Assembly: GCA_963847625.1 (NCBI GenBank) | Contig: CAWKAR010000027.1 | Location: 64,001-128,000 of the forward strand | Direction of reading: 5' to 3' | DNA: 64,000 nt | Source of the DNA: a candidate division FCPU426 bacterium | GTDB lineage: Bacteria; Oederibacteriota; Muellerivitia; Muellerivitales; Muellerivitaceae | Shown here: in pieces, positions 1 through 64,000 of the stretch | Position numbering within the stretch: position 1 is the stretch's first letter | Layout of the letters: the number at the start of each line of letters is the position of its first letter | Program-made: the position numbers and the translations under genes | Notes under the pieces: model-generated | Seen by the model: the letters and a program-made list of their open reading frames with translations, nothing else | Told to the model about the DNA's origin: nothing | The model's database searches: none

Positions 1-2
1 TC

Positions 3-179
3 CTGGACAGCCATGGGACCCTCATCGACCTTTTGTACCGGGGTTCCTTGGGCATCGGCGACTGGATATTCCAGTGGAACGGTAAACTAGCGGATGGAAG
101 TCCCGCCCAAGCGGGGTATTACCAGATCGAGGTCAAGGTCGGGGCCTATTCCCAGCGCAAGACCATCCAGATCCACTGA
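3..179 (+). CDS. Partial CDS (3' end only), C-terminal FlgD-like Ig domain protein
   Basis: Frame 3 reads LDSHGTLIDLLYRGSLGIGDWIFQWNGKLADGSPAQAGYYQIEVKVG...QIH* with TGA at 177-179; WNG..G...AGYY is typical of FlgD-type Ig domains. Confidence 0.7.
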   Translation: MDSHGTLIDLLYRGSLGIGDWIFQWNGKLADGSPAQAGYYQIEVKVGAYSQRKTIQIH

Positions 180-330
180 CTTTACCGTTTAACCCGTTTT
201 TCCCGTCATAACATTCCCAAAAAATAAACAGAAATCGTTTTTCGTTTTCCCAAATTTTTTAAATATTTTTTGGAATAAAACGGGAATTTTTACCACTAGT
301 AGGCGCCCCATATCAACGAAGGAGAATTCT

Positions 331-3300
331 ATGAACCGAAATTTGGATATCGACTGCAGTCAATATCTGATTCGCGGGGCGGTCTTCATGGCCGCTCTTT
401 TATTTTTGTTGTGTTCCCAGCCAGGAAAGGGTTGGGCGCAATACCTTGATGTCCCGGCGCTGACGCCGAATCCCAATTACAAATTTCCACCTCGAGGAAT
501 ATCGGGAGACCTTTGGGCCGATTTAGTACTCGGCCAAACCGATATCGGGAATATTTCACCCAACCAGGCCACGTCTAATACCGTTTGGAGTGCAGGAGGG
601 GTTGTGGTGGATGCCCCTCATAACATCTTGTACACTTTTGATGGCTCCAATAACCGCGTTTTAGGTGTCGTAAATATCAGCGAAGCTCACTCAAACTTTG
701 GGCCAAGCGACCCACCTTGCACCGCCACAATCCTTATAGGCCAACCTGACTTCACCCATACGGGTTGCAATTGGGACGCAAACTTCCAGGATTACCCCAA
801 CCCGACGCAACCCACATCCTTTTGCCTCTGTGTGATGCCTCAAAATGACAACTCCGTAGCTGAATCATTTCCCACGGCTAATTTGGCTGTGGATTCCAGT
901 GGCGACCTTTATGTTCCGGATTACTCCAATAATCGCGTATTGCGTTATGATTTTAATGATTTGCAACCAGCCCTTACCCCAGGCGCTGTTGTTACGAAGC
1001 CAGGGGCTAGTCATGTTTGGGGTCAGGGGCCCGTTGGAAATGAATTCTTCACCTCTTTAATCAATTTAGGTGGATCAGCGCCGACTTCATATAGCTTGTC
1101 TTTTCATGGTGTTGCAGGTTATGACTACAATGTTACAACTGCGGGTGTAGCGGTGGATTCCCAAGGCAACCTTTGGGTGGCTGATTTGGGAAACAATAGG
1201 GTTTTGAGGTTTCCCGGCTCGGGTTCGTGCTGTGTGGCTCCTTCAAATGGTGCAGACTTGGTCCTGGGTCAATCGAACTTTAATTTGAATGTCCAGGCCG
1301 GAAATGTGGATGATACCCTCCATATGTCCCGTCCGGTGGCAGTCAGGGTGGATAGCGCCGGAAATGTGTATGTCGCGGATAACCCACCAGCGCCCGGTGA
1401 ACCAAATGGCGCTGCGGGCAGGATTTTGGTTTATGAAGCTACTCCAGCTGTAACTCCTGCTCAATATACTTATGCTTCGTCACCCAGTGCTACTTTAAAC
1501 GCATATTTTTTAGCCCCGAAAGCATTGGAATGGGATGTTCAGAATGGGGTGACGGACGGTTTATGGGTGAGCGACTATCAAGAGCAACAGGTTGTTCTTT
1601 TACCCGTAAGCACTAGTAATCCCTCAAACTTTCTCCCTGCTTCAAAAGTATTATTACGCGATGTGCCCTGGATCGCGACAACCACCCCCACACAGCCACC
1701 TTCAAATTTTACTTGTTCCGGGGTAAGCATTACTTATTCCTATCCAGTAGGTAACCTTCAATCCTCCTGCTCCGGCGTTCCGTATGGAGTAGGCGTCGAT
1801 CAAAATGGTAATGTTTATGTGGGGTTTTCCCAATATTCCAACACGGATGTTTGGCGGTTTCCCAATGCCACCCCCATACCCAATCCCACCCCGGGTTCTT
1901 CCTGGTCAGCCGACTTGGCGGTTTTCAAACCCGCGCAATATAGGATGGTGAATAAAATGGGGTTGGGAAATTTCACTGGTGAAAGCGCCACATATGGAAT
2001 TGCAGTGGCCGATCATTTTACTTCATCCCCGCAAATTATTGCTGCGGATGTCAATCGGCTTTTGTTTTGGAATATTCCGCCGGGTGGCGTGACGGATAAA
2101 ACCAATCTCTACAATGGGAAAAATGCGGATGGGGTTGCGGGCAATCTTTTGGGTGCGGAAACATTTAAAGTGGGGACAAAGGCATTCGGCCGGATGCGTA
2201 CTGATGATGCCATTGTCGCAGCGATGACACCGACACCGAATTTCACACCTATCCCCCATCTTTGGACCTGCAGAGTAGATAATGGAACATTGGAAGTTTA
2301 CCAATTACCTTTGCAACCTTATGCTACGCCGATTGCAACCATTGCTCCCCCCATTGCGGTGTTGGGTTCTTCAAATCTTTTGACATGGGATAAATTAGTT
2401 GGCATCGCAGTGGATCCGCAATTGAATATATGGGTAAGCGATAATACTAACAGTCGTATTTTACATATTCGTAACCCACTAACATCCAATCCGGTTGTGG
2501 ACATAATTCTTGGACAAAACAGCGCTTCCGCAACACAAATCAACCAAGGTCAGGGAGAATACAAAGCGTCCGCGTCAAGTCTTTTTAGCGCTCAAGAAAT
2601 TGCTATGGATCATCATGGAGATTTATTTGTTTGCGACTTTAACCAGGAGTCTAGTGGAAATGGGAGGATTTTGAGATTCGATAAAGCCACGATCCAAAAC
2701 AATTCTAATAAGAATGCTTTATTCGGCATACCGGCATCGGCGGTTTTTGGAAGAAATGGGAATTTCTCCACTGGTTTTGGAGATTGTTTGCCAAATCCAA
2801 CGGGGAATACAAATATGGAAGTTTGCCACGTGGGAAGTTTGGCGTTTAATCAGGACGATAGTTTGATGGTGGTGGGAGAAAACGGTTATTCCAGTAATTG
2901 GTTCCCAGTGGTATTCACCAATCCGACATTGCCTCAAACGGTGTTAACAAGTACTGGGCAGGATTGGCCCGTGACTTATTTACAAGATTTTTATTCCGGC
3001 CCTACAGCTATAACATTCGATAAAGATGGAAACTTATTTGTAGGCGACTATCAGCGCTCCCGTTTACTGGCTTACTACCACCCCTTTCCCTCGCCTACTC
3101 CTACCCTAACCCCCACACTAGGCGTAAATCCCATGTGTACTCCGACGCCAAATTGGGTGAACAATATAAAACCTTATGGGATTGCGGCGAATAATAGCTA
3201 TATTTATGAGGCGGACCAAACAAGCGATTGTGTGAATGTATTTCCTCAAGGGAGTGGAACGGGGTCCCAGATATGTAATAACAATTTGAAAAAACCTTTT

Positions 3301-6300
3301 GGAGTGGCGGCAGATAATAATTATGTTTATGTGACTGACCAAACCCAAAATGAAGTTTTTGTTTTTCCTACTCCTGGTGGAACCCCGATTGCGAGTTGGG
3401 GGATCATTGGAAGCCGTCCAGGAGAGTTTAATAAGCCTTCCGGTATCGCGGTCACAGTCAATACTTCCTCTGTTACTCAAGTTTATGTTGCAGATACAGG
3501 GAACCATCGAATTGAGATTTTTTCATTGGATGGCCAATGGCACGCAAGTACACCCATTGTTTGGGGAACTCCTGGAAATATAGGCCATGGAACATTCAAT
3601 ACTCCAACGGGGATAGCTTTGGATTCCCAAGGTAATATTTACGTGGCGGATTCAACCACGGGTTTAGTTCAGGTTTTCAATCCCCAAAGGGTTTTTCTTT
3701 TCCAATGGGACGCGACGATGGGATCAACAACCCCCTGCGCTGAATTTATAACTATCCAGGGTTGTCTTGTTTTTGTATCAGATGGTCCTGGAAATGGACA
3801 TGGAAATGTACGTGTTTTCCAATTGAACGGTTCACCCGTCAATTCTGTCTCACCTGTCGGTATTTACCCAGGCGGATCAGATACGGAAGGTTTAGCAATC
3901 GGACCTAATTCGGGAACCTTATATGTCGCGGATTTCAGTATTGGAAATATATCTGCATACACAAAATGTTCCTGGCCCACTTGTGTCCCGACGGTCACAC
4001 CTCCAATGACATGGAATCCTGCGACTGCGGTCCCAACGTATATTCCTTCCAATACACCAACAAACATAATTACAGTTTCGCCTACTTTTACAGGCACATT
4101 ATCGACCAACACTCCCACGCCATTTGAAACATTAACTCCAACGAATACATTCACCTATTTTCCAACAAACACGCCCATTAATACTCCCTCGCCCACACCG
4201 GTTTTATGTTCCGTCTCAATTTTTCCTTCCAGCCTGACGCCCTATCCAGTGACCCAGCCTTATGGATTGGCTAGCGATGGGACAAATATATACGTGGCCG
4301 ACCAATTCGCGAATCAAATCATTGAATTGGGTTCCTCGGGGAGTTTTATCAACGAGTTTGGATATGATGGTACAACCAATTATTTAACCGAGCCTTTGGG
4401 AGTGGCTGCGGATGGGAACGGCGTTTATGTTACGGATGAAACTCAAAATGAATTGTTCATCTTTAATACTCATGGTTCAGCGCCTAATGTGACCTATGGT
4501 AGTGAAGGAGGGGGTCTGGGCCAATTCGAATCGCCCGCCGGAATTGCTGTTACTACGGCCAATGGATCAACCACAATCTTTGTAGCGGACCAATACAATA
4601 TGCGGGTTCAGGAATTTACTTGGGCTGGCGGTTCATCCGTCCCTACCCCTGTGGCGCAGTGGGGCAGTGAGGGTATCATGGGGAACGGAACTTTCGTAGC
4701 CCCGACCGGTATTGCCATTGATAATTACTTTGGAACAGGTTACGTATTCGTATCGGATTGGGAAACGGGGTTGGTGCAAGTGTTTAATCCCTTGAACCCG
4801 CCACAGAATCAGTTCATGTGGCAATGGGACGCGACTTTAAATACCCCCCTATTAGGCGCGGAATTTATAGTGCAAAACGGTTGTTTGTTTTACGTTTCGG
4901 ATGGTTTTGGCAATATCGGCGTATTCGACTTATATGGGAATTACCAGGACGCGATCTCGGTTCCAGGTGGTTTCTACAATGTGGAAGGTCTCGCTGCGGA
5001 AGGAGGGTCCCTTTTTGCGGCCGATTACGGATTAGGCCAAATCGATCAAATACAATCTTGTTCTATCCCAACTTGTGTGCCGACCAGCTACCTATCCCGA
5101 ACCCCGACCTTTACACCCATATGGACGCCAACTAATACTCCAACACCTAATTTAACATCTGTCTGCTGTCAAGTCGCAACTGATTGGTTACCTACTCCGA
5201 CTTTCTCAACAGTTATGGGTGTGGCAGTGGATCGGTGGAGGGGTCGTGTTTATGTTGCGGATAATAATGACGGTATCTTACAGGCTATGGATTATTGGGG
5301 AAATCCCATCTCCGGTTTCGCAGGGTTAGAGAATGGCAAATTACCATTGAACAGTGCTTGGGATGTTGCGATGGGGAATTGCGGGAATGATTATGTTTAT
5401 GTTGTGACGCGAGGGGCAAGTGCTGGGGACTCGCTAAACAAATTGAATCCGTCAGGAACACCCGTCGCAACAGCTGTCCTTGGTTCAACAGGCCCTAGAG
5501 CCTTAAATGTGGATAACAATGGAAATGCCTATATTGCAACAGACCAGAACAACATACAAATTTTTAATTCCAATTTAACGCCAGTAGCTACTATCGGCCC
5601 AAACATGGGTAGCTTGGGATCTTTAAGTGCACCATCAGGTTTGGTAAAGTTGGGTCCTAATTTGTATGTTTCAGATACCATGAATAATCGGGTTGTCTTA
5701 TTCCCGGAAACAACACCCAATACCAATATTTATGGGACGCCGACCCCGATTGCGACGATTGGTTATCCATGTGGATTAACCGCGGACTTAAATGGAAATT
5801 TTTACGTGACTACCGATCAGCAAGGGGTCAATGGTTATGATATTTATGATTCGGGATTTAATTTTAAAAGCGCTTGCGCCAATTCACAGATAGTATGGCC
5901 CTTTGGAATCGGAGTCGATGAAAATGGTGCGGCTTATGTGGGTGCGGGAGTCAATGGCGTTGTAAAAATGAAGCCTTGTTATATCCAGTCTCCCGTGCCG
6001 ACTTGTACGACCATTCCTACCAGGACCTATACATCCACACCCACCCCCACGAACATCCTTTATCCCTGCGCCGTATCTTTTACTTTCCCCGCGGGTTACC
6101 CGGAAGGTGTAGCTATGGATAATGCCGGGAGCATTTATGTGGCCGATGAGGACGCGGGCGTAGTGGATGTTTACAACCCCAATTGGAGCTCTACCATGCA
6201 GATAGGCGCCGGTTATTTAACCCAGCCTTTTGGGGTGGCCCTTGATGGAGCGGGCAATATCTATGTCACGGATGTGGCCCAGAAAATGGCATATGAATTC

Positions 6301-8709
6301 GACCTCCATGGTGCGCTTATAACGGAATGGTCTTTACCCGGAACACCAGGAGGGATCGCTGTCTATTCGCCTAATCAATATGTCTATATTGTGGATCAAG
6401 ACCATCAGGAAGTTGATTGGTATGAATTTATCGGTGGCCAATTTGAACTACAAAATTATTGGAATGGAACAGACGGCTCGAATGGAAGTAATGGAAGCCA
6501 TGGACAACGATTTGTTAATCCTGAGGGGGTTGCTGCTAGTTATGATCCTAATGATTTAAGCCACAGTTATGTTTATGTATCAGACTGGGGGACTGGGTTG
6601 GTCCAGGCTTATAATGATTCTGGATCACTATGGGTTGGCAGTTGGGATGTAACTAAGGATCCCAATACTGGTACACCAACCGGTCTATTGGGAGCCAATT
6701 TCATTGGCCTATATAAGAATTGTTTGGCTTATGTCTCGGATGGTTATGGATCAGTAGGATTTTTCCAAATATCTTTTACAGGCAACTCCTTAAATCCCCC
6801 GTTAAATAAAGGAACAAATCAAGGCCCATTTTATGATACCGAAGGGATTGGTGTTGGGAACGGAACTTGGGCAGTGGCCGATATTCACAATGATATGACA
6901 GGACAAGTGGATGCTTTTGGCCCCTGTCCTAATGTCTGTTGGTCTCCAACAAACACGCCCACCAACACACCAACTTGGACAACTGCCTATACTCACACGC
7001 CGACCTATACGTTCACATATACCCAGACCTATACGTATACTTACACATATACCTATACCTGCCCACCTACTGCGCCCCCCAATATTGTTTGGAGCACTCC
7101 AACCCCTCAATGTTGTCAAATCGCGAGCGAATGGGTACCAACCCCGGTATTCAATACTGTTAATGGTGTGGCAGTAGACCGATGGAGGGGCCGCGTTTAT
7201 GTAGCAGATAAGAATGATGGTATCGTTCAGGCCATGAATTATACGGGAAAACCAGTCAATTCTTTTGGCGGGGTAGGGACGGCATTATTACCGAATGCTT
7301 GGGATGTTGCCATGGGGAACTGTGGGAATGACTTTGTTTATGCTGTGACGCGGGCAGGCACTGGGAGTTCGTTAAATAAATTTAATCCTGCTGGAACACC
7401 TGTCGCAACAGTTGGCATTGCAACCAACACCAGGGCCATAAATGTGGATATTAATGGAAACGCCTATGTTGCGGCAGATGATAGCGTTATAAGAATTTTC
7501 AACTCTAGCTTAACACCAGTAGCTACTCTTGGTCCTAACATGGGTTGCTTGGGGTCTTTATACTTACCTTCAGGTTTGATGAAGGTTGGGTCCAACTTAT
7601 ACGTTTCAGATACGAATAATAATCGAATTGTTGTGTTCCCGGAAACAACACCAAACACCAATATTTATGGTACGCCGACCCCGGTTGCGGCGGTTGGATA
7701 TCCTTATGAAATGACTACGGATTTGAACGGGAATATTTATTTGGTTTCTCAAGGTTTAGGTGGCTATGCAATATTTAACCCGTCGCTTACATCGAATATA
7801 ACGACCTGCGATAATGGATATACAGGGGGATCATGGGGGATTGCTGTTGATGAAAAAGGCGCGGTTTATTTGGGAGTCGCGGGATCAAGCAGTGTCGTAA
7901 AAATGCAGCCTTGTATTTCAAGCCAGTCTCCCGTGCCTTCTTGCACCCACATCCCAACCAGGACACCAACACCTATTAATACGCCAACTTGGACTTACAC
8001 ATATACGCCGAATAATACGAACACGCATTCGCCTACCCCTAATACGCCGACTAAGACACCGACACCCACATACACGTATACACCGAACAAGACGACTACC
8101 CATTCGCCTACCCCTAATACGCCGACTAAGACACCGACACCCACATACACGTATACACCGAACAAGACGACTACCCATTCGCCTACCCCTAATACGCCGA
8201 CTAAGACACCGACACCCACATACACGTATACACCGAACAAGACGACTACCCATTCGCCTACCCCTAATACGCCGACCCGGACGCCTACACCCACATTCAC
8301 GTTTACATATACGCCGACCAAGGGGACTACCCCTGGAATAGCGGCACAGGGGAATGAGAAAGAAATGATGTTGGTAAAGGGGTGCTCATCATCGACTCCA
8401 ACTCCCGCGATGGAAGGGATATTGGGAAAAGTCATAGCGGCACCGAGCATATCCAGGGGCGGGGAAGCGGTACAAATTCGGTTCATCCTGGGGCATGCGG
8501 CGAAGGTGACGCTAAAGATTTACACAGTAGCGGGAAGATTGGTTTACGAGAAACAAGCGCTAAGTTCTGTCGGTTCCAACAAACTGGCATGGCAAGTGGA
8601 AAATCAGCGGAACCAGATTGTGGCCAACGGACTTTATTTTTACATGTTGCAAGCTGAGGCGGAAAATAGCATCGTTCGCAAAACAGGCAAGATAATTGTT
8701 TTGCGTTGA
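331..8709 (+). CDS. Giant secreted NHL-repeat (multi beta-propeller) protein with Thr/Pro linkers and C-terminal sorting-like domain
   Basis: GAAGGAG RBS; hydrophobic N-terminal signal; many GVAVDSQGNLWVADxxNNRV / PxGIAxD repeats; C-terminus ...VANGLYFY...GKIIVLR. Confidence 0.85.
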   Translation: MNRNLDIDCSQYLIRGAVFMAALLFLLCSQPGKGWAQYLDVPALTPNPNYKFPPRGISGDLWADLVLGQTDIGNISPNQATSNTVWSAGGVVVDAPHNILYTFDGSNNRVLGVVNISEAHSNFGPSDPPCTATILIGQPDFTHTGCNWDANFQDYPNPTQPTSFCLCVMPQNDNSVAESFPTANLAVDSSGDLYVPDYSNNRVLRYDFNDLQPALTPGAVVTKPGASHVWGQGPVGNEFFTSLINLGGSAPTSYSLSFHGVAGYDYNVTTAGVAVDSQGNLWVADLGNNRVLRFPGSGSCCVAPSNGADLVLGQSNFNLNVQAGNVDDTLHMSRPVAVRVDSAGNVYVADNPPAPGEPNGAAGRILVYEATPAVTPAQYTYASSPSATLNAYFLAPKALEWDVQNGVTDGLWVSDYQEQQVVLLPVSTSNPSNFLPASKVLLRDVPWIATTTPTQPPSNFTCSGVSITYSYPVGNLQSSCSGVPYGVGVDQNGNVYVGFSQYSNTDVWRFPNATPIPNPTPGSSWSADLAVFKPAQYRMVNKMGLGNFTGESATYGIAVADHFTSSPQIIAADVNRLLFWNIPPGGVTDKTNLYNGKNADGVAGNLLGAETFKVGTKAFGRMRTDDAIVAAMTPTPNFTPIPHLWTCRVDNGTLEVYQLPLQPYATPIATIAPPIAVLGSSNLLTWDKLVGIAVDPQLNIWVSDNTNSRILHIRNPLTSNPVVDIILGQNSASATQINQGQGEYKASASSLFSAQEIAMDHHGDLFVCDFNQESSGNGRILRFDKATIQNNSNKNALFGIPASAVFGRNGNFSTGFGDCLPNPTGNTNMEVCHVGSLAFNQDDSLMVVGENGYSSNWFPVVFTNPTLPQTVLTSTGQDWPVTYLQDFYSGPTAITFDKDGNLFVGDYQRSRLLAYYHPFPSPTPTLTPTLGVNPMCTPTPNWVNNIKPYGIAANNSYIYEADQTSDCVNVFPQGSGTGSQICNNNLKKPFGVAADNNYVYVTDQTQNEVFVFPTPGGTPIASWGIIGSRPGEFNKPSGIAVTVNTSSVTQVYVADTGNHRIEIFSLDGQWHASTPIVWGTPGNIGHGTFNTPTGIALDSQGNIYVADSTTGLVQVFNPQRVFLFQWDATMGSTTPCAEFITIQGCLVFVSDGPGNGHGNVRVFQLNGSPVNSVSPVGIYPGGSDTEGLAIGPNSGTLYVADFSIGNISAYTKCSWPTCVPTVTPPMTWNPATAVPTYIPSNTPTNIITVSPTFTGTLSTNTPTPFETLTPTNTFTYFPTNTPINTPSPTPVLCSVSIFPSSLTPYPVTQPYGLASDGTNIYVADQFANQIIELGSSGSFINEFGYDGTTNYLTEPLGVAADGNGVYVTDETQNELFIFNTHGSAPNVTYGSEGGGLGQFESPAGIAVTTANGSTTIFVADQYNMRVQEFTWAGGSSVPTPVAQWGSEGIMGNGTFVAPTGIAIDNYFGTGYVFVSDWETGLVQVFNPLNPPQNQFMWQWDATLNTPLLGAEFIVQNGCLFYVSDGFGNIGVFDLYGNYQDAISVPGGFYNVEGLAAEGGSLFAADYGLGQIDQIQSCSIPTCVPTSYLSRTPTFTPIWTPTNTPTPNLTSVCCQVATDWLPTPTFSTVMGVAVDRWRGRVYVADNNDGILQAMDYWGNPISGFAGLENGKLPLNSAWDVAMGNCGNDYVYVVTRGASAGDSLNKLNPSGTPVATAVLGSTGPRALNVDNNGNAYIATDQNNIQIFNSNLTPVATIGPNMGSLGSLSAPSGLVKLGPNLYVSDTMNNRVVLFPETTPNTNIYGTPTPIATIGYPCGLTADLNGNFYVTTDQQGVNGYDIYDSGFNFKSACANSQIVWPFGIGVDENGAAYVGAGVNGVVKMKPCYIQSPVPTCTTIPTRTYTSTPTPTNILYPCAVSFTFPAGYPEGVAMDNAGSIYVADEDAGVVDVYNPNWSSTMQIGAGYLTQPFGVALDGAGNIYVTDVAQKMAYEFDLHGALITEWSLPGTPGGIAVYSPNQYVYIVDQDHQEVDWYEFIGGQFELQNYWNGTDGSNGSNGSHGQRFVNPEGVAASYDPNDLSHSYVYVSDWGTGLVQAYNDSGSLWVGSWDVTKDPNTGTPTGLLGANFIGLYKNCLAYVSDGYGSVGFFQISFTGNSLNPPLNKGTNQGPFYDTEGIGVGNGTWAVADIHNDMTGQVDAFGPCPNVCWSPTNTPTNTPTWTTAYTHTPTYTFTYTQTYTYTYTYTYTCPPTAPPNIVWSTPTPQCCQIASEWVPTPVFNTVNGVAVDRWRGRVYVADKNDGIVQAMNYTGKPVNSFGGVGTALLPNAWDVAMGNCGNDFVYAVTRAGTGSSLNKFNPAGTPVATVGIATNTRAINVDINGNAYVAADDSVIRIFNSSLTPVATLGPNMGCLGSLYLPSGLMKVGSNLYVSDTNNNRIVVFPETTPNTNIYGTPTPVAAVGYPYEMTTDLNGNIYLVSQGLGGYAIFNPSLTSNITTCDNGYTGGSWGIAVDEKGAVYLGVAGSSSVVKMQPCISSQSPVPSCTHIPTRTPTPINTPTWTYTYTPNNTNTHSPTPNTPTKTPTPTYTYTPNKTTTHSPTPNTPTKTPTPTYTYTPNKTTTHSPTPNTPTKTPTPTYTYTPNKTTTHSPTPNTPTRTPTPTFTFTYTPTKGTTPGIAAQGNEKEMMLVKGCSSSTPTPAMEGILGKVIAAPSISRGGEAVQIRFILGHAAKVTLKIYTVAGRLVYEKQALSSVGSNKLAWQVENQRNQIVANGLYFYMLQAEAENSIVRKTGKIIVLR
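8026..8275 (+). repeat. 75-bp (25-aa) exact tandem repeat, about 3.3 copies
   Basis: cattcgcctacccctaat recurs at 8026, 8101, 8176 and 8251. Confidence 0.9.
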
Positions 8710-8737
8710 AAAAAAATATAAAACGAAGGAGAAAAAG

Positions 8738-9124
8738 ATGAAACTTATTACAACTTTTACACTGGCGGCGACAATGATAGTGGGCGTGGCATTCGCTCAA
8801 AGCAAGCCGGTACCAACCCATGTTCCGGCGGGGGCTGGGGCGAAAGCCTCGAACCTGCGCACGGTCAACCCGCAGGGAGCCAACCTGCAAGCGCCCAACA
8901 TGCATGCCATCGGCTTGCGAATGAGGGACCAGAAGCGTCAGCTCGCGAAGGCCATGAGGTCGGGCAAGTTGAGCAAAGAACAGGCCAAGGCGGTTTTCCA
9001 GAAATTGAAGGAAGCCCGCAAGAAGGAACTGGATTTTTTCCACCAAAACAATTCCAAAGAAATCTCGGCTGACCAAAAAGCCCAGTTGGACAAAATGCTG
9101 GACGAGAACGCTAGTTCTCTTTAG
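8738..9124 (+). CDS. Small basic secreted helical protein (Spy/CpxP-like)
   Basis: GAAGGAG RBS then ATG at 8738; signal peptide ending AFA-Q; Lys/Gln-rich helices with LSKEQ and ISADQ motifs. Confidence 0.65.
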   Translation: MKLITTFTLAATMIVGVAFAQSKPVPTHVPAGAGAKASNLRTVNPQGANLQAPNMHAIGLRMRDQKRQLAKAMRSGKLSKEQAKAVFQKLKEARKKELDFFHQNNSKEISADQKAQLDKMLDENASSL

Positions 9125-9350
9125 CCAATAGGGGGTTTCATCCGGTAAATTGCGAACCCTTTGGGTAGATACAAGTAAGCCAAGGGCCGTAATGCCGTGA
9201 TATGGTTGAAAATTCGCTGATTTTAAAGGTTTTTCCCCACTTTTCAGGGCTGGAAAAATTCCTAATTATTCCTGCAATAAATATCACTATTTGCCGTCTA
9301 TAGTATTGAATGTGAATGTTTATTAAGAAATTATCTTTTGCAGGGAACAG

Positions 9351-9536
9351 ATGAAATATTTTCCTGGGACTGGATTAAAAAAATTCCCTCTGAGGTGGTT
9401 TTTTCCCACCGGTTCCCGGAATAAAAGCGCGCATTCCTGGGCGGCCATCTTTGCCGCCCTTTTCTTTTTGCCCACCCTTGCAAACGCACAGCCGGTGCGC
9501 GGTTGTAAGGTTTTTAAAGTCATCGTGATACGATAA
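9351..9536 (+). pseudogene. Mini-ORF: signal peptide fused directly to a C-terminal sorting-domain-like last strand (probable deletion relic)
   Basis: AAIFAALFFLPTLANA-Q followed by GCKVFKVIVIR*, matching neighbours' [11 protein letters not shown] and [11 protein letters not shown]. Confidence 0.45.
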
Positions 9537-9666
9537 GTCCAATTATTTCTTGCGAAAAATTGAGATCAGCCATGATTTATAGCGGCGGAAGACTTCTAGG
9601 TATATATATAATTAACCTTTCTGGGGAGAGACGGTTTGGAAACTGTTTCATATTTCCTTTGAAAGG

Positions 9667-11703
9667 ATGTGGATTATGAGGAAATTTATTTTTCTATGGG
9701 TGTTCTTCTGTTTTATGGGCTTTGCTTACGCGCAAAAAGCCCAGCCTCTTTCGCCCACCCCCAATTCTGCCCCGGCTATTCCCGAGGTTTCACCCACGCC
9801 GCCTCCCTCCACACCCATCAACCAGGCGCCCATCACATTGGGGGAGGTCGAAGTCTATGGCCAACGGGTTGGGATTGCAGATAAGGAAATATCTTCTGAG
9901 AACATCCAAAACATCCTGGACACCGGCAACCTTGGAACGGCACTTGACGAACTATCCGGCTTGGAAACCCAGGGAGAGGGCGTGGGCAAGACATGGAATA
10001 CTTTGGCCATCAGGGGCCAATCCTTCCGCGAGACAGTGATCCTGGTGAATGGCGCGCGTGTCCCGGAAAGCTTCAACCTGGGCACCCTTTCCACCGATGA
10101 CGTCCAAAAGATGGAAGTCATCGAGGGGCCCCAGGCCCTGGCTTACGGTTCGGACGCGATAGGCGGGGTCCTTAACATTACCACCCGGACGGAAGGGGAC
10201 GATGATTTCCACCTCCAGGCGAGCGGGGGGGACTTCAACACCTACCAGTTCCGGGGATCCCTGCCGACCTTCAGGCTCGGCGCGGTTAAAAACAGCCTGA
10301 GCGGGAGCTGGTATACCAGCGACGGTTACCTTCCCCAAGACACGTGGGTCAATCCAGCGAATGGGGTCACTTACAACTTCACCAACGAACAGCACTGGGA
10401 CATCAACCACGCCGCCTCCCTGGACCTGGACAACGGCAAGCTAACCCTTGCCAGCGGCTTTTTCCGGCACATCGGCAACGCGCCGGACGCCGACAACCCG
10501 GTCGCGGCAGGAACGGACCAGTACGATATGGACGGATATCAGGATTCCTGGGGCGTCCAATCGGTCTTGAAGAGCGAGCACTCCCTGGGCGACTGGCGGA
10601 TGGAGCCACTGTTTTACGGTAATTACTCGGATGTGCTCCGGTCCAATCCCATCGGCCACGATCCCACCTCGGGCCAGTACGATCCCTTCCATAACCAATA
10701 CCTGAACTATGGGGCGCAGGTTTATTTCCGGGGAACCTCGCTGAACCATTGGGCCGAACCCTTTATCGGCTTTGAGGCGAGGGAGGAGTGTCTTTGGAGC
10801 GGCCTGTACGGGGTTTTCTATCGCAACGAGGATTCGTTGGCGGCGGGCGGAACCTTGAAATTCGACGAGTCCCTGCACCTCAATCTGGCGAACCACCTGG
10901 ACTATTATTCCTATTACAATCTTGTGGACAATCCCACCGGCACCCTAGTCTGGGACGCCGATAAAAACAGTCAGGTTCATTTAACCGTGGGGAAGGGTTA
11001 TCAAGTTCCCACTTACGACGAGCTTTACCTGCCTTATACGGATTTCAGCACTCTTCCGCCCGCCCACTTGCAGCAGATCTATGGTTCCAAGTTCACGATC
11101 TACGCGGGGGACAAAGGAAATCCCAATTTGAAACCCGAAGAATGCCTGAACAGCGAACTGGGAACCGACTTGAAATCCGGGCCTTTCTTATTCCAATTGG
11201 CGGGTTTTTTCAACTATTACTGGAGCCTGATCAATCCCGAGGTGGATCCCAAGGATAATTATTGGACTTATTTCAATCTTGACGGGGCCTTTTTCGCAGG
11301 GGCTGAGGGAATGCTGAGGTGCCGTTTCAGCAACCAAGCGTCCGCCTATACATCCGGCACTTACGTCCGCTCTGTAGACAATAACGGCAACGACATCCAG
11401 GGCAGGTTGAGGGCTAAGGTTGTCATGGGCCTGGAACTCAAGCCGGAAAGCCAATGGTCATTGGATATGAACGCCCGTTACGTGGACCGCAACCAGGTCT
11501 CGACTGTGTACTTGACGGATTTCGGCATCCAACCGCCACCCACCGGTTACTGGGACCTGAACGCAAAGGCCCAATACACCGTTTCTACGCACCTCAAAGG
11601 TTTCCTGGAGGTGGAAAATATCCTCAATAGCCAGATGGCGACCTTCCAGGGAATCCTTCTTCCCGGCAGGTATTTCCAAAGCGGACTCCAAGCCGAGTTT
11701 TAA
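9667..11703 (+). CDS. TonB-dependent receptor (BtuB/CirA-like)
   Basis: Signal peptide; plug motifs AIRGQ..ETVILVNG and EVIEGPQALAYGSDAIGGVLNI; GNPNLKPE; C-terminal NILN...PGRYFQSGLQAEF. Confidence 0.92.
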   Translation: MWIMRKFIFLWVFFCFMGFAYAQKAQPLSPTPNSAPAIPEVSPTPPPSTPINQAPITLGEVEVYGQRVGIADKEISSENIQNILDTGNLGTALDELSGLETQGEGVGKTWNTLAIRGQSFRETVILVNGARVPESFNLGTLSTDDVQKMEVIEGPQALAYGSDAIGGVLNITTRTEGDDDFHLQASGGDFNTYQFRGSLPTFRLGAVKNSLSGSWYTSDGYLPQDTWVNPANGVTYNFTNEQHWDINHAASLDLDNGKLTLASGFFRHIGNAPDADNPVAAGTDQYDMDGYQDSWGVQSVLKSEHSLGDWRMEPLFYGNYSDVLRSNPIGHDPTSGQYDPFHNQYLNYGAQVYFRGTSLNHWAEPFIGFEAREECLWSGLYGVFYRNEDSLAAGGTLKFDESLHLNLANHLDYYSYYNLVDNPTGTLVWDADKNSQVHLTVGKGYQVPTYDELYLPYTDFSTLPPAHLQQIYGSKFTIYAGDKGNPNLKPEECLNSELGTDLKSGPFLFQLAGFFNYYWSLINPEVDPKDNYWTYFNLDGAFFAGAEGMLRCRFSNQASAYTSGTYVRSVDNNGNDIQGRLRAKVVMGLELKPESQWSLDMNARYVDRNQVSTVYLTDFGIQPPPTGYWDLNAKAQYTVSTHLKGFLEVENILNSQMATFQGILLPGRYFQSGLQAEF

Positions 11704-11788
11704 AAGGGAAGGGGAGCGAAGGGAAAGAACCCATCGGTTTCACCAGGTACCTGAAAGGAATCCGGCTGTGGGGCTCAGCCGATGATCT

Positions 11789-12496
11789 TTACCACTTGAG
11801 AGGGTTCCCGTCGTTATAAAGGAAAAGCGATGTTTGGGCCATGGTCAGGCCCTTGACCATTTTCACGATGGCGGAGGCGGATTCCTCCGGAGCGAGTGAC
11901 GCGTTGGGGCCGCCCATATCCGTTCGGACCCTGCCCGGGTCCATGCAAACGACGATGATGTTTTCTCCCTTGAACTCGAAGGCCATGGTACGCGTGACCA
12001 TGTTCAAGGCGGCCTTTGAAACTCCGTAAGCATAAAAATGCCCCTCATTCTTGCCAGCCAAAGACGCCAGACCCGAAGTCGAGTTCACGACACGGGGTTT
12101 TGCCGATTTGCGAAGAAGGGGAAGAAAGGCCCGGGTGACCCTCATGGGGCCCAGCACGTTCACCTCGAAGGCCTCCCGGCATTTTTGTAATTCCACTTTT
12201 TCCAAACTCGAGTCAAAGGGGGGTGGGGAAATGCCGGCGTTGTTGAATAGAATATCCAGGTGCTGAACCTTTTGGGCCGCTTCCTTGGAGGCGGCCTCCA
12301 CTTGCTGGTCCGAATCCACCCCCATGGCCAGGATTTCAAGTTTACCCGGGTTTAATTTTTTCAAGGTCTGGAGTTCTGAAGCCTGTTGGGGCTGGCGGCA
12401 GGCCGCGAAAACCTGGTCCCCCTGACTTAGCAGTACTTTTGTGATCGCCAAGCCAATACCCCGGTTGGCTCCTGTGACGAGAATGTTTTCCGGCAT
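11789..12496 (-). CDS. Short-chain dehydrogenase/reductase (CsgA/C-factor-like)
   Basis: TGANRGIG, NNAG, YGVSK catalytic motif, PGxVRTDMGG; start placed at ATG 12496 after a GGAG RBS. Confidence 0.92.
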   Translation of the reverse strand: MPENILVTGANRGIGLAITKVLLSQGDQVFAACRQPQQASELQTLKKLNPGKLEILAMGVDSDQQVEAASKEAAQKVQHLDILFNNAGISPPPFDSSLEKVELQKCREAFEVNVLGPMRVTRAFLPLLRKSAKPRVVNSTSGLASLAGKNEGHFYAYGVSKAALNMVTRTMAFEFKGENIIVVCMDPGRVRTDMGGPNASLAPEESASAIVKMVKGLTMAQTSLFLYNDGNPLKW

Positions 12497-12779
12497 GTGA
12501 ACTCCTGTTCGTTTTTTCAATTTTAACTTCGGGTTTTTATGAAGCAATCAAATGGTAACGTTTCCAGCTTGTTTGTGGAAACAAAAACTTGAACCGGTTT
12601 CATAACGGGTTGTTTCGCTAAAACGAAACGATCCCAGGATGTTTCCGAAGGGATTTTTAAATGCCGAACAAGTATTTCCCCGAAAGTAAGAAGTAAGTTG
12701 GGAACTGTAGTATATTTTATTGTTAAAGCTAATATTCCTTTCCTTTTCTGATGGATTCCATCCATATAAAGGTGCCGCT

Positions 12780-15700
12780 TTGCGGGTAAAAATCCAATAT
12801 TTTTTGCAGCTCATGCTGTTAATTCCGGTCTGGGGTTTCATCAGCCCGGCCCAGGGTCAAAGCATCAACGGCACGACCGGGAAATATCCCTTTCCCCAAA
12901 ACCGCGCCAACCCTTACGGCATCCGCGCCACCAATTACGTCAACCAGGACGTCATTGACGCCTACAACAAATGGTACGCGGACTGCGTTACCTCCTCGGG
13001 CGCCGGTGGCTACTTGAGGGTCCAACGGCCCAATGAACCGGGACTTATTGTGGATTCTACCGTTTCCGAAGGCATCGGCTACGGAATGATCATCGCCGTT
13101 TACATGAACGACGAGAACCTCTTCGACAACCTGTGGAAATACGAGCAGATCCACTTGGACGGCAACGGCGTCATGAATTGGTACATCAACACGACCGGAG
13201 GAAACGCGGGGACCGGCGGTGCCACGGACGCGGACGAGGACATGGCCTGGGGCTTACTCATGGCCTCGCGCCAGTGGGGGGGAAGCGGAACCCTGAGCGC
13301 CACCTACCTGAGCTACGCTGTCTCCCAGATCAACATCATTTACAACACCGAAGTCTCCGGGGGAAACCTGATCGCGGGGGACGGTTACGTCGCTTACAAT
13401 CCCTCCTATTTCGACCCGGCCTACTACCGGGAATTCGCCACCGCCACGAGCAACAGCAATTGGCCGAACGTGTCCACCAGCTGCTATACCATCCTCAACG
13501 ACAACCTTTCCCAGGGCTATGGAAACGCCAACAACGGCCTGGATTCGGCCTGGTGCAACAGCTCGGGGGTCTCCGTGAACCAGAATGGCGTGGCTTTCTT
13601 CGACTACCAGTATGACGCCTGCCGGACGCCCTTCAGGATCGGCGAAGACTATGTGTGGTTCGGGAACTCGCAGGCCCAGACGTACCTTTCAAAGACCAGC
13701 GCTTTTTTCTCGGCTATCGGCGCAGTTTCCATCGTGGACGGCTACCATTTGAACGGTACGACCGACGCCCAATTGCCCACCCTGCAGGTCAGCGTGAACC
13801 CGGGGTTCCAATCTGCGGCTTTCGTGGGGCCTGCCGGATGCGGGGCCATGAGCAGCGCGACCTACCAGACATACGTGAACAACACTTACACCGACCTGGT
13901 CGGGTCGAAACTCCTGGTCGGGGGTACCTATTACGACGAGTGTTGGACCGTGATGTCGTTGCTCATGCTCTCTGGCAATTTCCTGGACTATAACCTTTAT
14001 GTCACTCCGACCGTCACCCCCACAGTGGGAAGCCCCACCTCGACCCCCACACGCACGCCCACCATCACGCCGACCGCGACTATCACTCCGACGCCGACCT
14101 CGACTTCCACCATCACCCGAACCAGCACACCCACCCCGACAGCGACCCGGACGAACACGCCGACTAATACAGTTACGACTACACCCACAAATACGGCAAC
14201 AGCCACGCCAACCCCGACCAGGACAAATTCGCCTACTAATACAGTCACTCCTACGTCGACAAACACATCCGTGAATACGGCCACGAATACGGCGACTTCC
14301 ACTCCTACCGCAACCCGGACGAACACGCCGACTAATACGCTATCCAGCACACCTACCCCAACTTTGACCCGAACGAATACGCCGACTTATTCAGTAACCA
14401 ACACACCTACGAATACTGCGACCGGAACATCTATCCCAACCCGGACGAACACGCCCACGAATACCTTGACGAATACAGCGACATTCACACCAACTCTAAC
14501 CAGGACAAATTCGCCAACCAATACGATCACGCCTTCACCTACCGACACTACTTTTCCTTTGTTTACTTCGACTTCAACCAACACTAGGACGAATACGGCG
14601 ACTTTTACGCCAACTATCACTTCCACGAACACTCTAACCAGCACTCCTACCCTAACTTTAACCCGGACGAATTCACCCACTAGTACACTCACACCTACAC
14701 CCACGAATACCCCAACCAACACGCCCACGAGTACGGCGACAGCCAGTTCAACTCCTACCAGGACGAACACCCAAACGAATATACCGACTTCCACGCCCAC
14801 GAACACTTCCACCTATACAAGGACAAACACACCAACTTCTACTCCCACCGCAACGGCCACCCATACGCCGACGGTGACGTCCACGGTCACCAATACCAGC
14901 ACGGGAACCACATCACCCACACCGACTTTCACGAACACCCCAACTCGTACGCTAACTCCAACATTGACGAATACGGTAACCTCTACGCCATCGCCGCCGG
15001 TGACGAACACGTCCACCAGCACGCCCACAGCGACACCGACTAGGACATTGACCCCTACATCCACGAATACCTCATCGAATACGGCCACAGCCACACCGGC
15101 CAACACTTTAACCAGCACGAGGACAAACACACCAACTTCTACTCCCACCGCAACGGCCACCCATACGCCGACGGTGACGTCCACGGTCACCAATACCAGC
15201 ACGGGAACCACATCACCCACACCGACTTTCACGAACACCCCAACTCGTACGCTAACTCCAACATTGACGAATACGGTAACCTCTACGCCATCGCCGCCGG
15301 TGACGAACACGTCCACCAGCACGCCCACAGCGACACCGACTAGGACATTGACCCCTACATCCACGAATACCTCATCGAATACGGCCACAGCCACACCGAC
15401 CAACACTTTAACCAGCACGAGGACAAACACACCAACTTCTACTCCCACCGCAACGGCCACCCATACGCCGACGGTGACGTCCACGGTCACCAATACCAGC
15501 ACGGGGACTACATCGCCCACACAGACTTACACGAATACCCTAACCCGTACGCAAACTTCAACACCCGCGAATACGGCAACCTCTACTCCGACACCGACGG
15601 TGACGAACACGTTCACCAACACTCCTACGCCTACATTGACACCGTTACCTACAGCTACAAACACCCCTACGATGACCCCGACTTCGACATCAACCAACAC

Positions 15701-16580
15701 TGCGACTTCAACTCGAACCCTCACCTGGACTAATACGCCGACCACGACTTCGACACCAACGTCCACGGATACACCGACGACCACGTCCACGCCCACGGCC
15801 ACACTAACCGGGACTCAGTCCCCGACGAACACCCCGACAATCACCCTTACCCCCACTTCTACATTTACTCTCACGAATACTCCAACCATCACCTCCACTC
15901 CTACCAACACGCCGACGGATTCTATGACTCTCACACCAACCTTTACCGCGACACAGACCTCTACATCTACTCCAAAAAATACACCAACTTCAACCTCTAC
16001 TCTAACACCCACATCGACCCCGACAACGACTCCTTCATTCACCTCAACCTATACCAATTCCACAACACCCACTCTGGCCTGGACGCCTACGTCCACTTTA
16101 ACAAATACACCCAGCCTGACGTCGACCGATGTGCCGATTCCGACTTCCTCTTCCACGCCTTCGCCAACGAATACACTGACCCCCATGCCCACAAACGCGC
16201 CAACGTCGACGTCAACACCGTCCGTGACAGAAACCCCGTTCGAAACTGCAAGCCCCAGTCCGATACAAACGGCTGTTATGACACAGACTCCGACACACCC
16301 CGGGATCCCTTCCTTAAAGATCTATCCGAATCCGGTCCTAAACGACCAGCCGTTGATCATTCTGCTTTCCATCACGTCCACTTCCGACGTGCGGGTTGAA
16401 ATCTTCACTCTAGCTTTTAGGAAGGTGAACGAACTTAACTTTTCCCAGGTGGCTCCGGGTGGCAGCGTGACGGTTCCCTTGACGGATCGCTGGAACAAGC
16501 CTCTGGCCGATGGCCTTTATTACGTGGTGATAAAAACCGGCCAGGGCAGGTCCATCGGGAAATTACTAATCTTTAGGTGA
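12780..16580 (+). CDS. Glycoside hydrolase family 8 (endoglucanase-like) + ~760-aa Thr/Pro stalk + C-terminal sorting-like domain
   Basis: [41 protein letters not shown]; likely TTG start at 12780 after AAAGGTG (ORF track starts at 12720). Confidence 0.9.
14821..15520 (+). repeat. 300-bp (100-aa) near-exact tandem duplication, about 2.3 copies
   Basis: Sequence lines at 14821, 15121 and 15421 are identical; one mismatch seen between the first two units. Confidence 0.9.
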
Positions 16581-16676
16581 AATCGAACCATCGATTTGAG
16601 CCCTACAGGCCTTCCAGAGGGCCTTCGCCGGGTTGAAAACCTTGGCGCAAGCAAAGTCCTATGATAGTCTCAACCC

Positions 16677-18470
16677 ATGAACGCCAAACTTCCCCGGAAT
16701 TCGCCCGCCTTACGCAACCTACTGGTTCAGGAAGGTTTTTTGTCCATCCTTAAGTATTACGTCGACTTGAATTGTTCCGTCGTCTCATTCGCTCCGGGTA
16801 GGTTTTGGGTGCCCATTCACCAGCATCAAAGAGCGGCGACCTTTTTCGATTTGGAAAAAAAATACGGGCTTGTTCGAAAGCTTGATGAAGTCGACAACCC
16901 GTACTTTCGGACCGCTTACCAGGAAAAACGCACCGTCCTGGGGGAATACCAAGACCTGGGATTTTACGATCTTTTCGTTCCGGTGGTGCGCAATGGGCGG
17001 TGCCTGGGCATGGTGATATCAGGTGTTTTCTCAAACCAGGAGTGGACCCGGCAGAAATTGGAGGAAAGTTGGTTGAAGATCAGCCGCCAGGAAACCACGA
17101 CGGAAAATCCAGGGTTCTTGGAATTCGTGAAAATTGCCTTGGAAACTCCCGTGTTGGAAGGCGACGGATATCTCGCATACCGGGAAGCCACCGAAAACTT
17201 CGCGCAGATCTTAAGCGGTGAAAAGCAATGGCCGAAGACTGATCGGTTTCATGAACTGAAGGTCAAAGTTTTTTCCAAAGTATTCCCCCATAGTTTTTGG
17301 TTGGATTGGGCCTTGGGCCGCAAGCCCGTCATGCAAGCTTGGGGCATTGAAGTCCAGGAATTGGATTGGGTCCAGGAAGAGATAGGAATTACTCGGATTC
17401 CCACAACCGTGATCGCGGCGATCCCGATAAAATTAACGGGAGGGAAAGTCGATCCGGTCGCCGAAATGCTTCGGATCCATAATTTACAACGCCTGAGTTT
17501 TAATTTCGCTAGGACCCTGCCCCAAACCGTCTGCGGAAAACTTGAGAATTACGGCGTCGTTTTCGTCACTTCAGCAGACCTCTCGAAAAACCGCCTTCAA
17601 CGCAGGAACCAAATCGAGGACACTGCAAGGAAAATTCACCGGTTTGCCATCGACAATTTGGGAGGGCCTGCCCTGGTCGGAATAGGGGAAACGGTGGCCC
17701 CAGGAGAACCATTGAATCGCTCCTACCGCCAGGCTGTATTAGCCCTCCATTTGGGCAGCTATTCGGGAAAGGAACTGGTTTTTTTCAACGCTGCCCGCGA
17801 ACCAGAAGCCGAGGGCTTGTCGGAACTCAGACGAGTCCTGCTGGAGCTGAAACGACAATTTGTCGTCGCTTCTTATTCCGATATGGAAATGGTGTTGGAT
17901 GGATATTTAAAAATGGTCTTAACCCTTTCCTTTAGGAGTCCTGATGAAATTCGGTGGCATTTACAATATGCCCTTATCCAATTGGTCGAAGCAGTCCGCG
18001 ATCGTTCCGACCTTCATGAGCAGGAAGCCAATTGGTTGCACCAAAACCTGGCCAGGACTTTGGAAAAGGCTGTCACCACACAAGAAATGGTTTTGGCTTT
18101 CCGGGAATCGTTGTCGAAACTCTCCGAAAGGTTCGGGAAATTCAAGACACTCAAAGCCGTTTATTCGATTGAAAAAACGCGGGATTATATCGACGGTCAT
18201 TTTCGAGAACCTTTGCGGGTTTCCCGACTGGCAAAATTCACCGGTGTTTCCAGTTCAACATTCAGCCGCCGGTTTAAAAGATTGACGGGAATGGGATTGG
18301 AAACGTACGTGCAAAAGTTGCGTTTGGGCGAAGCAAAACGTCTTTTGAAAACCAGCGGGTTGCCCGTGGCCCGGATCGGTCAATACTGTGGATTTAAATC
18401 CGCTTCCTATTTCATACATTTATTTCAAAATAAGATTGGTCTGTCACCCCGGAAATTCCGCCAAAAATAA
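16677..18470 (+). CDS. AraC-family transcriptional regulator with N-terminal PocR-like sensor and central CdaR/PucR-like region
   Basis: C-terminal AraC HTH (LAKFTGVSSSTFSRRFK...RLGEAKRLL...CGFKSASYF...SPRKFR); DLFVPV...LGMVISG; LVGIGE...SYRQA. Confidence 0.88.
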   Translation: MNAKLPRNSPALRNLLVQEGFLSILKYYVDLNCSVVSFAPGRFWVPIHQHQRAATFFDLEKKYGLVRKLDEVDNPYFRTAYQEKRTVLGEYQDLGFYDLFVPVVRNGRCLGMVISGVFSNQEWTRQKLEESWLKISRQETTTENPGFLEFVKIALETPVLEGDGYLAYREATENFAQILSGEKQWPKTDRFHELKVKVFSKVFPHSFWLDWALGRKPVMQAWGIEVQELDWVQEEIGITRIPTTVIAAIPIKLTGGKVDPVAEMLRIHNLQRLSFNFARTLPQTVCGKLENYGVVFVTSADLSKNRLQRRNQIEDTARKIHRFAIDNLGGPALVGIGETVAPGEPLNRSYRQAVLALHLGSYSGKELVFFNAAREPEAEGLSELRRVLLELKRQFVVASYSDMEMVLDGYLKMVLTLSFRSPDEIRWHLQYALIQLVEAVRDRSDLHEQEANWLHQNLARTLEKAVTTQEMVLAFRESLSKLSERFGKFKTLKAVYSIEKTRDYIDGHFREPLRVSRLAKFTGVSSSTFSRRFKRLTGMGLETYVQKLRLGEAKRLLKTSGLPVARIGQYCGFKSASYFIHLFQNKIGLSPRKFRQK

Positions 18471-18546
18471 AATAAACGTAGCTAAATCGCACTTCATGTT
18501 TTTGAAAGTATTTTTCACTTGTTTATGAGCCATACGAACACCCCCG

Positions 18547-18750
18547 CCGATTAAACGAGAAACTTCCTTGAACTATAACGGTCCAATGCCAAATGAAATA
18601 AAAAGCAATTAAAATGGGATTAAAAAGATAGTAACTTTGGCCCGGGATAGTGATATTTCCAATAACAGGGGTATATTTACTTTAATTAGGAATAAAAACC
18701 CTTTCATGGGGGGCGAGCTATACCCCTTTTTGCATTGGTTGGAGAGTATC
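18547..18750 (+). promoter_or_regulatory. Duplicated promoter/leader with 21-bp-spaced direct repeats (candidate AraC operator)
   Basis: TGAAATAAAA at 18594 and TGGGATTAAAA at 18615; region is homologous to 25294-25497. Confidence 0.6.
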
Positions 18751-21700
18751 GTGACCGATATTCGCGAAAAAAATTTAAAACGATTTTTTTTATTTTATAT
18801 CTGCCAAAACCGTAATTTCAATAAGCTTTCCAATGTTTTTTTAGCCCCATTATTCTCCTTGAAACCGGTTTTGATGTGCCTAACAATCCTGTTTTTCGGG
18901 GCGAACCTTTCCTTTTTATGTGCCCAAGTCAGCATCACTGTGAACGCCGGCACGACCATCGTTACCATTCCCAATGCGATTTACGGCAACAATGCGCAGT
19001 ATTACAACGCAGCCAATAACGGTACGGTCTCCACTTACAACACCCTCATGCAGGTTTCCGGCTGCCGCAACATCCGCTGGCCGGGTGGATCCGAGGCCGA
19101 CATTGTGGATTGGAATAATCTCGTTTGCGAAGATGCTGGTGCCGCCACAACCCCCCAGTTTATCACCTTCTTGCAAACAATCGGCGGAACCCTGCAACCC
19201 ATCGTGAATTTCAGCGCTTACTGGTGCAGCGGAGGCTCCGGGTCCGGAACTACCACCCAATACACCGAATCCCAAGCCGTCAGCCTGGCTGAGGCGTGGG
19301 TTACTTGGAACATGAGCAATACGGGTACGGCCAAGGCGAAATATTGGGAAGTCGGCAACGAAACCTACGGCACCTGGGAGCAGGACGGGGGCATCAGCGG
19401 TACGACCTACGGCCAGGAATTCGTCACTTTCTACAATGGGATGAAAGCGATCGATTCCACCATCGAGATTGGGGCGGTAGCGTCGCCTGGTTCAGGGGAT
19501 TACAGCAACTGGACGCCCAACATGCTCACAGCCGCGAAAGCTGGCGGAGTCGTGCCGGACTTCCTTATCATCCACAATTATCCGGTTACTTCTGGCGCCC
19601 CCGCGGGCGCGGGCACGGATGCCTACATCCTCAGTTTCCCCTCCACCATCGCAACCCAAACAAGTAGCCTGAACTCCATTGTGTCCTCTGCTTTGGGAAG
19701 TTCCTATGTCGGACAAGTAAAATACTTCATGAGCGAATACAACTCAAGCCTCGGGCCGGATGCCCAAACCAACGAGTACGTAAACGCCATGTTCTGTTCC
19801 GAATGGATCCTGGAAATGGCCAAAAACGGCTGGATTGGCGCAAATCTTTGGGCCACCCTGAATGGCGGCACCCCCGATTACGGTTTCGTCAACACCACCA
19901 CCTACGCCCCATTTCCAAATTATTACATTTTCCCCATGCTGACTGGTAAGTTCGGTACCTACATGGTTTCCTGCACCAGCAGCAACGCCACTACCGTATC
20001 GGCCTATGCGGCCAAGGATTCATCGGGGAACCTCACCCTTTTCTTGGTCAACAACAACCCCACGGCTACTGTTCCAGCCACGGTCACAGTGTCCGGGTTC
20101 ACACCCTCTTCTTCTGGCCAGGCTTGGGTGATGCTGCCCCAAGGAACCTCTTCGAGCGGGGCCCCCCAAGAAGCTCCAGGTCTCCAGATCAACGGCACCG
20201 CCAACCCCGCGCCAAGCGCCATCAGCGGCATCGCGGGGGTTGCCCAAACCACGGGGACGACTTTTACTGTTAGTCTTCAACCTAGTGAAATGGACTTGAT
20301 CGTTATTCCGGGAACCAGCGGGGGATCGCCTGTTCCCACGAATACTTTCACCTGGACCCCTACCCGTACCAACACCCCTACCCCCACCTTAACGACCGTG
20401 CCCCCCAAAATCATCCTGACCAAGACCACCAGCGGTCCCACCTCCAATTATTCGGATAATGGGCCCATTACGATGACTCTGAATGTTTGCAACGGATCGG
20501 GGTCGGTCACGGCCAATTCGGTCACGGTCACGGACAGCATTACGAATCCCTTAGGGTGGTCCTTCGAGGGGCCCGGTTACAGTCAATGGACCGTGACGGT
20601 ATCGGGGGCGGCGGTGACGATCAATCCCACGAGTACGACCTATCCGAACCTGACCTGGGTGGTGAGCAACCTGCCCGGGGGGAACTGCGTGCCGGTCACC
20701 TTCATCGTGGGTTCCTATAGCGTCAACTCGAGCGATTATTGCAATGTTGTCACCGACGCGGGGATAGCCAACTGGTCGGGCGGGGGCCCGGTGACCAGCA
20801 ATAGCATTTCCATCTCGGTGGTTTGCACCGTCGTGAACACCGCGACCAACACGCCTACAAGGACCTTAACCCCAACAACCACCAATACTTCGACGATTAC
20901 CCGGACAAACACTGTAACAGGCACACCTACCTCCACCCCGACCCGGACAAACTCGCCGACCAACACGTTCACGACGCTACCCACGAACACTTTAACCAGC
21001 ACCCCTACGTCCACCCCTACCAGGACGAACACGGCCACTAATACGTACACGACAGCGCCGACGAACACGTCCACGTCGACCCCAACCAGGACGAACACAA
21101 CGACCAGCACACTTACAAATACACCGACGAATACACCCACGAATACGGCAACCTCCACATCAACCCCGACCCGGACGAATTCGCCTACTAATACAGTCAC
21201 TCCTACGTCGACAAATACGTCCGTGAACACGCCAACGAACACCTCTACGCCTACACCAACCCCAACCAGGACGAACACACCAACCAGCACACTTACAAAT
21301 ACGCCGACGAATACGCCCACGAATACGGCGACCTCCACACCGACCCCGACAAGGACGAACTCGCCGACCGTTACGATCACAAGCACGTCGACGAATACGT
21401 CCGTGAACACGCCAACGAACACCTCTGCGGCCACGAATACGGCAACCTCCACACCGACCCCGACGAGGACAAATTCGCCTACTGATACAGTCACCCCTAC
21501 GTCGACGAACACGTCCGTGAATACAGCCACGAACACAGCGACCCTCACGTTAACCCCGACCAGAACGAATTCACCGACTGTTACGATCACAAGTACGTCG
21601 ACGAACACGTCCACGTCGACCCCAACCAGGACGAACACAACGACCAGCACACTTACAAATACACCGACGAATACACCCACGAATACGGCAACCTCCACAT

Positions 21701-24700
21701 CAACCCCGACCCGGACGAATTCGCCTACTAATACAGTCACTCCTACGTCGACAAATACGTCCGTGAACACGCCAACGAACACCTCTACGCCTACACCAAC
21801 CCCAACCAGGACGAACACACCAACCAGCACACTTACAAATACGCCGACGAATACGCCCACGAATACGGCGACCTCCACACCGACCCCGACAAGGACGAAC
21901 TCGCCGACCGTTACGATCACAAGCACGTCGACGAATACGTCCGTGAACACGCCAACGAACACCTCTGCGGCCACGAATACGGCAACCTCCACACCGACCC
22001 CGACGAGGACAAATTCGCCTACTGATACAGTCACCCCTACGTCGACGAACACGTCCGTGAATACAGCCACGAACACAGCGACCCTCACGTTAACCCCGAC
22101 CAGAACGAATTCACCGACTGTTACGATCACAAGTACGTCGACGAACACGTCCGTGAATACAGCCACGAATACGGCGACCTCCTCATCAACCCCGACCAGG
22201 ACGAACACACCCACCAGTACACTTACAAATACGCCGACGAATACGCCCACGAATACGGCGACCTCTACATCAACCCCGACCAGAACGAATTCGCCGACCG
22301 TTACGATCACAAGTACGCCGACGAATACGTCCATTTACACGTCAACGAACACCAATACGCCAACGAACACCTCTACTTCCACGTCAATCCCGACCAGGAC
22401 GAACACACCGACCAACACACTTACAAATACACTGACGAATACGCCCACGAATACGGCAACCCTCACGTCAACCCCAACCAGGACGAACTCGCCGACCGTT
22501 ACGATCACAAGCACGTCGACGAACACGTTCGCGAACACGCCAACGAACACCTCTACGTCCACGAATACGGCGACCTCCACATTCACCCCGACCAGGACGA
22601 ACACGCCGACCGTTACGATCACAAGCACGTCGACGAATACGTCCATTTACACGCCAACGAACACTAATACACCCACGAACACGGCGACTCCCACACCAAC
22701 CCCGACCAGGACGAACACGCCGACTGTTACGGTCACGAGTACGTCGACGAATACGTTCGCGAACACGCCAACGAACACCTCTACGTCCACGAATACGGCG
22801 ACCTCCACATTCACCCCGACCAGGACGAACACGCCGACCGTTACGATCACAAGCACGTCGACGAATACGTCCATTTACACGCCAACGAACACCAATACAC
22901 CCACGAACACGGCGACTCCCACACCAACCCCGACCAGGACGAACACGCCGACTGTTATGGTCACGAGTACGTCGACGAATACGTCCATTTACACGTCAAC
23001 GAACACCAATACGCCTACGCGCACGAATACGCCCACGCCGACGAATACCCCTACGAATACGGCAACTTCCACACCAACCCCGACCAGAACGAACACGCCG
23101 ACCGTTACGGTCACGAGTACGTCGACGAATACGTCCATTTACACGTCAACGAACACCAATACGCCCACGAACACGGCGACGAGCACTTCCACCAGCACAC
23201 GGACGAACACGCTCACCAGCACGGCCACGAATACGCCGACAAATACACCCACGAATACGACGACCGCGACGAACACCCTGACCCGGACATCCACGCCCAC
23301 GCTGACGAATACTCCCACGAACACACCGACGAATACGCCCACGAATACGCCGACGAATACTTTAACCAGCACCCGGACGCCCACGCCGACGAATACACCT
23401 ACGTCGACGATAACGTTCACGGCGACCGATACCAGCACAGGGACTCAGTCGCCCACGCCCACGGCGACTAATACGCCCACGGTCACCCATACGCCTACAA
23501 ACACTAATACTCTAACCCAGACGAACACACCGACGCGGACTTCTACATCCACAGCCACACCCACGCCAACGAGTACATCCACGAATACTCCTACGAACAC
23601 GCCGACGCGGACCTCCACAGCCACACCTACGCCAACGAATACGTCCGTTAACACATCCACAAACACACCGACGAACACGCTGACACGGACCTCTACGCCC
23701 ACAGCCACACCCACGCTGACGAATACGCCCGTTAACACGATTACGGACACCTCTACGCCCACGCCGACGAATACGTCCACGAACACACCCACGAACACTC
23801 CGACGCGGACCTCCACAGCCACAAACACGCCGACGAATACACCCACGAACACGCCGACGAATACTTTAACCAGCACCAGGACGAATACGCCGACAAACAC
23901 ACCGACAATGACGATCACCAGTACGCCGACGATAACGCTGACGTCGACCCCGACAGTGACAATTACGCCGACGAACACGCCGACGCGGACCTCTACGTCC
24001 ACAGCCACAAACATGCCGACGAATACGCCCACCAATACGCCGACGAATACTTTAACCAGCACCAGGACTCCCACGCCGACGAATACACCTACGCCGACGG
24101 TAACGTCCACGGCGACCGATACCAGCACAGGGACTCAGTCGCCCACGCCCACGGCGACTAATACGCCCACGGTCACCAATACACCGACCTATACAGCGAC
24201 ATCCACGGCGACGAGTACGCCCACGGTCACCAATACGCCGACCCGCACACCTACCAACACGCCCACGCCCACAAACACCAATACCCCGACCCCGACTTAC
24301 ACCTCCACGCCGACGCCCACCCCAACGCCGACTAACACAGCTACTTCCACCCCGACGCCCACGAGCACGTCCACGAATGTTCCCACGAATACGTTTACTC
24401 CGACATCCACCCCAACCCCGACTGTCACGTCAACCCCGACTCCAACACCTGTGACCTTGCAAGTTTCGCAGGGTACTTCACCCCCTCCAAATACGAGCCA
24501 GGTACCCGGGGCATCGGCTGTGACGGTGCAACAAGTTCTAGTGTCAAATCCAAGCAACAACCCGGTGACACTCACCAGCCTCGTTTTGACGGATACGAGT
24601 ACGTCGGGGAATCCTTCCACGGACATCACATCGGTGACGGTGTATGAGAATGGGGTGTCGGTTACCAGCGCGACGTTTAGCGGGCCATCGGTGACGCTCA

Positions 24701-25230
24701 ATTTGAACAATACTGTTGTGCCGGGGAATGGGAGTGTAACATTCGAGATTACGGCCGCGATTTCAACCACGGCCATTGGGACAGACACGGACTCATTCAG
24801 CGTAACGGGTATAACCGGGACCAACGGGCAGTCCACCCATTCCAACGGGTTACCAGTCCAAGGGGCGGTGGTTACGATCGAGGCTCCAACCGCGACGGCG
24901 ACGTCCACATATAAGAGGACATCCTCCCCCACGGCGACTCCGGTTGGGAAAAATGGAGTGGTTGTATATCCAAATCCGGTGAGCGGCCCGGGCCCGGTGA
25001 CGATCCAGGTTAATTTGACCCAAAAGGAATCGCTTGTTCGGGTGGAGATCTTCACGCTGGCCTTCCGGAAGGTGAATGAGATCGATCTGACCCAAGTGCC
25101 GGCGGGGACTACCAGTGTTTCCGTCCCCATGACGGACAGGGGCGGAAAACCTCTGGCCGACGGCCTTTATTACGTGGTTGTCCAAATGCCCCAGGGGCGT
25201 CTCGTCACCAAATTGCTTGTCTTGAGATGA
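18751..25230 (+). CDS. Clan GH-A glycoside hydrolase (GH51/GH79-like) + DUF11-like domain + ~1200-aa Thr stalk + Ig-like domain + sorting-like CTD
   Basis: IRWPGGS, YWEVGNE (acid/base), IIHNYP, MSEYN (nucleophile); probable GTG start at 18751 after GGAGAG (ORF track starts at 18637). Confidence 0.8.
21061..22140 (+). repeat. 540-bp (180-aa) exact tandem duplication
   Basis: 21061-21600 matches 21601-22140 line for line. Confidence 0.9.
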
Positions 25231-25293
25231 TCTTTGGGCATGAAACATCTAGCGACTTTTGAAAAATAAAGTTCATTTAATAAGAGCGCCCTT

Positions 25294-25497
25294 CCGATTA
25301 AACGAGAAACTACCTTGAACTATAATGGCCTACGGTTAAATGAAATAAAAAGCAATTATAATGATGTTAAAAAGACAGTAACTTTGACCCAGGATTGTGA
25401 TAATTTCGATAACAGGGGTATATTTACTGTAAATAACAATAAAAACCCTTTCATGGGGGGCGGGTTAAACCCCTTTTTGCATTGGTTGGAGAGTATC
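25294..25497 (+). promoter_or_regulatory. Second copy of the duplicated GH promoter/leader
   Basis: TGAAATAAAA at 25341 and TGATGTTAAAA at 25362; shares GGGGTATATTTACT and GGAGAGTATCGTG with the first copy. Confidence 0.6.
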
Positions 25498-28400
25498 GTG
25501 ACCGATATTCGTAAAGAAAATTCAAAACGTTTTTTTATCTGTCTTTTGTTATGGAACCGGTTTCTTAATTACTTTTCCAAGGTTATTTTACCTTCCATTC
25601 TTATTGTCATCACCCCCTTATGGTCTTCCGTAGCTTGGGCGACAACCTCCACCGTCACGGTCAATGCCGCCAGCGTGAGTGTCGTCCTCCCCAACACCCT
25701 ATTCGGGCAGAACTACGCTGTTTACGACGGATCGGCCACCGTCGGCAAGACCGCCTACATCCAGGCGGTCTCAGCCATGGGAGCCTACCAACTGCGTTAT
25801 CCAGGCGGAGGCTATGGCGACATGATCAACTGGAACAATGTTACCTGCCAGGCTTCCTACATGCCCACCATAGCCCAGAGCGTTTCCTTTGCCAGTGCGG
25901 CGGGAGTAAAACTTCAACCTATTGTGAATTACGCCGGCTATTGGTGCGGCGCATCAAACGGCCATACTGCTGCAGTGAGCCTGGCGTCGGCCTGGGTGAC
26001 TTATATGAATAAGAGTCCTGCCGCCATGCCCACCACCTACTGGGAGGTTGGAAACGAAACCTTCGTCAGCGGGGAGGAAGGATACACGTCGGATGACAAC
26101 ACGGGAGGAGCCACTTACGGCAATAATTTCGTGGATTTCTACAACTCGATGAAGGCCGTGGATTCCACTATCAAAATCGGAGCTCAGTGCCAGTTCGACC
26201 ATGCGGGCTTTTCCCAGGGCGCCGTCACAGCCATCAAGGCCAAAGGCGTCACAATGGATTTCATCATTTCGCACTCCTACCCAATTTATAACGCCACCGA
26301 CACTCAGGCGGAGGATTACACCCTCCTCACCACCGACGTAACCGCAGCCACCACTCAAACCACCGCCTTGAACAACATTCTCTCCGCAGCGGGTTATCCT
26401 ACCACCATCCCCAAGTGGATGACCGAATACCGCTCCAGCGTGCCCGAAAACAAGGCCGTCGAATGGGTGGACGCCATGTGGGTGTCCCAGTACCTCCTGG
26501 AACTCGGCCGGAACGGCTGGCAGGGCGCCAACATTTGGGACATCAAGAATGGATTCAACACCAGCTATTCATCCGATTACGGACTCCTGCGCGGCGGGAC
26601 CAGCAATTCGGACGACACGCCCATCGACACGCCTCGCCCGACCTGGTATGTTTATCCATTCCTTTCGAGGGTATTCGGCAGGAATCTGGTGAACAGCAGC
26701 TCCAGCTCGGCCAGCTTGGGATGCTGGTCATCCACGGATACATCCGGAAATTTGACCATTTTCATGGTCAATAACGATTTTTCAAACGCCTGCACCGCGA
26801 CAGTCTCCATCAGCGGCTTCTCACCCGGCACCGCCGGTTCAATATGGACCCTTCAACCGGGTGGAACCACGAAATCCAGTGGAACCACTCCCATTGAACA
26901 ACAACGCGGCGTGACCATTAATGGGACCTTTAACCCCGCAGTCTCCTCCATCCCAGGCACCGGTAATTCCATCACCACCGGCGCCAGCTTCAACGTGACG
27001 GTTCCAATCGCCTCCATGGTGCTGGTGAAAGTCCCCTCGGGCGGTTCGCCTGTCCCCACCTCCACTTTTACCCGGACCTTTACTTCGACCACCACACCGA
27101 CCATGACCCCGACCAAATGCGCAGTCGTTTTCAACGGCTGTAACACGGCTACGGATAACGGAACCTGGAGTGGTACTGTCGGCACACGCACTTTCATCAC
27201 ATCCGGGTACCCGACAGGTGCCTTAACTGAGGGAACCGGACTCATGAAGGTGGCGGTGGGTGCTACCACCCTCACCTGGGATAATGCTCTCTTCAATCTT
27301 GCCGGTTTTACGCCTACTGTGTTCACTGGTTATGTCCAACTGACCCTGGACCTAAATCTGGACGCCGCAATCACCAACCTTTGGGGAAGTTACCATACTA
27401 TGCAGTTGGTCGCCGATTCTTCCACTAACAACCTCTATTCAGTGAGCATATCCTCGACACAGCCAACTCTTGTGGCCGGGCAGCAAACTTTGTCTTTTAC
27501 ATTGGACTACCCGGCGAGCATAACCTCCACAATGCCCTTATCCACCCTGTATTTCGTTTTGAACACCGGAAGCGCGGTTACGGGCATCAATATGTATGTG
27601 GATAATATACGTTTATTAGCTTCCTGCGGTGTGCCAACCGCAACACTAACCCCCACTCAAACCAATACCCCAACCATTACCCGAACAAACACGTCAACAA
27701 ACACTCCCACCTCGACGCCGACCAATACCCGGACGAACACACCGAACAATACACCGACTTATACGGCAACCAACACCTCTACGAACACTGCAACCAGCAC
27801 GTCAACCCCCACACGGACGAACACGGCCACTAATACGTACACGACCGCGCCTACGAACACGTCCACGTCGACCCCTACGGCAACCCCCACACGGACGAAC
27901 ACAGCCACTAATACGTACACGACCGCGCCGACAAATACATCCACGTCGACTCCTACGGCAACCGCAACGAGGACAAATTCGCCTACTAATACAGTCACTC
28001 CTACGTCGACGAACACGTCCGTGAATACAGCCACGAATACGGCGACCTCCACATCAACCCCGACCAGAACGAACACACCCACCAGCACACTTACAAATAC
28101 GCCGACGAATACGCCCACGAATACGGCGACCGTCACACCCATCGCAACGAGGACAAATTCGCCTACTAATACAGTCACTCCTACGTCGACGAACACGTCC
28201 GTGAATACAGCCACGAATACGGCGACCTCCACATCAACCCCGACCAGAACGAACACACTCACCAGCACACTTACAAATACGCCGACGAATACGCCCACGA
28301 ATACGGCGACCGTCACACCCACCGCAACGAGGACAAATTCGCCTACTGGTACAGTCACCCCTACGTCGACGAATACGTCCGTGAACACGCCAACGAACAC

Positions 28401-31400
28401 CTCTACGGCCACGAATACGGCGACCTCCACGTCAACCCCGACCAGGACGAACACACCCACCAGTACACTTACAAATACGCCGACGAATACGCCCATTTAC
28501 ACGTCAACGAACACCAATACGCCAACGAATACCTCTACTTCCACGTCAACCCCGACCAGGACGAACACAACGACCAACACACTTACAAATACACTGACGA
28601 ATACGCCCACGAATACGGCAACCCTCACGTCAACCCCAACCAGGACGAACTCGCCGACCGTTACGATCACAAGCACGTCGACGAATACGTCCATTTACAC
28701 GTCAACGAACACCAATACGCCCACGAATACCTCTACTTCCACATCAACCCCAACCAGAACGAACACACCCACCAGCACACTTACAAATACGCCGACGAAT
28801 ACGCCCACGAATACGGCGACCTCCTCATCAACCCCGACCAGAACGAATTCGCCGACCGTTACGGTCACGAGTACGTCGACGAATACGTCCATTTACACGT
28901 CAACGAACACCTCTACGGCCACGAATACGGCGACCTCCACGTCAACCCCGACTAGGACGAACACACCCACCAGCACACTTACAAATACGCCGACGAATAC
29001 GCCCACGAATACGGCGACCTCCTCATCAACCCCGACCAGAACGAATTCGCCGACCGTTACGATCACAAGTACGCCGACGAATACGTCCATTTACACGTCA
29101 ACGAACACCAATACGCCCACGAATACCTCTACTTCCACGTCAACCCCGACCAGGACGAACACACCGACCAACACACTTACAAATACACTGACGAACACGC
29201 CCACGAATACGGCGACTCCCACACCAACCCCAACCAGGACGAACACGCCGACCGTTACGATCACAAGTACGCCGACGAATACGTCCCTTTACACGCCAAC
29301 GAACACCAATACACCTACGAATACGGCGACCTCCACATCAACTCCGACCAGAACGAATTCGCCGACCGTTACGGTCACGAGTACGTCGACGAATACGTCC
29401 ATTTACACGTCAACGAATACCAATACGCCCACGAATACGGCGACTCTCACACCAACCCCGACCAGAACGAACACGCCGACCGTTACGGTCACGAGTACGT
29501 CGACGAATACGTCCATTTACACGTCAACGAATACCAATACGCCCACGAACACGGCGACGAGCACTTCCACCAGCACACGGACGAACACGCTCACCAGCAC
29601 GGCCACGAATACGCCGACAAATACACCCACGAATACGACGACCGCGACGAATACCCTAACCCGGACATCCACGCCCACGCTGACGAATACTCCCACGAAC
29701 ACACCGACGAATACGCCCACAAATACGCCGACGAATACTTTAACCAGCACCCGGACGCCCACGCCGACGAATACACCTACGCTGACGATAACGTTCACGG
29801 CGACCGATACCAGCACAGGGACTCAGTCGCCCACGCCCACTGCGACTAATACGCCCACGGTCACCCATACGCCTACAAACACTAATACTCTAACCCAGAC
29901 GAACACACCGACGCGGACCTCTACATCCACAGCCACACCCACGCCAACGAGTACATCCACGAATACTCCTACGAACACCCCGACGCGGACATTCACGTCC
30001 ACAGCCACAAATACGCCGACGAATACGTCTGTTAACACGGCCACGGCCACACCCACGCCAACGAATACGTCCGTTAACACATCCACAAACACACCGACGA
30101 GCACGTTGACGCGGACCTCCACGCCCACAGCCACACCCACGCTGACGAATACGCCCGTTAACACGCTTACTAACACCTCTACACCCACGCTGACGTACAC
30201 GCCCACGAACACGCCGACGAATACGTCCACGAACACACCCACGAACACTCCGACACGGACCTCCACAGCCACAAACACGCCGACGAATACGCCCACGAAC
30301 ACGCCGACGAATACTTTGACCAACACCAGGACGAATACGCCAACAGACACACCGACAATGACGATCACCAATACGCCGACGGTGACGTCCACGATCACCA
30401 ATACCAGCACAGGGACTCAGTCGCCCACACCCACGGTGACCAATACGCCCACGGTCACTAATACGCCGACCCATACCGCGACACCCACACTGACGAGTAC
30501 GGCTACCTCTACGCCGACACTGACGGTGACGCTCACATCGACACGGACGCCGACATCCACGTCTACAAACACACCGACCAACACGGCAACGAATACGCCA
30601 ACGTCGACCGGAACAAGCACAGCAACGAGGACGCCGACTTCCACATCCACATCGACTCCGACGATAACGCTGACGCCGACCCCGACAGTGACAATTACGC
30701 CGACGAACACGCCGACGCGGACCTCCACGTCCACAGCCACAAACATGCCGACGAATACACCCACCAATACGCCGACGAATACTTTAACCAGCACCAGGAC
30801 TCCCACGCCGACGAATACACCTACGCCGACGGTAACGTCCACGGCGACCGATACCAGCACAGGGACTCAGTCGCCCACGCCCACGGCGACTAATACGCCC
30901 ACGGTCACCAATACACCGACCTATACAGCGACATCCACGGCGACGAGTACGCCCACGGTCACCAATACGCCGACCCGCACACCTACCAACACGCCCACGC
31001 CCACAAACACCAATACCCCGACCCCGACTTACACCTCCACGCCGACGCCCACCCCAACGCCGACTAACACAGCTACTTCCACCCCGACGCCCACGAGCAC
31101 GTCCACGAATGTTCCCACGAATACGTTTACTCCGACATCCACCCCCACTCCGACTGTCACGTCAACCCCGACTCCAACACCTGTGACCTTGCAAGTTTCG
31201 CAGGGTACTTCACCCCCTCCAAATACGAGCCAGGTACCCGGGGCATCGGCTGTGACGGTGCAACAGGTTCTAGTGTCAAATCCAAGCAACAACCCGGTGA
31301 CACTCACCAGCCTCGTTTTGACGGATACGAGTACGTCGGGGAATCCTTCCACGGACATCACATCGGTGACGGTGTATGAGAATGGGGTGTCGGTTACCAG

Positions 31401-31962
31401 CGCGACGTTTAGCGGGCCATCGGTGACGCTCAATTTGAACAATACTGTTGTGCCGGGGAATGGGAGTGTAACATTCGAGATTGTGGCCGCGATTTCAACC
31501 ACGGCCATTGGGACAGACACGGACTCATTCAGCGTAACGGGTATAACCGGGACCAACGGGCAGTCCACCCATTCCAACGGGTTACCAGTCCAAGGGGCGG
31601 TGGTTACGATCGAGGCTCCAACCGCGACGGCGACGTCCACATATACGAGGACATCCTCCCCCACGGCGACTCCGGTTGGGAAAAATGGAGTGGTTGTATA
31701 TCCAAATCCGGTGAGCGGCCCGGGTCCGGTGACGATCCAGGTTAATTTGACCCAAAAGGAATCGCTTGTTCGGGTCGAGATCTTCACACTGGCTTTCCGG
31801 AAGGTGAATGAGATTGATCTGACCCAAGTGCCGGCGGGGATTACCAGTGTGACCATTCCCCTGAAGGACATGGGAGGAATTCCCCTGGCCAACGGCCTCT
31901 ACTACATAATTGTCCAAACGCCCCAGGGCCGCCTCGTCACCAAATTGCTTGTCTTGAGATGA
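25498..31962 (+). CDS. Paralogous clan GH-A hydrolase + CBM-like beta-sandwich + ~1180-aa Thr stalk + Ig-like domain + sorting-like CTD
   Basis: [25 protein letters not shown]; accessory domain ends MYVDNIRLL; probable GTG start at 25498 (ORF track starts at 25315). Confidence 0.8.
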
Positions 31963-31999
31963 ACTTTGGGTAAGGCAATTGTGGGAGTAAAATACTCCC

Positions 32000-33802
32000 A
32001 TGGAACTTCCAACTTCCAAGTCGTTTTCCTTTTTTAAAAATTACAATCCCCTCCATAACATCATTCACTATTACGTGGATTTAAGTTGTTTTTTAGTTTC
32101 CAACACTACACCTCTAAATTGGTGGGCCTTGAACCGGCGTAAACGCATGACAAGCTTTTATTCCCTCGAGGTTAAGTATAGAAGCCTCGAGGCGCGAGAT
32201 CGTTTTACAGCAAAATGTTTTATGCAGGCCCAATCCCAAAAACGAACGGTATGCGGCGAACGTCTGGGATTCATGGATTTTTTTGTGCCTGTTTTGAACA
32301 AAGGAAGTATTCTCGGATTTTTACAAGCCGGTTCTTTTGTTAGAAGTGAAATTACTCCTGAAATTATAGAAAATTGCTGGAAGGAGCTGACCGGAAAGGA
32401 AATATCCGTTTCTTTGCCGGAATTTCGTGATTTTGTGAAGGTGCTATTAGAGATTCCGGTTCTGGATGGTACCCTGTTTTTGGCTTTCCAGGAGTCACTT
32501 GAAATGTTTGCGCGTCTTTTATCCGATGAGAAGGAAAAAAATTCTATCGGTCAAAGGCTCCAACAACTTCTTTTAACGGTCTTTTCAAAAAAACTTCCAC
32601 ATAGTTACTGGATGGATTGGGCTTTAGGGAGGCCTACAGCGGAATCCGTCCCGCCTTGGGACCTCAGGGTGGTGCAATGGGATTGGATACGAAATGAAAT
32701 CGGCATTACTAGAATTCCCACGACCGTATTAACCGTCATCCCCCAACGCCTAGGCGGCCAGTCGCTGGGTTGGACTGCAGAGATGCTCCGAATTTACCGA
32801 TTTCAACGGCAGTGTTTTTATTTCGCCCAAACCTTACCACAAACTGTCGGTGGAAAATTGGAAGATTACGGTGCGGTTTTTGTAACCTCGGTTGGTCCAC
32901 AACGTTCTCGACTTGCCCAGCGCCAACAGGTGAGAAATATCGCAATGAAAATCAGGGATTTTGCCGTAAGGGAATTAGGCGGGCCGGTCCTGATGGGAAT
33001 TGGTGAAACTGTTTCTCCGGGAGAGCACTTGGACCTATCTTATCGTCAGGCGGTTTTGGCCCTTCACCTGGCAAGACGATCGGACAAGACGATTATATTT
33101 TTTGAAGGCGAAAAAAAAGATACTTCAACCGGGGATTTTTCCGAGTTGCGGCGCATATTGGCGGAACTAAATGAGGCATTTGCCTCGGGACCTTTTCCGG
33201 ACCTAGAAGTTATAAAGGACCGTTTTTTGAAACAAGTAATCAATATTTCATTTCAGAACCCCCAAGAAATACGATGGCATTTCCAGTATGCCTTAGATCG
33301 TTTGGCAGAAACGTTGCAACGCCGTATGGAATACGGTAAAAAAGAAGCGGAATTACTTTGGGAAAACCTGAATAAAATGTTGGAAGATTCCGCGACCATC
33401 CAGGAGATGATCCTGGCTTTTCAAGAGATTCTTTCCAAGTTGGAACGGCAAATCGACAAGACCTCATCCATCCAAACAGAATTTTCCATCGAGAAAGTCC
33501 GGGATTTCCTGACACACCATCTTAAAGAATCTTTGAGGATCTCCCGTTTGGCGGAAATGGCAGGGGTTTCCCCTTCCACTTTTAGCCGCCGATTTAAAAA
33601 GTTAACCGGTTTGGGTTTGGAAGCTTATCTTCAAAATCTGCGCCTTGAAGAAGCAAAACGTCTTCTCAAGGTTACCCGCCTTCCGGTTGTGCGCATCGGA
33701 AAGGATTGCGGATTTAAGTCCAATCCCTATTTCTTCCAGTTGTTTCGAAGGAAAAATGGGTGTCCACCTCAGGCTTATCGAAGGAAAATGCAGAATTATT
33801 GA
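32000..33802 (+). CDS. AraC-family regulator, paralog of 16677-18470
   Basis: Shared motifs PHSxWxDWALGR, EIGITRIPTTV, FAxTLPQTVxGKLE; C-terminal AraC HTH. Confidence 0.88.
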   Translation: MELPTSKSFSFFKNYNPLHNIIHYYVDLSCFLVSNTTPLNWWALNRRKRMTSFYSLEVKYRSLEARDRFTAKCFMQAQSQKRTVCGERLGFMDFFVPVLNKGSILGFLQAGSFVRSEITPEIIENCWKELTGKEISVSLPEFRDFVKVLLEIPVLDGTLFLAFQESLEMFARLLSDEKEKNSIGQRLQQLLLTVFSKKLPHSYWMDWALGRPTAESVPPWDLRVVQWDWIRNEIGITRIPTTVLTVIPQRLGGQSLGWTAEMLRIYRFQRQCFYFAQTLPQTVGGKLEDYGAVFVTSVGPQRSRLAQRQQVRNIAMKIRDFAVRELGGPVLMGIGETVSPGEHLDLSYRQAVLALHLARRSDKTIIFFEGEKKDTSTGDFSELRRILAELNEAFASGPFPDLEVIKDRFLKQVINISFQNPQEIRWHFQYALDRLAETLQRRMEYGKKEAELLWENLNKMLEDSATIQEMILAFQEILSKLERQIDKTSSIQTEFSIEKVRDFLTHHLKESLRISRLAEMAGVSPSTFSRRFKKLTGLGLEAYLQNLRLEEAKRLLKVTRLPVVRIGKDCGFKSNPYFFQLFRRKNGCPPQAYRRKMQNY

Positions 33803-33834
33803 GGGAAAAGAGCCATTTATAGCGATTATTAGAC

Positions 33835-33925
33835 TGAAATAAAAAATAATGCTATTGATGTTAAAACAATATAACGTTGTTTACGGGAAAGCCAAGAGTT
33901 GCTTTAATCGAGGTAAAATTTACTA
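33835..33925 (+). promoter_or_regulatory. Diverged promoter retaining the 21-bp-spaced direct repeats
   Basis: TGAAATAAAA at 33835, TGATGTTAAAA at 33856, downstream GGTAAAATTTACT. Confidence 0.55.
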
Positions 33926-33983
33926 AGGTTTTGAAGAACCTTCGAAAAAAACGAATGTTTGAACTTGATGAGAGGAAATTCCG

Positions 33984-36900
33984 GTGACTCGGAAATCGAT
34001 ATTTTTTTTAGCGGTTAGTTTATTTGGAAGCGCTTCCAGTATTTTAGCTGGAACCGCCACTATTGATTCAACAACGACCAACCAATTTATCCGCGGATTT
34101 GGCGCTTCCAGCGCTTGGCATACCAGCGCCTATACCACGGCTCAGGCGACCATATTTTGGGATGACACCACCATGAACGGAAGCAGCCCGGCGGGTATCG
34201 GGCTTTCCATGCTCCGCTGCCGCATCCCACCGGACGGATCAACCGGTGAAATAGCTGTGATGACGCAGGCCAAGGGCTTGGGTTGCACCCAAATATGGGC
34301 CACCGAGTGGTCCGCTCCCGCCTCCATGAAAGACAATGACAACTTGGACAACGGCGGGGCCCTTCTTACCGGCAGTTACGCCGCTTACGCTCAATACCTG
34401 CTCAATTACGCCAAGACGTGCGAAAGCAACGGCATTACCCTGATGTGCATTTCCCCCCAAAACGAACCGGATATGGATGTGAGTTATGAATCCGGCACTT
34501 GGACAGGCCAGCAATTCCACGATTTCGTCGCGCAGAGCATGGGGCCGACTTTTGTTGGCAACGCAACAAAAATTATGATTACCGAGACTTCCAAGAATGC
34601 CCTTTTGACTGCGGGTTGTGGCGTGACGGGGGATGCCACTTGCTCCCTGAGCGACGCCGCCGCGGCCACCTATATTTCCTACATCGGCACCCATCTTTAT
34701 GGTTCCGGGCCCATGTCTTTTACCCAACTCCAACAAAATCCCCCCTCGGGATGGACGCGGGAATATTGGGAAACCGAAATGATGGAATACAACAGCGGCG
34801 CAGCCTCCGACGATACGATGACGGACGGTTTGATACAAGCAGGATTGATCCACAAATCCTTGGCGGATTCCGGCATGAACGCCTATCATTTTTGGTGGTT
34901 AGTTTGTGAAAACAGCAATACCAACCAGGGCCTCATCGACTACGATGGCACGACCGTGCCCAAGAGGACTTGGTGCATGGGCAATTGGAGCAGATTTGTC
35001 CGCCCTGGGTACTATCGGATGGGTGCCACCGAGGTGCCCACTTCTGGTGTCACAGTATCCGCCTATAAAAACAATTCCAGTACCTCACCGGCCACTGTCG
35101 TCATAGTGGCTATCAATGGAAGTACCGCGGCAGTGCCACAAACCTTTACCTTTAACGGTGTTACCGTCACTTCCGTCACCCCTTGGTTGACCGATTCCAG
35201 TAACAACCTAACCCAGCAGACAGCGGTGGCAGTATCGGGAAACAGCTTTTCCTACTCCTTGCCGGCATCCAGCGTTTGTTCTTTCGTTGGTGCCACGTCA
35301 TCTGCCGGTTCACCGGTTCCCACGAATACTTTCACTTGGACCCCTACCCGTACCAACACGCCCACTCCTACAGCCACGACAGTACCACCCAAAATCACCT
35401 TAACCAAAACCACGGGTGGACCCACCTCCAATTATTCGGATAATGGGCCCATCACGATGTTCCTGAATGTTTGCAACGGGTCGGGGTCGGTAACGGCCAA
35501 TTCGGTCACGGTTACGGACAGCATTACGAATCCCTTGGGGTGGTCTTTCGAAGGGCCCGGGTATAGTCAATGGACCGTGACGGTGTCGGGGGCGGCGGTG
35601 ACAATCAATCCTACAAGTACAGCCTATCCGAACCTGAGCTGGGTGGTAAGCAACCTGCCAGGGGGCGCCTGCGTGCCAGTCACCTTCATCGTGGGTTCCT
35701 ATAGCGTCAACTCGAGCGATTATTGCAATGTTGTCACCGACGCGGGGATAGCTAATTGGTCAGGCGGGGGCCCGGTGACCAGCAACAGCATTTCCATTTC
35801 GGTCGTATGCACCACCGGGAGCACCGCGACCAACACTCCCACGAGGACCTTAACTCCAACCCCCACTAATACTTCGACGAATACCCGGACAAACACCGTA
35901 ACAGGCACGCCTACCTCCACCCCGACCCGGACGAATTCGCCGACCATTACGTTCACGACTGTACCCACAAATACCCCGACCAACACGGCCACGAATACGG
36001 CGACAGCCACCTCCACTGCGACCCGGACGAACTCTCCGACCAATACATTCACGACTCTTCCCACGAACACTTCAACCAATACTCCCACACTAACCCCAAC
36101 CCGGACGAACACGGCGACCAATACGTTCACGGCTGTACCCACGAATACCCCAACCAACACGGCCACGAGTACGGCGACAGCCACTCCCACCCCAACCCGA
36201 ACGAACTCACCGACCAGCACACTTACAAATACGCCGACGAATACGCCCACGAATACGGCGACCGTCACACCCACCGCAACGAGGACAAATTCGCCTACTA
36301 ATACAGTCACTCCCACGTCGACAAACACATCCGTGAATACGGCCACCTCCACATTCACCCCAACCAGAACGAACACACCCACCAGCACACTTACAAATAC
36401 GCCGACGAATACGCCCACGAATACGGCGACCGTCACACCCATCGCAACGAGGACAAATTCGCCCACTAATACAGTCACTCCTACGTCGACGAACACGTCC
36501 GTGAATACCGCCACGAATACGGCGACCTCCACATCAACCCCGACCAGAACGAACACACCCACCAGCACACTTACAAATACGCCGACGAATACGCCCACGA
36601 ATACGGCGACCGTCACACCCACCGCAACGAGGACAAATTCGCCTACTAATACAGTCACCCCTACGTCGACGAATACGTCCGTGAACACGCCAACGAACAC
36701 CTCTACGGCCACGAATACGGCGACCTCCACGTCAACCCCGACCAGGACGAATTCACCGACTGTTACGATCACTCCTACGTCGACGAACACGTCCATTTAC
36801 ACGTCAACGAACACCAATACGCCCACGAATACCTCTACTTCCACATCAACCCCAACCAGAACGAACACACCCACCAGCACACTTACAAATACGCCGACGA

Positions 36901-39900
36901 ATACGCCCACGAATACGGCGACCTCCTCATCAACCCCGACCAGAACGAATTCGCCGACCGTTACGGTCACGAGTACGTCGACGAATACGTCCATTTACAC
37001 GTCAACGAACACCTCTACGGCCACGAATACGGCGACCTCCACGTCAACCCCGACCAGGACGAACACACCCACCAGCACACTTACAAATACGCCGACGAAT
37101 ACGCCCACGAATACGGCGACCTCCTCATCAACCCCGACCAGAACGAATTCGCCGACCGTTACGATCACAAGTACGCCGACGAATACGTCCATTTACACGT
37201 CAACGAACACCAATACGCCAACGAATACGGCGACCTCCACAGCAACCCCGACCAGGACGAATTCCCCTACTAATACGACCACGCCTACGTCGACAAATAC
37301 GCCCACGAACACGGCGACCCTCACATCCACCCCAACCAGGACGAACACGCCGACCGTTACGATCACAAGCACGTCGACGAATACGTCCATTTACACGTCA
37401 ACGAACACCAATACGCCCACGAATACGGCGACCTCCACATCAACTCCGACCAGAACGAATTCGCCGACCGTTACGGTCACGAGTACGTCGACGAATACGT
37501 CCATTTACACGTCAACGAATACCAATACGCCCACGAATACGGCGACTCTCACACCAACCCCGACCAGAACGAACACGCCGACCGTTACGGTCACGAGTAC
37601 GTCGACGAATACGTCCATTTACACGTCAACGAATACCAATACGCCCACGAACACGGCGACGAGCACTTCCACCAGCACACGGACGAACACGCTCACCAGC
37701 ACGGCCACGAATACGCCGACAAATACACCCACGAATACGACGACCGCGACGAATACCCTAACCCGGACATCCACGCCCACGCTGACGAATACTCCCACGA
37801 ACACACCGACGAATACGCCCACAAATACGCCGACGAATACTTTAACCAGCACCCGGACGCCCACGCCGACGAATACACCTACGCCGACGATAACGTTCAC
37901 GGCGACCGATACCAGCACAGGGACTCAGTCGCCCACGCCCACTGCGACTAATACGCCCACGGTCACCCATACGCCTACAAACACTAATACTCTAACCCAG
38001 ACGAACACACCGACGCGGACCTCTACATCCACAGCCACACCCACGCCAACGAGTACATCCACGAATACTCCTACGAACACCCCGACGCGGACATTCACGT
38101 CCACAGCCACAAATACGCCGACGAATACGTCTGTTAACACGGCCACGGCCACACCCACGCCAACGAATACGTCCGTTAACACATCCACAAACACACCGAC
38201 GAGCACGTTGACGCGGACCTCCACGCCCACAGCCACACCCACGCTGACGAATACGCCCGTTAACACGCTTACTAACACCTCTACACCCACGCTGACGTAC
38301 ACGCCCACGAACACGCCGACGAATACGTCCACGAACACACCCACGAACACTCCGACACGGACCTCCACAGCCACAAACACGCCGACGAATACGCCCACGA
38401 ACACGCCGACGAATACTTTAACCAGCACCAGGACGAATACGCCGACGAATACACCTACGCCGACGATAACGTCCACGGCGACCGATACCAGCACAGGGAC
38501 TCAGTCGCCCACGCCCACGGTGACCAATACGCCCACGGTCACTAATACGCCGACCCATACCGCGACACCCACACTGACGAGTACGGCTACCTCTACGCCG
38601 ACACTGACGGTGACGCTCACATCGACACGGACGCCGACATCCACGTCTACAAACACACCGACCAACACGGCAACGAATACGCCAACGTCGACCGGAACAA
38701 GCACAGCAACGAGGACGCCGACTTCCACATCCACATCGACTCCGACGATAACGCTGACGTCGACCCCGACAGTGACAATTACGCCGACGAACACGCCGAC
38801 GCGGACCTCCACGTCCACAGCCACAAACATGCCGACGAATACACCCACCAATACGCCGACGAATACTTTAACCAGCACCAGGACTCCCACGCCGACGAAT
38901 ACACCTACGCCGACGGTAACGTCCACGGCGACCGATACCAGCACAGGGACTCAGTCGCCCACGCCCACGGCGACTAATACGCCCACGGTCACCAATACAC
39001 CGACCTATACAGCGACATCCACGGCGACGAGTACGCCCACGGTCACCAATACGCCGACCCGCACACCTACCAACACGCCCACGCCCACAAACACCAATAC
39101 CCCGACCCCGACTTACACCTCCACGCCGACGCCCACCCCAACGCCGACTAACACAGCTACTTCCACCCCGACGCCCACGAGCACGTCCACGAATGTTCCC
39201 ACGAATACGTTTACTCCGACATCCACCCCCACTCCGACTGTCACGTCAACCCCGACTCCAACACCTGTGACCTTGCAAGTTTCGCAGGGTACTTCACCCC
39301 CTCCAAATACGAGCCAGGTACCCGGGGCATCGGCTGTGACGGTGCAACAGGTTCTAGTGTCAAATCCAAGCAACAACCCGGTGACACTCACCAGCCTCGT
39401 TTTGACGGATACGAGTACGTCGGGGAATCCTTCCACGGACATCACATCGGTGACGGTGTATGAGAATGGGGTGTCGGTTACCAGCGCGACGTTTAGCGGG
39501 CCATCGGTGACGCTCAATTTGAACAATACTGTTGTGCCGGGGAATGGGAGTGTAACATTCGAGATTGCGGCCGCGATTTCAACCACGGCCATTGGGACAG
39601 ACACGGACTCATTCAGCGTAACGGGTATAACCGGGACCAACGGGCAGTCCACCCATTCCAACGGGTTACCAGTCCAAGGGGCGGTGGTTACGATCGAGGC
39701 TCCAACCGCGACGGCGACGTCCACATATACGAGGACATCCTCCCCCACGGCGACTCCGGTTGGGAAAAATGGAGTGGTTGTATATCCAAATCCGGTGAGC
39801 GGCCCGGGTCCGGTGACGATCCAGGTTAATTTGACCCAAAAGGAATCGCTTGTTCGGGTGGAGATCTTCACGCTGGCTTTCCGGAAGGTAAATGAGATTG

Positions 39901-40046
39901 ATCTGACCCAAGTGCCGGCGGGGATTACCAGTGTGACCATCCCCCTGAAGGACAAGGAAGGAATCCCCCTGGCCAACGGCCTCTACTACATAATTGTCCA
40001 AACGCCCCAGGGCCGCCTCGTTGCGAAACTCCTCGTTTTGCGTTGA
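33984..40046 (+). CDS. Glycoside hydrolase family 30 (xylanase-like) + DUF11-like domain + ~1150-aa Thr stalk + Ig-like domain + sorting-like CTD
   Basis: [52 protein letters not shown]. Confidence 0.87.
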
Positions 40047-40316
40047 GATATTTCTACTGCTTTCGGTTTGTTGCCGGGATCCCTCCTGAAAATCAAAAAT
40101 TCACTGGTATAATTCATCCTAAATTTCGGATGAGTATTTGGTTTCAACGAATAGGGCAAAGAAATTCAAAATAAGGGTGAAATGTCTTTTAATTCCTTTC
40201 TTAAACTGGTTTTTTATTGTTTTGTTTGAAAAGCCGAAGGACATCCGTTGTGGTAAGCTATTGCCTTCAAATAGCATATTAATTTGATATATCTTTTTTA
40301 AGAGGGAGTACCAATC

Positions 40317-41177
40317 ATGAAAAAAGCACTCATGCTTTCGCCCTTATGGTTTGTGGCCGCACTCGCTTGGGGCGCCCTGACACCCGTGCAAATCCAGGAG
40401 GTTACACAGGAATGGGTCAACCAGCACAACTCAAAACTTACTTTAAAAATCGATAACTTTACTCAGGGCACCAAGGCGCACCGTCATGCCTTGTCCCTCA
40501 TTTCTCTCCGAAGGCCGTCCTGTCCGATGAAACAAATTTCAATAAAGCGGGCGGAAGGTCTCGCTATTCCATCTGAAAAAGATTTCTCAAACGGGCTTTC
40601 AGTGGGTTTGTCAGCCCTTTACAGTGTTCAAGGCGGCGGGGCTTCCTTTCTCATCGCCGATTACACGGACGAATACGACGATGTACTATCCTCCTCGGAT
40701 ATCTATTTAAAGATCGGTCTCCAGTATCATCTACTTTTCCAGGGGAAGGGATACCGGGCCAGCGCCAGGATCATCGGTCTAGGAAAAGATTCCCCGGTTT
40801 TCATGGAAGTCGACGAATACGGCGGAGGCAGCCAATGTATGAAGACCCTTTACCGGTTGAAACCCGACTCGATCAAGGCAATGCCCCAAGACATTTACGA
40901 CCACGTGTTGAATCTGGATCCGAATGATTATGTCGAAAAGGTTCTGCAGCTCAATGTCTTGCTGGAGGGTTTCACGCTTTATCAGGATGTGGACCATGAC
41001 GGCTCATTGGAAATTCTCAATGGCACCCGGGTTGATTATCCGGGAGATTTGAAAACCAAGCTTAAAACCACTTACGGCCTGACCGATAACGACCTGGGAT
41101 GCCTTTCCCTGAAGACCATTTCGGTATACAAGTGGGATGGTTCCAAATTCACGGACCTCGGGGATTATTATTTTTGA
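40317..41177 (+). CDS. Hypothetical secreted protein
   Basis: GAGGGAG RBS; signal peptide; DVDHDGSLEI (FG-GAP-like Ca-binding loop); YKWDGSKF near the C-terminus. Confidence 0.7.
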   Translation: MKKALMLSPLWFVAALAWGALTPVQIQEVTQEWVNQHNSKLTLKIDNFTQGTKAHRHALSLISLRRPSCPMKQISIKRAEGLAIPSEKDFSNGLSVGLSALYSVQGGGASFLIADYTDEYDDVLSSSDIYLKIGLQYHLLFQGKGYRASARIIGLGKDSPVFMEVDEYGGGSQCMKTLYRLKPDSIKAMPQDIYDHVLNLDPNDYVEKVLQLNVLLEGFTLYQDVDHDGSLEILNGTRVDYPGDLKTKLKTTYGLTDNDLGCLSLKTISVYKWDGSKFTDLGDYYF

Positions 41178-41198
41178 GGAGCAGGTTGACGCCCTGTT

Positions 41199-42683
41199 TT
41201 GTTTTTTTCTCTCAATCGCATGATAAAAACTGTTGAAATGAGTTTTTCCACGGAAGCAAGCGGCGCCGTTCCATCCCCCTTCCACCGTATTAAGCGGTGC
41301 GCATTAATCACTTTCATTTTCCTCACCCCCGCCATTCTTCAAGCCTATCAGATTCTTTTTTATTACAACGGGTTGGACAAACCCGGTTCCGCCGTTCTCC
41401 AATGCGCCGATCTACTTCGGAAAGCCGGGAATCAAGTAACAGTAATCGACGTGGGCGGGGTTAACCGAAACCCCAAGATTGATTCTTGGGGCCCCCCTTA
41501 TGACCAGGTTTGGGACATGCGGTTTGTAGAAAGTGACAAAACAACATGCGGCAAGGGATCACCTGTCGAAGCGGATTATTTCGATAAAAGATGGCGCGTC
41601 AAGGCCGAGGATTACCTGAGCCGTTGCGGACGGCTATTTATCGCGGGGGAACATTATCAGTTGGCCGATCGCAATGAGGGCTTATACCGATTTCTCAAGG
41701 AAATTCAGGCGGTCAAGAGGGGTTACGACGATTGCCCTCCCTCGCGCAATGGAAACAGCTCCACGGATTTGGAGGCTTTTTACCCCGTTCGAGGCGATTT
41801 GGGACCTGTTTCCTTTTTTGGCGCCTATGTGGGCGGTATTCCCGTGGCTTTACTGAATGGAACGAGCTTCGTGGACACCCAGGTTGGTTGGCAGGATGAC
41901 GATGGGGTGGAAAGATCGGTTGTATCCGGGTGGGAAGGCGATCAACTGAAAGGAGCGGTCCACTCACCTCCTTGCGCCAGGGGAAAACTATTCATGGTCT
42001 GGGACGCCTCCATGTGGACCCTTGAGGCGTTGCCGGCGGTAGCCGGGAGTGATAAGAGGAACTCGCCGATTTGGAACGAGTCATCCTGGTTTTCCTGGAA
42101 TTCAAAGAAGAATAAAACAACCGTTCGGGATATCAAAAAGGCCAAAGAGGCCACGGAAAAATTCTTTACAGCCGCCGCCCATTGGCTGGGAAGCGGGAAA
42201 TGCCCCTGCGAAGCACCCGCGGAAATGTCTGCTTCCGATGAAACGGCAAGTAAGGAGCGTATGCCTTTGGCCTTGAAGCAGGGGATCACACGCAATCAGG
42301 GGCCTAATACAATAGTTGGGAATATACTCCAACCGTTAAGACATAATTCAACCCCCCCGGGGATACAGACCACTTTTCAAAAGCCAACCGCTTCCCCTGC
42401 TGCGCCTCAAACCATTGTCTTCAACACACCACCCGTTTACATTTATATGAGATTCAAAGACGGGCCCGGCGAATACAAATTGGATATTTTCGATTCCCGG
42501 GGAAATCACGTACGGGTTTTGTTCGACCAAACCATTAATCAACAAACGGAGGAATGGGCCAGTTGGAATGGCGTAAATGAAACGGGTCAACTCATGCCGC
42601 AAGGGAATTACACCGCCGTTTTCACAAAGGATGGGCGTGCCTTAAGGAAAATCACCCTTATTTGGGTGTTGCCAGGCCGGTAA
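41199..42683 (+). CDS. Hypothetical secreted protein with C-terminal FlgD-like Ig domain (start uncertain)
   Basis: Long ORF; hydrophobic stretch ending LQA-Y; KLDIFDSRGNHVRVL...WNGVNETGQLMPQGNY. Confidence 0.7.
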   Translation: MFFSLNRMIKTVEMSFSTEASGAVPSPFHRIKRCALITFIFLTPAILQAYQILFYYNGLDKPGSAVLQCADLLRKAGNQVTVIDVGGVNRNPKIDSWGPPYDQVWDMRFVESDKTTCGKGSPVEADYFDKRWRVKAEDYLSRCGRLFIAGEHYQLADRNEGLYRFLKEIQAVKRGYDDCPPSRNGNSSTDLEAFYPVRGDLGPVSFFGAYVGGIPVALLNGTSFVDTQVGWQDDDGVERSVVSGWEGDQLKGAVHSPPCARGKLFMVWDASMWTLEALPAVAGSDKRNSPIWNESSWFSWNSKKNKTTVRDIKKAKEATEKFFTAAAHWLGSGKCPCEAPAEMSASDETASKERMPLALKQGITRNQGPNTIVGNILQPLRHNSTPPGIQTTFQKPTASPAAPQTIVFNTPPVYIYMRFKDGPGEYKLDIFDSRGNHVRVLFDQTINQQTEEWASWNGVNETGQLMPQGNYTAVFTKDGRALRKITLIWVLPGR

Positions 42684-42894
42684 GCTGTTGAATCAAAAAG
42701 GTGAATTTAGGGGAAGAATTTTAAAATGATTGATGTTATGAAATTCCTCCTTTTTATCGTTTCCAATCGTTTAACCCAATAAAACAATTACCCACTAGCC
42801 TCGTTTTTAAGAAACTTTCAACCTATAATAAACTTCGTTTCTTAGGGTTGATGAGATCCGGCTGAAATCGGATGGCTTCATTAAAGGCAGAATC

Positions 42895-43959
42895 ATGGCA
42901 ACCTTTTCTTCTGTAAAAAGACGCGCTTCCTCCCTCAAGGTCACCCTCTTTTTTTCCCTATTCCTCATCATGTGGTCAGTGCTCGCGGGACGGTTGGTTT
43001 GGTTTCGAACCCGTGATTTCAAGATTTCGCTGATCGTTTTCGGAGTTTCCGCGGCGGTTTTGGGTACCGGGTGGTTTTTACTGCAATGGCAATCCAGGGT
43101 GACCTGGTTATGCCGCCTGCAGATGATTTTACACAAGGCAGGGGCCCTTCCCAGCGACTATCGTTTCATCGACGACGCCATGCCTTGGAATGTCAATAAA
43201 AAAACGCAGGATGTGGTCAATATCGCCGAGCAGGTAGTGCAGGAAAACATCAAAAGCCTTGCCGCCAACCGGCACGCCTTGGACAAGTACCTGGGGTCCC
43301 AGGCTTCCCGCCACGCCATCCAAGGAGCAGGTACCGGCTTCGGCGGGCAGATGCAGTCGGTTTTCATCCTTTTCTCGGATATCCGCGGCTTCACCCAAAT
43401 GACCGAGCTTTTGACATCGCAGGAAACCATGCGGGTGTTGAACCAGATTTTTTCAGCCCTGGCGATGGCGGTCGAGCACCAGGGCGGGGAAATCAATAAA
43501 TTCATCGGGGACGCCATCCTGGTTTATTTCCACAGATCCCCGGAAAACGAGCGGAAGGAAGCCGAAAAAGTCGTCCGGGCCGCCCTGGAAATGCAGGAAA
43601 AATTTAGGGTGGTCACCACCAACAACAACGATTTGAAAGCCAGAAACGTGAGTATCGGGCTTGGAATCGGCATTGTGGCCGGGCAGGCCATCATGGGCAA
43701 CCTCGGCTCGCGCAACCGCATGGAATTCACCTTGATCGGGAACTCGGTCAACCTGGCTTCCCGCCTTTGCAGCATCGCGCCCCAGGATGAAATCCTCGTG
43801 GACGAGGAACTGGCCATGCTGGTCAACGACAAGTTCCATATCGAGTCAAGGCTTCCGGTGCAATTGAAGGGCAAGAAGGAAAAGACCACTCCCTATTGCA
43901 TCTTGGGCGATTTGACCAATAGGGATGACATCCGGATGGCCTCTGAATATCAGATCTAA
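42895..43959 (+). CDS. Membrane-anchored class III adenylate/guanylate cyclase
   Basis: Two N-terminal TM segments; LFSDIRGFT, KFIGDA, GNLGS..RMEFTLIGNSVNLASRL; K/T specificity residues suggest an adenylate cyclase. Confidence 0.92.
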   Translation: MATFSSVKRRASSLKVTLFFSLFLIMWSVLAGRLVWFRTRDFKISLIVFGVSAAVLGTGWFLLQWQSRVTWLCRLQMILHKAGALPSDYRFIDDAMPWNVNKKTQDVVNIAEQVVQENIKSLAANRHALDKYLGSQASRHAIQGAGTGFGGQMQSVFILFSDIRGFTQMTELLTSQETMRVLNQIFSALAMAVEHQGGEINKFIGDAILVYFHRSPENERKEAEKVVRAALEMQEKFRVVTTNNNDLKARNVSIGLGIGIVAGQAIMGNLGSRNRMEFTLIGNSVNLASRLCSIAPQDEILVDEELAMLVNDKFHIESRLPVQLKGKKEKTTPYCILGDLTNRDDIRMASEYQI

Positions 43960-44107
43960 CCCGGTTTTTCAGAAGTGTATTGCGCGGTTCCAGGAATAAT
44001 CATACCCCCTTGATTTCCAAGTCCATCCGTTACTACCATTCCTTTCAGGTAATCATTCCTAACACCTATTGCCGAGATAGGGTTCCGGCATATCAAAAAG
44101 GGGAGCC

Positions 44108-44599
44108 ATGACAGTTTATGATTACAAGGCCAAGGCCATCGATGGAAGGGAACAATCCCTGGAAGAGTATAAGGGAAAAGTGCTTCTGGTCGTAAATGTG
44201 GCCAGCCGTTGCGGATTTACCCCCCAATATAAGGGCCTGGAGAATCTTTACAGGAAATTCAAGGACCGGGGTTTCGAGGTTCTGGGCTTCCCCTGCAACC
44301 AGTTCGGCGCCCAGGAGCCGGGCAACGAGGAGGAGATCAAGAGTTTTTGCGACCTCAACTTCGGGGTCACTTTTCTCCTCTTTTCCAAGATCGACGTGAA
44401 CGGCGATAACGCCCATCCCCTATATAAATTCCTCGCGGACTCCCAACCGGGCATCCTGGGCACCAAGGCCATCAAATGGAACTTCACGAAATTCCTCATC
44501 GACCGCGATGGAAACCCGGTGAAACGGTTCGCCCCCGCGGACAAACCCGAGTCCCTCGAAAAAGACATCGAGGGTTTATTGATCCGGGACGGCCTGTGA
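44108..44599 (+). CDS. btuE: Glutathione peroxidase (Cys type)
   Basis: VNVASRCGFTPQY, GFPCNQFGAQEPG, KWNFTKFLIDR. Confidence 0.93.
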   Translation: MTVYDYKAKAIDGREQSLEEYKGKVLLVVNVASRCGFTPQYKGLENLYRKFKDRGFEVLGFPCNQFGAQEPGNEEEIKSFCDLNFGVTFLLFSKIDVNGDNAHPLYKFLADSQPGILGTKAIKWNFTKFLIDRDGNPVKRFAPADKPESLEKDIEGLLIRDGL

Positions 44600-44695
44600 A
44601 AGTGGAAGCCATCCGGCGTGTTTTTCGTTACCGCCCCGCATAAAATTCCCGTTCGCTTTAAAACCCAAAACCACATACGGCTGTGATAGCGCTGA

Positions 44696-44726
44696 AATTT
44701 TGTGAGAAGTTCTAAATCGCAAAATT
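44696..44726. promoter_or_regulatory. Inverted repeat, candidate enhancer for a sigma54 activator
   Basis: AATTTTGTGA-N11-TCGCAAAATT, about 100 bp upstream of the -24/-12 site. Confidence 0.4.
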
Positions 44727-44823
44727 CGATCAATAACGTATTAATCTACAAAATTGTCCAAAAAATTTTTTGATTTTAAGATTCTCCGAATACTTTTCCC
44801 GTTTTTCCCGACACTTTCAAAAC

Positions 44824-44839
44824 TGGCATAAGCCTTGCT
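44824..44839 (+). promoter_or_regulatory. Sigma54 (-24/-12) promoter
   Basis: TGGCAT-AAGCC-TTGCT matches the TGGCAC-N5-TTGCW consensus; lies upstream of the porin and P-II genes. Confidence 0.75.
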
Positions 44840-44927
44840 TTATTTTTTGGAAAATTCATGGATAGTCCCGGATTTCCGAGGAAAGAGGGAATTGGTTGAG
44901 GAGGTTTTTATTTTTAAGGAGGACGAA

Positions 44928-46067
44928 ATGAGAAGGTTGACCAAGCGGTTCAGTTTCCTAGCCTCGTTCGTTTTCGCGGGTACGCTGTCGCCGGTATTGG
45001 CACAAACGGCAATCACGCCATCCCCGACGCCCGCGGGCCCTACAGTCACGGTGGACGGCTTGGTGGATGCTTATTACAACTACAATTTCACCAATTCGGC
45101 GCACTCGTTGAACGGCCATGGGAACGGGCCCCTCTACTCCTTCAACCAAGCGGATAACTCCTATACCTTGGGGTTGGCCGAGGCTTCCTTGACGGCAACC
45201 CAGGGAACAGGCAGCGCCCATTTGACTTTGGCCTATGGGGAGACGGCGAGTCTCCTGGGCCAAGCCGCCACCGTGCTGGGCGGGGCCCCCGCGCCCGATC
45301 ATTTCTTCGTGGAGCAGGCTTACGTTTCCTATACGGCGGGCCTGTGGACGTTCAATATCGGGAAATTCGTCACTTGGATGAGTAATGAAGTGATCGAAAG
45401 CAAAAGCAACTGGAACTACAGCCGCTCCTTGCTTTACTACTATACCGGCATTTTCCACACGGGATTGAGCCTTGGATACGCCCCTTCCACGGTCTTTAGC
45501 GTCACCGGCTATGCGGTCAATGGCTGGAACAACGATTCCGCCGACAACATCGCGGGGGAAAAGACATATGGGTTACAGGCGTCCATCAAGCCGGATGCCG
45601 CTTGGAGCTTCGTTTTGAACGGCAGCGCCGGGCCCAACCCTTTTTCCGCCACGGATGGAAGCACGAACCTATTGGGGGAGGCCATCCTATCCTGCAACGC
45701 GACGGATAAGTTGTCCTTTGCCCTGGACTCTGAATACGACAGCCAGGCCCTGGCCCAGAAGGGCGCGATCGGAATTTTGGGCGTCGCCCTCTATGGCCGC
45801 TACCAGATTCAAGGCGACTGGGCCGCCGCCCTGCGGTTGGAAGAGTTGAGCGACGACCATGGCGGATCTCCGGCGGTCAGCTCGGAGGTTCGAGAAGCCA
45901 CTTTGACCCTCGAGCATAACCTGACCCCCAATACGCTATTGAGGTTGGAAGGCCGTTATGACTATGCTTTGGCCGGGGGTGCGATCCTGCCGGCCGGGTC
46001 CGGGCCCTATGCCGCCGGCGATCCCGACCAGCTTACGGGCACGTTTTCAACTGTGTTCAGCTTCTAG
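44928..46067 (+). CDS. Outer-membrane beta-barrel porin (BBP2/OmpL-like)
   Basis: AAGGAGG RBS; signal peptide; GLVDAYYNYNF, EQAYVSY, GKFVTWMSNEVIES..NWNYSRSLLY, LRLEGRYD; terminal Phe. Confidence 0.8.
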   Translation: MRRLTKRFSFLASFVFAGTLSPVLAQTAITPSPTPAGPTVTVDGLVDAYYNYNFTNSAHSLNGHGNGPLYSFNQADNSYTLGLAEASLTATQGTGSAHLTLAYGETASLLGQAATVLGGAPAPDHFFVEQAYVSYTAGLWTFNIGKFVTWMSNEVIESKSNWNYSRSLLYYYTGIFHTGLSLGYAPSTVFSVTGYAVNGWNNDSADNIAGEKTYGLQASIKPDAAWSFVLNGSAGPNPFSATDGSTNLLGEAILSCNATDKLSFALDSEYDSQALAQKGAIGILGVALYGRYQIQGDWAAALRLEELSDDHGGSPAVSSEVREATLTLEHNLTPNTLLRLEGRYDYALAGGAILPAGSGPYAAGDPDQLTGTFSTVFSF

Positions 46068-46082
46068 GTTTTGGAGGGGGCC

Positions 46083-46445
46083 ATGATTAAAATCGAAGCC
46101 ATTATCCGCCCGGAAAAATTGGACGAGGTCCAGCGCAGGCTCCGGAGAATCGGTTATCCCGGCATGATGGTCACCGAAATGGAGGGACATGGCCGCCAGA
46201 AAGGCCTCCATTCAGGCTGGCCTGAGAGCCTGAGGGTGAATTTTTTGCCGAAAACCAAGATCGAGATCGTCGTCGGGAAAAAGCACGAAAAGAAAGTCGT
46301 GACGGCCATCATCGGAGGGGCCCGTACCGGGGAAATGGGGGACGGCAAGATCTTCCTGCTGGATGTCCGGGACGCCATCCGCATCCGCACCGGGGAGCGG
46401 GGAACGAAGGCCATTTCAATGCAAGAAAAACGCGTGAAGAAATAA
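46083..46445 (+). CDS. glnB: Nitrogen regulatory protein P-II with atypical T-loop
   Basis: KIEAIIRPEKLDEV, GHGRQKG, FLPKTKIEIVV, TGEMGDGKIF, RIRTGE. Confidence 0.9.
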   Translation: MIKIEAIIRPEKLDEVQRRLRRIGYPGMMVTEMEGHGRQKGLHSGWPESLRVNFLPKTKIEIVVGKKHEKKVVTAIIGGARTGEMGDGKIFLLDVRDAIRIRTGERGTKAISMQEKRVKK

Positions 46446-46549
46446 AGAATAAGGTTTAACTGGGAATTGGTTTTATAAATCCTTGGAAAGGTTTCTTTTT
46501 ATGGGGTGGTTTAGTACCATAAAGTTTCCACCCCTTATTGGAGGTAATC

Positions 46550-47002
46550 ATGGCTGAAACCTATCCGACCCCCTACGTCTTTGTTTATGACGTATTCCTC
46601 AAAGACGCCGTCAAGCACGTCAAAGTCGCCCCCTACATCAAGACCTGGGCGCGCGCCGAGATGCCCGGCAAGCTTTACCAGCTTCCCACGGGGCTTCCCA
46701 TCGTCGTGGAGGAGCCGGGCGGGACGGTTTACGGGGAAGTGATGACCTTCGAGAGAATGGACGAGGTGATGAAAATCATGGATGCCCAGGAGGGTTACCG
46801 GCCCGAGGCTCCGGCCATGAGCCGCCTGATCCGCGAGGTGAGGGAAGTGACGGTTTCCCCCTCGGGTGAAAAGGTGCAGGCCCTGGTTTACCTATTCCCC
46901 AAGGGAAAGTTCAACGCGAAGGATATGTTCGCGGTCCACGCCCATGGCGGGGACTGGCGGAAATTCGTCATGATGCCCCGGTTCGACGGGTACCAACATT
47001 AA
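46550..47002 (+). CDS. Gamma-glutamylcyclotransferase (AIG2-like) family protein
   Basis: VFVY, GKLYQL..GLP, VYGEV, MDAQEGY, ALVY, GGDW; the usual YGTL is replaced by YDVF. Confidence 0.65.
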   Translation: MAETYPTPYVFVYDVFLKDAVKHVKVAPYIKTWARAEMPGKLYQLPTGLPIVVEEPGGTVYGEVMTFERMDEVMKIMDAQEGYRPEAPAMSRLIREVREVTVSPSGEKVQALVYLFPKGKFNAKDMFAVHAHGGDWRKFVMMPRFDGYQH

Positions 47003-47230
47003 AAAGATGCTTTAATCGTTTCGAAAAATAGTTTTGTCCCGCCTTTTCTTCCATTCTTACCAACCTGAAACGATTTTACGAAAGTTCGGTTGAAGTACCC
47101 TGGTATCCTAAAGAAACTTATAAATTAAATTTTAGTAAAAATATTTTTCCCCTCTTGCTATCAAAGCTTTAACCATCGTATATTTCTTGCACAATAAAAA
47201 TTTGCGCTGATGGCAAAGGGGAGGCCAGTC

Positions 47231-48502
47231 ATGCAAAACGAATTGTTATCCGGTTTTACGGCGGATTCACAAACGGCCAGGTCGTTCCAAATCCTGGCTG
47301 GGGAAAACGCCGCGGCTTTCTTCGATCCGCTTTTTTTGGTCCAAAAACAGGGGATTATCGGCCTGGAAGCGGTCTACCGGACCCTGGACCCCAGGCGCCT
47401 GGAGATGATCGATTCCAGCGACTTGTTTCTCAGCATGGGCGACCGGAATTTCCAGGCAAAGCTGGACTTGGACCGCCTCTTCCGCCGCAAGGGGTTGGAG
47501 GGCTTCAGCGCTTTCCAGTCCAAGAACCCCCGCCTGCTTCTTTTCCTGGATATCGAGCCCTCCATCCTGGAGGAAGGCACCGTGGGTTCCGGTTACCTCC
47601 TCCAGCAAGTCAAAGAGTTGGGGTTGGACCCCCAGCAGGTAGTGGTGCAAATCCCCCTTTCCCAAAACTTGGACCCGAAACTCGTCCAGAGGTTCGTCCT
47701 GCTCCAACGGGAACATCAATTCCTGGTTTCCCTCAAGGACATCGAAGATGGTTCCTTGCACCAGGAATACCTGCTCCGTTTCAACCCCGATCTCGTGAAG
47801 CTGGAAGAGGGTTTGGTGCGGGGCTTGGCCCGCAATTCCGGAATACGGGCGAAATTCATGGAAGCGGTAAGGCTGGCGCACGAATTGAGGATTGTCGTCG
47901 TGGCGGGTGGGCTGGACAACGAAGAGGACGCGCTGGCGGCCTTAGAGTTGGGTGCAGACCTGCTCCAGGGAAAATATTTCACCCGGAGGGATAAGAGCGG
48001 CTCCGATTCCACCCTGGGCCTGAAGGCCCGGATTTCTTTCCTGGCCCACCGCTTCCGCCGCCGCTTGGAGGCGAAAGCCAACCAAACCTGGGGGTTGAAA
48101 AACCGCTGCAAGCAAATCGCTGATTTCATCTTCACGAGGCTCCAGGACGTCCCGGCCTCAGCCATGGAGAAGGAATTCCAGCTGGTCTTGGGCGAATATC
48201 CCGCCCTGGAGTGCCTATACATGCTGGACAGCGGAGGCATCCAGGTCAGCGAGACCGTCTGCAGCCCGTACCACATCCCGGAACGCAAGAGGTTCCTTTT
48301 CCAACCAGCCCCCAAGGGCACCGACCACTCGCTGGAGGAGCATTTCTACGCTCTTTCCGACACCCGGCCCAGCAACGTGACCGAACCCTATCTTTCCATG
48401 AACTCCGGCCACCTTTGCGTGACTATTTCCAAGATGTTCCTGGACCCGGCCCTCGGCGGGGTTTACCACCTCTGCGCGGACTTGAACCTGTCAAAGATTT
48501 AA
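47231..48502 (+). CDS. Degenerate EAL-domain protein with C-terminal PDC/Cache-like domain
   Basis: GLEAVYR, LDRLFRRKGL, PDLVKL, LGADLLQGKYF; C-terminal LYMLDSGGIQVSET..GTDHS..TEPYLSMNSGHLCVTIS; alternative start at 47210. Confidence 0.8.
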   Translation: MQNELLSGFTADSQTARSFQILAGENAAAFFDPLFLVQKQGIIGLEAVYRTLDPRRLEMIDSSDLFLSMGDRNFQAKLDLDRLFRRKGLEGFSAFQSKNPRLLLFLDIEPSILEEGTVGSGYLLQQVKELGLDPQQVVVQIPLSQNLDPKLVQRFVLLQREHQFLVSLKDIEDGSLHQEYLLRFNPDLVKLEEGLVRGLARNSGIRAKFMEAVRLAHELRIVVVAGGLDNEEDALAALELGADLLQGKYFTRRDKSGSDSTLGLKARISFLAHRFRRRLEAKANQTWGLKNRCKQIADFIFTRLQDVPASAMEKEFQLVLGEYPALECLYMLDSGGIQVSETVCSPYHIPERKRFLFQPAPKGTDHSLEEHFYALSDTRPSNVTEPYLSMNSGHLCVTISKMFLDPALGGVYHLCADLNLSKI

Positions 48503-48692
48503 GAGGGTTTCGACAGGAATACGAAATTCGGGGTCAGACCCTGGTTTGCCTTTTTCATTGGAAAACAGCCGCTTTCTTACAAACGGACCCACGTTGGAAT
48601 GCAACTATTGCGGGATCAAAGACGTCCAAATAACAGTATCGGGCGTTCCTCGAAGGGGAGCCGGATGAAGTAAATTTTAAATGGAGGGTTTC

Positions 48693-49004
48693 ATGATCTT
48701 GAAAAGTCATTTGCGGAAATTAGCGTTGGGGGTGGGAATACTCGGCTTGCTGGCCATGCCGATGACGTTGAGAGCTGCCGGCTTTGACCTGACCGTCAAT
48801 ATTGGGGTGGATGACCAGGCCCATTATGATTTTAAAGCCGGGGCGAGAAGCCACCACCCCATGATTTGGAAAGCCGCCCATCAACTGCAGGCGGCGAAGC
48901 ACACGCTATGGAAGGCGGCCACCGATTTCAACGGCCATAAGGCGGACGCGATCCAGGCCATTAACGCGGCCTTAGACCAATTGCGGATTTGCGAATCCAA
49001 ATAA
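48693..49004 (+). CDS. Small secreted helical protein
   Basis: GGAGGG RBS; signal peptide; HPMIWKAAHQLQAAKHTLWKAATDFNGHKADAI. Confidence 0.7.
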   Translation: MILKSHLRKLALGVGILGLLAMPMTLRAAGFDLTVNIGVDDQAHYDFKAGARSHHPMIWKAAHQLQAAKHTLWKAATDFNGHKADAIQAINAALDQLRICESK

Positions 49005-49019
49005 CTAATTTAAAATCTC

Positions 49020-49051
49020 AAAAAGCCGCTGGAAATTCCGGCGGCTTTTTT
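49020..49051. terminator. Bidirectional intrinsic terminator
   Basis: AAAAAGCCGCTGGA-AAT-TCCGGCGGCTTTTTT between convergent genes. Confidence 0.85.
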
Positions 49052-49119
49052 ATTTTTGCCGCTGGAGCCCGAACGCCCGCATTACCCCCGTTTTGCGGGC
49101 CGGTCAAATTAATATGAGT

Positions 49120-49653
49120 TTATTTTTTCCCCGAGCGCAAACGGATGGTTTTTCCGTCCACCCTGAAAACACCCCAGCCTTGATGGTGGATCGTTTTCGG
49201 GTTTTTCCTGGAGGGATCGACCCATGCCTTGACGACCTCAAGAACAAAGAAATTGTATTTGTCCGCCATACTCCCGTCGACGAGCTTGCATTCAAGGTTC
49301 GCGTAGCATTCATCGATGATCGGCGCCTTAAGGAAAGAGGCGGGCGACTGGGAAAGGCGGAATTTCTTGAACTTGTCGGCACGGCGCCCGGAGGTGTTCC
49401 CGCAGCCCACCACCTTCGCCGCCATCTCCACCGTCGGTATGTTGATGACGCATTCCCCGGTCGCTTTCAACAGCCCAAAAGTATGGTTCCGGCTGCTGAT
49501 CACGCAGCCGACCAGGGGCGGTACGAATTCGATCATGGTATGCCATGACAGGGTCATGATATTCGGACGGCCGTCCAGGGCTGTCGTGACCAGCACGACA
49601 GGCCCAGGCTCAAGAAGGCCATAGACCCGCGATAAAGGAAATGACTTTTTCAT
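49120..49653 (-). CDS. Flavin reductase-like family protein
   Basis: PGPVVLVTT, NIMTLSWH, GECVINIP, GNTSGRRADKF, APIIDECYANLECK, TIHHQGWG. Confidence 0.88.
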   Translation of the reverse strand: MKKSFPLSRVYGLLEPGPVVLVTTALDGRPNIMTLSWHTMIEFVPPLVGCVISSRNHTFGLLKATGECVINIPTVEMAAKVVGCGNTSGRRADKFKKFRLSQSPASFLKAPIIDECYANLECKLVDGSMADKYNFFVLEVVKAWVDPSRKNPKTIHHQGWGVFRVDGKTIRLRSGKK

Positions 49654-49809
49654 CCGGAAACCCTTCTTCATGTACACGGGAAATTCGGGGCCAGGATAAT
49701 ATTCAACACTTAAAGCAATTCCGCGTGAAACCCCATCATATCCCGATATTCGTTCCCACGATAAAGCTTTGGGTGTCCAGGTTCACCCGGCTCGATAAAC
49801 GTACCCATC

Positions 49810-50892
49810 TTACTTAGAGGGTTTTTTCGCCTTTGATTTGTTTGAAAGGGTGGAAACCCATGTGGAGGCCAATTGCTCGAGGGTGAAATTTTTGGCCCAT
49901 TTGAAACCGCTTTCGATTTCATTCTTGGAAAAATGGGCCTCCAAGGATTCCAACAGGGACGCCATGCGGTCCTTGGTTTGCCGGCGGCAGGTGGGGTGGG
50001 AGATGGCGATCATTAAAAGCCCGATGGCCTTGCTGTCCTCGCCCCGGCCCTTCAACAGGCGGGCCAGGCTGGTCAGGACGTCGGTCAAGAGCGGCTTGCA
50101 TTGGGTGGGGATCACCAGCCGGGCGGCCTCTAGGAAATATTGTTCCGCCGTCGCGTAATCATTCTGCTCGCAAGCGATCTCGGTTAAATGGGTGAGGGCC
50201 GCCACTTCCCCCAAAACGTCCTTCAGGAATTTGAATATTTTCAGGGCCCCCAGGAATCCCTCGCGCGCCGGCATAAAATGTCCTCGAAAAAGCTCAACGG
50301 CCGCCAGGTGGTACCCGTTCCAAGCCTCGCCTTCCGGGCTTTCCCCCAGTTCCCGCGCCATGGCATACGCATCTCGATGGCATTTTTCCGCATCCTGGTC
50401 CCGGCCTTGGGCCAAGTTGAGATTGCCCATCAGGTCCATCACCCAGGCCTGGCCCGGCACATCCTTTTTCTCCTGGAAGCTCCGGTAGGCTTCCAACAAA
50501 AGTTTCTTGGCGCCCGGATAGTCCCCCTGGGCCCAGGCCACGTTGCCCAAAAAGGCCTTGCAGCGCGCGGCGCCAAGGCGGTCATTCAATTGGGAGAAGA
50601 GGCCCAGGCTTTCCCGGTAGGTTTCCCGGGCGCGGTCATAATCTCCCATGAGTTCCACCGCCCTTGCCAACTTCAGGAGGCAAAGGGCGGTCCCGGGGAT
50701 ATCCGAGGCCGACTGATAACTTTTCAAGGCCATCTCTAAATAGGCCCGGGAAGGGCCCAGTTGGGCTGCGGCGAGGCAGGCTTCACCCCGTTTATATTGG
50801 GTGTCCCCTTTGCTATTCAGGCCCCGAACGGCCTTTTTAGGTTTTTGGCTCGATTTACGCAACAACAGCCTCCCATTAATCCAGGAGATCAA
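49810..50892 (-). CDS. Tetratricopeptide repeat protein
   Basis: Repeated LG.V....GDY..A......L..F....D..G.A units of about 40 aa; start uncertain. Confidence 0.8.
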   Translation of the reverse strand: MISWINGRLLLRKSSQKPKKAVRGLNSKGDTQYKRGEACLAAAQLGPSRAYLEMALKSYQSASDIPGTALCLLKLARAVELMGDYDRARETYRESLGLFSQLNDRLGAARCKAFLGNVAWAQGDYPGAKKLLLEAYRSFQEKKDVPGQAWVMDLMGNLNLAQGRDQDAEKCHRDAYAMARELGESPEGEAWNGYHLAAVELFRGHFMPAREGFLGALKIFKFLKDVLGEVAALTHLTEIACEQNDYATAEQYFLEAARLVIPTQCKPLLTDVLTSLARLLKGRGEDSKAIGLLMIAISHPTCRRQTKDRMASLLESLEAHFSKNEIESGFKWAKNFTLEQLASTWVSTLSNKSKAKKPSK

Positions 50893-51254
50893 CCGAATTT
50901 CCCGAAATGGTTCTTCCTGAATACTCCTTCGGAAACCGTATTACATAAATTATATCACTCCCCAGTTTTGTATCTGGTTTCCTCCGGAAACCGGGGTCAA
51001 AAAATCATCACTGAAGGGACATAAACAAATAAATTCACCACAGGGACCCAGGGACACAACAAGGCAAGGCCAAAAAATAACAGGGGTTTAAGGATAAAAT
51101 GCCATCGCTGAAGGGACACGAACAAAATCCGGTTCACCACATGCCGGCCTTCTTTTATACATTTAAAGAGGGGATGGATTTGCCGTTCCAGGGGGTATCA
51201 ATATGTATTTTTATAAAGATTTATGGAATTCCATGGAATGTTAGAATGTCGGTT

Positions 51255-51371
51255 ATGACAGCCCCAAAAGAAATCCCCGGCCTTGTTGAACAGTTCAAAC
51301 GCAACCCGGGAGAATACAAATCCGGCAAGAATTCTTTTTCAGTAATGCTGTTTCCGGGGGTTGATTCCTAA
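51255..51371 (+). pseudogene. N-terminal relic of a type IIG/Eco57I-like restriction-modification gene
   Basis: MTAPKEIPGLVEQFKRNPGEYKSGK resembles remembered N-termini of such enzymes, which continue YNETQ.R.EFIDP; here the sequence diverges and stops. Confidence 0.4.
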
Positions 51372-52581
51372 TGTCCGCGAGGGGTTTCCTGAAAAGACTC
51401 AAGAACGGAGAATGACATGGGCCCAATTTTTCCTTGTTTATTCCGCGGCAATTATTTTCAAAGGTTGATCAAGTTTTCCGTCGAGACTAATTTTTTCGCG
51501 TGGTTTCTTCTGGGGTATTTCATTTCATTTTTTTTCTATTTCATACGCCCCATTTTCTTGAATCCTTTCCACTTTATGCAAATTTACCAATACGTTCCTG
51601 TCCAAAAACCCATCGGCATGGATTTGCGCTTGACTCTCCAGGACGGCCAAACCTTGTTCATGTCCGGAAAATATTCCGCAGCGCCATTTCCCCCGCTCGC
51701 TTTCCTGTTGTTTTCACCCCTTCTCATTTTGGATTTTTTCAACGCCTATAAACTCGTGGCCGCCATCACTCTCTTAGGATACCTTTACGCGACCATACTC
51801 TTCCCGATGCAGGTATCAAGCGTGAAAAAACCAACGGCTTTATCGGCATTTATCCTCGCCACGGGTTTATGCTTATACGGTTTACATTTCGAGCTGGAGA
51901 GGGGGCAATTCAACGTAATAGCCTTCTTTTTTTGTTTCATGGCCATTTGGATATTCCACCAATTCCCCAAATACAGGAAATGGGCGTATTTCTTTTTTTC
52001 GTTATCCGTTCAGATAAAGCTTTCCCCACTTATCTTACTTCCGATGTTTATACGAAACAGGGAGGGTTTGCGTTCCAATGCCGTGAGGCTTTTCAAACTT
52101 GTCCTGGCGAACATCAGCCTTTTTTTTATAATGGGCCCGACCGTCTTTGTTAATTTCATAAACAAGTTGAGAAATCAGATTTCATACCCGTATTTATGGG
52201 ACGGTGACCATTCGATCAAGTCGTATGTAGCCCGTATTTCCGAAAAAGCGAATGAAGGCGCCAATTCCGTTATGATGACCCGGTTTTGGGGAATGAAAAT
52301 TGATTCCTCGTACATCGAATTTATATTGACCGCGTTTGTCCTCGGGTGCATCGCGTTCATCGCGTGGCGCGCGTATCGGGAGAAATCAAACGGTATGAAC
52401 CATCATTTATTGCTCGCCTGCACCCTAGCCGCCTTTCTTCTCCCTTCGGCCAGCGAGGATTACAAGCTTCCGATACTCGCCGGGCCCATCATCCTGGTCT
52501 TTCAGAAATATTTTTCCCTTAAAAAAATGAACCATCGCGCGTTTCTAATGATTAGTTTTCTCGTGCTCTTATTTTCATATG

Positions 52582-53636
52582 GCCGAATTCACGGAGTAAG
52601 TGCAACACTTCGCCGGAAGACTTCCGCCGGAGTTTTAAAGCCCAAACATTTCCTGGGTCTGTTATTGAGCCATCTTTCTATGGCCCTGAATTTTTTGAAG
52701 GACACTTTAGCAAGATCAGTCTTTTTAGGCAAATGGCGGCGGACAAGACCGATAGTATTTTCCACAGTACCTTTTTCCCAACTGTGGAAAGGGGCGCAGA
52801 AAAAGGATTTTGTACCAAGCACGTGGTTGGTTTCCAAGTGGTTGGTGTTTTCGGTTCCGTTGTCATAGGTCAGACTCAAGCGGGCGTCTTGAGGGAAGCG
52901 GCATAAAGCGCGGTTGAGGCTATGACTCATTTGGCGAGCGGTCTTTCGTTTGAGCTTTCCCAACTTGGAAAAACGGCTTTGACGCTCGACGAGAGCCCGC
53001 ATAGCCACTTTACTCTGACGAGAGACCATGGTGTCGGTTTCCCAATGGCCGAATTGCTTGCGTTGATTGGCGATCTCGGAGCGCTTATCGATGGAAACAC
53101 GGCCTGGGATATGGTTTTTGGCGTGCTTACGGCTGTGGCCAAATGAGAATCGTCGCCGGTGGTGTCGAACTAGGCAAGGAATCAGCTCAGTGGCTTCAGC
53201 GTAAACCCACTGATAGATAGCTTCAGGACCAATGGTTTGCTTAGGCCGTAGGTGACCTAATCGACCTGAAATGAGTTCTGGAGACCAGCCTCGTTTCAAT
53301 TGACGACGGACGTAGGCACGAATTCGTTTTGTTTTCAGGCGTAAACGGCGTGCTCGTTGTTGGTTGCGGTCAACATACCGTTGATGGGCTCGATGAGAAA
53401 GATAATAACCAGAACGGATAGGGGGAGCATTGCGCTTGAGTTCCCTGGAGAGGGTGGAAGGAGACCTCTTCAAGGCGCGTGAAATTGCTCGAAGGCTAAG
53501 ACCCTTTCCTTTCAAGACGGATAAATGATCTCTTTCTTCAACGCTTAAATGCTTGTATTTCTTTTTCATAGCCGCATATCCTATTCATGCGGCCTTCTTC
53601 AGACACTAAGTGTTGCACTTACTTATGGAACTCGGG
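52582..53636 (-). mobile_element. IS30-family insertion sequence (1055 bp)
   Basis: Imperfect IRs CCGAATTCACGGAGTAAGTGCAACACTT / AAGTGTTGCACTTACTTATGGAACTCGG; ATG duplicated at 52579-52581 and 53637-53639. Confidence 0.92.
52589..53569 (-). CDS. IS30-family transposase
   Basis: HLSVEER HTH, WSPELISG, GHWETDT, TYDNGTE, SWEKGTVEN, LNNRPRKCLGFKTP. Confidence 0.95.
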   Translation of the reverse strand: MKKKYKHLSVEERDHLSVLKGKGLSLRAISRALKRSPSTLSRELKRNAPPIRSGYYLSHRAHQRYVDRNQQRARRLRLKTKRIRAYVRRQLKRGWSPELISGRLGHLRPKQTIGPEAIYQWVYAEATELIPCLVRHHRRRFSFGHSRKHAKNHIPGRVSIDKRSEIANQRKQFGHWETDTMVSRQSKVAMRALVERQSRFSKLGKLKRKTARQMSHSLNRALCRFPQDARLSLTYDNGTENTNHLETNHVLGTKSFFCAPFHSWEKGTVENTIGLVRRHLPKKTDLAKVSFKKFRAIERWLNNRPRKCLGFKTPAEVFRRSVALTP

Positions 53637-54011
53637 ATGCGTATTCCTCGACCCTTTTCTCATTTACCAACAAACCCTATCTCGTGCGCAGTAATTTTCC
53701 AGCATTGATGGTCATGCTGGCTGTTACCACCGCTTTATACCTTGTCCCTAACATCAAAGACTCCTATGCCGAAAGTGTATAATGACTGATATGGGCGGCA
53801 TAGTAAGATTCGGGTTTTGGCGCGAGATATTGAGGTGGGCCTAAAATGTAATATGTTAGGCTAGGCCCTTTTGTTTTTCTAAGTGACGAATGATAGCTTG
53901 ACCCAATTTTTTCAGGGTTCCCGAGTTCCGGAGGTTCCCGGGTTCCGGAGTTCCCGGGCCTGTCCCGAAGGGCTCACCACAGGCTCTGTCGAAGGATTCC
54001 CGCAGTTCGTC

Positions 54012-54158
54012 TGGCTTACCGCTCTTACCGGCTTACCGGGCTTACCGACTTACCGCCCTTACCAGTTTACTGGCTTACCGCCTGGCTTACTGACTTACCG
54101 GCTTACCGCCCTTACCGACTTACTGGCTTACCGCCTTACCGGGCTTACCGCTCTTACC
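54012..54158 (+). repeat. Degenerate 8-9-bp CTTACCG tandem repeat
   Basis: More than 15 copies of CTTAC(C/T)G with short variable linkers. Confidence 0.85.
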
Positions 54159-54230
54159 ACGAACCCAGTGCAGAAAGCCCGGAACCCAGTGCTGGGGGCC
54201 GCGAACCCAGTTCCAAGAGCTGGGTAACCT

Positions 54231-54605
54231 GGGATAACCCAGCGGCATAGGAGATAATCCAGCGGCATTCGAGGGATAACCCAGCGGCATAGGAGATAAT
54301 CCAGCGGCATTCGAGGGTTAACCCAGCGGCATAGGAGATAATCCAGCGGCATTTGAGGGTTAACCCAGCGGCATGGGGGGATAACCCAGCGGCATGGGAG
54401 ATAATCCAGCGGCATTAGGGGGATAACCCAGCGGCATGGGAGATAATCCAGCGGCATTAGGGGATAACCCGGCGGCATGGGAGATAATCCAGCGGCATTT
54501 AGGGGATAACCCAGCGGCATGGGAGATAATCCAGCGGCATTCGAGGGTTAACCCAGCGGCATAGGGGGATAATCCAGCGGCATTAGGGGGATAACCCAGC
54601 GGCAT
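54231..54605 (+). repeat. Minisatellite, 18 copies of a 20-22-bp unit with core TAA(C/T)CCAGCGGCAT
   Basis: Counted 18 cores; units mostly alternate 20 and 22 bp (42-bp dimer) with variable G-runs. Confidence 0.9.
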
Positions 54606-54869
54606 GGGCCGGAGGTCCGTAGGCACAGGCCGGTAATCCTGTAGGCACAGGCCGGGGGTCCTGGAAAGCCTGCTGATGTTCCCGTTTTCATAGGCCAACC
54701 AAGTCATGTAAAAATGGGGTTTCAAATCCCCGGGCAACAGGCCCCTTTTCCAAAGGGAGGCCAAAACCCTCAGGCCCAATAGATGGTTACGCCCCGACCG
54801 GGCCGCTTTTAGGATCCTCGGATCGCTGGGCATATTTTGCCGTCTTGTTTTATGGGTTTTAGGTTTCAT
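54360..54869 (-). CDS. Hypothetical protein or pseudogene running into the repeat array; partial Fis-like HTH
   Basis: GAGGCG RBS before ATG; unique N-terminal ~70 aa ending ENGNISRLSRTPGL, then repeat-encoded sequence. Confidence 0.35.
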   Translation of the reverse strand: MKPKTHKTRRQNMPSDPRILKAARSGRNHLLGLRVLASLWKRGLLPGDLKPHFYMTWLAYENGNISRLSRTPGLCLQDYRPVPTDLRPMPLGYPPNAAGLSPYAAGLTLECRWIISHAAGLSPKCRWIISHAAGLSPNAAGLSPMPLGYPPNAAGLSPMPLGYPPMPLG

Positions 54870-55077
54870 AAATCACGCCTCATTTTTTCTTTTTAAAACC
54901 CCCTTGATGAGGGTAAGGGTATTCACGGGTTATTCCAAGCGAAAATCCGGGGTTGGGCGCCAAGCGCCCCATGGCTGTTTTATCCCGGTGGTCTCTTTCC
55001 GCGAACATATGTGATAGACTAAAAAAAATCACGAATTTTTCGGGGGTTCACCCATTAAAAATCTCTCGTTTTTTTTC

Positions 55078-57105
55078 ATGTCCTTTCTAGCTTCCGCCGT
55101 TCTTTTGGGGCAAACGATCGGGTTCACGGTTGATCCCACGCAAAACAACAGCCCCATTTCCCCCTATAGTTACGGTTCCAACAGCCCCGTCCCCCTGGTG
55201 AATAATATTCCCCTCTACCGCCAGGGCGGCAACCGGCTAACGGCCTATAACTGGGAAAACAACGCCTCCAACGCGGGCATGGATTACGGCCCCAACCACG
55301 AGGACTGGTACCTGCTCGCCGTCATGGGGCTCCCGCAAAACGGCGGCCAAATGCCCGCCACGGTCTTAACCGATTTTATCCTGGGCAATAACGCCGTCAC
55401 GGCCGCTTCCCTGGTCACCCTGCAAATGGCGGGTTACGTCTCGGCCGACGGCGACTGCAACTGCGACGTGACCGTCACCGGGGCGGCGGACGCCAGCGGA
55501 ACCTATTGGAAGGCGGTGAGTTTTTCCGGAGGCCCCACATCGGGGGCCCCGGTCACCACCGACCACGTTGTCTACATGGACGAGGAAATGTATTACCTTT
55601 TGGGCGCCGTGGGGGGGGCCTCCTCGGGCGGGGCCAAGCTTTACGACCTGGATAATGAGCCGGGCCTTTGGAAAAGCACCCATCCCCTGGTGCATCCGGC
55701 CCAGGCCGCCTGCACCGAAGTGGCCGGGAAAGGGGCCAGCCTGGCCGCGGTGATCACTTCCATCGATCCCAACGCCCAAGTCATGGGGCCTGTTTGTTAT
55801 GGCTGGCAGGAATACGTGAACAACCAAAGCGCGCCGGACGTTAATCCCACCTTGAATAGCTACGCTAGCAACGCCAATAAAGTCGCCTACCTGGATTACT
55901 ACCTGGCCGCGATGAGCTCCGCGTCGAGCGCCGCGGGCCGGAGGCTTTTGCATTACCTGGACCTGCACTGGTACCCGGAAGCCACGGGTTTGGATGGAAC
56001 CAACGCCGTGCGCATCACCAATGACGACGTCAGCCAGGGGGTGGCCATCGCCCGCATGCAGGCGCCCCGGTCCCTTTGGGACCCCAGTTACGTTGAATCC
56101 AGCTGGATTACCGCCAATTCCCTCGGCGGCAAGCCGATCACCCTCATCCCCCGGCTCCAGGCGGCGGTGGCCCAATACTATCCAGGCACCCAGCTTTCCA
56201 TATCGGAGTACCAGTACGGGTCCGGCGAGGATATTTCGGGCGGGATCGCCCAGGCGGACGCGCTGGGTATCTTCGGTAAATACGGCGTGGCGGGCTGCCG
56301 GTGGGACGACGGCACGAGCGACCTTTATGTGGCGGCCGCCTACAACCTGTACTTGAATTACGATGGGAAGGGTTCCCGGTTCGGGGATACGTCCATCCTG
56401 GCCGGCTCCTCCGGCGCCAACGCGGTATCCTTGACTTCCGTTTATGCCGCCAAGGACAGCGCCCATCCCAACCGGATCAACGTCATTCTTTTGAACAAGG
56501 ACTACGGCGCCAATCACGCGGCGGCGGTGACCCTGAATAACCTCGGCATGACCCAAATTTCATCCATCACGTCCTACCGTTTCGACTCAACCGCCTCGAC
56601 CGCCTACAACCCGGCCGCGCCCGCCTTTACCGCCGGCACTTTTTCGGACACCCTCCCGTTCCGCTCGGCCACCCTTTACGAGATTATCCTGGCCCAGGCC
56701 CCCACCGCCACGCCAACCAACAGCCCCACGCCTTGCACGGACGGTTCGGGGAACACCTGCACTTTTACCCCCACCCCCACGGCCACGGACACCCCCACCC
56801 CCACCGCCACTCCCAACCCCAATAACGACATCGCCTGGCCAAACCCCTGGAACGGGAGCGCCCCCCTGGCCTTTTACCACACGCTGAACCAGGCGGCGGA
56901 TTCGGTGCGCCTAAAACTTTACACCGTGGCGTTCCGAAAAGTTTACGAGAACGACCATTTGGCGGCTACGGCGGGCCAGCACCTTTACACCCTGGGATGG
57001 AACCAACTCGGCAACATCGCCAACGGGCTTTACTACCTGGTGGTGGAGGAAGTCAGGGGCGGGCGGGAAACCCACAAGGTCATGAAGCTTTTGATCCTCC
57101 GTTGA
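55078..57105 (+). CDS. Glycoside hydrolase family 44 (endoglucanase/xyloglucanase) + short Thr/Pro linker + sorting-like CTD
   Basis: RQGGNRLTAYNWENNASNAG, LDNEPGLW..TH..VHP, DLHWYPEA, ISEYQYG, QADALGIFG; C-terminus WPNP...ANGLYY...KLLILR. Confidence 0.9.
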   Translation: MSFLASAVLLGQTIGFTVDPTQNNSPISPYSYGSNSPVPLVNNIPLYRQGGNRLTAYNWENNASNAGMDYGPNHEDWYLLAVMGLPQNGGQMPATVLTDFILGNNAVTAASLVTLQMAGYVSADGDCNCDVTVTGAADASGTYWKAVSFSGGPTSGAPVTTDHVVYMDEEMYYLLGAVGGASSGGAKLYDLDNEPGLWKSTHPLVHPAQAACTEVAGKGASLAAVITSIDPNAQVMGPVCYGWQEYVNNQSAPDVNPTLNSYASNANKVAYLDYYLAAMSSASSAAGRRLLHYLDLHWYPEATGLDGTNAVRITNDDVSQGVAIARMQAPRSLWDPSYVESSWITANSLGGKPITLIPRLQAAVAQYYPGTQLSISEYQYGSGEDISGGIAQADALGIFGKYGVAGCRWDDGTSDLYVAAAYNLYLNYDGKGSRFGDTSILAGSSGANAVSLTSVYAAKDSAHPNRINVILLNKDYGANHAAAVTLNNLGMTQISSITSYRFDSTASTAYNPAAPAFTAGTFSDTLPFRSATLYEIILAQAPTATPTNSPTPCTDGSGNTCTFTPTPTATDTPTPTATPNPNNDIAWPNPWNGSAPLAFYHTLNQAADSVRLKLYTVAFRKVYENDHLAATAGQHLYTLGWNQLGNIANGLYYLVVEEVRGGRETHKVMKLLILR

Positions 57106-57234
57106 AGGCTCCGGTTTTAATCCCCCTGGCCTTTTTCTGTGATCCCATGCCGGTTTAATTACCGGCAGGTAAAGGGTGCCACCCATTGCGCCCAGGGGCG
57201 GAAACATAAGTGCGTCCCCAGGGCAACCGTTCCA

Positions 57235-57337
57235 ATTTCCGGGTTTTTAAATGGATTACTTTCGATTATTCCAAAGAGCTAAAATAAAGCCGTATTAATA
57301 GTTTCGATAGAGGGCGGTTCGAATCCCATTCGGCCAG
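57235..57337 (+). repeat. Repeat A, copy 1 (103 bp), ending in a tRNA-like 3' fragment and the GGCCAG core
   Basis: 4 mismatches versus 59339-59441; ends GGTTCGAATCCCATTCGGCCAG. Confidence 0.9.
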
Positions 57338-57355
57338 GGTTCAAAGGAAAATTTT

Positions 57356-58378
57356 ATGCGAACAAAATTAATTATTTTTCTATTAATTATACTATTTAAT
57401 AATTCGGCAGAAGCATTGGCCTGGTTAGTACCCTTATTGAACAAGAATGAAAAACTGTCGGAAAAATTTTTTATTTATAAACCCTTTTTTGATATCAAAA
57501 AAATTTCTATTAATTGTATTGAAAATGACGATATTTTGGATTTATTGGAGGAAGTAAAGGGTGTGAGTACGAATAGTTACAAGTCAATAAACGATTTAGA
57601 AAAGTTAGGATTTAAACTAAATATAGTTATAAGCCACTATGACAAAGAATGGTTAAAAGAAGCTTATGGAAATGAGTTTTTACAAAATCATTATGGGAAT
57701 AATTGGTTAGAAAAAAGTGATGATGATTTACCAGTTACAGAGGTTCACTATTTAAATGAAATTGTAATGGATGATTACAAAAGATTTGTTCTAGTTTGTT
57801 CGGGCGAAACATATTTATATTTAATAGATACTCAATCAAAACCGATTAAGACTTGGCTTCTTGATGAAAATTGCACATGTCCAAATAAAATCGATAAGGT
57901 TCTTAAACGAAATGAAGAAAGTTTTAGATTTATTTACCGAGAATTTCCTGGCAATGGCCGTTTGGCAGGCGCTCCAAGGGTAGAGGTGAAAGACATAGAT
58001 TTTAATAAAAAAATACTGGCTCAAATAAAAGGCAATTATTTAGAGGATATTAATAAGGACGGAAATCCAGAAGTCATAATTTCCAATGAACTTGATTTCA
58101 ATATTAATTGGTATTGGATATTTAGATATGAAAACGGGGAATGGGTTGAGAGTAGTAATAGATATCCAGAATATTACAAAAGCGCCGTTAAAAATATTTT
58201 GGAAGAACAATATGAAAGTACAAAAAAAACATATATTGAATTGAAAAATAACTCTCATTCAAAATCAGTTTCTAGTCTTGAATACCGGATGAAAGAATTA
58301 TTCGCTTTAATTGAAATTGCCAAATTTGGCGGAATTTCTGAGTATTTAAAGAAATTTCATGCAGGGGAGACGTTTTAA
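57356..58378 (+). CDS. AT-rich hypothetical secreted protein (cassette 1 cargo)
   Basis: 340-aa ORF; signal-like N-terminus; DINKDGNPEVII loop. Confidence 0.75.
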   Translation: MRTKLIIFLLIILFNNSAEALAWLVPLLNKNEKLSEKFFIYKPFFDIKKISINCIENDDILDLLEEVKGVSTNSYKSINDLEKLGFKLNIVISHYDKEWLKEAYGNEFLQNHYGNNWLEKSDDDLPVTEVHYLNEIVMDDYKRFVLVCSGETYLYLIDTQSKPIKTWLLDENCTCPNKIDKVLKRNEESFRFIYREFPGNGRLAGAPRVEVKDIDFNKKILAQIKGNYLEDINKDGNPEVIISNELDFNINWYWIFRYENGEWVESSNRYPEYYKSAVKNILEEQYESTKKTYIELKNNSHSKSVSSLEYRMKELFALIEIAKFGGISEYLKKFHAGETF

Positions 58379-58529
58379 TAGTTGGAAAAAGGGAATTCAG
58401 GGGGAACTTTAGGGGAACCCTTCGAGGGCCTCAGGGCAAGCTTTTCGGGAGTAAACGGGGAAAGTAGAGCCCCTCACACCGCAGCGAGTGGCAGGGCTTC
58501 GAGAGCCTCAGGGCAGGCTATTAAAGAGT

Positions 58530-58601
58530 GGGAAAGCCCTGTATTAGTTGAGTTCTAAATGCATCCATGAAGGGCAGCCAATAAAACCTAGTCTCCCTTT
58601 C
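58530..58601 (+). repeat. Repeat B|Y junction, copy 1
   Basis: GGGAAAGCCCTGTATTAGTTGAGTTCTAAATGCATCCATGAAGGGCAG|CCAATAAAACCTAGTCTCCCTTTC. Confidence 0.85.
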
Positions 58602-58706
58602 GCTCACGGGAAATGTGATCTATCGGGCCATGTGGTTGATGCTCTCATGATGGCACTGCCACACGCTGCGGTGCGTGGGGCCGTGGGGTTATAAAAAACG
58701 GAGCAA

Positions 58707-58991
58707 TCAAGAATGGTGGGGGATCCGGCCGTCGGCGACCTTGTGAAGCACGCTGGCGATGAAGGTTTGGTAGGGCATGCCCTCCTCCATGGCCTTGAGT
58801 TGAATGGCCTTCAGGTCGTATTCGGACAGGCGAATGTTGATGCGGCGGTTTTTCTTGAGGGTTTCCCGCGCGTAAGCCTCGTATTTTTTCCTCTCGCCCG
58901 GCAGGTTTTTAACGCTTTTGAACTTGCCCGCCTCATAGGAGCCCAGAAGGTCCTGTTCTTCCCAGGTTAACTTATCTTTCACGGGTTTCAC
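58707..58991 (-). CDS. Antitoxin, CopG/RHH-like
   Basis: RRINIRLSEYDLKAIQLKAMEEGMPYQTFIASVLHK; overlaps the end of the toxin gene. Confidence 0.8.
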   Translation of the reverse strand: MKPVKDKLTWEEQDLLGSYEAGKFKSVKNLPGERKKYEAYARETLKKNRRINIRLSEYDLKAIQLKAMEEGMPYQTFIASVLHKVADGRIPHHS

Positions 58992-59262
58992 CTCTTTTCA
59001 AGTATTTCTGCGCTGCTTTCCGGCTCGGGATGACCGTGATCAACCTGATGCCGTCCCCTTTTTCCTCGAAGGGAACCAAAAAGACATACTCAAAAGCTTT
59101 TACCACCATGACTTTTTGCCCTGGATATTTGCTTGGATTGGGATGGACGAGGACGTCCAACAAACCCCCGGATTGAACGCTCCAAAGAATGGCTTCGAAA
59201 GAGATGTTCCTTTCCCGGATGAGCTTTTCGTTTTTCAGGGGATCCCAGCTGAAAAAGGGCAT
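58972..59262 (-). CDS. BrnT-like type II toxin
   Basis: FSWDPLKNEKLIRERNISFE, HPNPSKYPGQ, YVFLVPFEE, LITVIPSRKA. Confidence 0.82.
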   Translation of the reverse strand: MPFFSWDPLKNEKLIRERNISFEAILWSVQSGGLLDVLVHPNPSKYPGQKVMVVKAFEYVFLVPFEEKGDGIRLITVIPSRKAAQKYLKRGETRER

Positions 59263-59338
59263 GAACCAATAATAGCCTAATGTGTGCCTTTTGGCAACAG
59301 GGCCTAAGCTTGAATGGCCCGTGCAAAAAAGGGGTCGG

Positions 59339-59455
59339 ATTTCCGGGTTTTTAAATGGAATACTTTCGATTATTCCAAAGAGCTAAAATAAAGCCATATT
59401 AATAGTTTCGATAGAGGGTGGTTCGAATCCCATCCGGCCAGAGTTCTAGCTGTCC
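59339..59455 (+). repeat. Repeat A, copy 2, plus X end (A|X junction)
   Basis: ...GGTTCGAATCCCATCCGGCCAG|AGTTCTAGCTGTCC. Confidence 0.9.
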
Positions 59456-59515
59456 GCCAAGGGGAGGGAAAGAAAGAAAATTCTGATTTTTTTGGATGAT
59501 TTTGGAGAATCAAAT

Positions 59516-60163
59516 ATGCAAAAAAACCACCTGAATATTATTTATATGATTGTAGGATTCTTTTTGGTTCTGGCCGTTGCTTCTTTTATTTCGCGCGACA
59601 ATAAAAATAGGTTTTCCCCCCAAATTGATAATATGCCTGAAAGCACCCCAGATATTTTCGGGGTCAATTTTGATAAACGCTACGGTTTACCGGATGGTGT
59701 TGGCCTTAGTGCGCTTTCACCTGAATTAGCAGATGATGTACCTTCCTCTGAACCATTAACAATGGTGACCCTAAAAAACGGGAAGGCTGCTTTAGCAGAC
59801 AAAGAGGGGAAAATCGTCTTAAAAACCAATTACGATTGGATTGGAAAATTCCATGACGGCTTGGCATTGGTGAAGATAGAAGGTGATGAGGATTATGGTG
59901 GCCCCCATCCAAATTCTTGGGGATATATCAACGTGAAAGGTAAAGTCGTTATCCCTTTTCAATTTAATCAAGCATATCCTTTTTCAGAAGGCTTGGCGCC
60001 AATTCAGGATAAACATGGTAGGTATGGTTTTACTGATATACACGGAAAAATGGTTATTCAACCACAATATGACGATTTCATGGAATTCTCAGATGGTCAG
60101 AACCAGGTTAAGCTAAATAAAGTTTGGATATGGATAAACAAAAAAGGTGAAAGAATCCAATAA
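59516..60163 (+). CDS. WG-repeat (KWG Leptospira-type) membrane-anchored protein (cassette 2 cargo)
   Basis: N-terminal TM; FHDGLALV, WGYINVKGKVVIPFQF..AYPFSEGLA, YGFTDIHGKMVIQPQYD. Confidence 0.88.
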   Translation: MQKNHLNIIYMIVGFFLVLAVASFISRDNKNRFSPQIDNMPESTPDIFGVNFDKRYGLPDGVGLSALSPELADDVPSSEPLTMVTLKNGKAALADKEGKIVLKTNYDWIGKFHDGLALVKIEGDEDYGGPHPNSWGYINVKGKVVIPFQFNQAYPFSEGLAPIQDKHGRYGFTDIHGKMVIQPQYDDFMEFSDGQNQVKLNKVWIWINKKGERIQ

Positions 60164-60314
60164 TAATTAAATCAATGATTGATTTTTGATTTGGCCATGA
60201 TGTGGAGCCATTTCAAAAGTGGGAAAAGGGGAATTTGGGGGAACTTTCGTGGAGCCCCTCGCACCGCAGCGAGTGGCAGGGCTTCGAGAGCCTCAGGGCA
60301 GGCTATTAAAGAAT

Positions 60315-60376
60315 GGGAAACCTCTATATTAGTTGAGTTCTAAATGTGTCCATGAAGGCCAGGGCTCTAGCTGTCC
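60315..60376 (+). repeat. Repeat B|X junction (tandem cassette junction)
   Basis: GGGAAACCTCTATATTAGTTGAGTTCTAAATGTGTCCATGAAGGCCAG|GGCTCTAGCTGTCC. Confidence 0.85.
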
Positions 60377-60446
60377 ACTATGGGGACCCGGAGTGGACAA
60401 GGTGGAAGAAATGCAAAAAGCAATGGCCAAAAGGGAGTGACAATAA

Positions 60447-60701
60447 ATGAGTGTTCAACTCCGAATAAAAAATAAAAAAAAATCCTTTCATCAATGGTTT
60501 TTAGCCGGCTTTATAATTACCCCGGCATGGGGATTTTTTGTTCATAAAATAGCCAATTTTTATTTAGATGATCTCCCAAAAGGTGGTTTCCAGAGGGCTA
60601 AAGAACTCGGAATAGAAATCGCAATCTGGGGTCCATTTGCAGTTTGGTTAGTCCTCTTCTTCATACATCGTAAAAATAAACTACCTAAAAATGGTGGTTA
60701 A
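60447..60701 (+). CDS. Small two-TM membrane protein (cassette 3 cargo)
   Basis: AGGGAG RBS; two hydrophobic segments. Confidence 0.55.
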   Translation: MSVQLRIKNKKKSFHQWFLAGFIITPAWGFFVHKIANFYLDDLPKGGFQRAKELGIEIAIWGPFAVWLVLFFIHRKNKLPKNGG

Positions 60702-61769
60702 TTAGTTTGTTGGTTATTGGTTGTCCATTCCGGGGAGGCATTTCATAACAGAAGAAATTTGAAAAAAAGATAAGAGATTTTGACTTCTCCTTAAGTTTAT
60801 AAATGCTTTTAAGTAATTACGCAAATAAAGGCCGGAAATGGGAATTTTCTTTTTATTTCTTTTCGTATTAATGATTACCCTTTTACCTGTTGTCGGCGCT
60901 TTTTTGTCTATTTCTTGCAAGAAAAAATTATTTATCATTTTGGGTTATGTATTAACCGCGATTATTTTTGGTGGTCTTATTAAGTTGTTAGGGGGTATTT
61001 CAGACAAGGCCGGAATAGTTCTTTCGTTTGGTTTCATCTTATTAATTTTTTACGGGTTTTATTTAAAAGAGAAATATAAAAAATTTAAGTATTTAGGCAT
61101 TTTATTGATTGTCTTGAGTTGGATCATTGGGTCTTTCAATATCATTGGCATTGTTATATTTACTCCCGAAAATCCAAATATATTAAATTTGGCCAATAAA
61201 CCCACGGTCGGAACAATTAAAGTAAAAAACATTAACCCATTTTTTAAATCATATCCCCCCGAAAAAAGAGAATTATTAGAAAAATATTTATCCCGAAGTA
61301 AAGATTGGCAATTAACCCGGTTGGGATCAATGAACCCACTTGGCGGGGCTTTGGTTGCTTTAAAACGTGTTTCTGGAAACCCGATGAATTTAGATGTTCT
61401 GGATAATTTTGGATATACGTTTAGAACAGGCTTGAGAGATGGTGAACCTTTCGAAGAAAAAACAATGGTTTGCTTTGAGCCGATAAATTTTAACGATTCA
61501 TGGCGAAAGGATGGATTTGTAAATAATTGTTATGATTCGATTTTTAAAATTAACCAATACACTGGATTCAAGGGGGAAGAGTACGAATATTTCATTTTAA
61601 AGTTTAATAATTTTTCCTTTGAGGCTTTTGAGCGGGGAAGTGGTATAGGATATATTCAATCCGCATTGGATAATTTTAAAGAAATCTTAGAAAAAGTATC
61701 AAAAGTTTCTAATATAAACGATAAAGAAATAGAAAATTCTTTAATATCTGATGAATCAATAAAAATTTT

Positions 61770-63091
61770 CACTAGTGTCCGGTTAACGATCTTCCAAAAA
61801 CTCTAAAAGCCTTTGCCTGTAATCTGTTCCATGCCTAAACGACCTTTTTCGATTTGAACTGAATCGTCCTGCCTCACCATCCTTTCATCCAAGAAAGGGT
61901 GGTTCCTTATGAATGCCGGACGTACTGTTTTTGCTCAGTTGATGGACTTCTTTCCCCGCCATGAGTTTCAGAAATGCGTTGATCGCTACCACGGCAACCG
62001 TAGGATCCGCAGCTTCTCCTGTCTCGATCAATTCCTCTGCATGGTTTTCGCCCAGCTTACCTACCGGGAAGGTCTCCGCGACATTGAAGCCTGTCTGGGT
62101 TCCTTCAAAAACAAACTTTACCACGTAGGTATCCGTGGACGGGTCGCCAGGGCTACACTGGCTGACGCCAACCAAAAGCGAGATTGGCGTATCTACGCCG
62201 ACTTCGCCCAAGTCCTGATCAAAACCGCCCAATCCCTTTACACCAATGACGATTTTAGCGTGGACTTGAACCAAGCCGCCTATGCCTTGGACTCCACCAT
62301 CATCGACCTATGCCTATCGCTCTTTCCTTGGGCGCGCTTTCGGTCCACGAAATCAGGCGTCAAACTACACACCCTTCTCAACCTCAGAAGCAACATTCCC
62401 GCTTTTGCCTGTGTTTCCAACGCTTCCGTGCATGACGTACATTTGCTGGACATCCTACCCTTGGAACCAGGCTCCTTCTACATGCTCGACCGTGGCTACA
62501 CGGATTTCAGCAGATTGAACCGCCTCATCGAAAACCTTTCCTTCTTTGTCATACGTGCCAAGTCCAATTTTAACTTCTATCGGCGATATTCCGCCCCTGT
62601 GAATTTATCTCTGGGCCTTCGGTTCGACCAGACTGTCGTCTTGGCCGATCCGAATAAGTTCAAGGAATATCCTCATCCCCTACGCCGCATCGGCTTCGTT
62701 GACCCCATCACCCGTAAGCGCTTGGTTTTTCTTACCAATAACTTCGTCTTACCAGCTTTGACCATCTGTCAACTCTACAAATCTAGATGGCAAGTCGAAC
62801 TCTTCTTCAAGTGGATCAAACAGCATCTTCGCATCAAAGCTTTCTTTGGCACATCATCCAATGCCGTCAAAACCCAAATTTGGATCGCTATTTGCGTGTA
62901 TGTCTTAGTCGCCATCGTCAAGAAAAAACTCGGCCTTCAATTAAGCCTTTACACAATCCTACAGATTTTGAGCGTCACCCTTTTTGAGAAAACCCCTATA
63001 CTACAAGCGTTTTCAGACGACGCCTGCATTTCAGAAAACACCAACACTGAAAACCAATTGTCTTTACTGCGTTTTTAACCGGACACTTGTG
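61770..63091 (+). mobile_element. IS4-family insertion sequence (1322 bp)
   Basis: 17-bp IRs CACTAGTGTCCGGTTAA / TTAACCGGACACTTGTG; 9-bp TSD AAAAATTTT at 61761-61769 and 63092-63100. Confidence 0.95.
61909..63078 (+). CDS. IS4-family transposase (DUF4372 + DDE)
   Basis: QFLCMVFAQLTYREGLRDI, LDSTIIDLC, GVKLHTLL, DRGY, YKSRWQVELFFKWIKQHL. Confidence 0.95.
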   Translation: MNAGRTVFAQLMDFFPRHEFQKCVDRYHGNRRIRSFSCLDQFLCMVFAQLTYREGLRDIEACLGSFKNKLYHVGIRGRVARATLADANQKRDWRIYADFAQVLIKTAQSLYTNDDFSVDLNQAAYALDSTIIDLCLSLFPWARFRSTKSGVKLHTLLNLRSNIPAFACVSNASVHDVHLLDILPLEPGSFYMLDRGYTDFSRLNRLIENLSFFVIRAKSNFNFYRRYSAPVNLSLGLRFDQTVVLADPNKFKEYPHPLRRIGFVDPITRKRLVFLTNNFVLPALTICQLYKSRWQVELFFKWIKQHLRIKAFFGTSSNAVKTQIWIAICVYVLVAIVKKKLGLQLSLYTILQILSVTLFEKTPILQAFSDDACISENTNTENQLSLLRF

Positions 63092-63669
63092 AAAAATTTT
63101 AAATAAACCTACCATCAAAATAATTCAGGCATTCCCTCCGGGAAGATTTATTGTTTCAGGTTATATAAATCCTGGGAAAGAAGGCTACATAAAATTACGA
63201 GTTACTAATTCTACCGACGGAAAACCCGCTGAAATTTCTAGTCGTAGCGACTTTGGAATTAGGATCGAATATGTCGGATGGTCAAAGAATATAAATGAAA
63301 AATATTATTATGAAACCGGCATCGAAATAAAAAACTATAAACAACCTTTAATGTTTAACGTAATGTTTTTTCCAACAGATGGAACGGCTGAAACGTCACT
63401 TGTTCAGATGAAATATACATTTGACCAAAAAAATATGACTTGGACCAAGAAAAAAATAATGCAGAAATATTAAAAAAATAAGGCGACATATCAATGGTTA
63501 ATTCAAAGCAAGTTTGTATAGAGTTGGGAAAATTTCCTTGATATATAACCTTCTTATTTGCCACTAATGGTGGGTTGCTCTTAATTTTATTTAGCAAATT
63601 CTAGGTGAAATGTTCGCAAACCCTTGAATCCGGAGAGCCGCCTTTAAAAGTGGAATGGGGAAACTATGC

Positions 63670-63741
63670 GGGAAACCCCTGTATTAGAAAAGTTCTAAAT
63701 GTGTCCATGAAGGCCAGCCACTAAAACCTAGTCTCCCTTTC
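63670..63741 (+). repeat. Repeat B|Y junction, copy 2
   Basis: GGGAAACCCCTGTATTAGAAAAGTTCTAAATGTGTCCATGAAGGCCAG|CCACTAAAACCTAGTCTCCCTTTC. Confidence 0.85.
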
Positions 63742-63759
63742 AGGGAGCTGGTTTTTTTT
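63728..63759 (+). terminator. Intrinsic terminator following CCA
   Basis: CTCCCT-TTC-AGGGAG hairpin followed by CTGG and a T8 run. Confidence 0.7.
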
Positions 63760-63789
63760 ATTTGAAGTCACACCTGTCCAAAATAGGCT

Positions 63790-63887
63790 TTTGCCACGGA
63801 TGCATGGGATACATGGGATTTAAAAAACATAAGTTTAAAGCCTTTTTTTATGTTCTATCCGAGTGCATCCCCTGAATCCGTGGCAAA
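63790..63887. repeat. REP-like long inverted repeat
   Basis: TTTGCCACGGATGCATGGGATACATGGGAT ... ATCCGAGTGCATCCCCTGAATCCGTGGCAAA. Confidence 0.75.
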
Positions 63888-64000
63888 GGACTTGGTTTTG
63901 CTTAACGCCTTTTAGAATTAAAAACTTCTGATTTAATTTATCTTTGTTCCCTGGTTTTTGTTTAATTTGGACGGCAATGATTTGAAGTCAAGGATTTGAA

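Follow-up and report, generated by a model that had tools for sequence, protein, structure and literature searches.

Integrons, the textbook platform for gene capture, employ one tyrosine integrase, and the boxes of their attC sites follow the consensus RYYYAAC..GTTRRRY. Tandem stacking is a feature of the SCC elements with their CcrA/B/C enzymes, in which we know of no inner cassette site. The locus described here, found in a window of 64,000 nt (the whole stretch of DNA analysed) from the source genome, G000, likely links two gene-shuffling systems that are integron-like in action but built from unrelated parts. Both enzymes that we assign to it are weakly CcrB-like by profile (E 6e-20 and 4e-30, far below the cut-off), but they are not members of the SCC group and their target differs. 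As in integrons and CALINs (PMC4889954), the cassettes are co-oriented, mostly single-gene and accessory, many lie far from the enzyme, and a terminal site stands beside the recombinase gene; here, however, the site is a short sequence-conserved palindrome and a serine recombinase converges on the array. With the large serine integrases (LI/A118 and SPbeta; PMC11722253 and PMC5499577) the locus shares catalytic, recombinase and zinc-ribbon domains, a two-base centre, an outer motif whose distance from that centre is 5 bp less in attB than in attP, and hybrid products, A|X and B|Y. It departs from them in its target, which is the tRNA-Gln acceptor end or a free-standing mimic of it, in its enzyme-free units, and in having a paralog without the whole zinc ribbon and coiled coil together with a symmetric 28-bp site that recurs dozens of times. 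Tycheposons and tRNA-gene accretion likewise involve repeated tRNA integration that leaves partial tRNAs, and 27/937 tycheposons use a large serine recombinase; unlike the units here they carry their own integrase, and the excerpted description (bioRxiv 10.1101/2020.12.28.424599) has no inner cassette site or adaptor. The Acinetobacter pdif modules (PMC13141974) are also small accessory modules bounded by 28-bp sites and shuffled in trans, but their sites come in alternating orientation with 6-bp spacers that vary, and are served by XerC/D, whereas the palindromes here are direct and the enzyme is a serine recombinase. None of the titles and abstract openings listed by searches of a library with few subscription papers describes a serine-recombinase cassette array or this 28-bp site; supplements of integrase surveys may list these att sites. 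The novelty would lie mainly in the inner layer and its coupling to the outer one, which by itself is a fresh form of a known kind.

The first-pass annotation of the window had noted five junctions with a GG(C/G)CAG core (57332, 58572, 59436, 60357 and 63712), where two left arms, A and B, meet two right arms, X and Y, in the order A|X-gene-B|Y, a toxin-antitoxin pair, A|X-gene-B|X-genes-B|Y. The junctions, the arm order and the mixing of A|X with B|Y are borne out by the positions and the arm identities: A1 and A2 are identical at 99/103 positions ahead of the core, the B arms (48 nt, three copies) at 41–43/48, the two Y arms at 23/24 and the X copies at 59442 and 60363 at 19/25; X at 57338, already called degenerate, is indeed almost erased (9/25). 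Two GGGCAG hexamers at 58511 and 60296 lie inside another repeat and form no junctions. B-like arms (n = 3) and A-like ends (n = 2) occur in the 64 kb, with either present in 0/100 dinucleotide shuffles. The B arm had been measured too short at about 48 bp and reaches about 100–200 bp further left. No attC was seen at the outset, and indeed no RYYYAAC..GTTRRRY pair lies within 160 nt of the five junctions and no Rfam family matches at the locus; the best IntI match (TIGR02249) scores 45 bits against a cut-off of 265 in G000, which is 94% complete. A promoter scan returned 12 sites, versus 17 in shuffles, and none at A or X.

The junction core is the CA of the tRNA-Gln 3' end (CCAG|CCA). Arm A1 (57235–57337; features are on the forward strand unless stated) has its CA at 57335–57336 and a T-loop motif 18 bp away; its last 22 nt mimic the T-arm and acceptor end of tRNA-Gln, and its left part is a repeat also present elsewhere in the genome. 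A2 (59339–59441) has its CA at 59439–59440. A complete tRNA gene at A was considered and ruled out, ARAGORN finding 0 genes in the window. In B1 (58530–58577; CA 58575–58576) a T-loop-like motif stands 23 bp from the core, and across the arms the offset is −18 in A1, A2 and tRNA-Gln and −23 in B1, B2 (60315–60362; CA 60360–60361) and B3 (63670–63717; CA 63715–63716). In large serine integrases the outer motif is shifted by 5 bp between the two partners, lying nearer the centre in attB (PMC11722253); since the spacings found here differ by just that shift, A is an attB-type and B an attP-type arm, and the T-loop-like motif may be where the zinc ribbon binds. Right arm Y1 (58578–58601) begins with CCA and is 20/24 identical to the sequence after the genome's tRNA-Gln(ctg), its hairpin being interrupted by another genome repeat; Y2 (63718–63756) also begins with CCA and retains an intact terminator-like hairpin.

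Breakpoints fixed at the core had been predicted, and the arms do recur elsewhere, broken at the same place. Manual reading of 34 B-like rows left 28 genuine ones in 7 genomes, conserved up to the core and variable beyond it, with C/G-CAG kept in 20/28. Units of 86 bp ending in B stand behind complete tRNA-Gln genes at three loci in the family genomes G011 and G009, and contig C208 of G015, a family genome of another genus, shows this layout again, with a single AT-rich gene between A and B. An identical A-type arm occurs in G015 at four unlinked loci with unrelated flanks on either side, and so acts like something carried by an element, not like a target in the chromosome.

The enzyme acting in trans that had been postulated probably corresponds to a large serine integrase gene on another contig (G000:C39:128109-129629), a 507-aa open frame with PF00239 (Resolvase), PF07508 (Recombinase) and PF13408 (zinc-ribbon) that lies outside the window, ends in a tRNA-Gln(ttg) 3' fragment and has a B remnant 9 kb off. 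Its 98% twin in G001 (contig C6, 510 aa) also ends in tRNA-Gln, in the order tRNA-Gln(ctg) | 510-aa integrase | cargo | B'|X-adaptor-B | 86-bp unit-B | Y-type hairpin, with the integrase at the tRNA and B at the far end. The Gln-type integrase was found in only 2/7 genomes carrying B arms, the family genomes being 63–99% complete (G000 94%). Among 80 metagenome loci with a close integrase homolog, there are 38 in which the end of the gene lies opposite a tRNA (26 Asn, 10 Gln, 1 Ser, 1 Arg). The metagenome loci show no enrichment of the −23 motif (4 matches on the strand of the tRNA, 7 on the opposite one), and L206 and L153/L157 are therefore treated as single cases. A tRNA-Gln(ctg)|Y-like flank is unfilled at C28 of G000, and B|X is present in the chromosome. 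Empty A|Y sites had been predicted, but none was found in G000 or the 30 family genomes, and no unfilled version of the locus was found among relatives; homologs of the upstream glycoside hydrolase (G026, G011) and of the downstream gene (G001) have different neighbours. Searching 31 genomes with the core plus X for a tRNA|X junction gave exact matches in G000 only, the others being at control level. Five public sequencing runs contained 0.07–0.20 of the words, the long pieces being mostly IS4 and the units uncovered, and these data showed no circle; one contig of depth 2.2 has a joint, 60235–63658, that fuses two long B repeat copies and is not counted as evidence.

X had been taken as a plain right arm; it is instead the left half of a second site that had been missed, a 28-bp palindrome of 13 + GA + 13, perfect at 60372–60399 (GA 60385–60386). 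X is a 23-nt linker joining the CA centre to the GA centre; that at 59441–59478 ends in a worn palindrome left half (GA 59464–59465). Six such CA + 23 nt + GA linkers were found, five in G000 and one in G026; the exact X form (0 mismatches) is confined to G000, the search at 2 mismatches equalling its control, and B in inverted form matches X at only 5–9/25. The palindrome itself occurs in 27/30 other family genomes, 1/1 of the order and 0/67 other genomes of the phylum (reversed control 0), with 0 exact matches in viral contigs. When copies are chosen by their outer arms alone, GA stands at the centre of 208/219 and one common 8-bp centre in 163/219, and neighbouring pairs are co-oriented in 159/160 cases. 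In twelve pairs the cassettes are related but their outer flanks are not (identity 0.17–0.45), and shared cassettes change neighbours at the palindrome site. Cassettes mostly hold single accessory genes, including toxin-antitoxin pairs, glyoxalase, GNAT and genes without known function.

The two kinds of site meet in adaptors. That at 60207–60384, as it stands in the window, comprises the long B segment, arm B2 and the X linker; cargo-free copies of its pieces lie at C27:262692-262843, C21:61900-61750 and G001:C6. The C21 copy of the B|X adaptor is a solitary one within an array of GA sites; it has neither A nor Y, and its neighbours are a GA site on one side and a worn palindrome on the other. 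The central B|X of the window, earlier explained by tandem cassette integration, therefore need not have arisen that way. The same C21 copy counts against the idea that one enzyme does everything, B|X circles entering A|Y and re-entering the product sites as tandems, with the palindrome a mere arm part. This is improbable, even though the five junctions have a single core and mixed arms and tandem B-ended units without palindromes occur behind tRNA-Gln and in G015: the palindrome is a cassette site in its own right, spread over the whole genome, with a separate centre and an enzyme beside it, and wild-type serine integrases are blocked from reusing attL or attR (PMC5499577). Of the first proposal, the non-autonomous, cassette-like character of the units also stands; a single system with one unknown enzyme does not fit the attP/attB geometry of a known type of integrase and the second, GA-centred site.

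The enzyme adjoining the palindrome is a short serine recombinase that stops after the recombinase domain and has no zinc ribbon with coiled coil; 19/19 protein clusters at 70–100% identity are 275–283 aa long and lack PF13408. It was found in 7/31 genomes, as against 28/31 for the palindrome. At 10/14 of its loci the palindrome lies 9–35 nt past the stop codon, in convergent arrangement; the exceptions include one locus with the site 111 nt off and reversed and one without a scored site. In a quick tree the short clade (9 rows, SH-aLRT 100) falls within a clade of family tRNA-Gln, Ser and Asn integrases with support 99, and its grouping with the GA-type Asn integrases has a support of only 90. 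The solved structures nearest by sequence are serine recombinases, including TP901-1 and SPbeta integrase; the AlphaFold model has a mean pLDDT of 61 and a pTM of 0.39. We favour, with a probability of roughly 60%, the reading that the outer joints are arranged like the att sites of a large serine integrase that targets tRNA-Gln and that the inner 28-bp site is served by this shortened relative, both enzymes being encoded elsewhere in the genome.

The sites may bear traces of a common ancestry. At C27:279844-279921 a tRNA-Asn 3' fragment precedes a 62-bp unit that closes with a −23 arm, the innermost 13 nt of this arm being the palindrome left half, with a GA centre. On the other side, only 8/256 palindromes retain the −23 motif (0–3 at other offsets). 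Within the window, B agrees over its inner 13 nt with the palindrome left half at 9/13. This last match is also what one would expect if the CA and GA sites were all worn copies of one cassette site, used by the short recombinase alone, with the tRNA likeness merely inherited; in G015, too, the A and B arms are placed after genes as cassette sites are, and the search for a Gln-type integrase gave none. We consider this marginally less probable than the one-enzyme scheme. Much less credible is an origin of the arms as REP-/MITE-like repeats or regulatory sites, with homologous recombination and chance having made the mosaic. Small repeats and IS copies are plentiful in the genome, and such repeats overlap parts of A and the long B segment, but the breaks fall on one dinucleotide in 7 genomes, the units lack terminal inverted repeats (5–9/25), shared cassettes swap neighbours at the site, and 2–6 bases in common are too few for homologous recombination. 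The 28 bp can also be read as a dif-like 11+6+11 target of a tyrosine recombinase (XerC/D or one of the 18 PF00589 matches in the genome), the least likely reading of all, as pdif modules alternate in orientation and vary their 6-bp spacers where the pairs here are direct and mostly share one centre, the arms are unlike the XerC/D arms tabulated in the available part of PMC13141974, and the gene adjoining the palindrome encodes a serine recombinase.

Under the favoured two-enzyme reading, the zinc-ribbon-less recombinase would bind the 13-bp palindrome halves and cross over at GA, whose asymmetry would keep cassettes co-oriented. Lacking the coiled coil, it would move cassettes in and out with no control of direction; a serine integrase deprived of its coiled coil turns promiscuous, but it is also inefficient at intermolecular integration, a point against this reading (PMC5499577). 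An adaptor of ~150 bp (X, GA site and long B) would receive the cassettes, and the full integrase would recombine its B|X (attP) with A|Y or tRNA-Gln|Y (attB) to give A|X and B|Y. The order in the window could follow from attP x attB reactions alone if a multi-B|X unit entered A|Y and a toxin-antitoxin A|Y circle went into the first B|X afterwards; the filling of two A|Y copies on separate occasions would account for it just as well. At even odds, the short enzyme arose from a tRNA-targeting large serine integrase by loss of the zinc ribbon and coiled coil, with the attP arm symmetrised, yielding an integron equivalent with dozens of cassettes per genome family-wide; adaptors with a GA site and a CA attP would still couple the systems, the ancestral enzyme docking packaged cassettes at tRNA-Gln-like sites. 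If true, cassette capture evolved twice, the second time on an independent serine-recombinase platform, and this origin is testable at a locus that retains intermediates (attB mimic, attP arm, linker, symmetric site). Tools based on attC or IntI would overlook such arrays. The 276-aa enzyme with its symmetric site of 28 bp and the 507-aa relative directed at a conserved tRNA end would together form a small toolkit for assembling DNA, and one with which the contribution of the zinc ribbon and coiled coil to direction control could be studied.

The three units have a GC content of 33–40%, against 53.5% upstream and 51.9% in the genome, and their cargo, earlier described as AT-rich envelope proteins, is AT-rich, but its envelope role is only partly borne out (one WG-repeat protein, the rest without Pfam or NCBIfam match). 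Unit 1 (57337–58576, core to core) holds a decayed X linker, a 340-aa AT-rich frame without family (57356–58378), a worn GA-centred hybrid site, H1 (58354–58381; GA 58367–58368), and the long B arm; H1 overlaps the gene end, is weak and is read from its position and right arm. Between Y1 and A2, on the reverse strand, lies a pair of a BrnT-like toxin (a weak Pfam match under the cut-off) and a CopG/BrnA-like antitoxin (58707–59262). The second unit carries a 223-aa WG-repeat gene (59492–60163; PF14903, E 6.6e-29), followed by H2 (60192–60219), a worn palindrome left half with GA (60205–60206) and a right arm that opens the long B segment. The WG gene is found in 1/30 relatives, the G015 homolog being 71% identical and without a site upstream, and the cargo of unit 3 in 0/30; neither was found as a cassette in other genomes. 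The third unit (60363–63717 in the first-pass annotation) has an 84-aa frame without family (60447–60701) and a worn GA-centred hybrid site, H3 (63622–63649; GA 63635–63636; left arm weak), and contains an IS4-family element not noted before (61770–63091; NF033592 above the cut-off). IS or MITE ends on the X..B units were considered and rejected, the ends matching at only 5–9/25; inverted ends and a target duplication are limited to the internal IS4. This element has 27-nt inverted ends and a 9-bp duplication (61761–61769 and 63092–63100), and splits one cargo gene without family (60838–63473) into 322-aa and 126-aa frames on its two flanks.

We found all five GG(C/G)CAG cores (57235-63760) with the arms and in the order that the first-pass annotation had described, comprising two A/X joints, two B/Y joints and one B/X joint; the window feature is real. 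The 103-bp A arms, A1 and A2, are identical at 99 of 103 bases, the 48-nt B arms agree pairwise at 41–43 of 48 and the Y arms share 23 of 24. The proposed X arm holds at 59442 and 60363, where it is clear; at 57338 it is almost gone. The window yields three B-like and two A-like matches, and none of 100 dinucleotide shuffles of it gave either. The units, which run from core to core and carry the cargo, have a GC content of 33–40% versus 52% for the genome. An IS4 element that had been overlooked (61770-63091, with a 9-bp target duplication) interrupts a cargo gene. The cargo with an assignable family consists of one WG-repeat protein and one BrnT-like/CopG-like pair; the remaining window cargo has no family match.

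Several other repeats and genes surround these joints. The left part of A (57235-57300, 59339-59404) is a repeat of ~70 bp that terminates in TAAAAT; it has no sigma-70 match and also precedes palindromes (see below) on contigs C3 and C13; its copies in the source genome include C3:122131, C13:10807, C19:137363, C20:69923 and C45:10405. The Y1 hairpin is interrupted by two more repeats (58591-58681), the first of which is common to C27:278397, 180569 and 231065, and the second of which is a 29-nt element that recurs in inverted orientation within the long B segments (58469, 60254). An IS30-like transposase (HTH_38 plus rve; 52589-53569) has many copies near cassette arrays, and a GH44 glycoside hydrolase gene (55078-57105) adjoins the locus.

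Judged from its sequence, the core of the five junctions is a tRNA-Gln end. There is no tRNA gene in the window; A terminates in a T-loop followed by CCAG, spaced as in tRNA-Gln, and Y begins with CCA and matches the flank behind the tRNA-Gln(ctg) of the source genome at 20 of 24 bases. Moreover, 86-bp units ending in B lie directly behind complete tRNA-Gln genes in two further family genomes (two loci in G011, one in G009). A family-wide search with a B-arm pattern returned 34 distinct rows, classed by reading as 28 genuine (from seven genomes), one uncertain and five due to chance; in the genuine arms conservation runs to the core and divergence follows beyond it, with C/G-CAG kept in 20 of the 28. 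The motif GTTC(G/T)AA starts 18 bp left of CA, the centre of these outer joints, in A1, A2 and tRNA-Gln, and 23 bp left of it in B1-B3. As outlined in PMC11722253, the zinc-ribbon motif of attB lies 5 bp closer to the centre than that of attP; since the two spacings show the same shift, we read A as an attB arm and B as an attP arm. The A/X joints may be read as attL, B/Y as attR and B/X as attP, with GTTC(G/T)AA as the putative binding site of the zinc ribbon. Small-repeat families also trail tRNA genes (C28:157600-157700 and C27:262850-263200 of the source genome, at several tRNAs; window 63742-63900). Many of them begin with an inverted T-loop and finish as a tRNA 3′ fragment, and they may disseminate target sites that resemble tRNAs; the genome contains many copies of the repeat following Y2.

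The candidate enzyme for the outer joints is a large serine recombinase. Contig C6 of the family genome G001 carries, in order, tRNA-Gln(ctg), a convergent 510-aa recombinase whose final codons are the opposite strand of that tRNA, cargo, a B′/X-adaptor-B arrangement, an 86-bp unit and a Y-type hairpin. A 98% identical gene of the source genome (C39:128109-129629), with an open frame of 507 aa, sits at a tRNA-Gln(ttg) 3′ fragment, accompanied by related cargo and, 9 kb off, a worn B. Close homologs were located at 80 metagenome loci, and in 38 of these a tRNA lies opposite the gene end (26 Asn, 10 Gln, one Ser, one Arg). Two results count against this enzyme: the metagenome loci show no enrichment of the -23 motif (four versus seven on the other strand), and the gene for this Gln-type integrase was found in two of the seven genomes having B arms. 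More serine-integrase pieces and tRNA-Asn-type arms centred on GA (the centre of the inner palindrome) occur in the source genome at C57:9-1136, C57:9276, C40:61389 and 61881, the end of C24 and the start of C63, several of them at contig ends.

A second kind of site lies inward of the core. The last part of X, which is 23 nt long, is the left half of a palindrome of 28 bp, TGTCCAC-N3-GGG-GA-CCC-N3-GTGGACA, of which 60372-60399 is a perfect copy. Scanning the source genome with up to five mismatches gave 51 rows, most of which form co-oriented clusters where every site has a gene behind it; the palindrome is also present in 27 of 30 other genomes of the family and 1 of 1 of the order, in contrast to 0 of 67 other genomes of the phylum, and the reversed palindrome used as a control gave no matches. 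Of 219 copies selected for their outer arms without regard to the centre, 208 had GA there, and neighbouring sites within 6 kb are direct repeats in 159 of 160 pairs. The 152 distinct cassettes (median 876 bp) include 12 pairs whose relatedness spans most of the cassette but whose outer flanks are unrelated, three of these pairs being accounted for by group II intron copies. The protein ends of a 115-aa cassette are identical in the source genome and in G026, and at both sites its neighbours differ between the two genomes. Worn GA sites (H1-H3) close all three window cargos, their left-arm match being weak. Among the matches listed, one named record of the palindrome is Candidatus Firestonebacteria, the others being uncultured or unclassified. 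On contig C5 of G026, group II intron reverse transcriptases (RVT_1 plus GIIM) lie a few bases behind the palindrome in three insertions (locus L133:16258-17844; locus L134:826-2412 and 5926-7512), resembling introns targeted to attC sites.

The two kinds of site are joined at a fixed distance, linkers of CA, 23 nt and GA being found five times in the source genome and once in G026. Small X-GA-B pieces, here termed adaptors, occur without cargo at C27:262692-262843, on C21 and in G001; at C21, B/X is present without A or Y. The reverse-strand stretch C3:167707-166815, which reads A′, 23-nt linker, palindrome, 216-aa gene, GA site and the start of a long B, has the layout of another loaded adaptor, here sited at an arm resembling tRNA-Gln.

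The candidate for these inner sites is a serine recombinase of 276 aa (C61:35485-36312) that has no domains beyond the catalytic and recombinase ones and converges on the final site of the array on C61. Its relatives at 70–100% identity form 19 protein clusters, every one of 275–283 aa, and the next matches reach at most 60%. We examined 14 loci of this short enzyme, broken copies included: the palindrome lies 9–35 nt past the stop, convergently, at ten, and at three others it overlaps the gene end, is cut by the contig end or is reversed at 111 nt (one each), the remaining locus giving no scoring site. A quick tree of 81 rows placed the nine short rows in one clade (100) inside a clade (99) with the family's Gln, Ser and Asn integrases. 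Counting against this assignment, the short gene is found in seven of 31 genomes versus 28 of 31 for the palindrome. The tRNA-Asn end reads GGG-GA-GCCA. C27:279844-279921 consists of a tRNA-Asn fragment and then a 62-bp unit ending as a -23 arm with the palindrome left half and the GA centre; from these we read the palindrome as a symmetrised inner attP arm. Such an arm fits an enzyme that has lost its outer-motif domain; LI integrase without its coiled coil is described in PMC5499577 as promiscuous yet inefficient. At two loci (L102, G026:C8; L103, G025:C17) an ArdC-like anti-restriction gene neighbours the short recombinase in divergent orientation, suggesting that the recombinase platform derived from a mobile element. 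A possible intron lies behind a palindrome left half beside the short enzyme of G018 (L101).

We favour, with a probability of roughly three in five, a mechanism in which the full integrase acts at the outer CA joints and its short relative at the inner GA sites, the two being coupled by adaptors. Cassettes would have been inserted into adaptor GA sites by the short enzyme; a GA site could also take up a whole adaptor, of which C21 is an example, giving internal B/X joints, and the full integrase would afterwards have recombined one B/X with an A/Y. The toxin-antitoxin piece (Y1 to A2) could represent either a circle with an A/Y joint that entered the first B/X or DNA lying between two A/Y copies filled separately. 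Searches for an empty A/Y, an unfilled locus and a circle found none. G015, a genome of another genus, has A, one AT-rich gene and B on contig C208; its A-type end is identical at four unlinked loci with unrelated flanks, which would favour A being carried by the element. G015 has few palindromes, but its CA-centred arms number at least eight of B type and four of A type; they lie behind gene ends, in some cases in tandem (contigs C314, C57, C208, C42, C83 and C116; loci L136, L137, L350, L355, L357 and L358), and the genome perhaps has its own cassette system centred on CA.

Set against the defining features of integrons as given in PMC4889954, the locus works alike yet falls outside them: nothing in the source genome exceeded the cut-off for IntI, and the absence of attC already remarked on was borne out, with no attC box pair near the five junctions. 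The direct site orientation led us to reject pdif-like modules, as these are described in PMC13141974. Serial integration at tRNAs is already known from tycheposons, as outlined in bioRxiv 10.1101/2020.12.28.424599. The outer layer belongs among the large-serine-integrase elements, as a variant not previously known, whereas the inner layer and its coupling to the outer one are without a known family; the literature searched, at title and abstract level, gave no description of serine-recombinase cassette arrays. The locus contributes the attB/attP geometry at the CA-centred joints with a candidate trans-acting integrase, as well as the fixed CA-to-GA linker and an attP arm as the probable source of the palindrome. 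Elsewhere in the source genome, C20:38873-41282 contains three consecutive tyrosine recombinase matches, an arrangement like that of RIT elements.

Follow-up and report, generated by a model that had tools for sequence, protein, structure and literature searches.

Orphan tRNA-like ends as probable half att sites of a serine-recombinase family with single-gene cassette arrays in a candidate division FCPU426 bacterium

A 64,000-nucleotide stretch of DNA (the window) from a candidate division FCPU426 bacterium carries, between positions 57235 and 63990, a set of short repeats termed here A, B, X and Y. A, the B ends and X are probably half att sites of one serine-recombinase family, with A and Y forming an orphan junction, X and B the ends of small carriers, and the carriers being loaded with cassettes. 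In the course of events that we propose, full-length large serine recombinases (LSRs) of the family would place their islands at the final bases of tRNA genes, each LSR gene crossing its own site on the opposite strand; at tRNA-Gln the crossover would fall in the CA just before G-CCA, the exact base being our reconstruction. A-Y would be the right-hand junction of such an island, an element end joined to a tRNA-Gln trailer, which became detached from its tRNA and was duplicated. A small carrier without a recombinase, X...B, bounded by CA-type ends, may then have inserted into each copy, and its internal GA-centre site was presumably loaded with single genes by the family's cassette system: 28-bp palindromes (13+GA+13) in same-strand arrays, and a short serine recombinase lacking the zinc ribbon and coiled coil. 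Sequence homologies, the island ends of relatives, array geometry, cassette exchange, the position of the enzyme gene and a tree are the observed basis of this reading, and from them we infer the order of events and the acting enzyme.

Along the window, the features run in the order A1, gene, B and Y; a toxin-antitoxin pair; and A2, X, gene, B, X, gene, a further gene broken by an IS4-family element, B and Y. All except the toxin-antitoxin pair lie on the forward strand. A1 (57235-57337) is a ~100-nt element end, with a conserved head and a tRNA-3′-like putative half att site centred on the CA at 57335-57336. It is followed by a cargo gene for a 340-aa protein without a Pfam match (57356-58378, 29% GC), by a degenerate GA-centre half site (58358-58369) tentatively assigned by its position and motif, and by B1 (58369-58577), which holds G-rich repeats and small hairpin repeats and ends in a CA-centre half site (58575-58576). 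Y1 (58578-58601) closes this unit. The pair that separates the two units (58707-59262, reverse strand) encodes a BrnT-like protein and a CopG antitoxin, with PF04365 below and PF12441 at the cut-off. A2 (59339-59441, CA centre 59439-59440) is identical to A1 at 99 of 103 nucleotides over the whole of A. Behind it, X1 (59442-59465) covers a step of 25 bp between the CA centre and a left half site with a GA centre (59464-59465). A cassette gene for a 223-aa WG-repeat protein follows (59492-60163), then a degenerate GA half site with B2 (60194-60362, CA centre 60360-60361) and X2 (60363-60399), which contains a full palindromic cassette site of 13+2+13 bp at 60372-60399. Next come a cassette gene of 84 aa without a Pfam match (60447-60701), a GA-centre half site (60722-60737) and the broken cassette gene (60838-63473), in which the IS4-family element (transposase 61909-63078) is flanked by an 8-nt direct repeat at 61762-61769 and 63093-63100. 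The array ends with a GA-type half site and B3 (63612-63717, CA centre 63715-63716) and with Y2 (63718-63769), which later received a ~220-bp palindromic insert (63760-63990) flanked by 11-nt direct repeats. The GA-type half site before B3 shares its family with a site found where an LSR gene of contig C57 (same assembly) ends. No recombinase gene was found among the ten window ORFs scanned, and no LSR lies inside the window.

Two other regions of the window are also rich in repeats. Very long Thr/Pro-rich coding repeats at 14000-31000 dominate the repeat listing, and short tandem repeats with spurious ORFs occupy 53880-54870 and 52583-53635, beside an IS30-type element. Small hairpin repeats (58464-58515, 58653-58681 and 60254-60300) are common throughout the genome, as at C3:143226, C13:6855 and C63:81577, and several start exactly at the GA centre of cassette sites.

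The original prediction described the 22 bases at 59420-59441 as a tRNA-Gln-like 3′ end. The bases are as it gave them, and the further copy of A terminates at 57337. The T-loop and the tRNA spacing proved exact; the T-stem does not pair in the tRNA register, where its five positions give two Watson-Crick pairs and one G-U, and A has neither the cloverleaf nor the paired T-arm of a tRNA gene or tDNA fragment. The 5′ half of the tRNA is absent, as predicted: ARAGORN called 0 genes in the window, and an Rfam scan of 56900-64000 returned no tRNA match at E ≤ 5 and nothing near a gathering score. The genome encodes 43 tRNAs and one tmRNA. Compared with its 43 CCA-ending genes, the A2 22-mer reached a best score of 17/22, tied among Gln(CTG), Gln(TTG) and Asn; the shared T-loop gives most of this identity, and 3′ of it only 6-7 of 11 positions match Gln or Asn. 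A tRNA-Gln ending like A had been expected, but both genomic tRNA-Gln genes terminate differently, and in the strict sense no tRNA or tmRNA with this 3′ end was found. The exact 22-mer, with one degenerate position, had 0 matches in genome_contigs and in metagenome_contigs, and its four 2-mismatch matches in 30 family genomes all fell in unrelated sequence without tRNA or A context. A literal copy of tRNA-Gln was rejected on the unpaired T-stem, the equal scores to Gln and Asn and the lack of an exact match.

Could A still be the displaced 3′ fragment of a real tRNA-Gln, left behind by an ordinary tyrosine-integrase island? The exact T-loop and spacing, the tRNA-Gln trailer in Y and the many tyrosine integrases of this genome that are followed by tRNA fragments would all suit such an origin. 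But no such tRNA exists in the genome, the family or the two collections, the tyrosine-integrase fragments seen copy their tRNA closely and keep the CCA, and homologues of A adjoin serine recombinase genes. A displaced fragment is already largely refuted, and we consider it highly improbable.

It is these homologues that give A its likely identity. A can be aligned over ~100 nt with ends lying immediately next to LSR genes, both on contig C57 and in G001, a genome of the same genus, and also with orphan tRNA-Asn-like half sites of other genomes; the aligned relatives have GA centres, not CA. On C57, an LSR element of 8.2 kb comes after one such A-like end, with a second LSR behind it. G001 reproduces the layout of the A1 unit, with an orphan tRNA-Gln-like end, one gene and a B arm. 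Because A is homologous to LSR-abutting ends, and B to the ends of tRNA-Gln islands, A, B and X are read as half att sites. By its alignments, A is a tRNA-end mimic and putatively a half att site of an LSR, serving as a landing pad of a serine system. The att-like role, the insertion beside CCA and the reuse as cassette landing pads that had been proposed for these fragments fit what is seen in relatives: a sugar operon of G006 has an unoccupied orphan tRNA-like half site between two of its genes, and the matching position in G002 is filled by a gene for 185 aa closed with a second half site, a comparison of one pair between genera. The prediction left the enzyme unspecified; it is probably a serine recombinase. 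The head pattern of A occurs in its own genome only (1/31). It includes a −10-like hexamer (57280-57285) located 30 nt upstream of the half site in A and 14-28 nt upstream in 7 of 26 orphan loci examined. This hexamer of A-type heads was not listed by a sigma-70 scan, though it is conserved, and the head may act as a promoter.

The connection to tRNA-Gln was borne out by Y, a copy of the tRNA-Gln(CTG) trailer, and by B-type ends that mark insertions at genuine tRNA-Gln genes of relatives. Both Y copies open with CCA (58578, 63718), as had been noted, and are identical at 23 of 24 nt, Y1 being a truncated copy of 24 nt. The hairpin and T-run described in Y2 are also real features, with a terminator-like score and a fold z of −3.2 that 0 of 200 shuffles equalled; Y1, cut after 24 nt, has no such fold (z −0.11). 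Among 44 trailers, Y matched that of tRNA-Gln(CTG) on contig C28 with a score of 21, versus 9 for the runner-up, and 2000 shuffles reached at most 8. Y-like trailers stand behind tRNA-Gln(CTG) at 5 of 22 family loci, the own genome counted, and B ends lie ~85 nt behind it at 4 of 22. The island of G001 comprises tRNA-Gln(CTG), a convergent gene for a 510-aa LSR, with its reading frame terminating over the tRNA end, cargo and, at a distance of 10 kb, a B end that runs into CCA; a 10-nt identity block is common to the tRNA end and the B end. G009 also has a B-end unit behind tRNA-Gln(CTG), and G011 a tandem pair of them behind tRNA-Gln(TTG). This occurrence of B ends at the tRNA-Gln loci of relatives identifies B as the element-side end of tRNA-Gln inserters.

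An LSR gene overlaps its own att site at the 3′ end at tRNA-Gln(CTG) of G001 and on contigs C39 and C57 of the own genome. When the opposite strand is read by eye, the B-Y junction at 63717 gives WLAFMDTFRT, the tail type of these LSRs, and a W-L/R-P/G-type motif is present in the last 70 residues of 84 of 119 full-length LSR homologues. Tandem and integrase-less units are both present among these LSR islands. The blocks common to the A-X, B-X and B-Y junctions overlap in CCAG, which suggests a crossover at the CA that precedes G-CCA or directly beside it.

Y is also the beginning of a larger repeat. Behind the tmRNA gene and several tRNA genes comes a hairpin, then an inverted T-arm copy, a ~100-nt structured body and another, degenerate 3′ end; some of these repeats are in tandem. 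Such places include C28:157400-157725, C5:6172-6310, C13:30030-30208, C19:153800-154351, C45:135565-135720 and C60:27726-27920, and one on C4 behind tRNA-Asn. A literature search found no account of post-tRNA repeats of this kind.

A joined directly to Y is a virtual sequence here, as both A copies run into X or an X-like remnant. The join was absent from every sequence searched, including four sequencing runs whose reads, mainly on the IS4 element and repeats, did not cover the locus. Downstream of the two best GH44 homologues, synteny revealed no counterpart or empty allele of this locus, and A+X DNA gave only short, chance-level matches in 60 relatives. We nevertheless lean towards A and Y having once been contiguous. 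Within the same att family, A-Y may never have existed: A would be a cassette end or an array head with a promoter, and Y would have come with B as a ready-made B-Y. An A head does precede GA-centre sites at three other places in the genome, A-like orphans in relatives run into unrelated sequence, and B-Y is found three times in the own genome. Against this, Y closes both A copies, A and Y are each 96% alike between units that differ in cargo, and the CA centre common to A and B fits Y. A separate origin of A and Y is possible, if doubtful. For the carriers that would have entered a contiguous A-Y, a possible example is the 146-bp X...B unit at C27:262698-262843, which is empty and is closed off by a Y-like trailer. 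The B-X junction occurs in the own genome only (1/31), so the carrier idea draws on four junctions of one genome. The CA-type sites are not palindromic.

The family of 28-bp palindromes (13+GA+13) that includes X was detected in 30 of 31 family genomes, with up to 103 sites per genome, and the reversed-pattern control gave 0-1 matches. Elsewhere in the phylum, 1-2 matches each were seen in 4 of 68 genomes. From the own genome and 77 fetched regions, mostly picked for holding sites, 473 sites were called and 359 were retained at an arm complementarity of at least 8/13. Neighbouring sites within 6 kb are co-oriented in 267 of 271 pairs, at a median gap of 928 bp, and lie a median of 32 nt behind stop codons. 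Nearly all cassettes contain an ORF (275/283), the longest of which is on the site strand in 260 of 275. Homologous cassettes have unrelated neighbours on both sides in 36 of 37 pairs, the exception being a duplicate inside one contig, and a 414-bp cassette is identical between contig C61 and the genome of another genus. Site conservation ends at ~13 bp per arm, and arm triplets assort independently (73 complementary versus 72.3 expected), without arm covariation.

Integrons, the textbook gene-cassette system, depend on a tyrosine integrase and on folded attC sites, of which core boxes are a feature. Same-strand arrays of exchangeable single-gene cassettes are common to integrons and the arrays described here. 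An integron or CALIN identity was rejected all the same: TIGR02249, the IntI model, was above its cut-off in 0 of 6 genomes tested, attC core boxes occur in 8 of 359 sites and 6 in shuffles (no enrichment), and the arms are not kept complementary as in a folded single strand.

An origin of the palindromes as terminators or REP-like hairpins that a Y1 (RAYT-type) transposase has dispersed is scarcely credible. The own genome has three Y1 transposase genes, the sites do sit close behind stop codons, and group II introns directly follow some of them. Yet the arms do not covary, cassette borders fall at the site centre with neighbours exchanged, and the sites are homologous to tRNA-end att sites. 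Reverse-transcriptase genes of group II introns were noted directly behind the sites at L118 (G026:C5), L119 and L127, with three identical-length copies within one array.

The enzyme most likely to recombine the cassettes, probably on double-stranded DNA, is a short serine recombinase of 275-283 aa. Its sequences fall into 19 clusters, marked off by a drop in score from 432 to 358 bits, all of one length, with catalytic motifs kept and 74-100% identity. PF00239 and PF07508 are present in 5/5 short proteins, YVRVSS and DRLYR are invariant, and the zinc ribbon PF13408, present in the 510-aa LSR of G001, is found in 0/5. The short enzyme lacks the zinc ribbon and coiled coil that characterize large serine integrases. 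In a quick, unfinished tree of 63 rows, from which one LSR row without the motif used for trimming was left out, all 21 short rows fall into a single clade (support 100) whose sister group is the local tRNA-Gln LSRs (support 91). A PDB sequence search gave two distant matches, to the catalytic domain. Short genes stand at some array ends, convergent with the array. At 9 of 10 loci, fragments counted, a site facing the gene lies within 50 bp of its stop; at the tenth, a reverse-transcriptase gene is found where the site would be. Of the 25-bp half site bound by the Listeria integrase, 13 bp are contacted by the recombinase domain, and the zinc ribbon touches positions 16-24 (PMC3783163); direction in large serine integrases is imposed by their coiled coil (PMC5499577). 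The 13-bp arms, non-palindromic centre and free exchange seen here fit an enzyme stripped of both modules.

The intact short gene was found in 5 of 31 genomes, with fragments in two more, and sites in 30 of 31. Its absence from most site-bearing genomes speaks for arrays that are mere tandem accretions by full-length LSRs, the short recombinase being a passenger or decayed form. Full-length LSRs do stack elements at such sites, and integrase-less island accretion is described in Dehalococcoides (PMC3146451). Accretion is nonetheless unlikely: the short form is constant in length with its catalytic motifs kept over 19 clusters of 74-100% identity, site conservation ends ~13 bp into each arm, and full-length LSRs are likewise found in few genomes. 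A back-translated search for the short recombinase returned six loci, three of them outside the family (L136-L138), as individual occurrences and not as a map of its range. The short gene of the own genome is located at C61:35485-36315. Its neighbours (region C61:33100-36315) and those at L130, among them an antirestriction-type ORF, have what we take to be a plasmid-like look, and the array may lie on a larger mobile element.

There is also a wider reading of the cassette system, which we favour slightly. An equivalent of the integron may have evolved within this family from a tRNA-targeting large serine integrase, whose loss of the zinc ribbon and coiled coil would have yielded a direction-free enzyme, symmetric 28-bp sites and the shuffling of cassettes among many arrays per genome. 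tRNA-mimicking pads (A) and tiny carriers (X...B) would then seed arrays away from tRNA genes by bridging CA- and GA-type sites. An integron-like outcome was apparently reached here by serine chemistry, and attC-based tools are not expected to see these cassette sites. The locus connects cassette sites with tRNA-end integrases, which makes the origin traceable. A naturally occurring serine recombinase of such minimal build, with sites of 28 bp, would offer a test of the model in which the coiled coil alone sets direction, and could be turned into a compact tool for genome engineering. In annotation, a tRNA-like scrap that lacks any cognate tRNA can prove to be half of a serine att site. The literature search, in which subscription journals were thinly covered, found no account of a short serine recombinase with cassette arrays, so a prior description is possible; within the same coverage, none was found of LSR elements at tRNA-Gln ends.

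The genome holds other integration-related features. At least eight related tyrosine integrases are spread over contigs C3, C4, C16, C30, C36, C52, C56 and C60, and mostly precede 3′ fragments of different tRNAs, including Phe; ARAGORN found no tRNA-Phe gene in the assembly. The contig end at C13:177000-184732 has ORFs whose style seems to depart from that of the remaining genome, together with a XerD-like fragment, and is possibly foreign.

Several known systems resemble parts of this one. Integrons and CALINs (10.1101/2024.07.02.601686) likewise have same-strand cassettes of one or two genes, toxin-antitoxin cassettes, exchange between arrays and many arrays without an enzyme; unlike them, the arrays here have no IntI, no attC boxes and no arm covariation, and their serine recombinase is convergent with the array. 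Islander tDNA-fragment islands and tycheposons share tRNA-end islands, tandem insertion and scattered partial-tRNA scars, but mostly use tyrosine integrases and duplicate the tRNA end exactly, whereas A is an inexact fragment (PMC4383910, 10.1101/2020.12.28.424599). Serine integrases were then not known to target tRNA genes, according to the Islander report (PMC4383910). The integrases of the Listeria phages LI and A118 have the same catalytic and recombinase domains, a central non-palindromic dinucleotide and, like the full-length form here, 25-bp half sites; the short form differs in having no zinc ribbon and no direction-imposing coiled coil (PMC3783163, PMC5499577). The ssrA-specific islands of Dehalococcoides, with the serine integrase DsiB, are likened to SCC/Ccr elements in their published description, and match the present islands in a large serine recombinase gene that overlaps its att site at the 3′ end, in insertion at RNA-gene ends, in tandem islands and in integrase-less islands that retain att sites (PMC3146451). 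DsiB targets the tmRNA T-loop, whereas tRNA-Gln or tRNA-Asn is entered here beside the CCA. Relative to those islands, the system presented here has landing pads orphaned from their tRNA, units that are one-gene cassettes of ~0.3-3 kb and minis of 85-150 bp, and, in addition, a short recombinase with symmetric 28-bp sites (PMC3146451).
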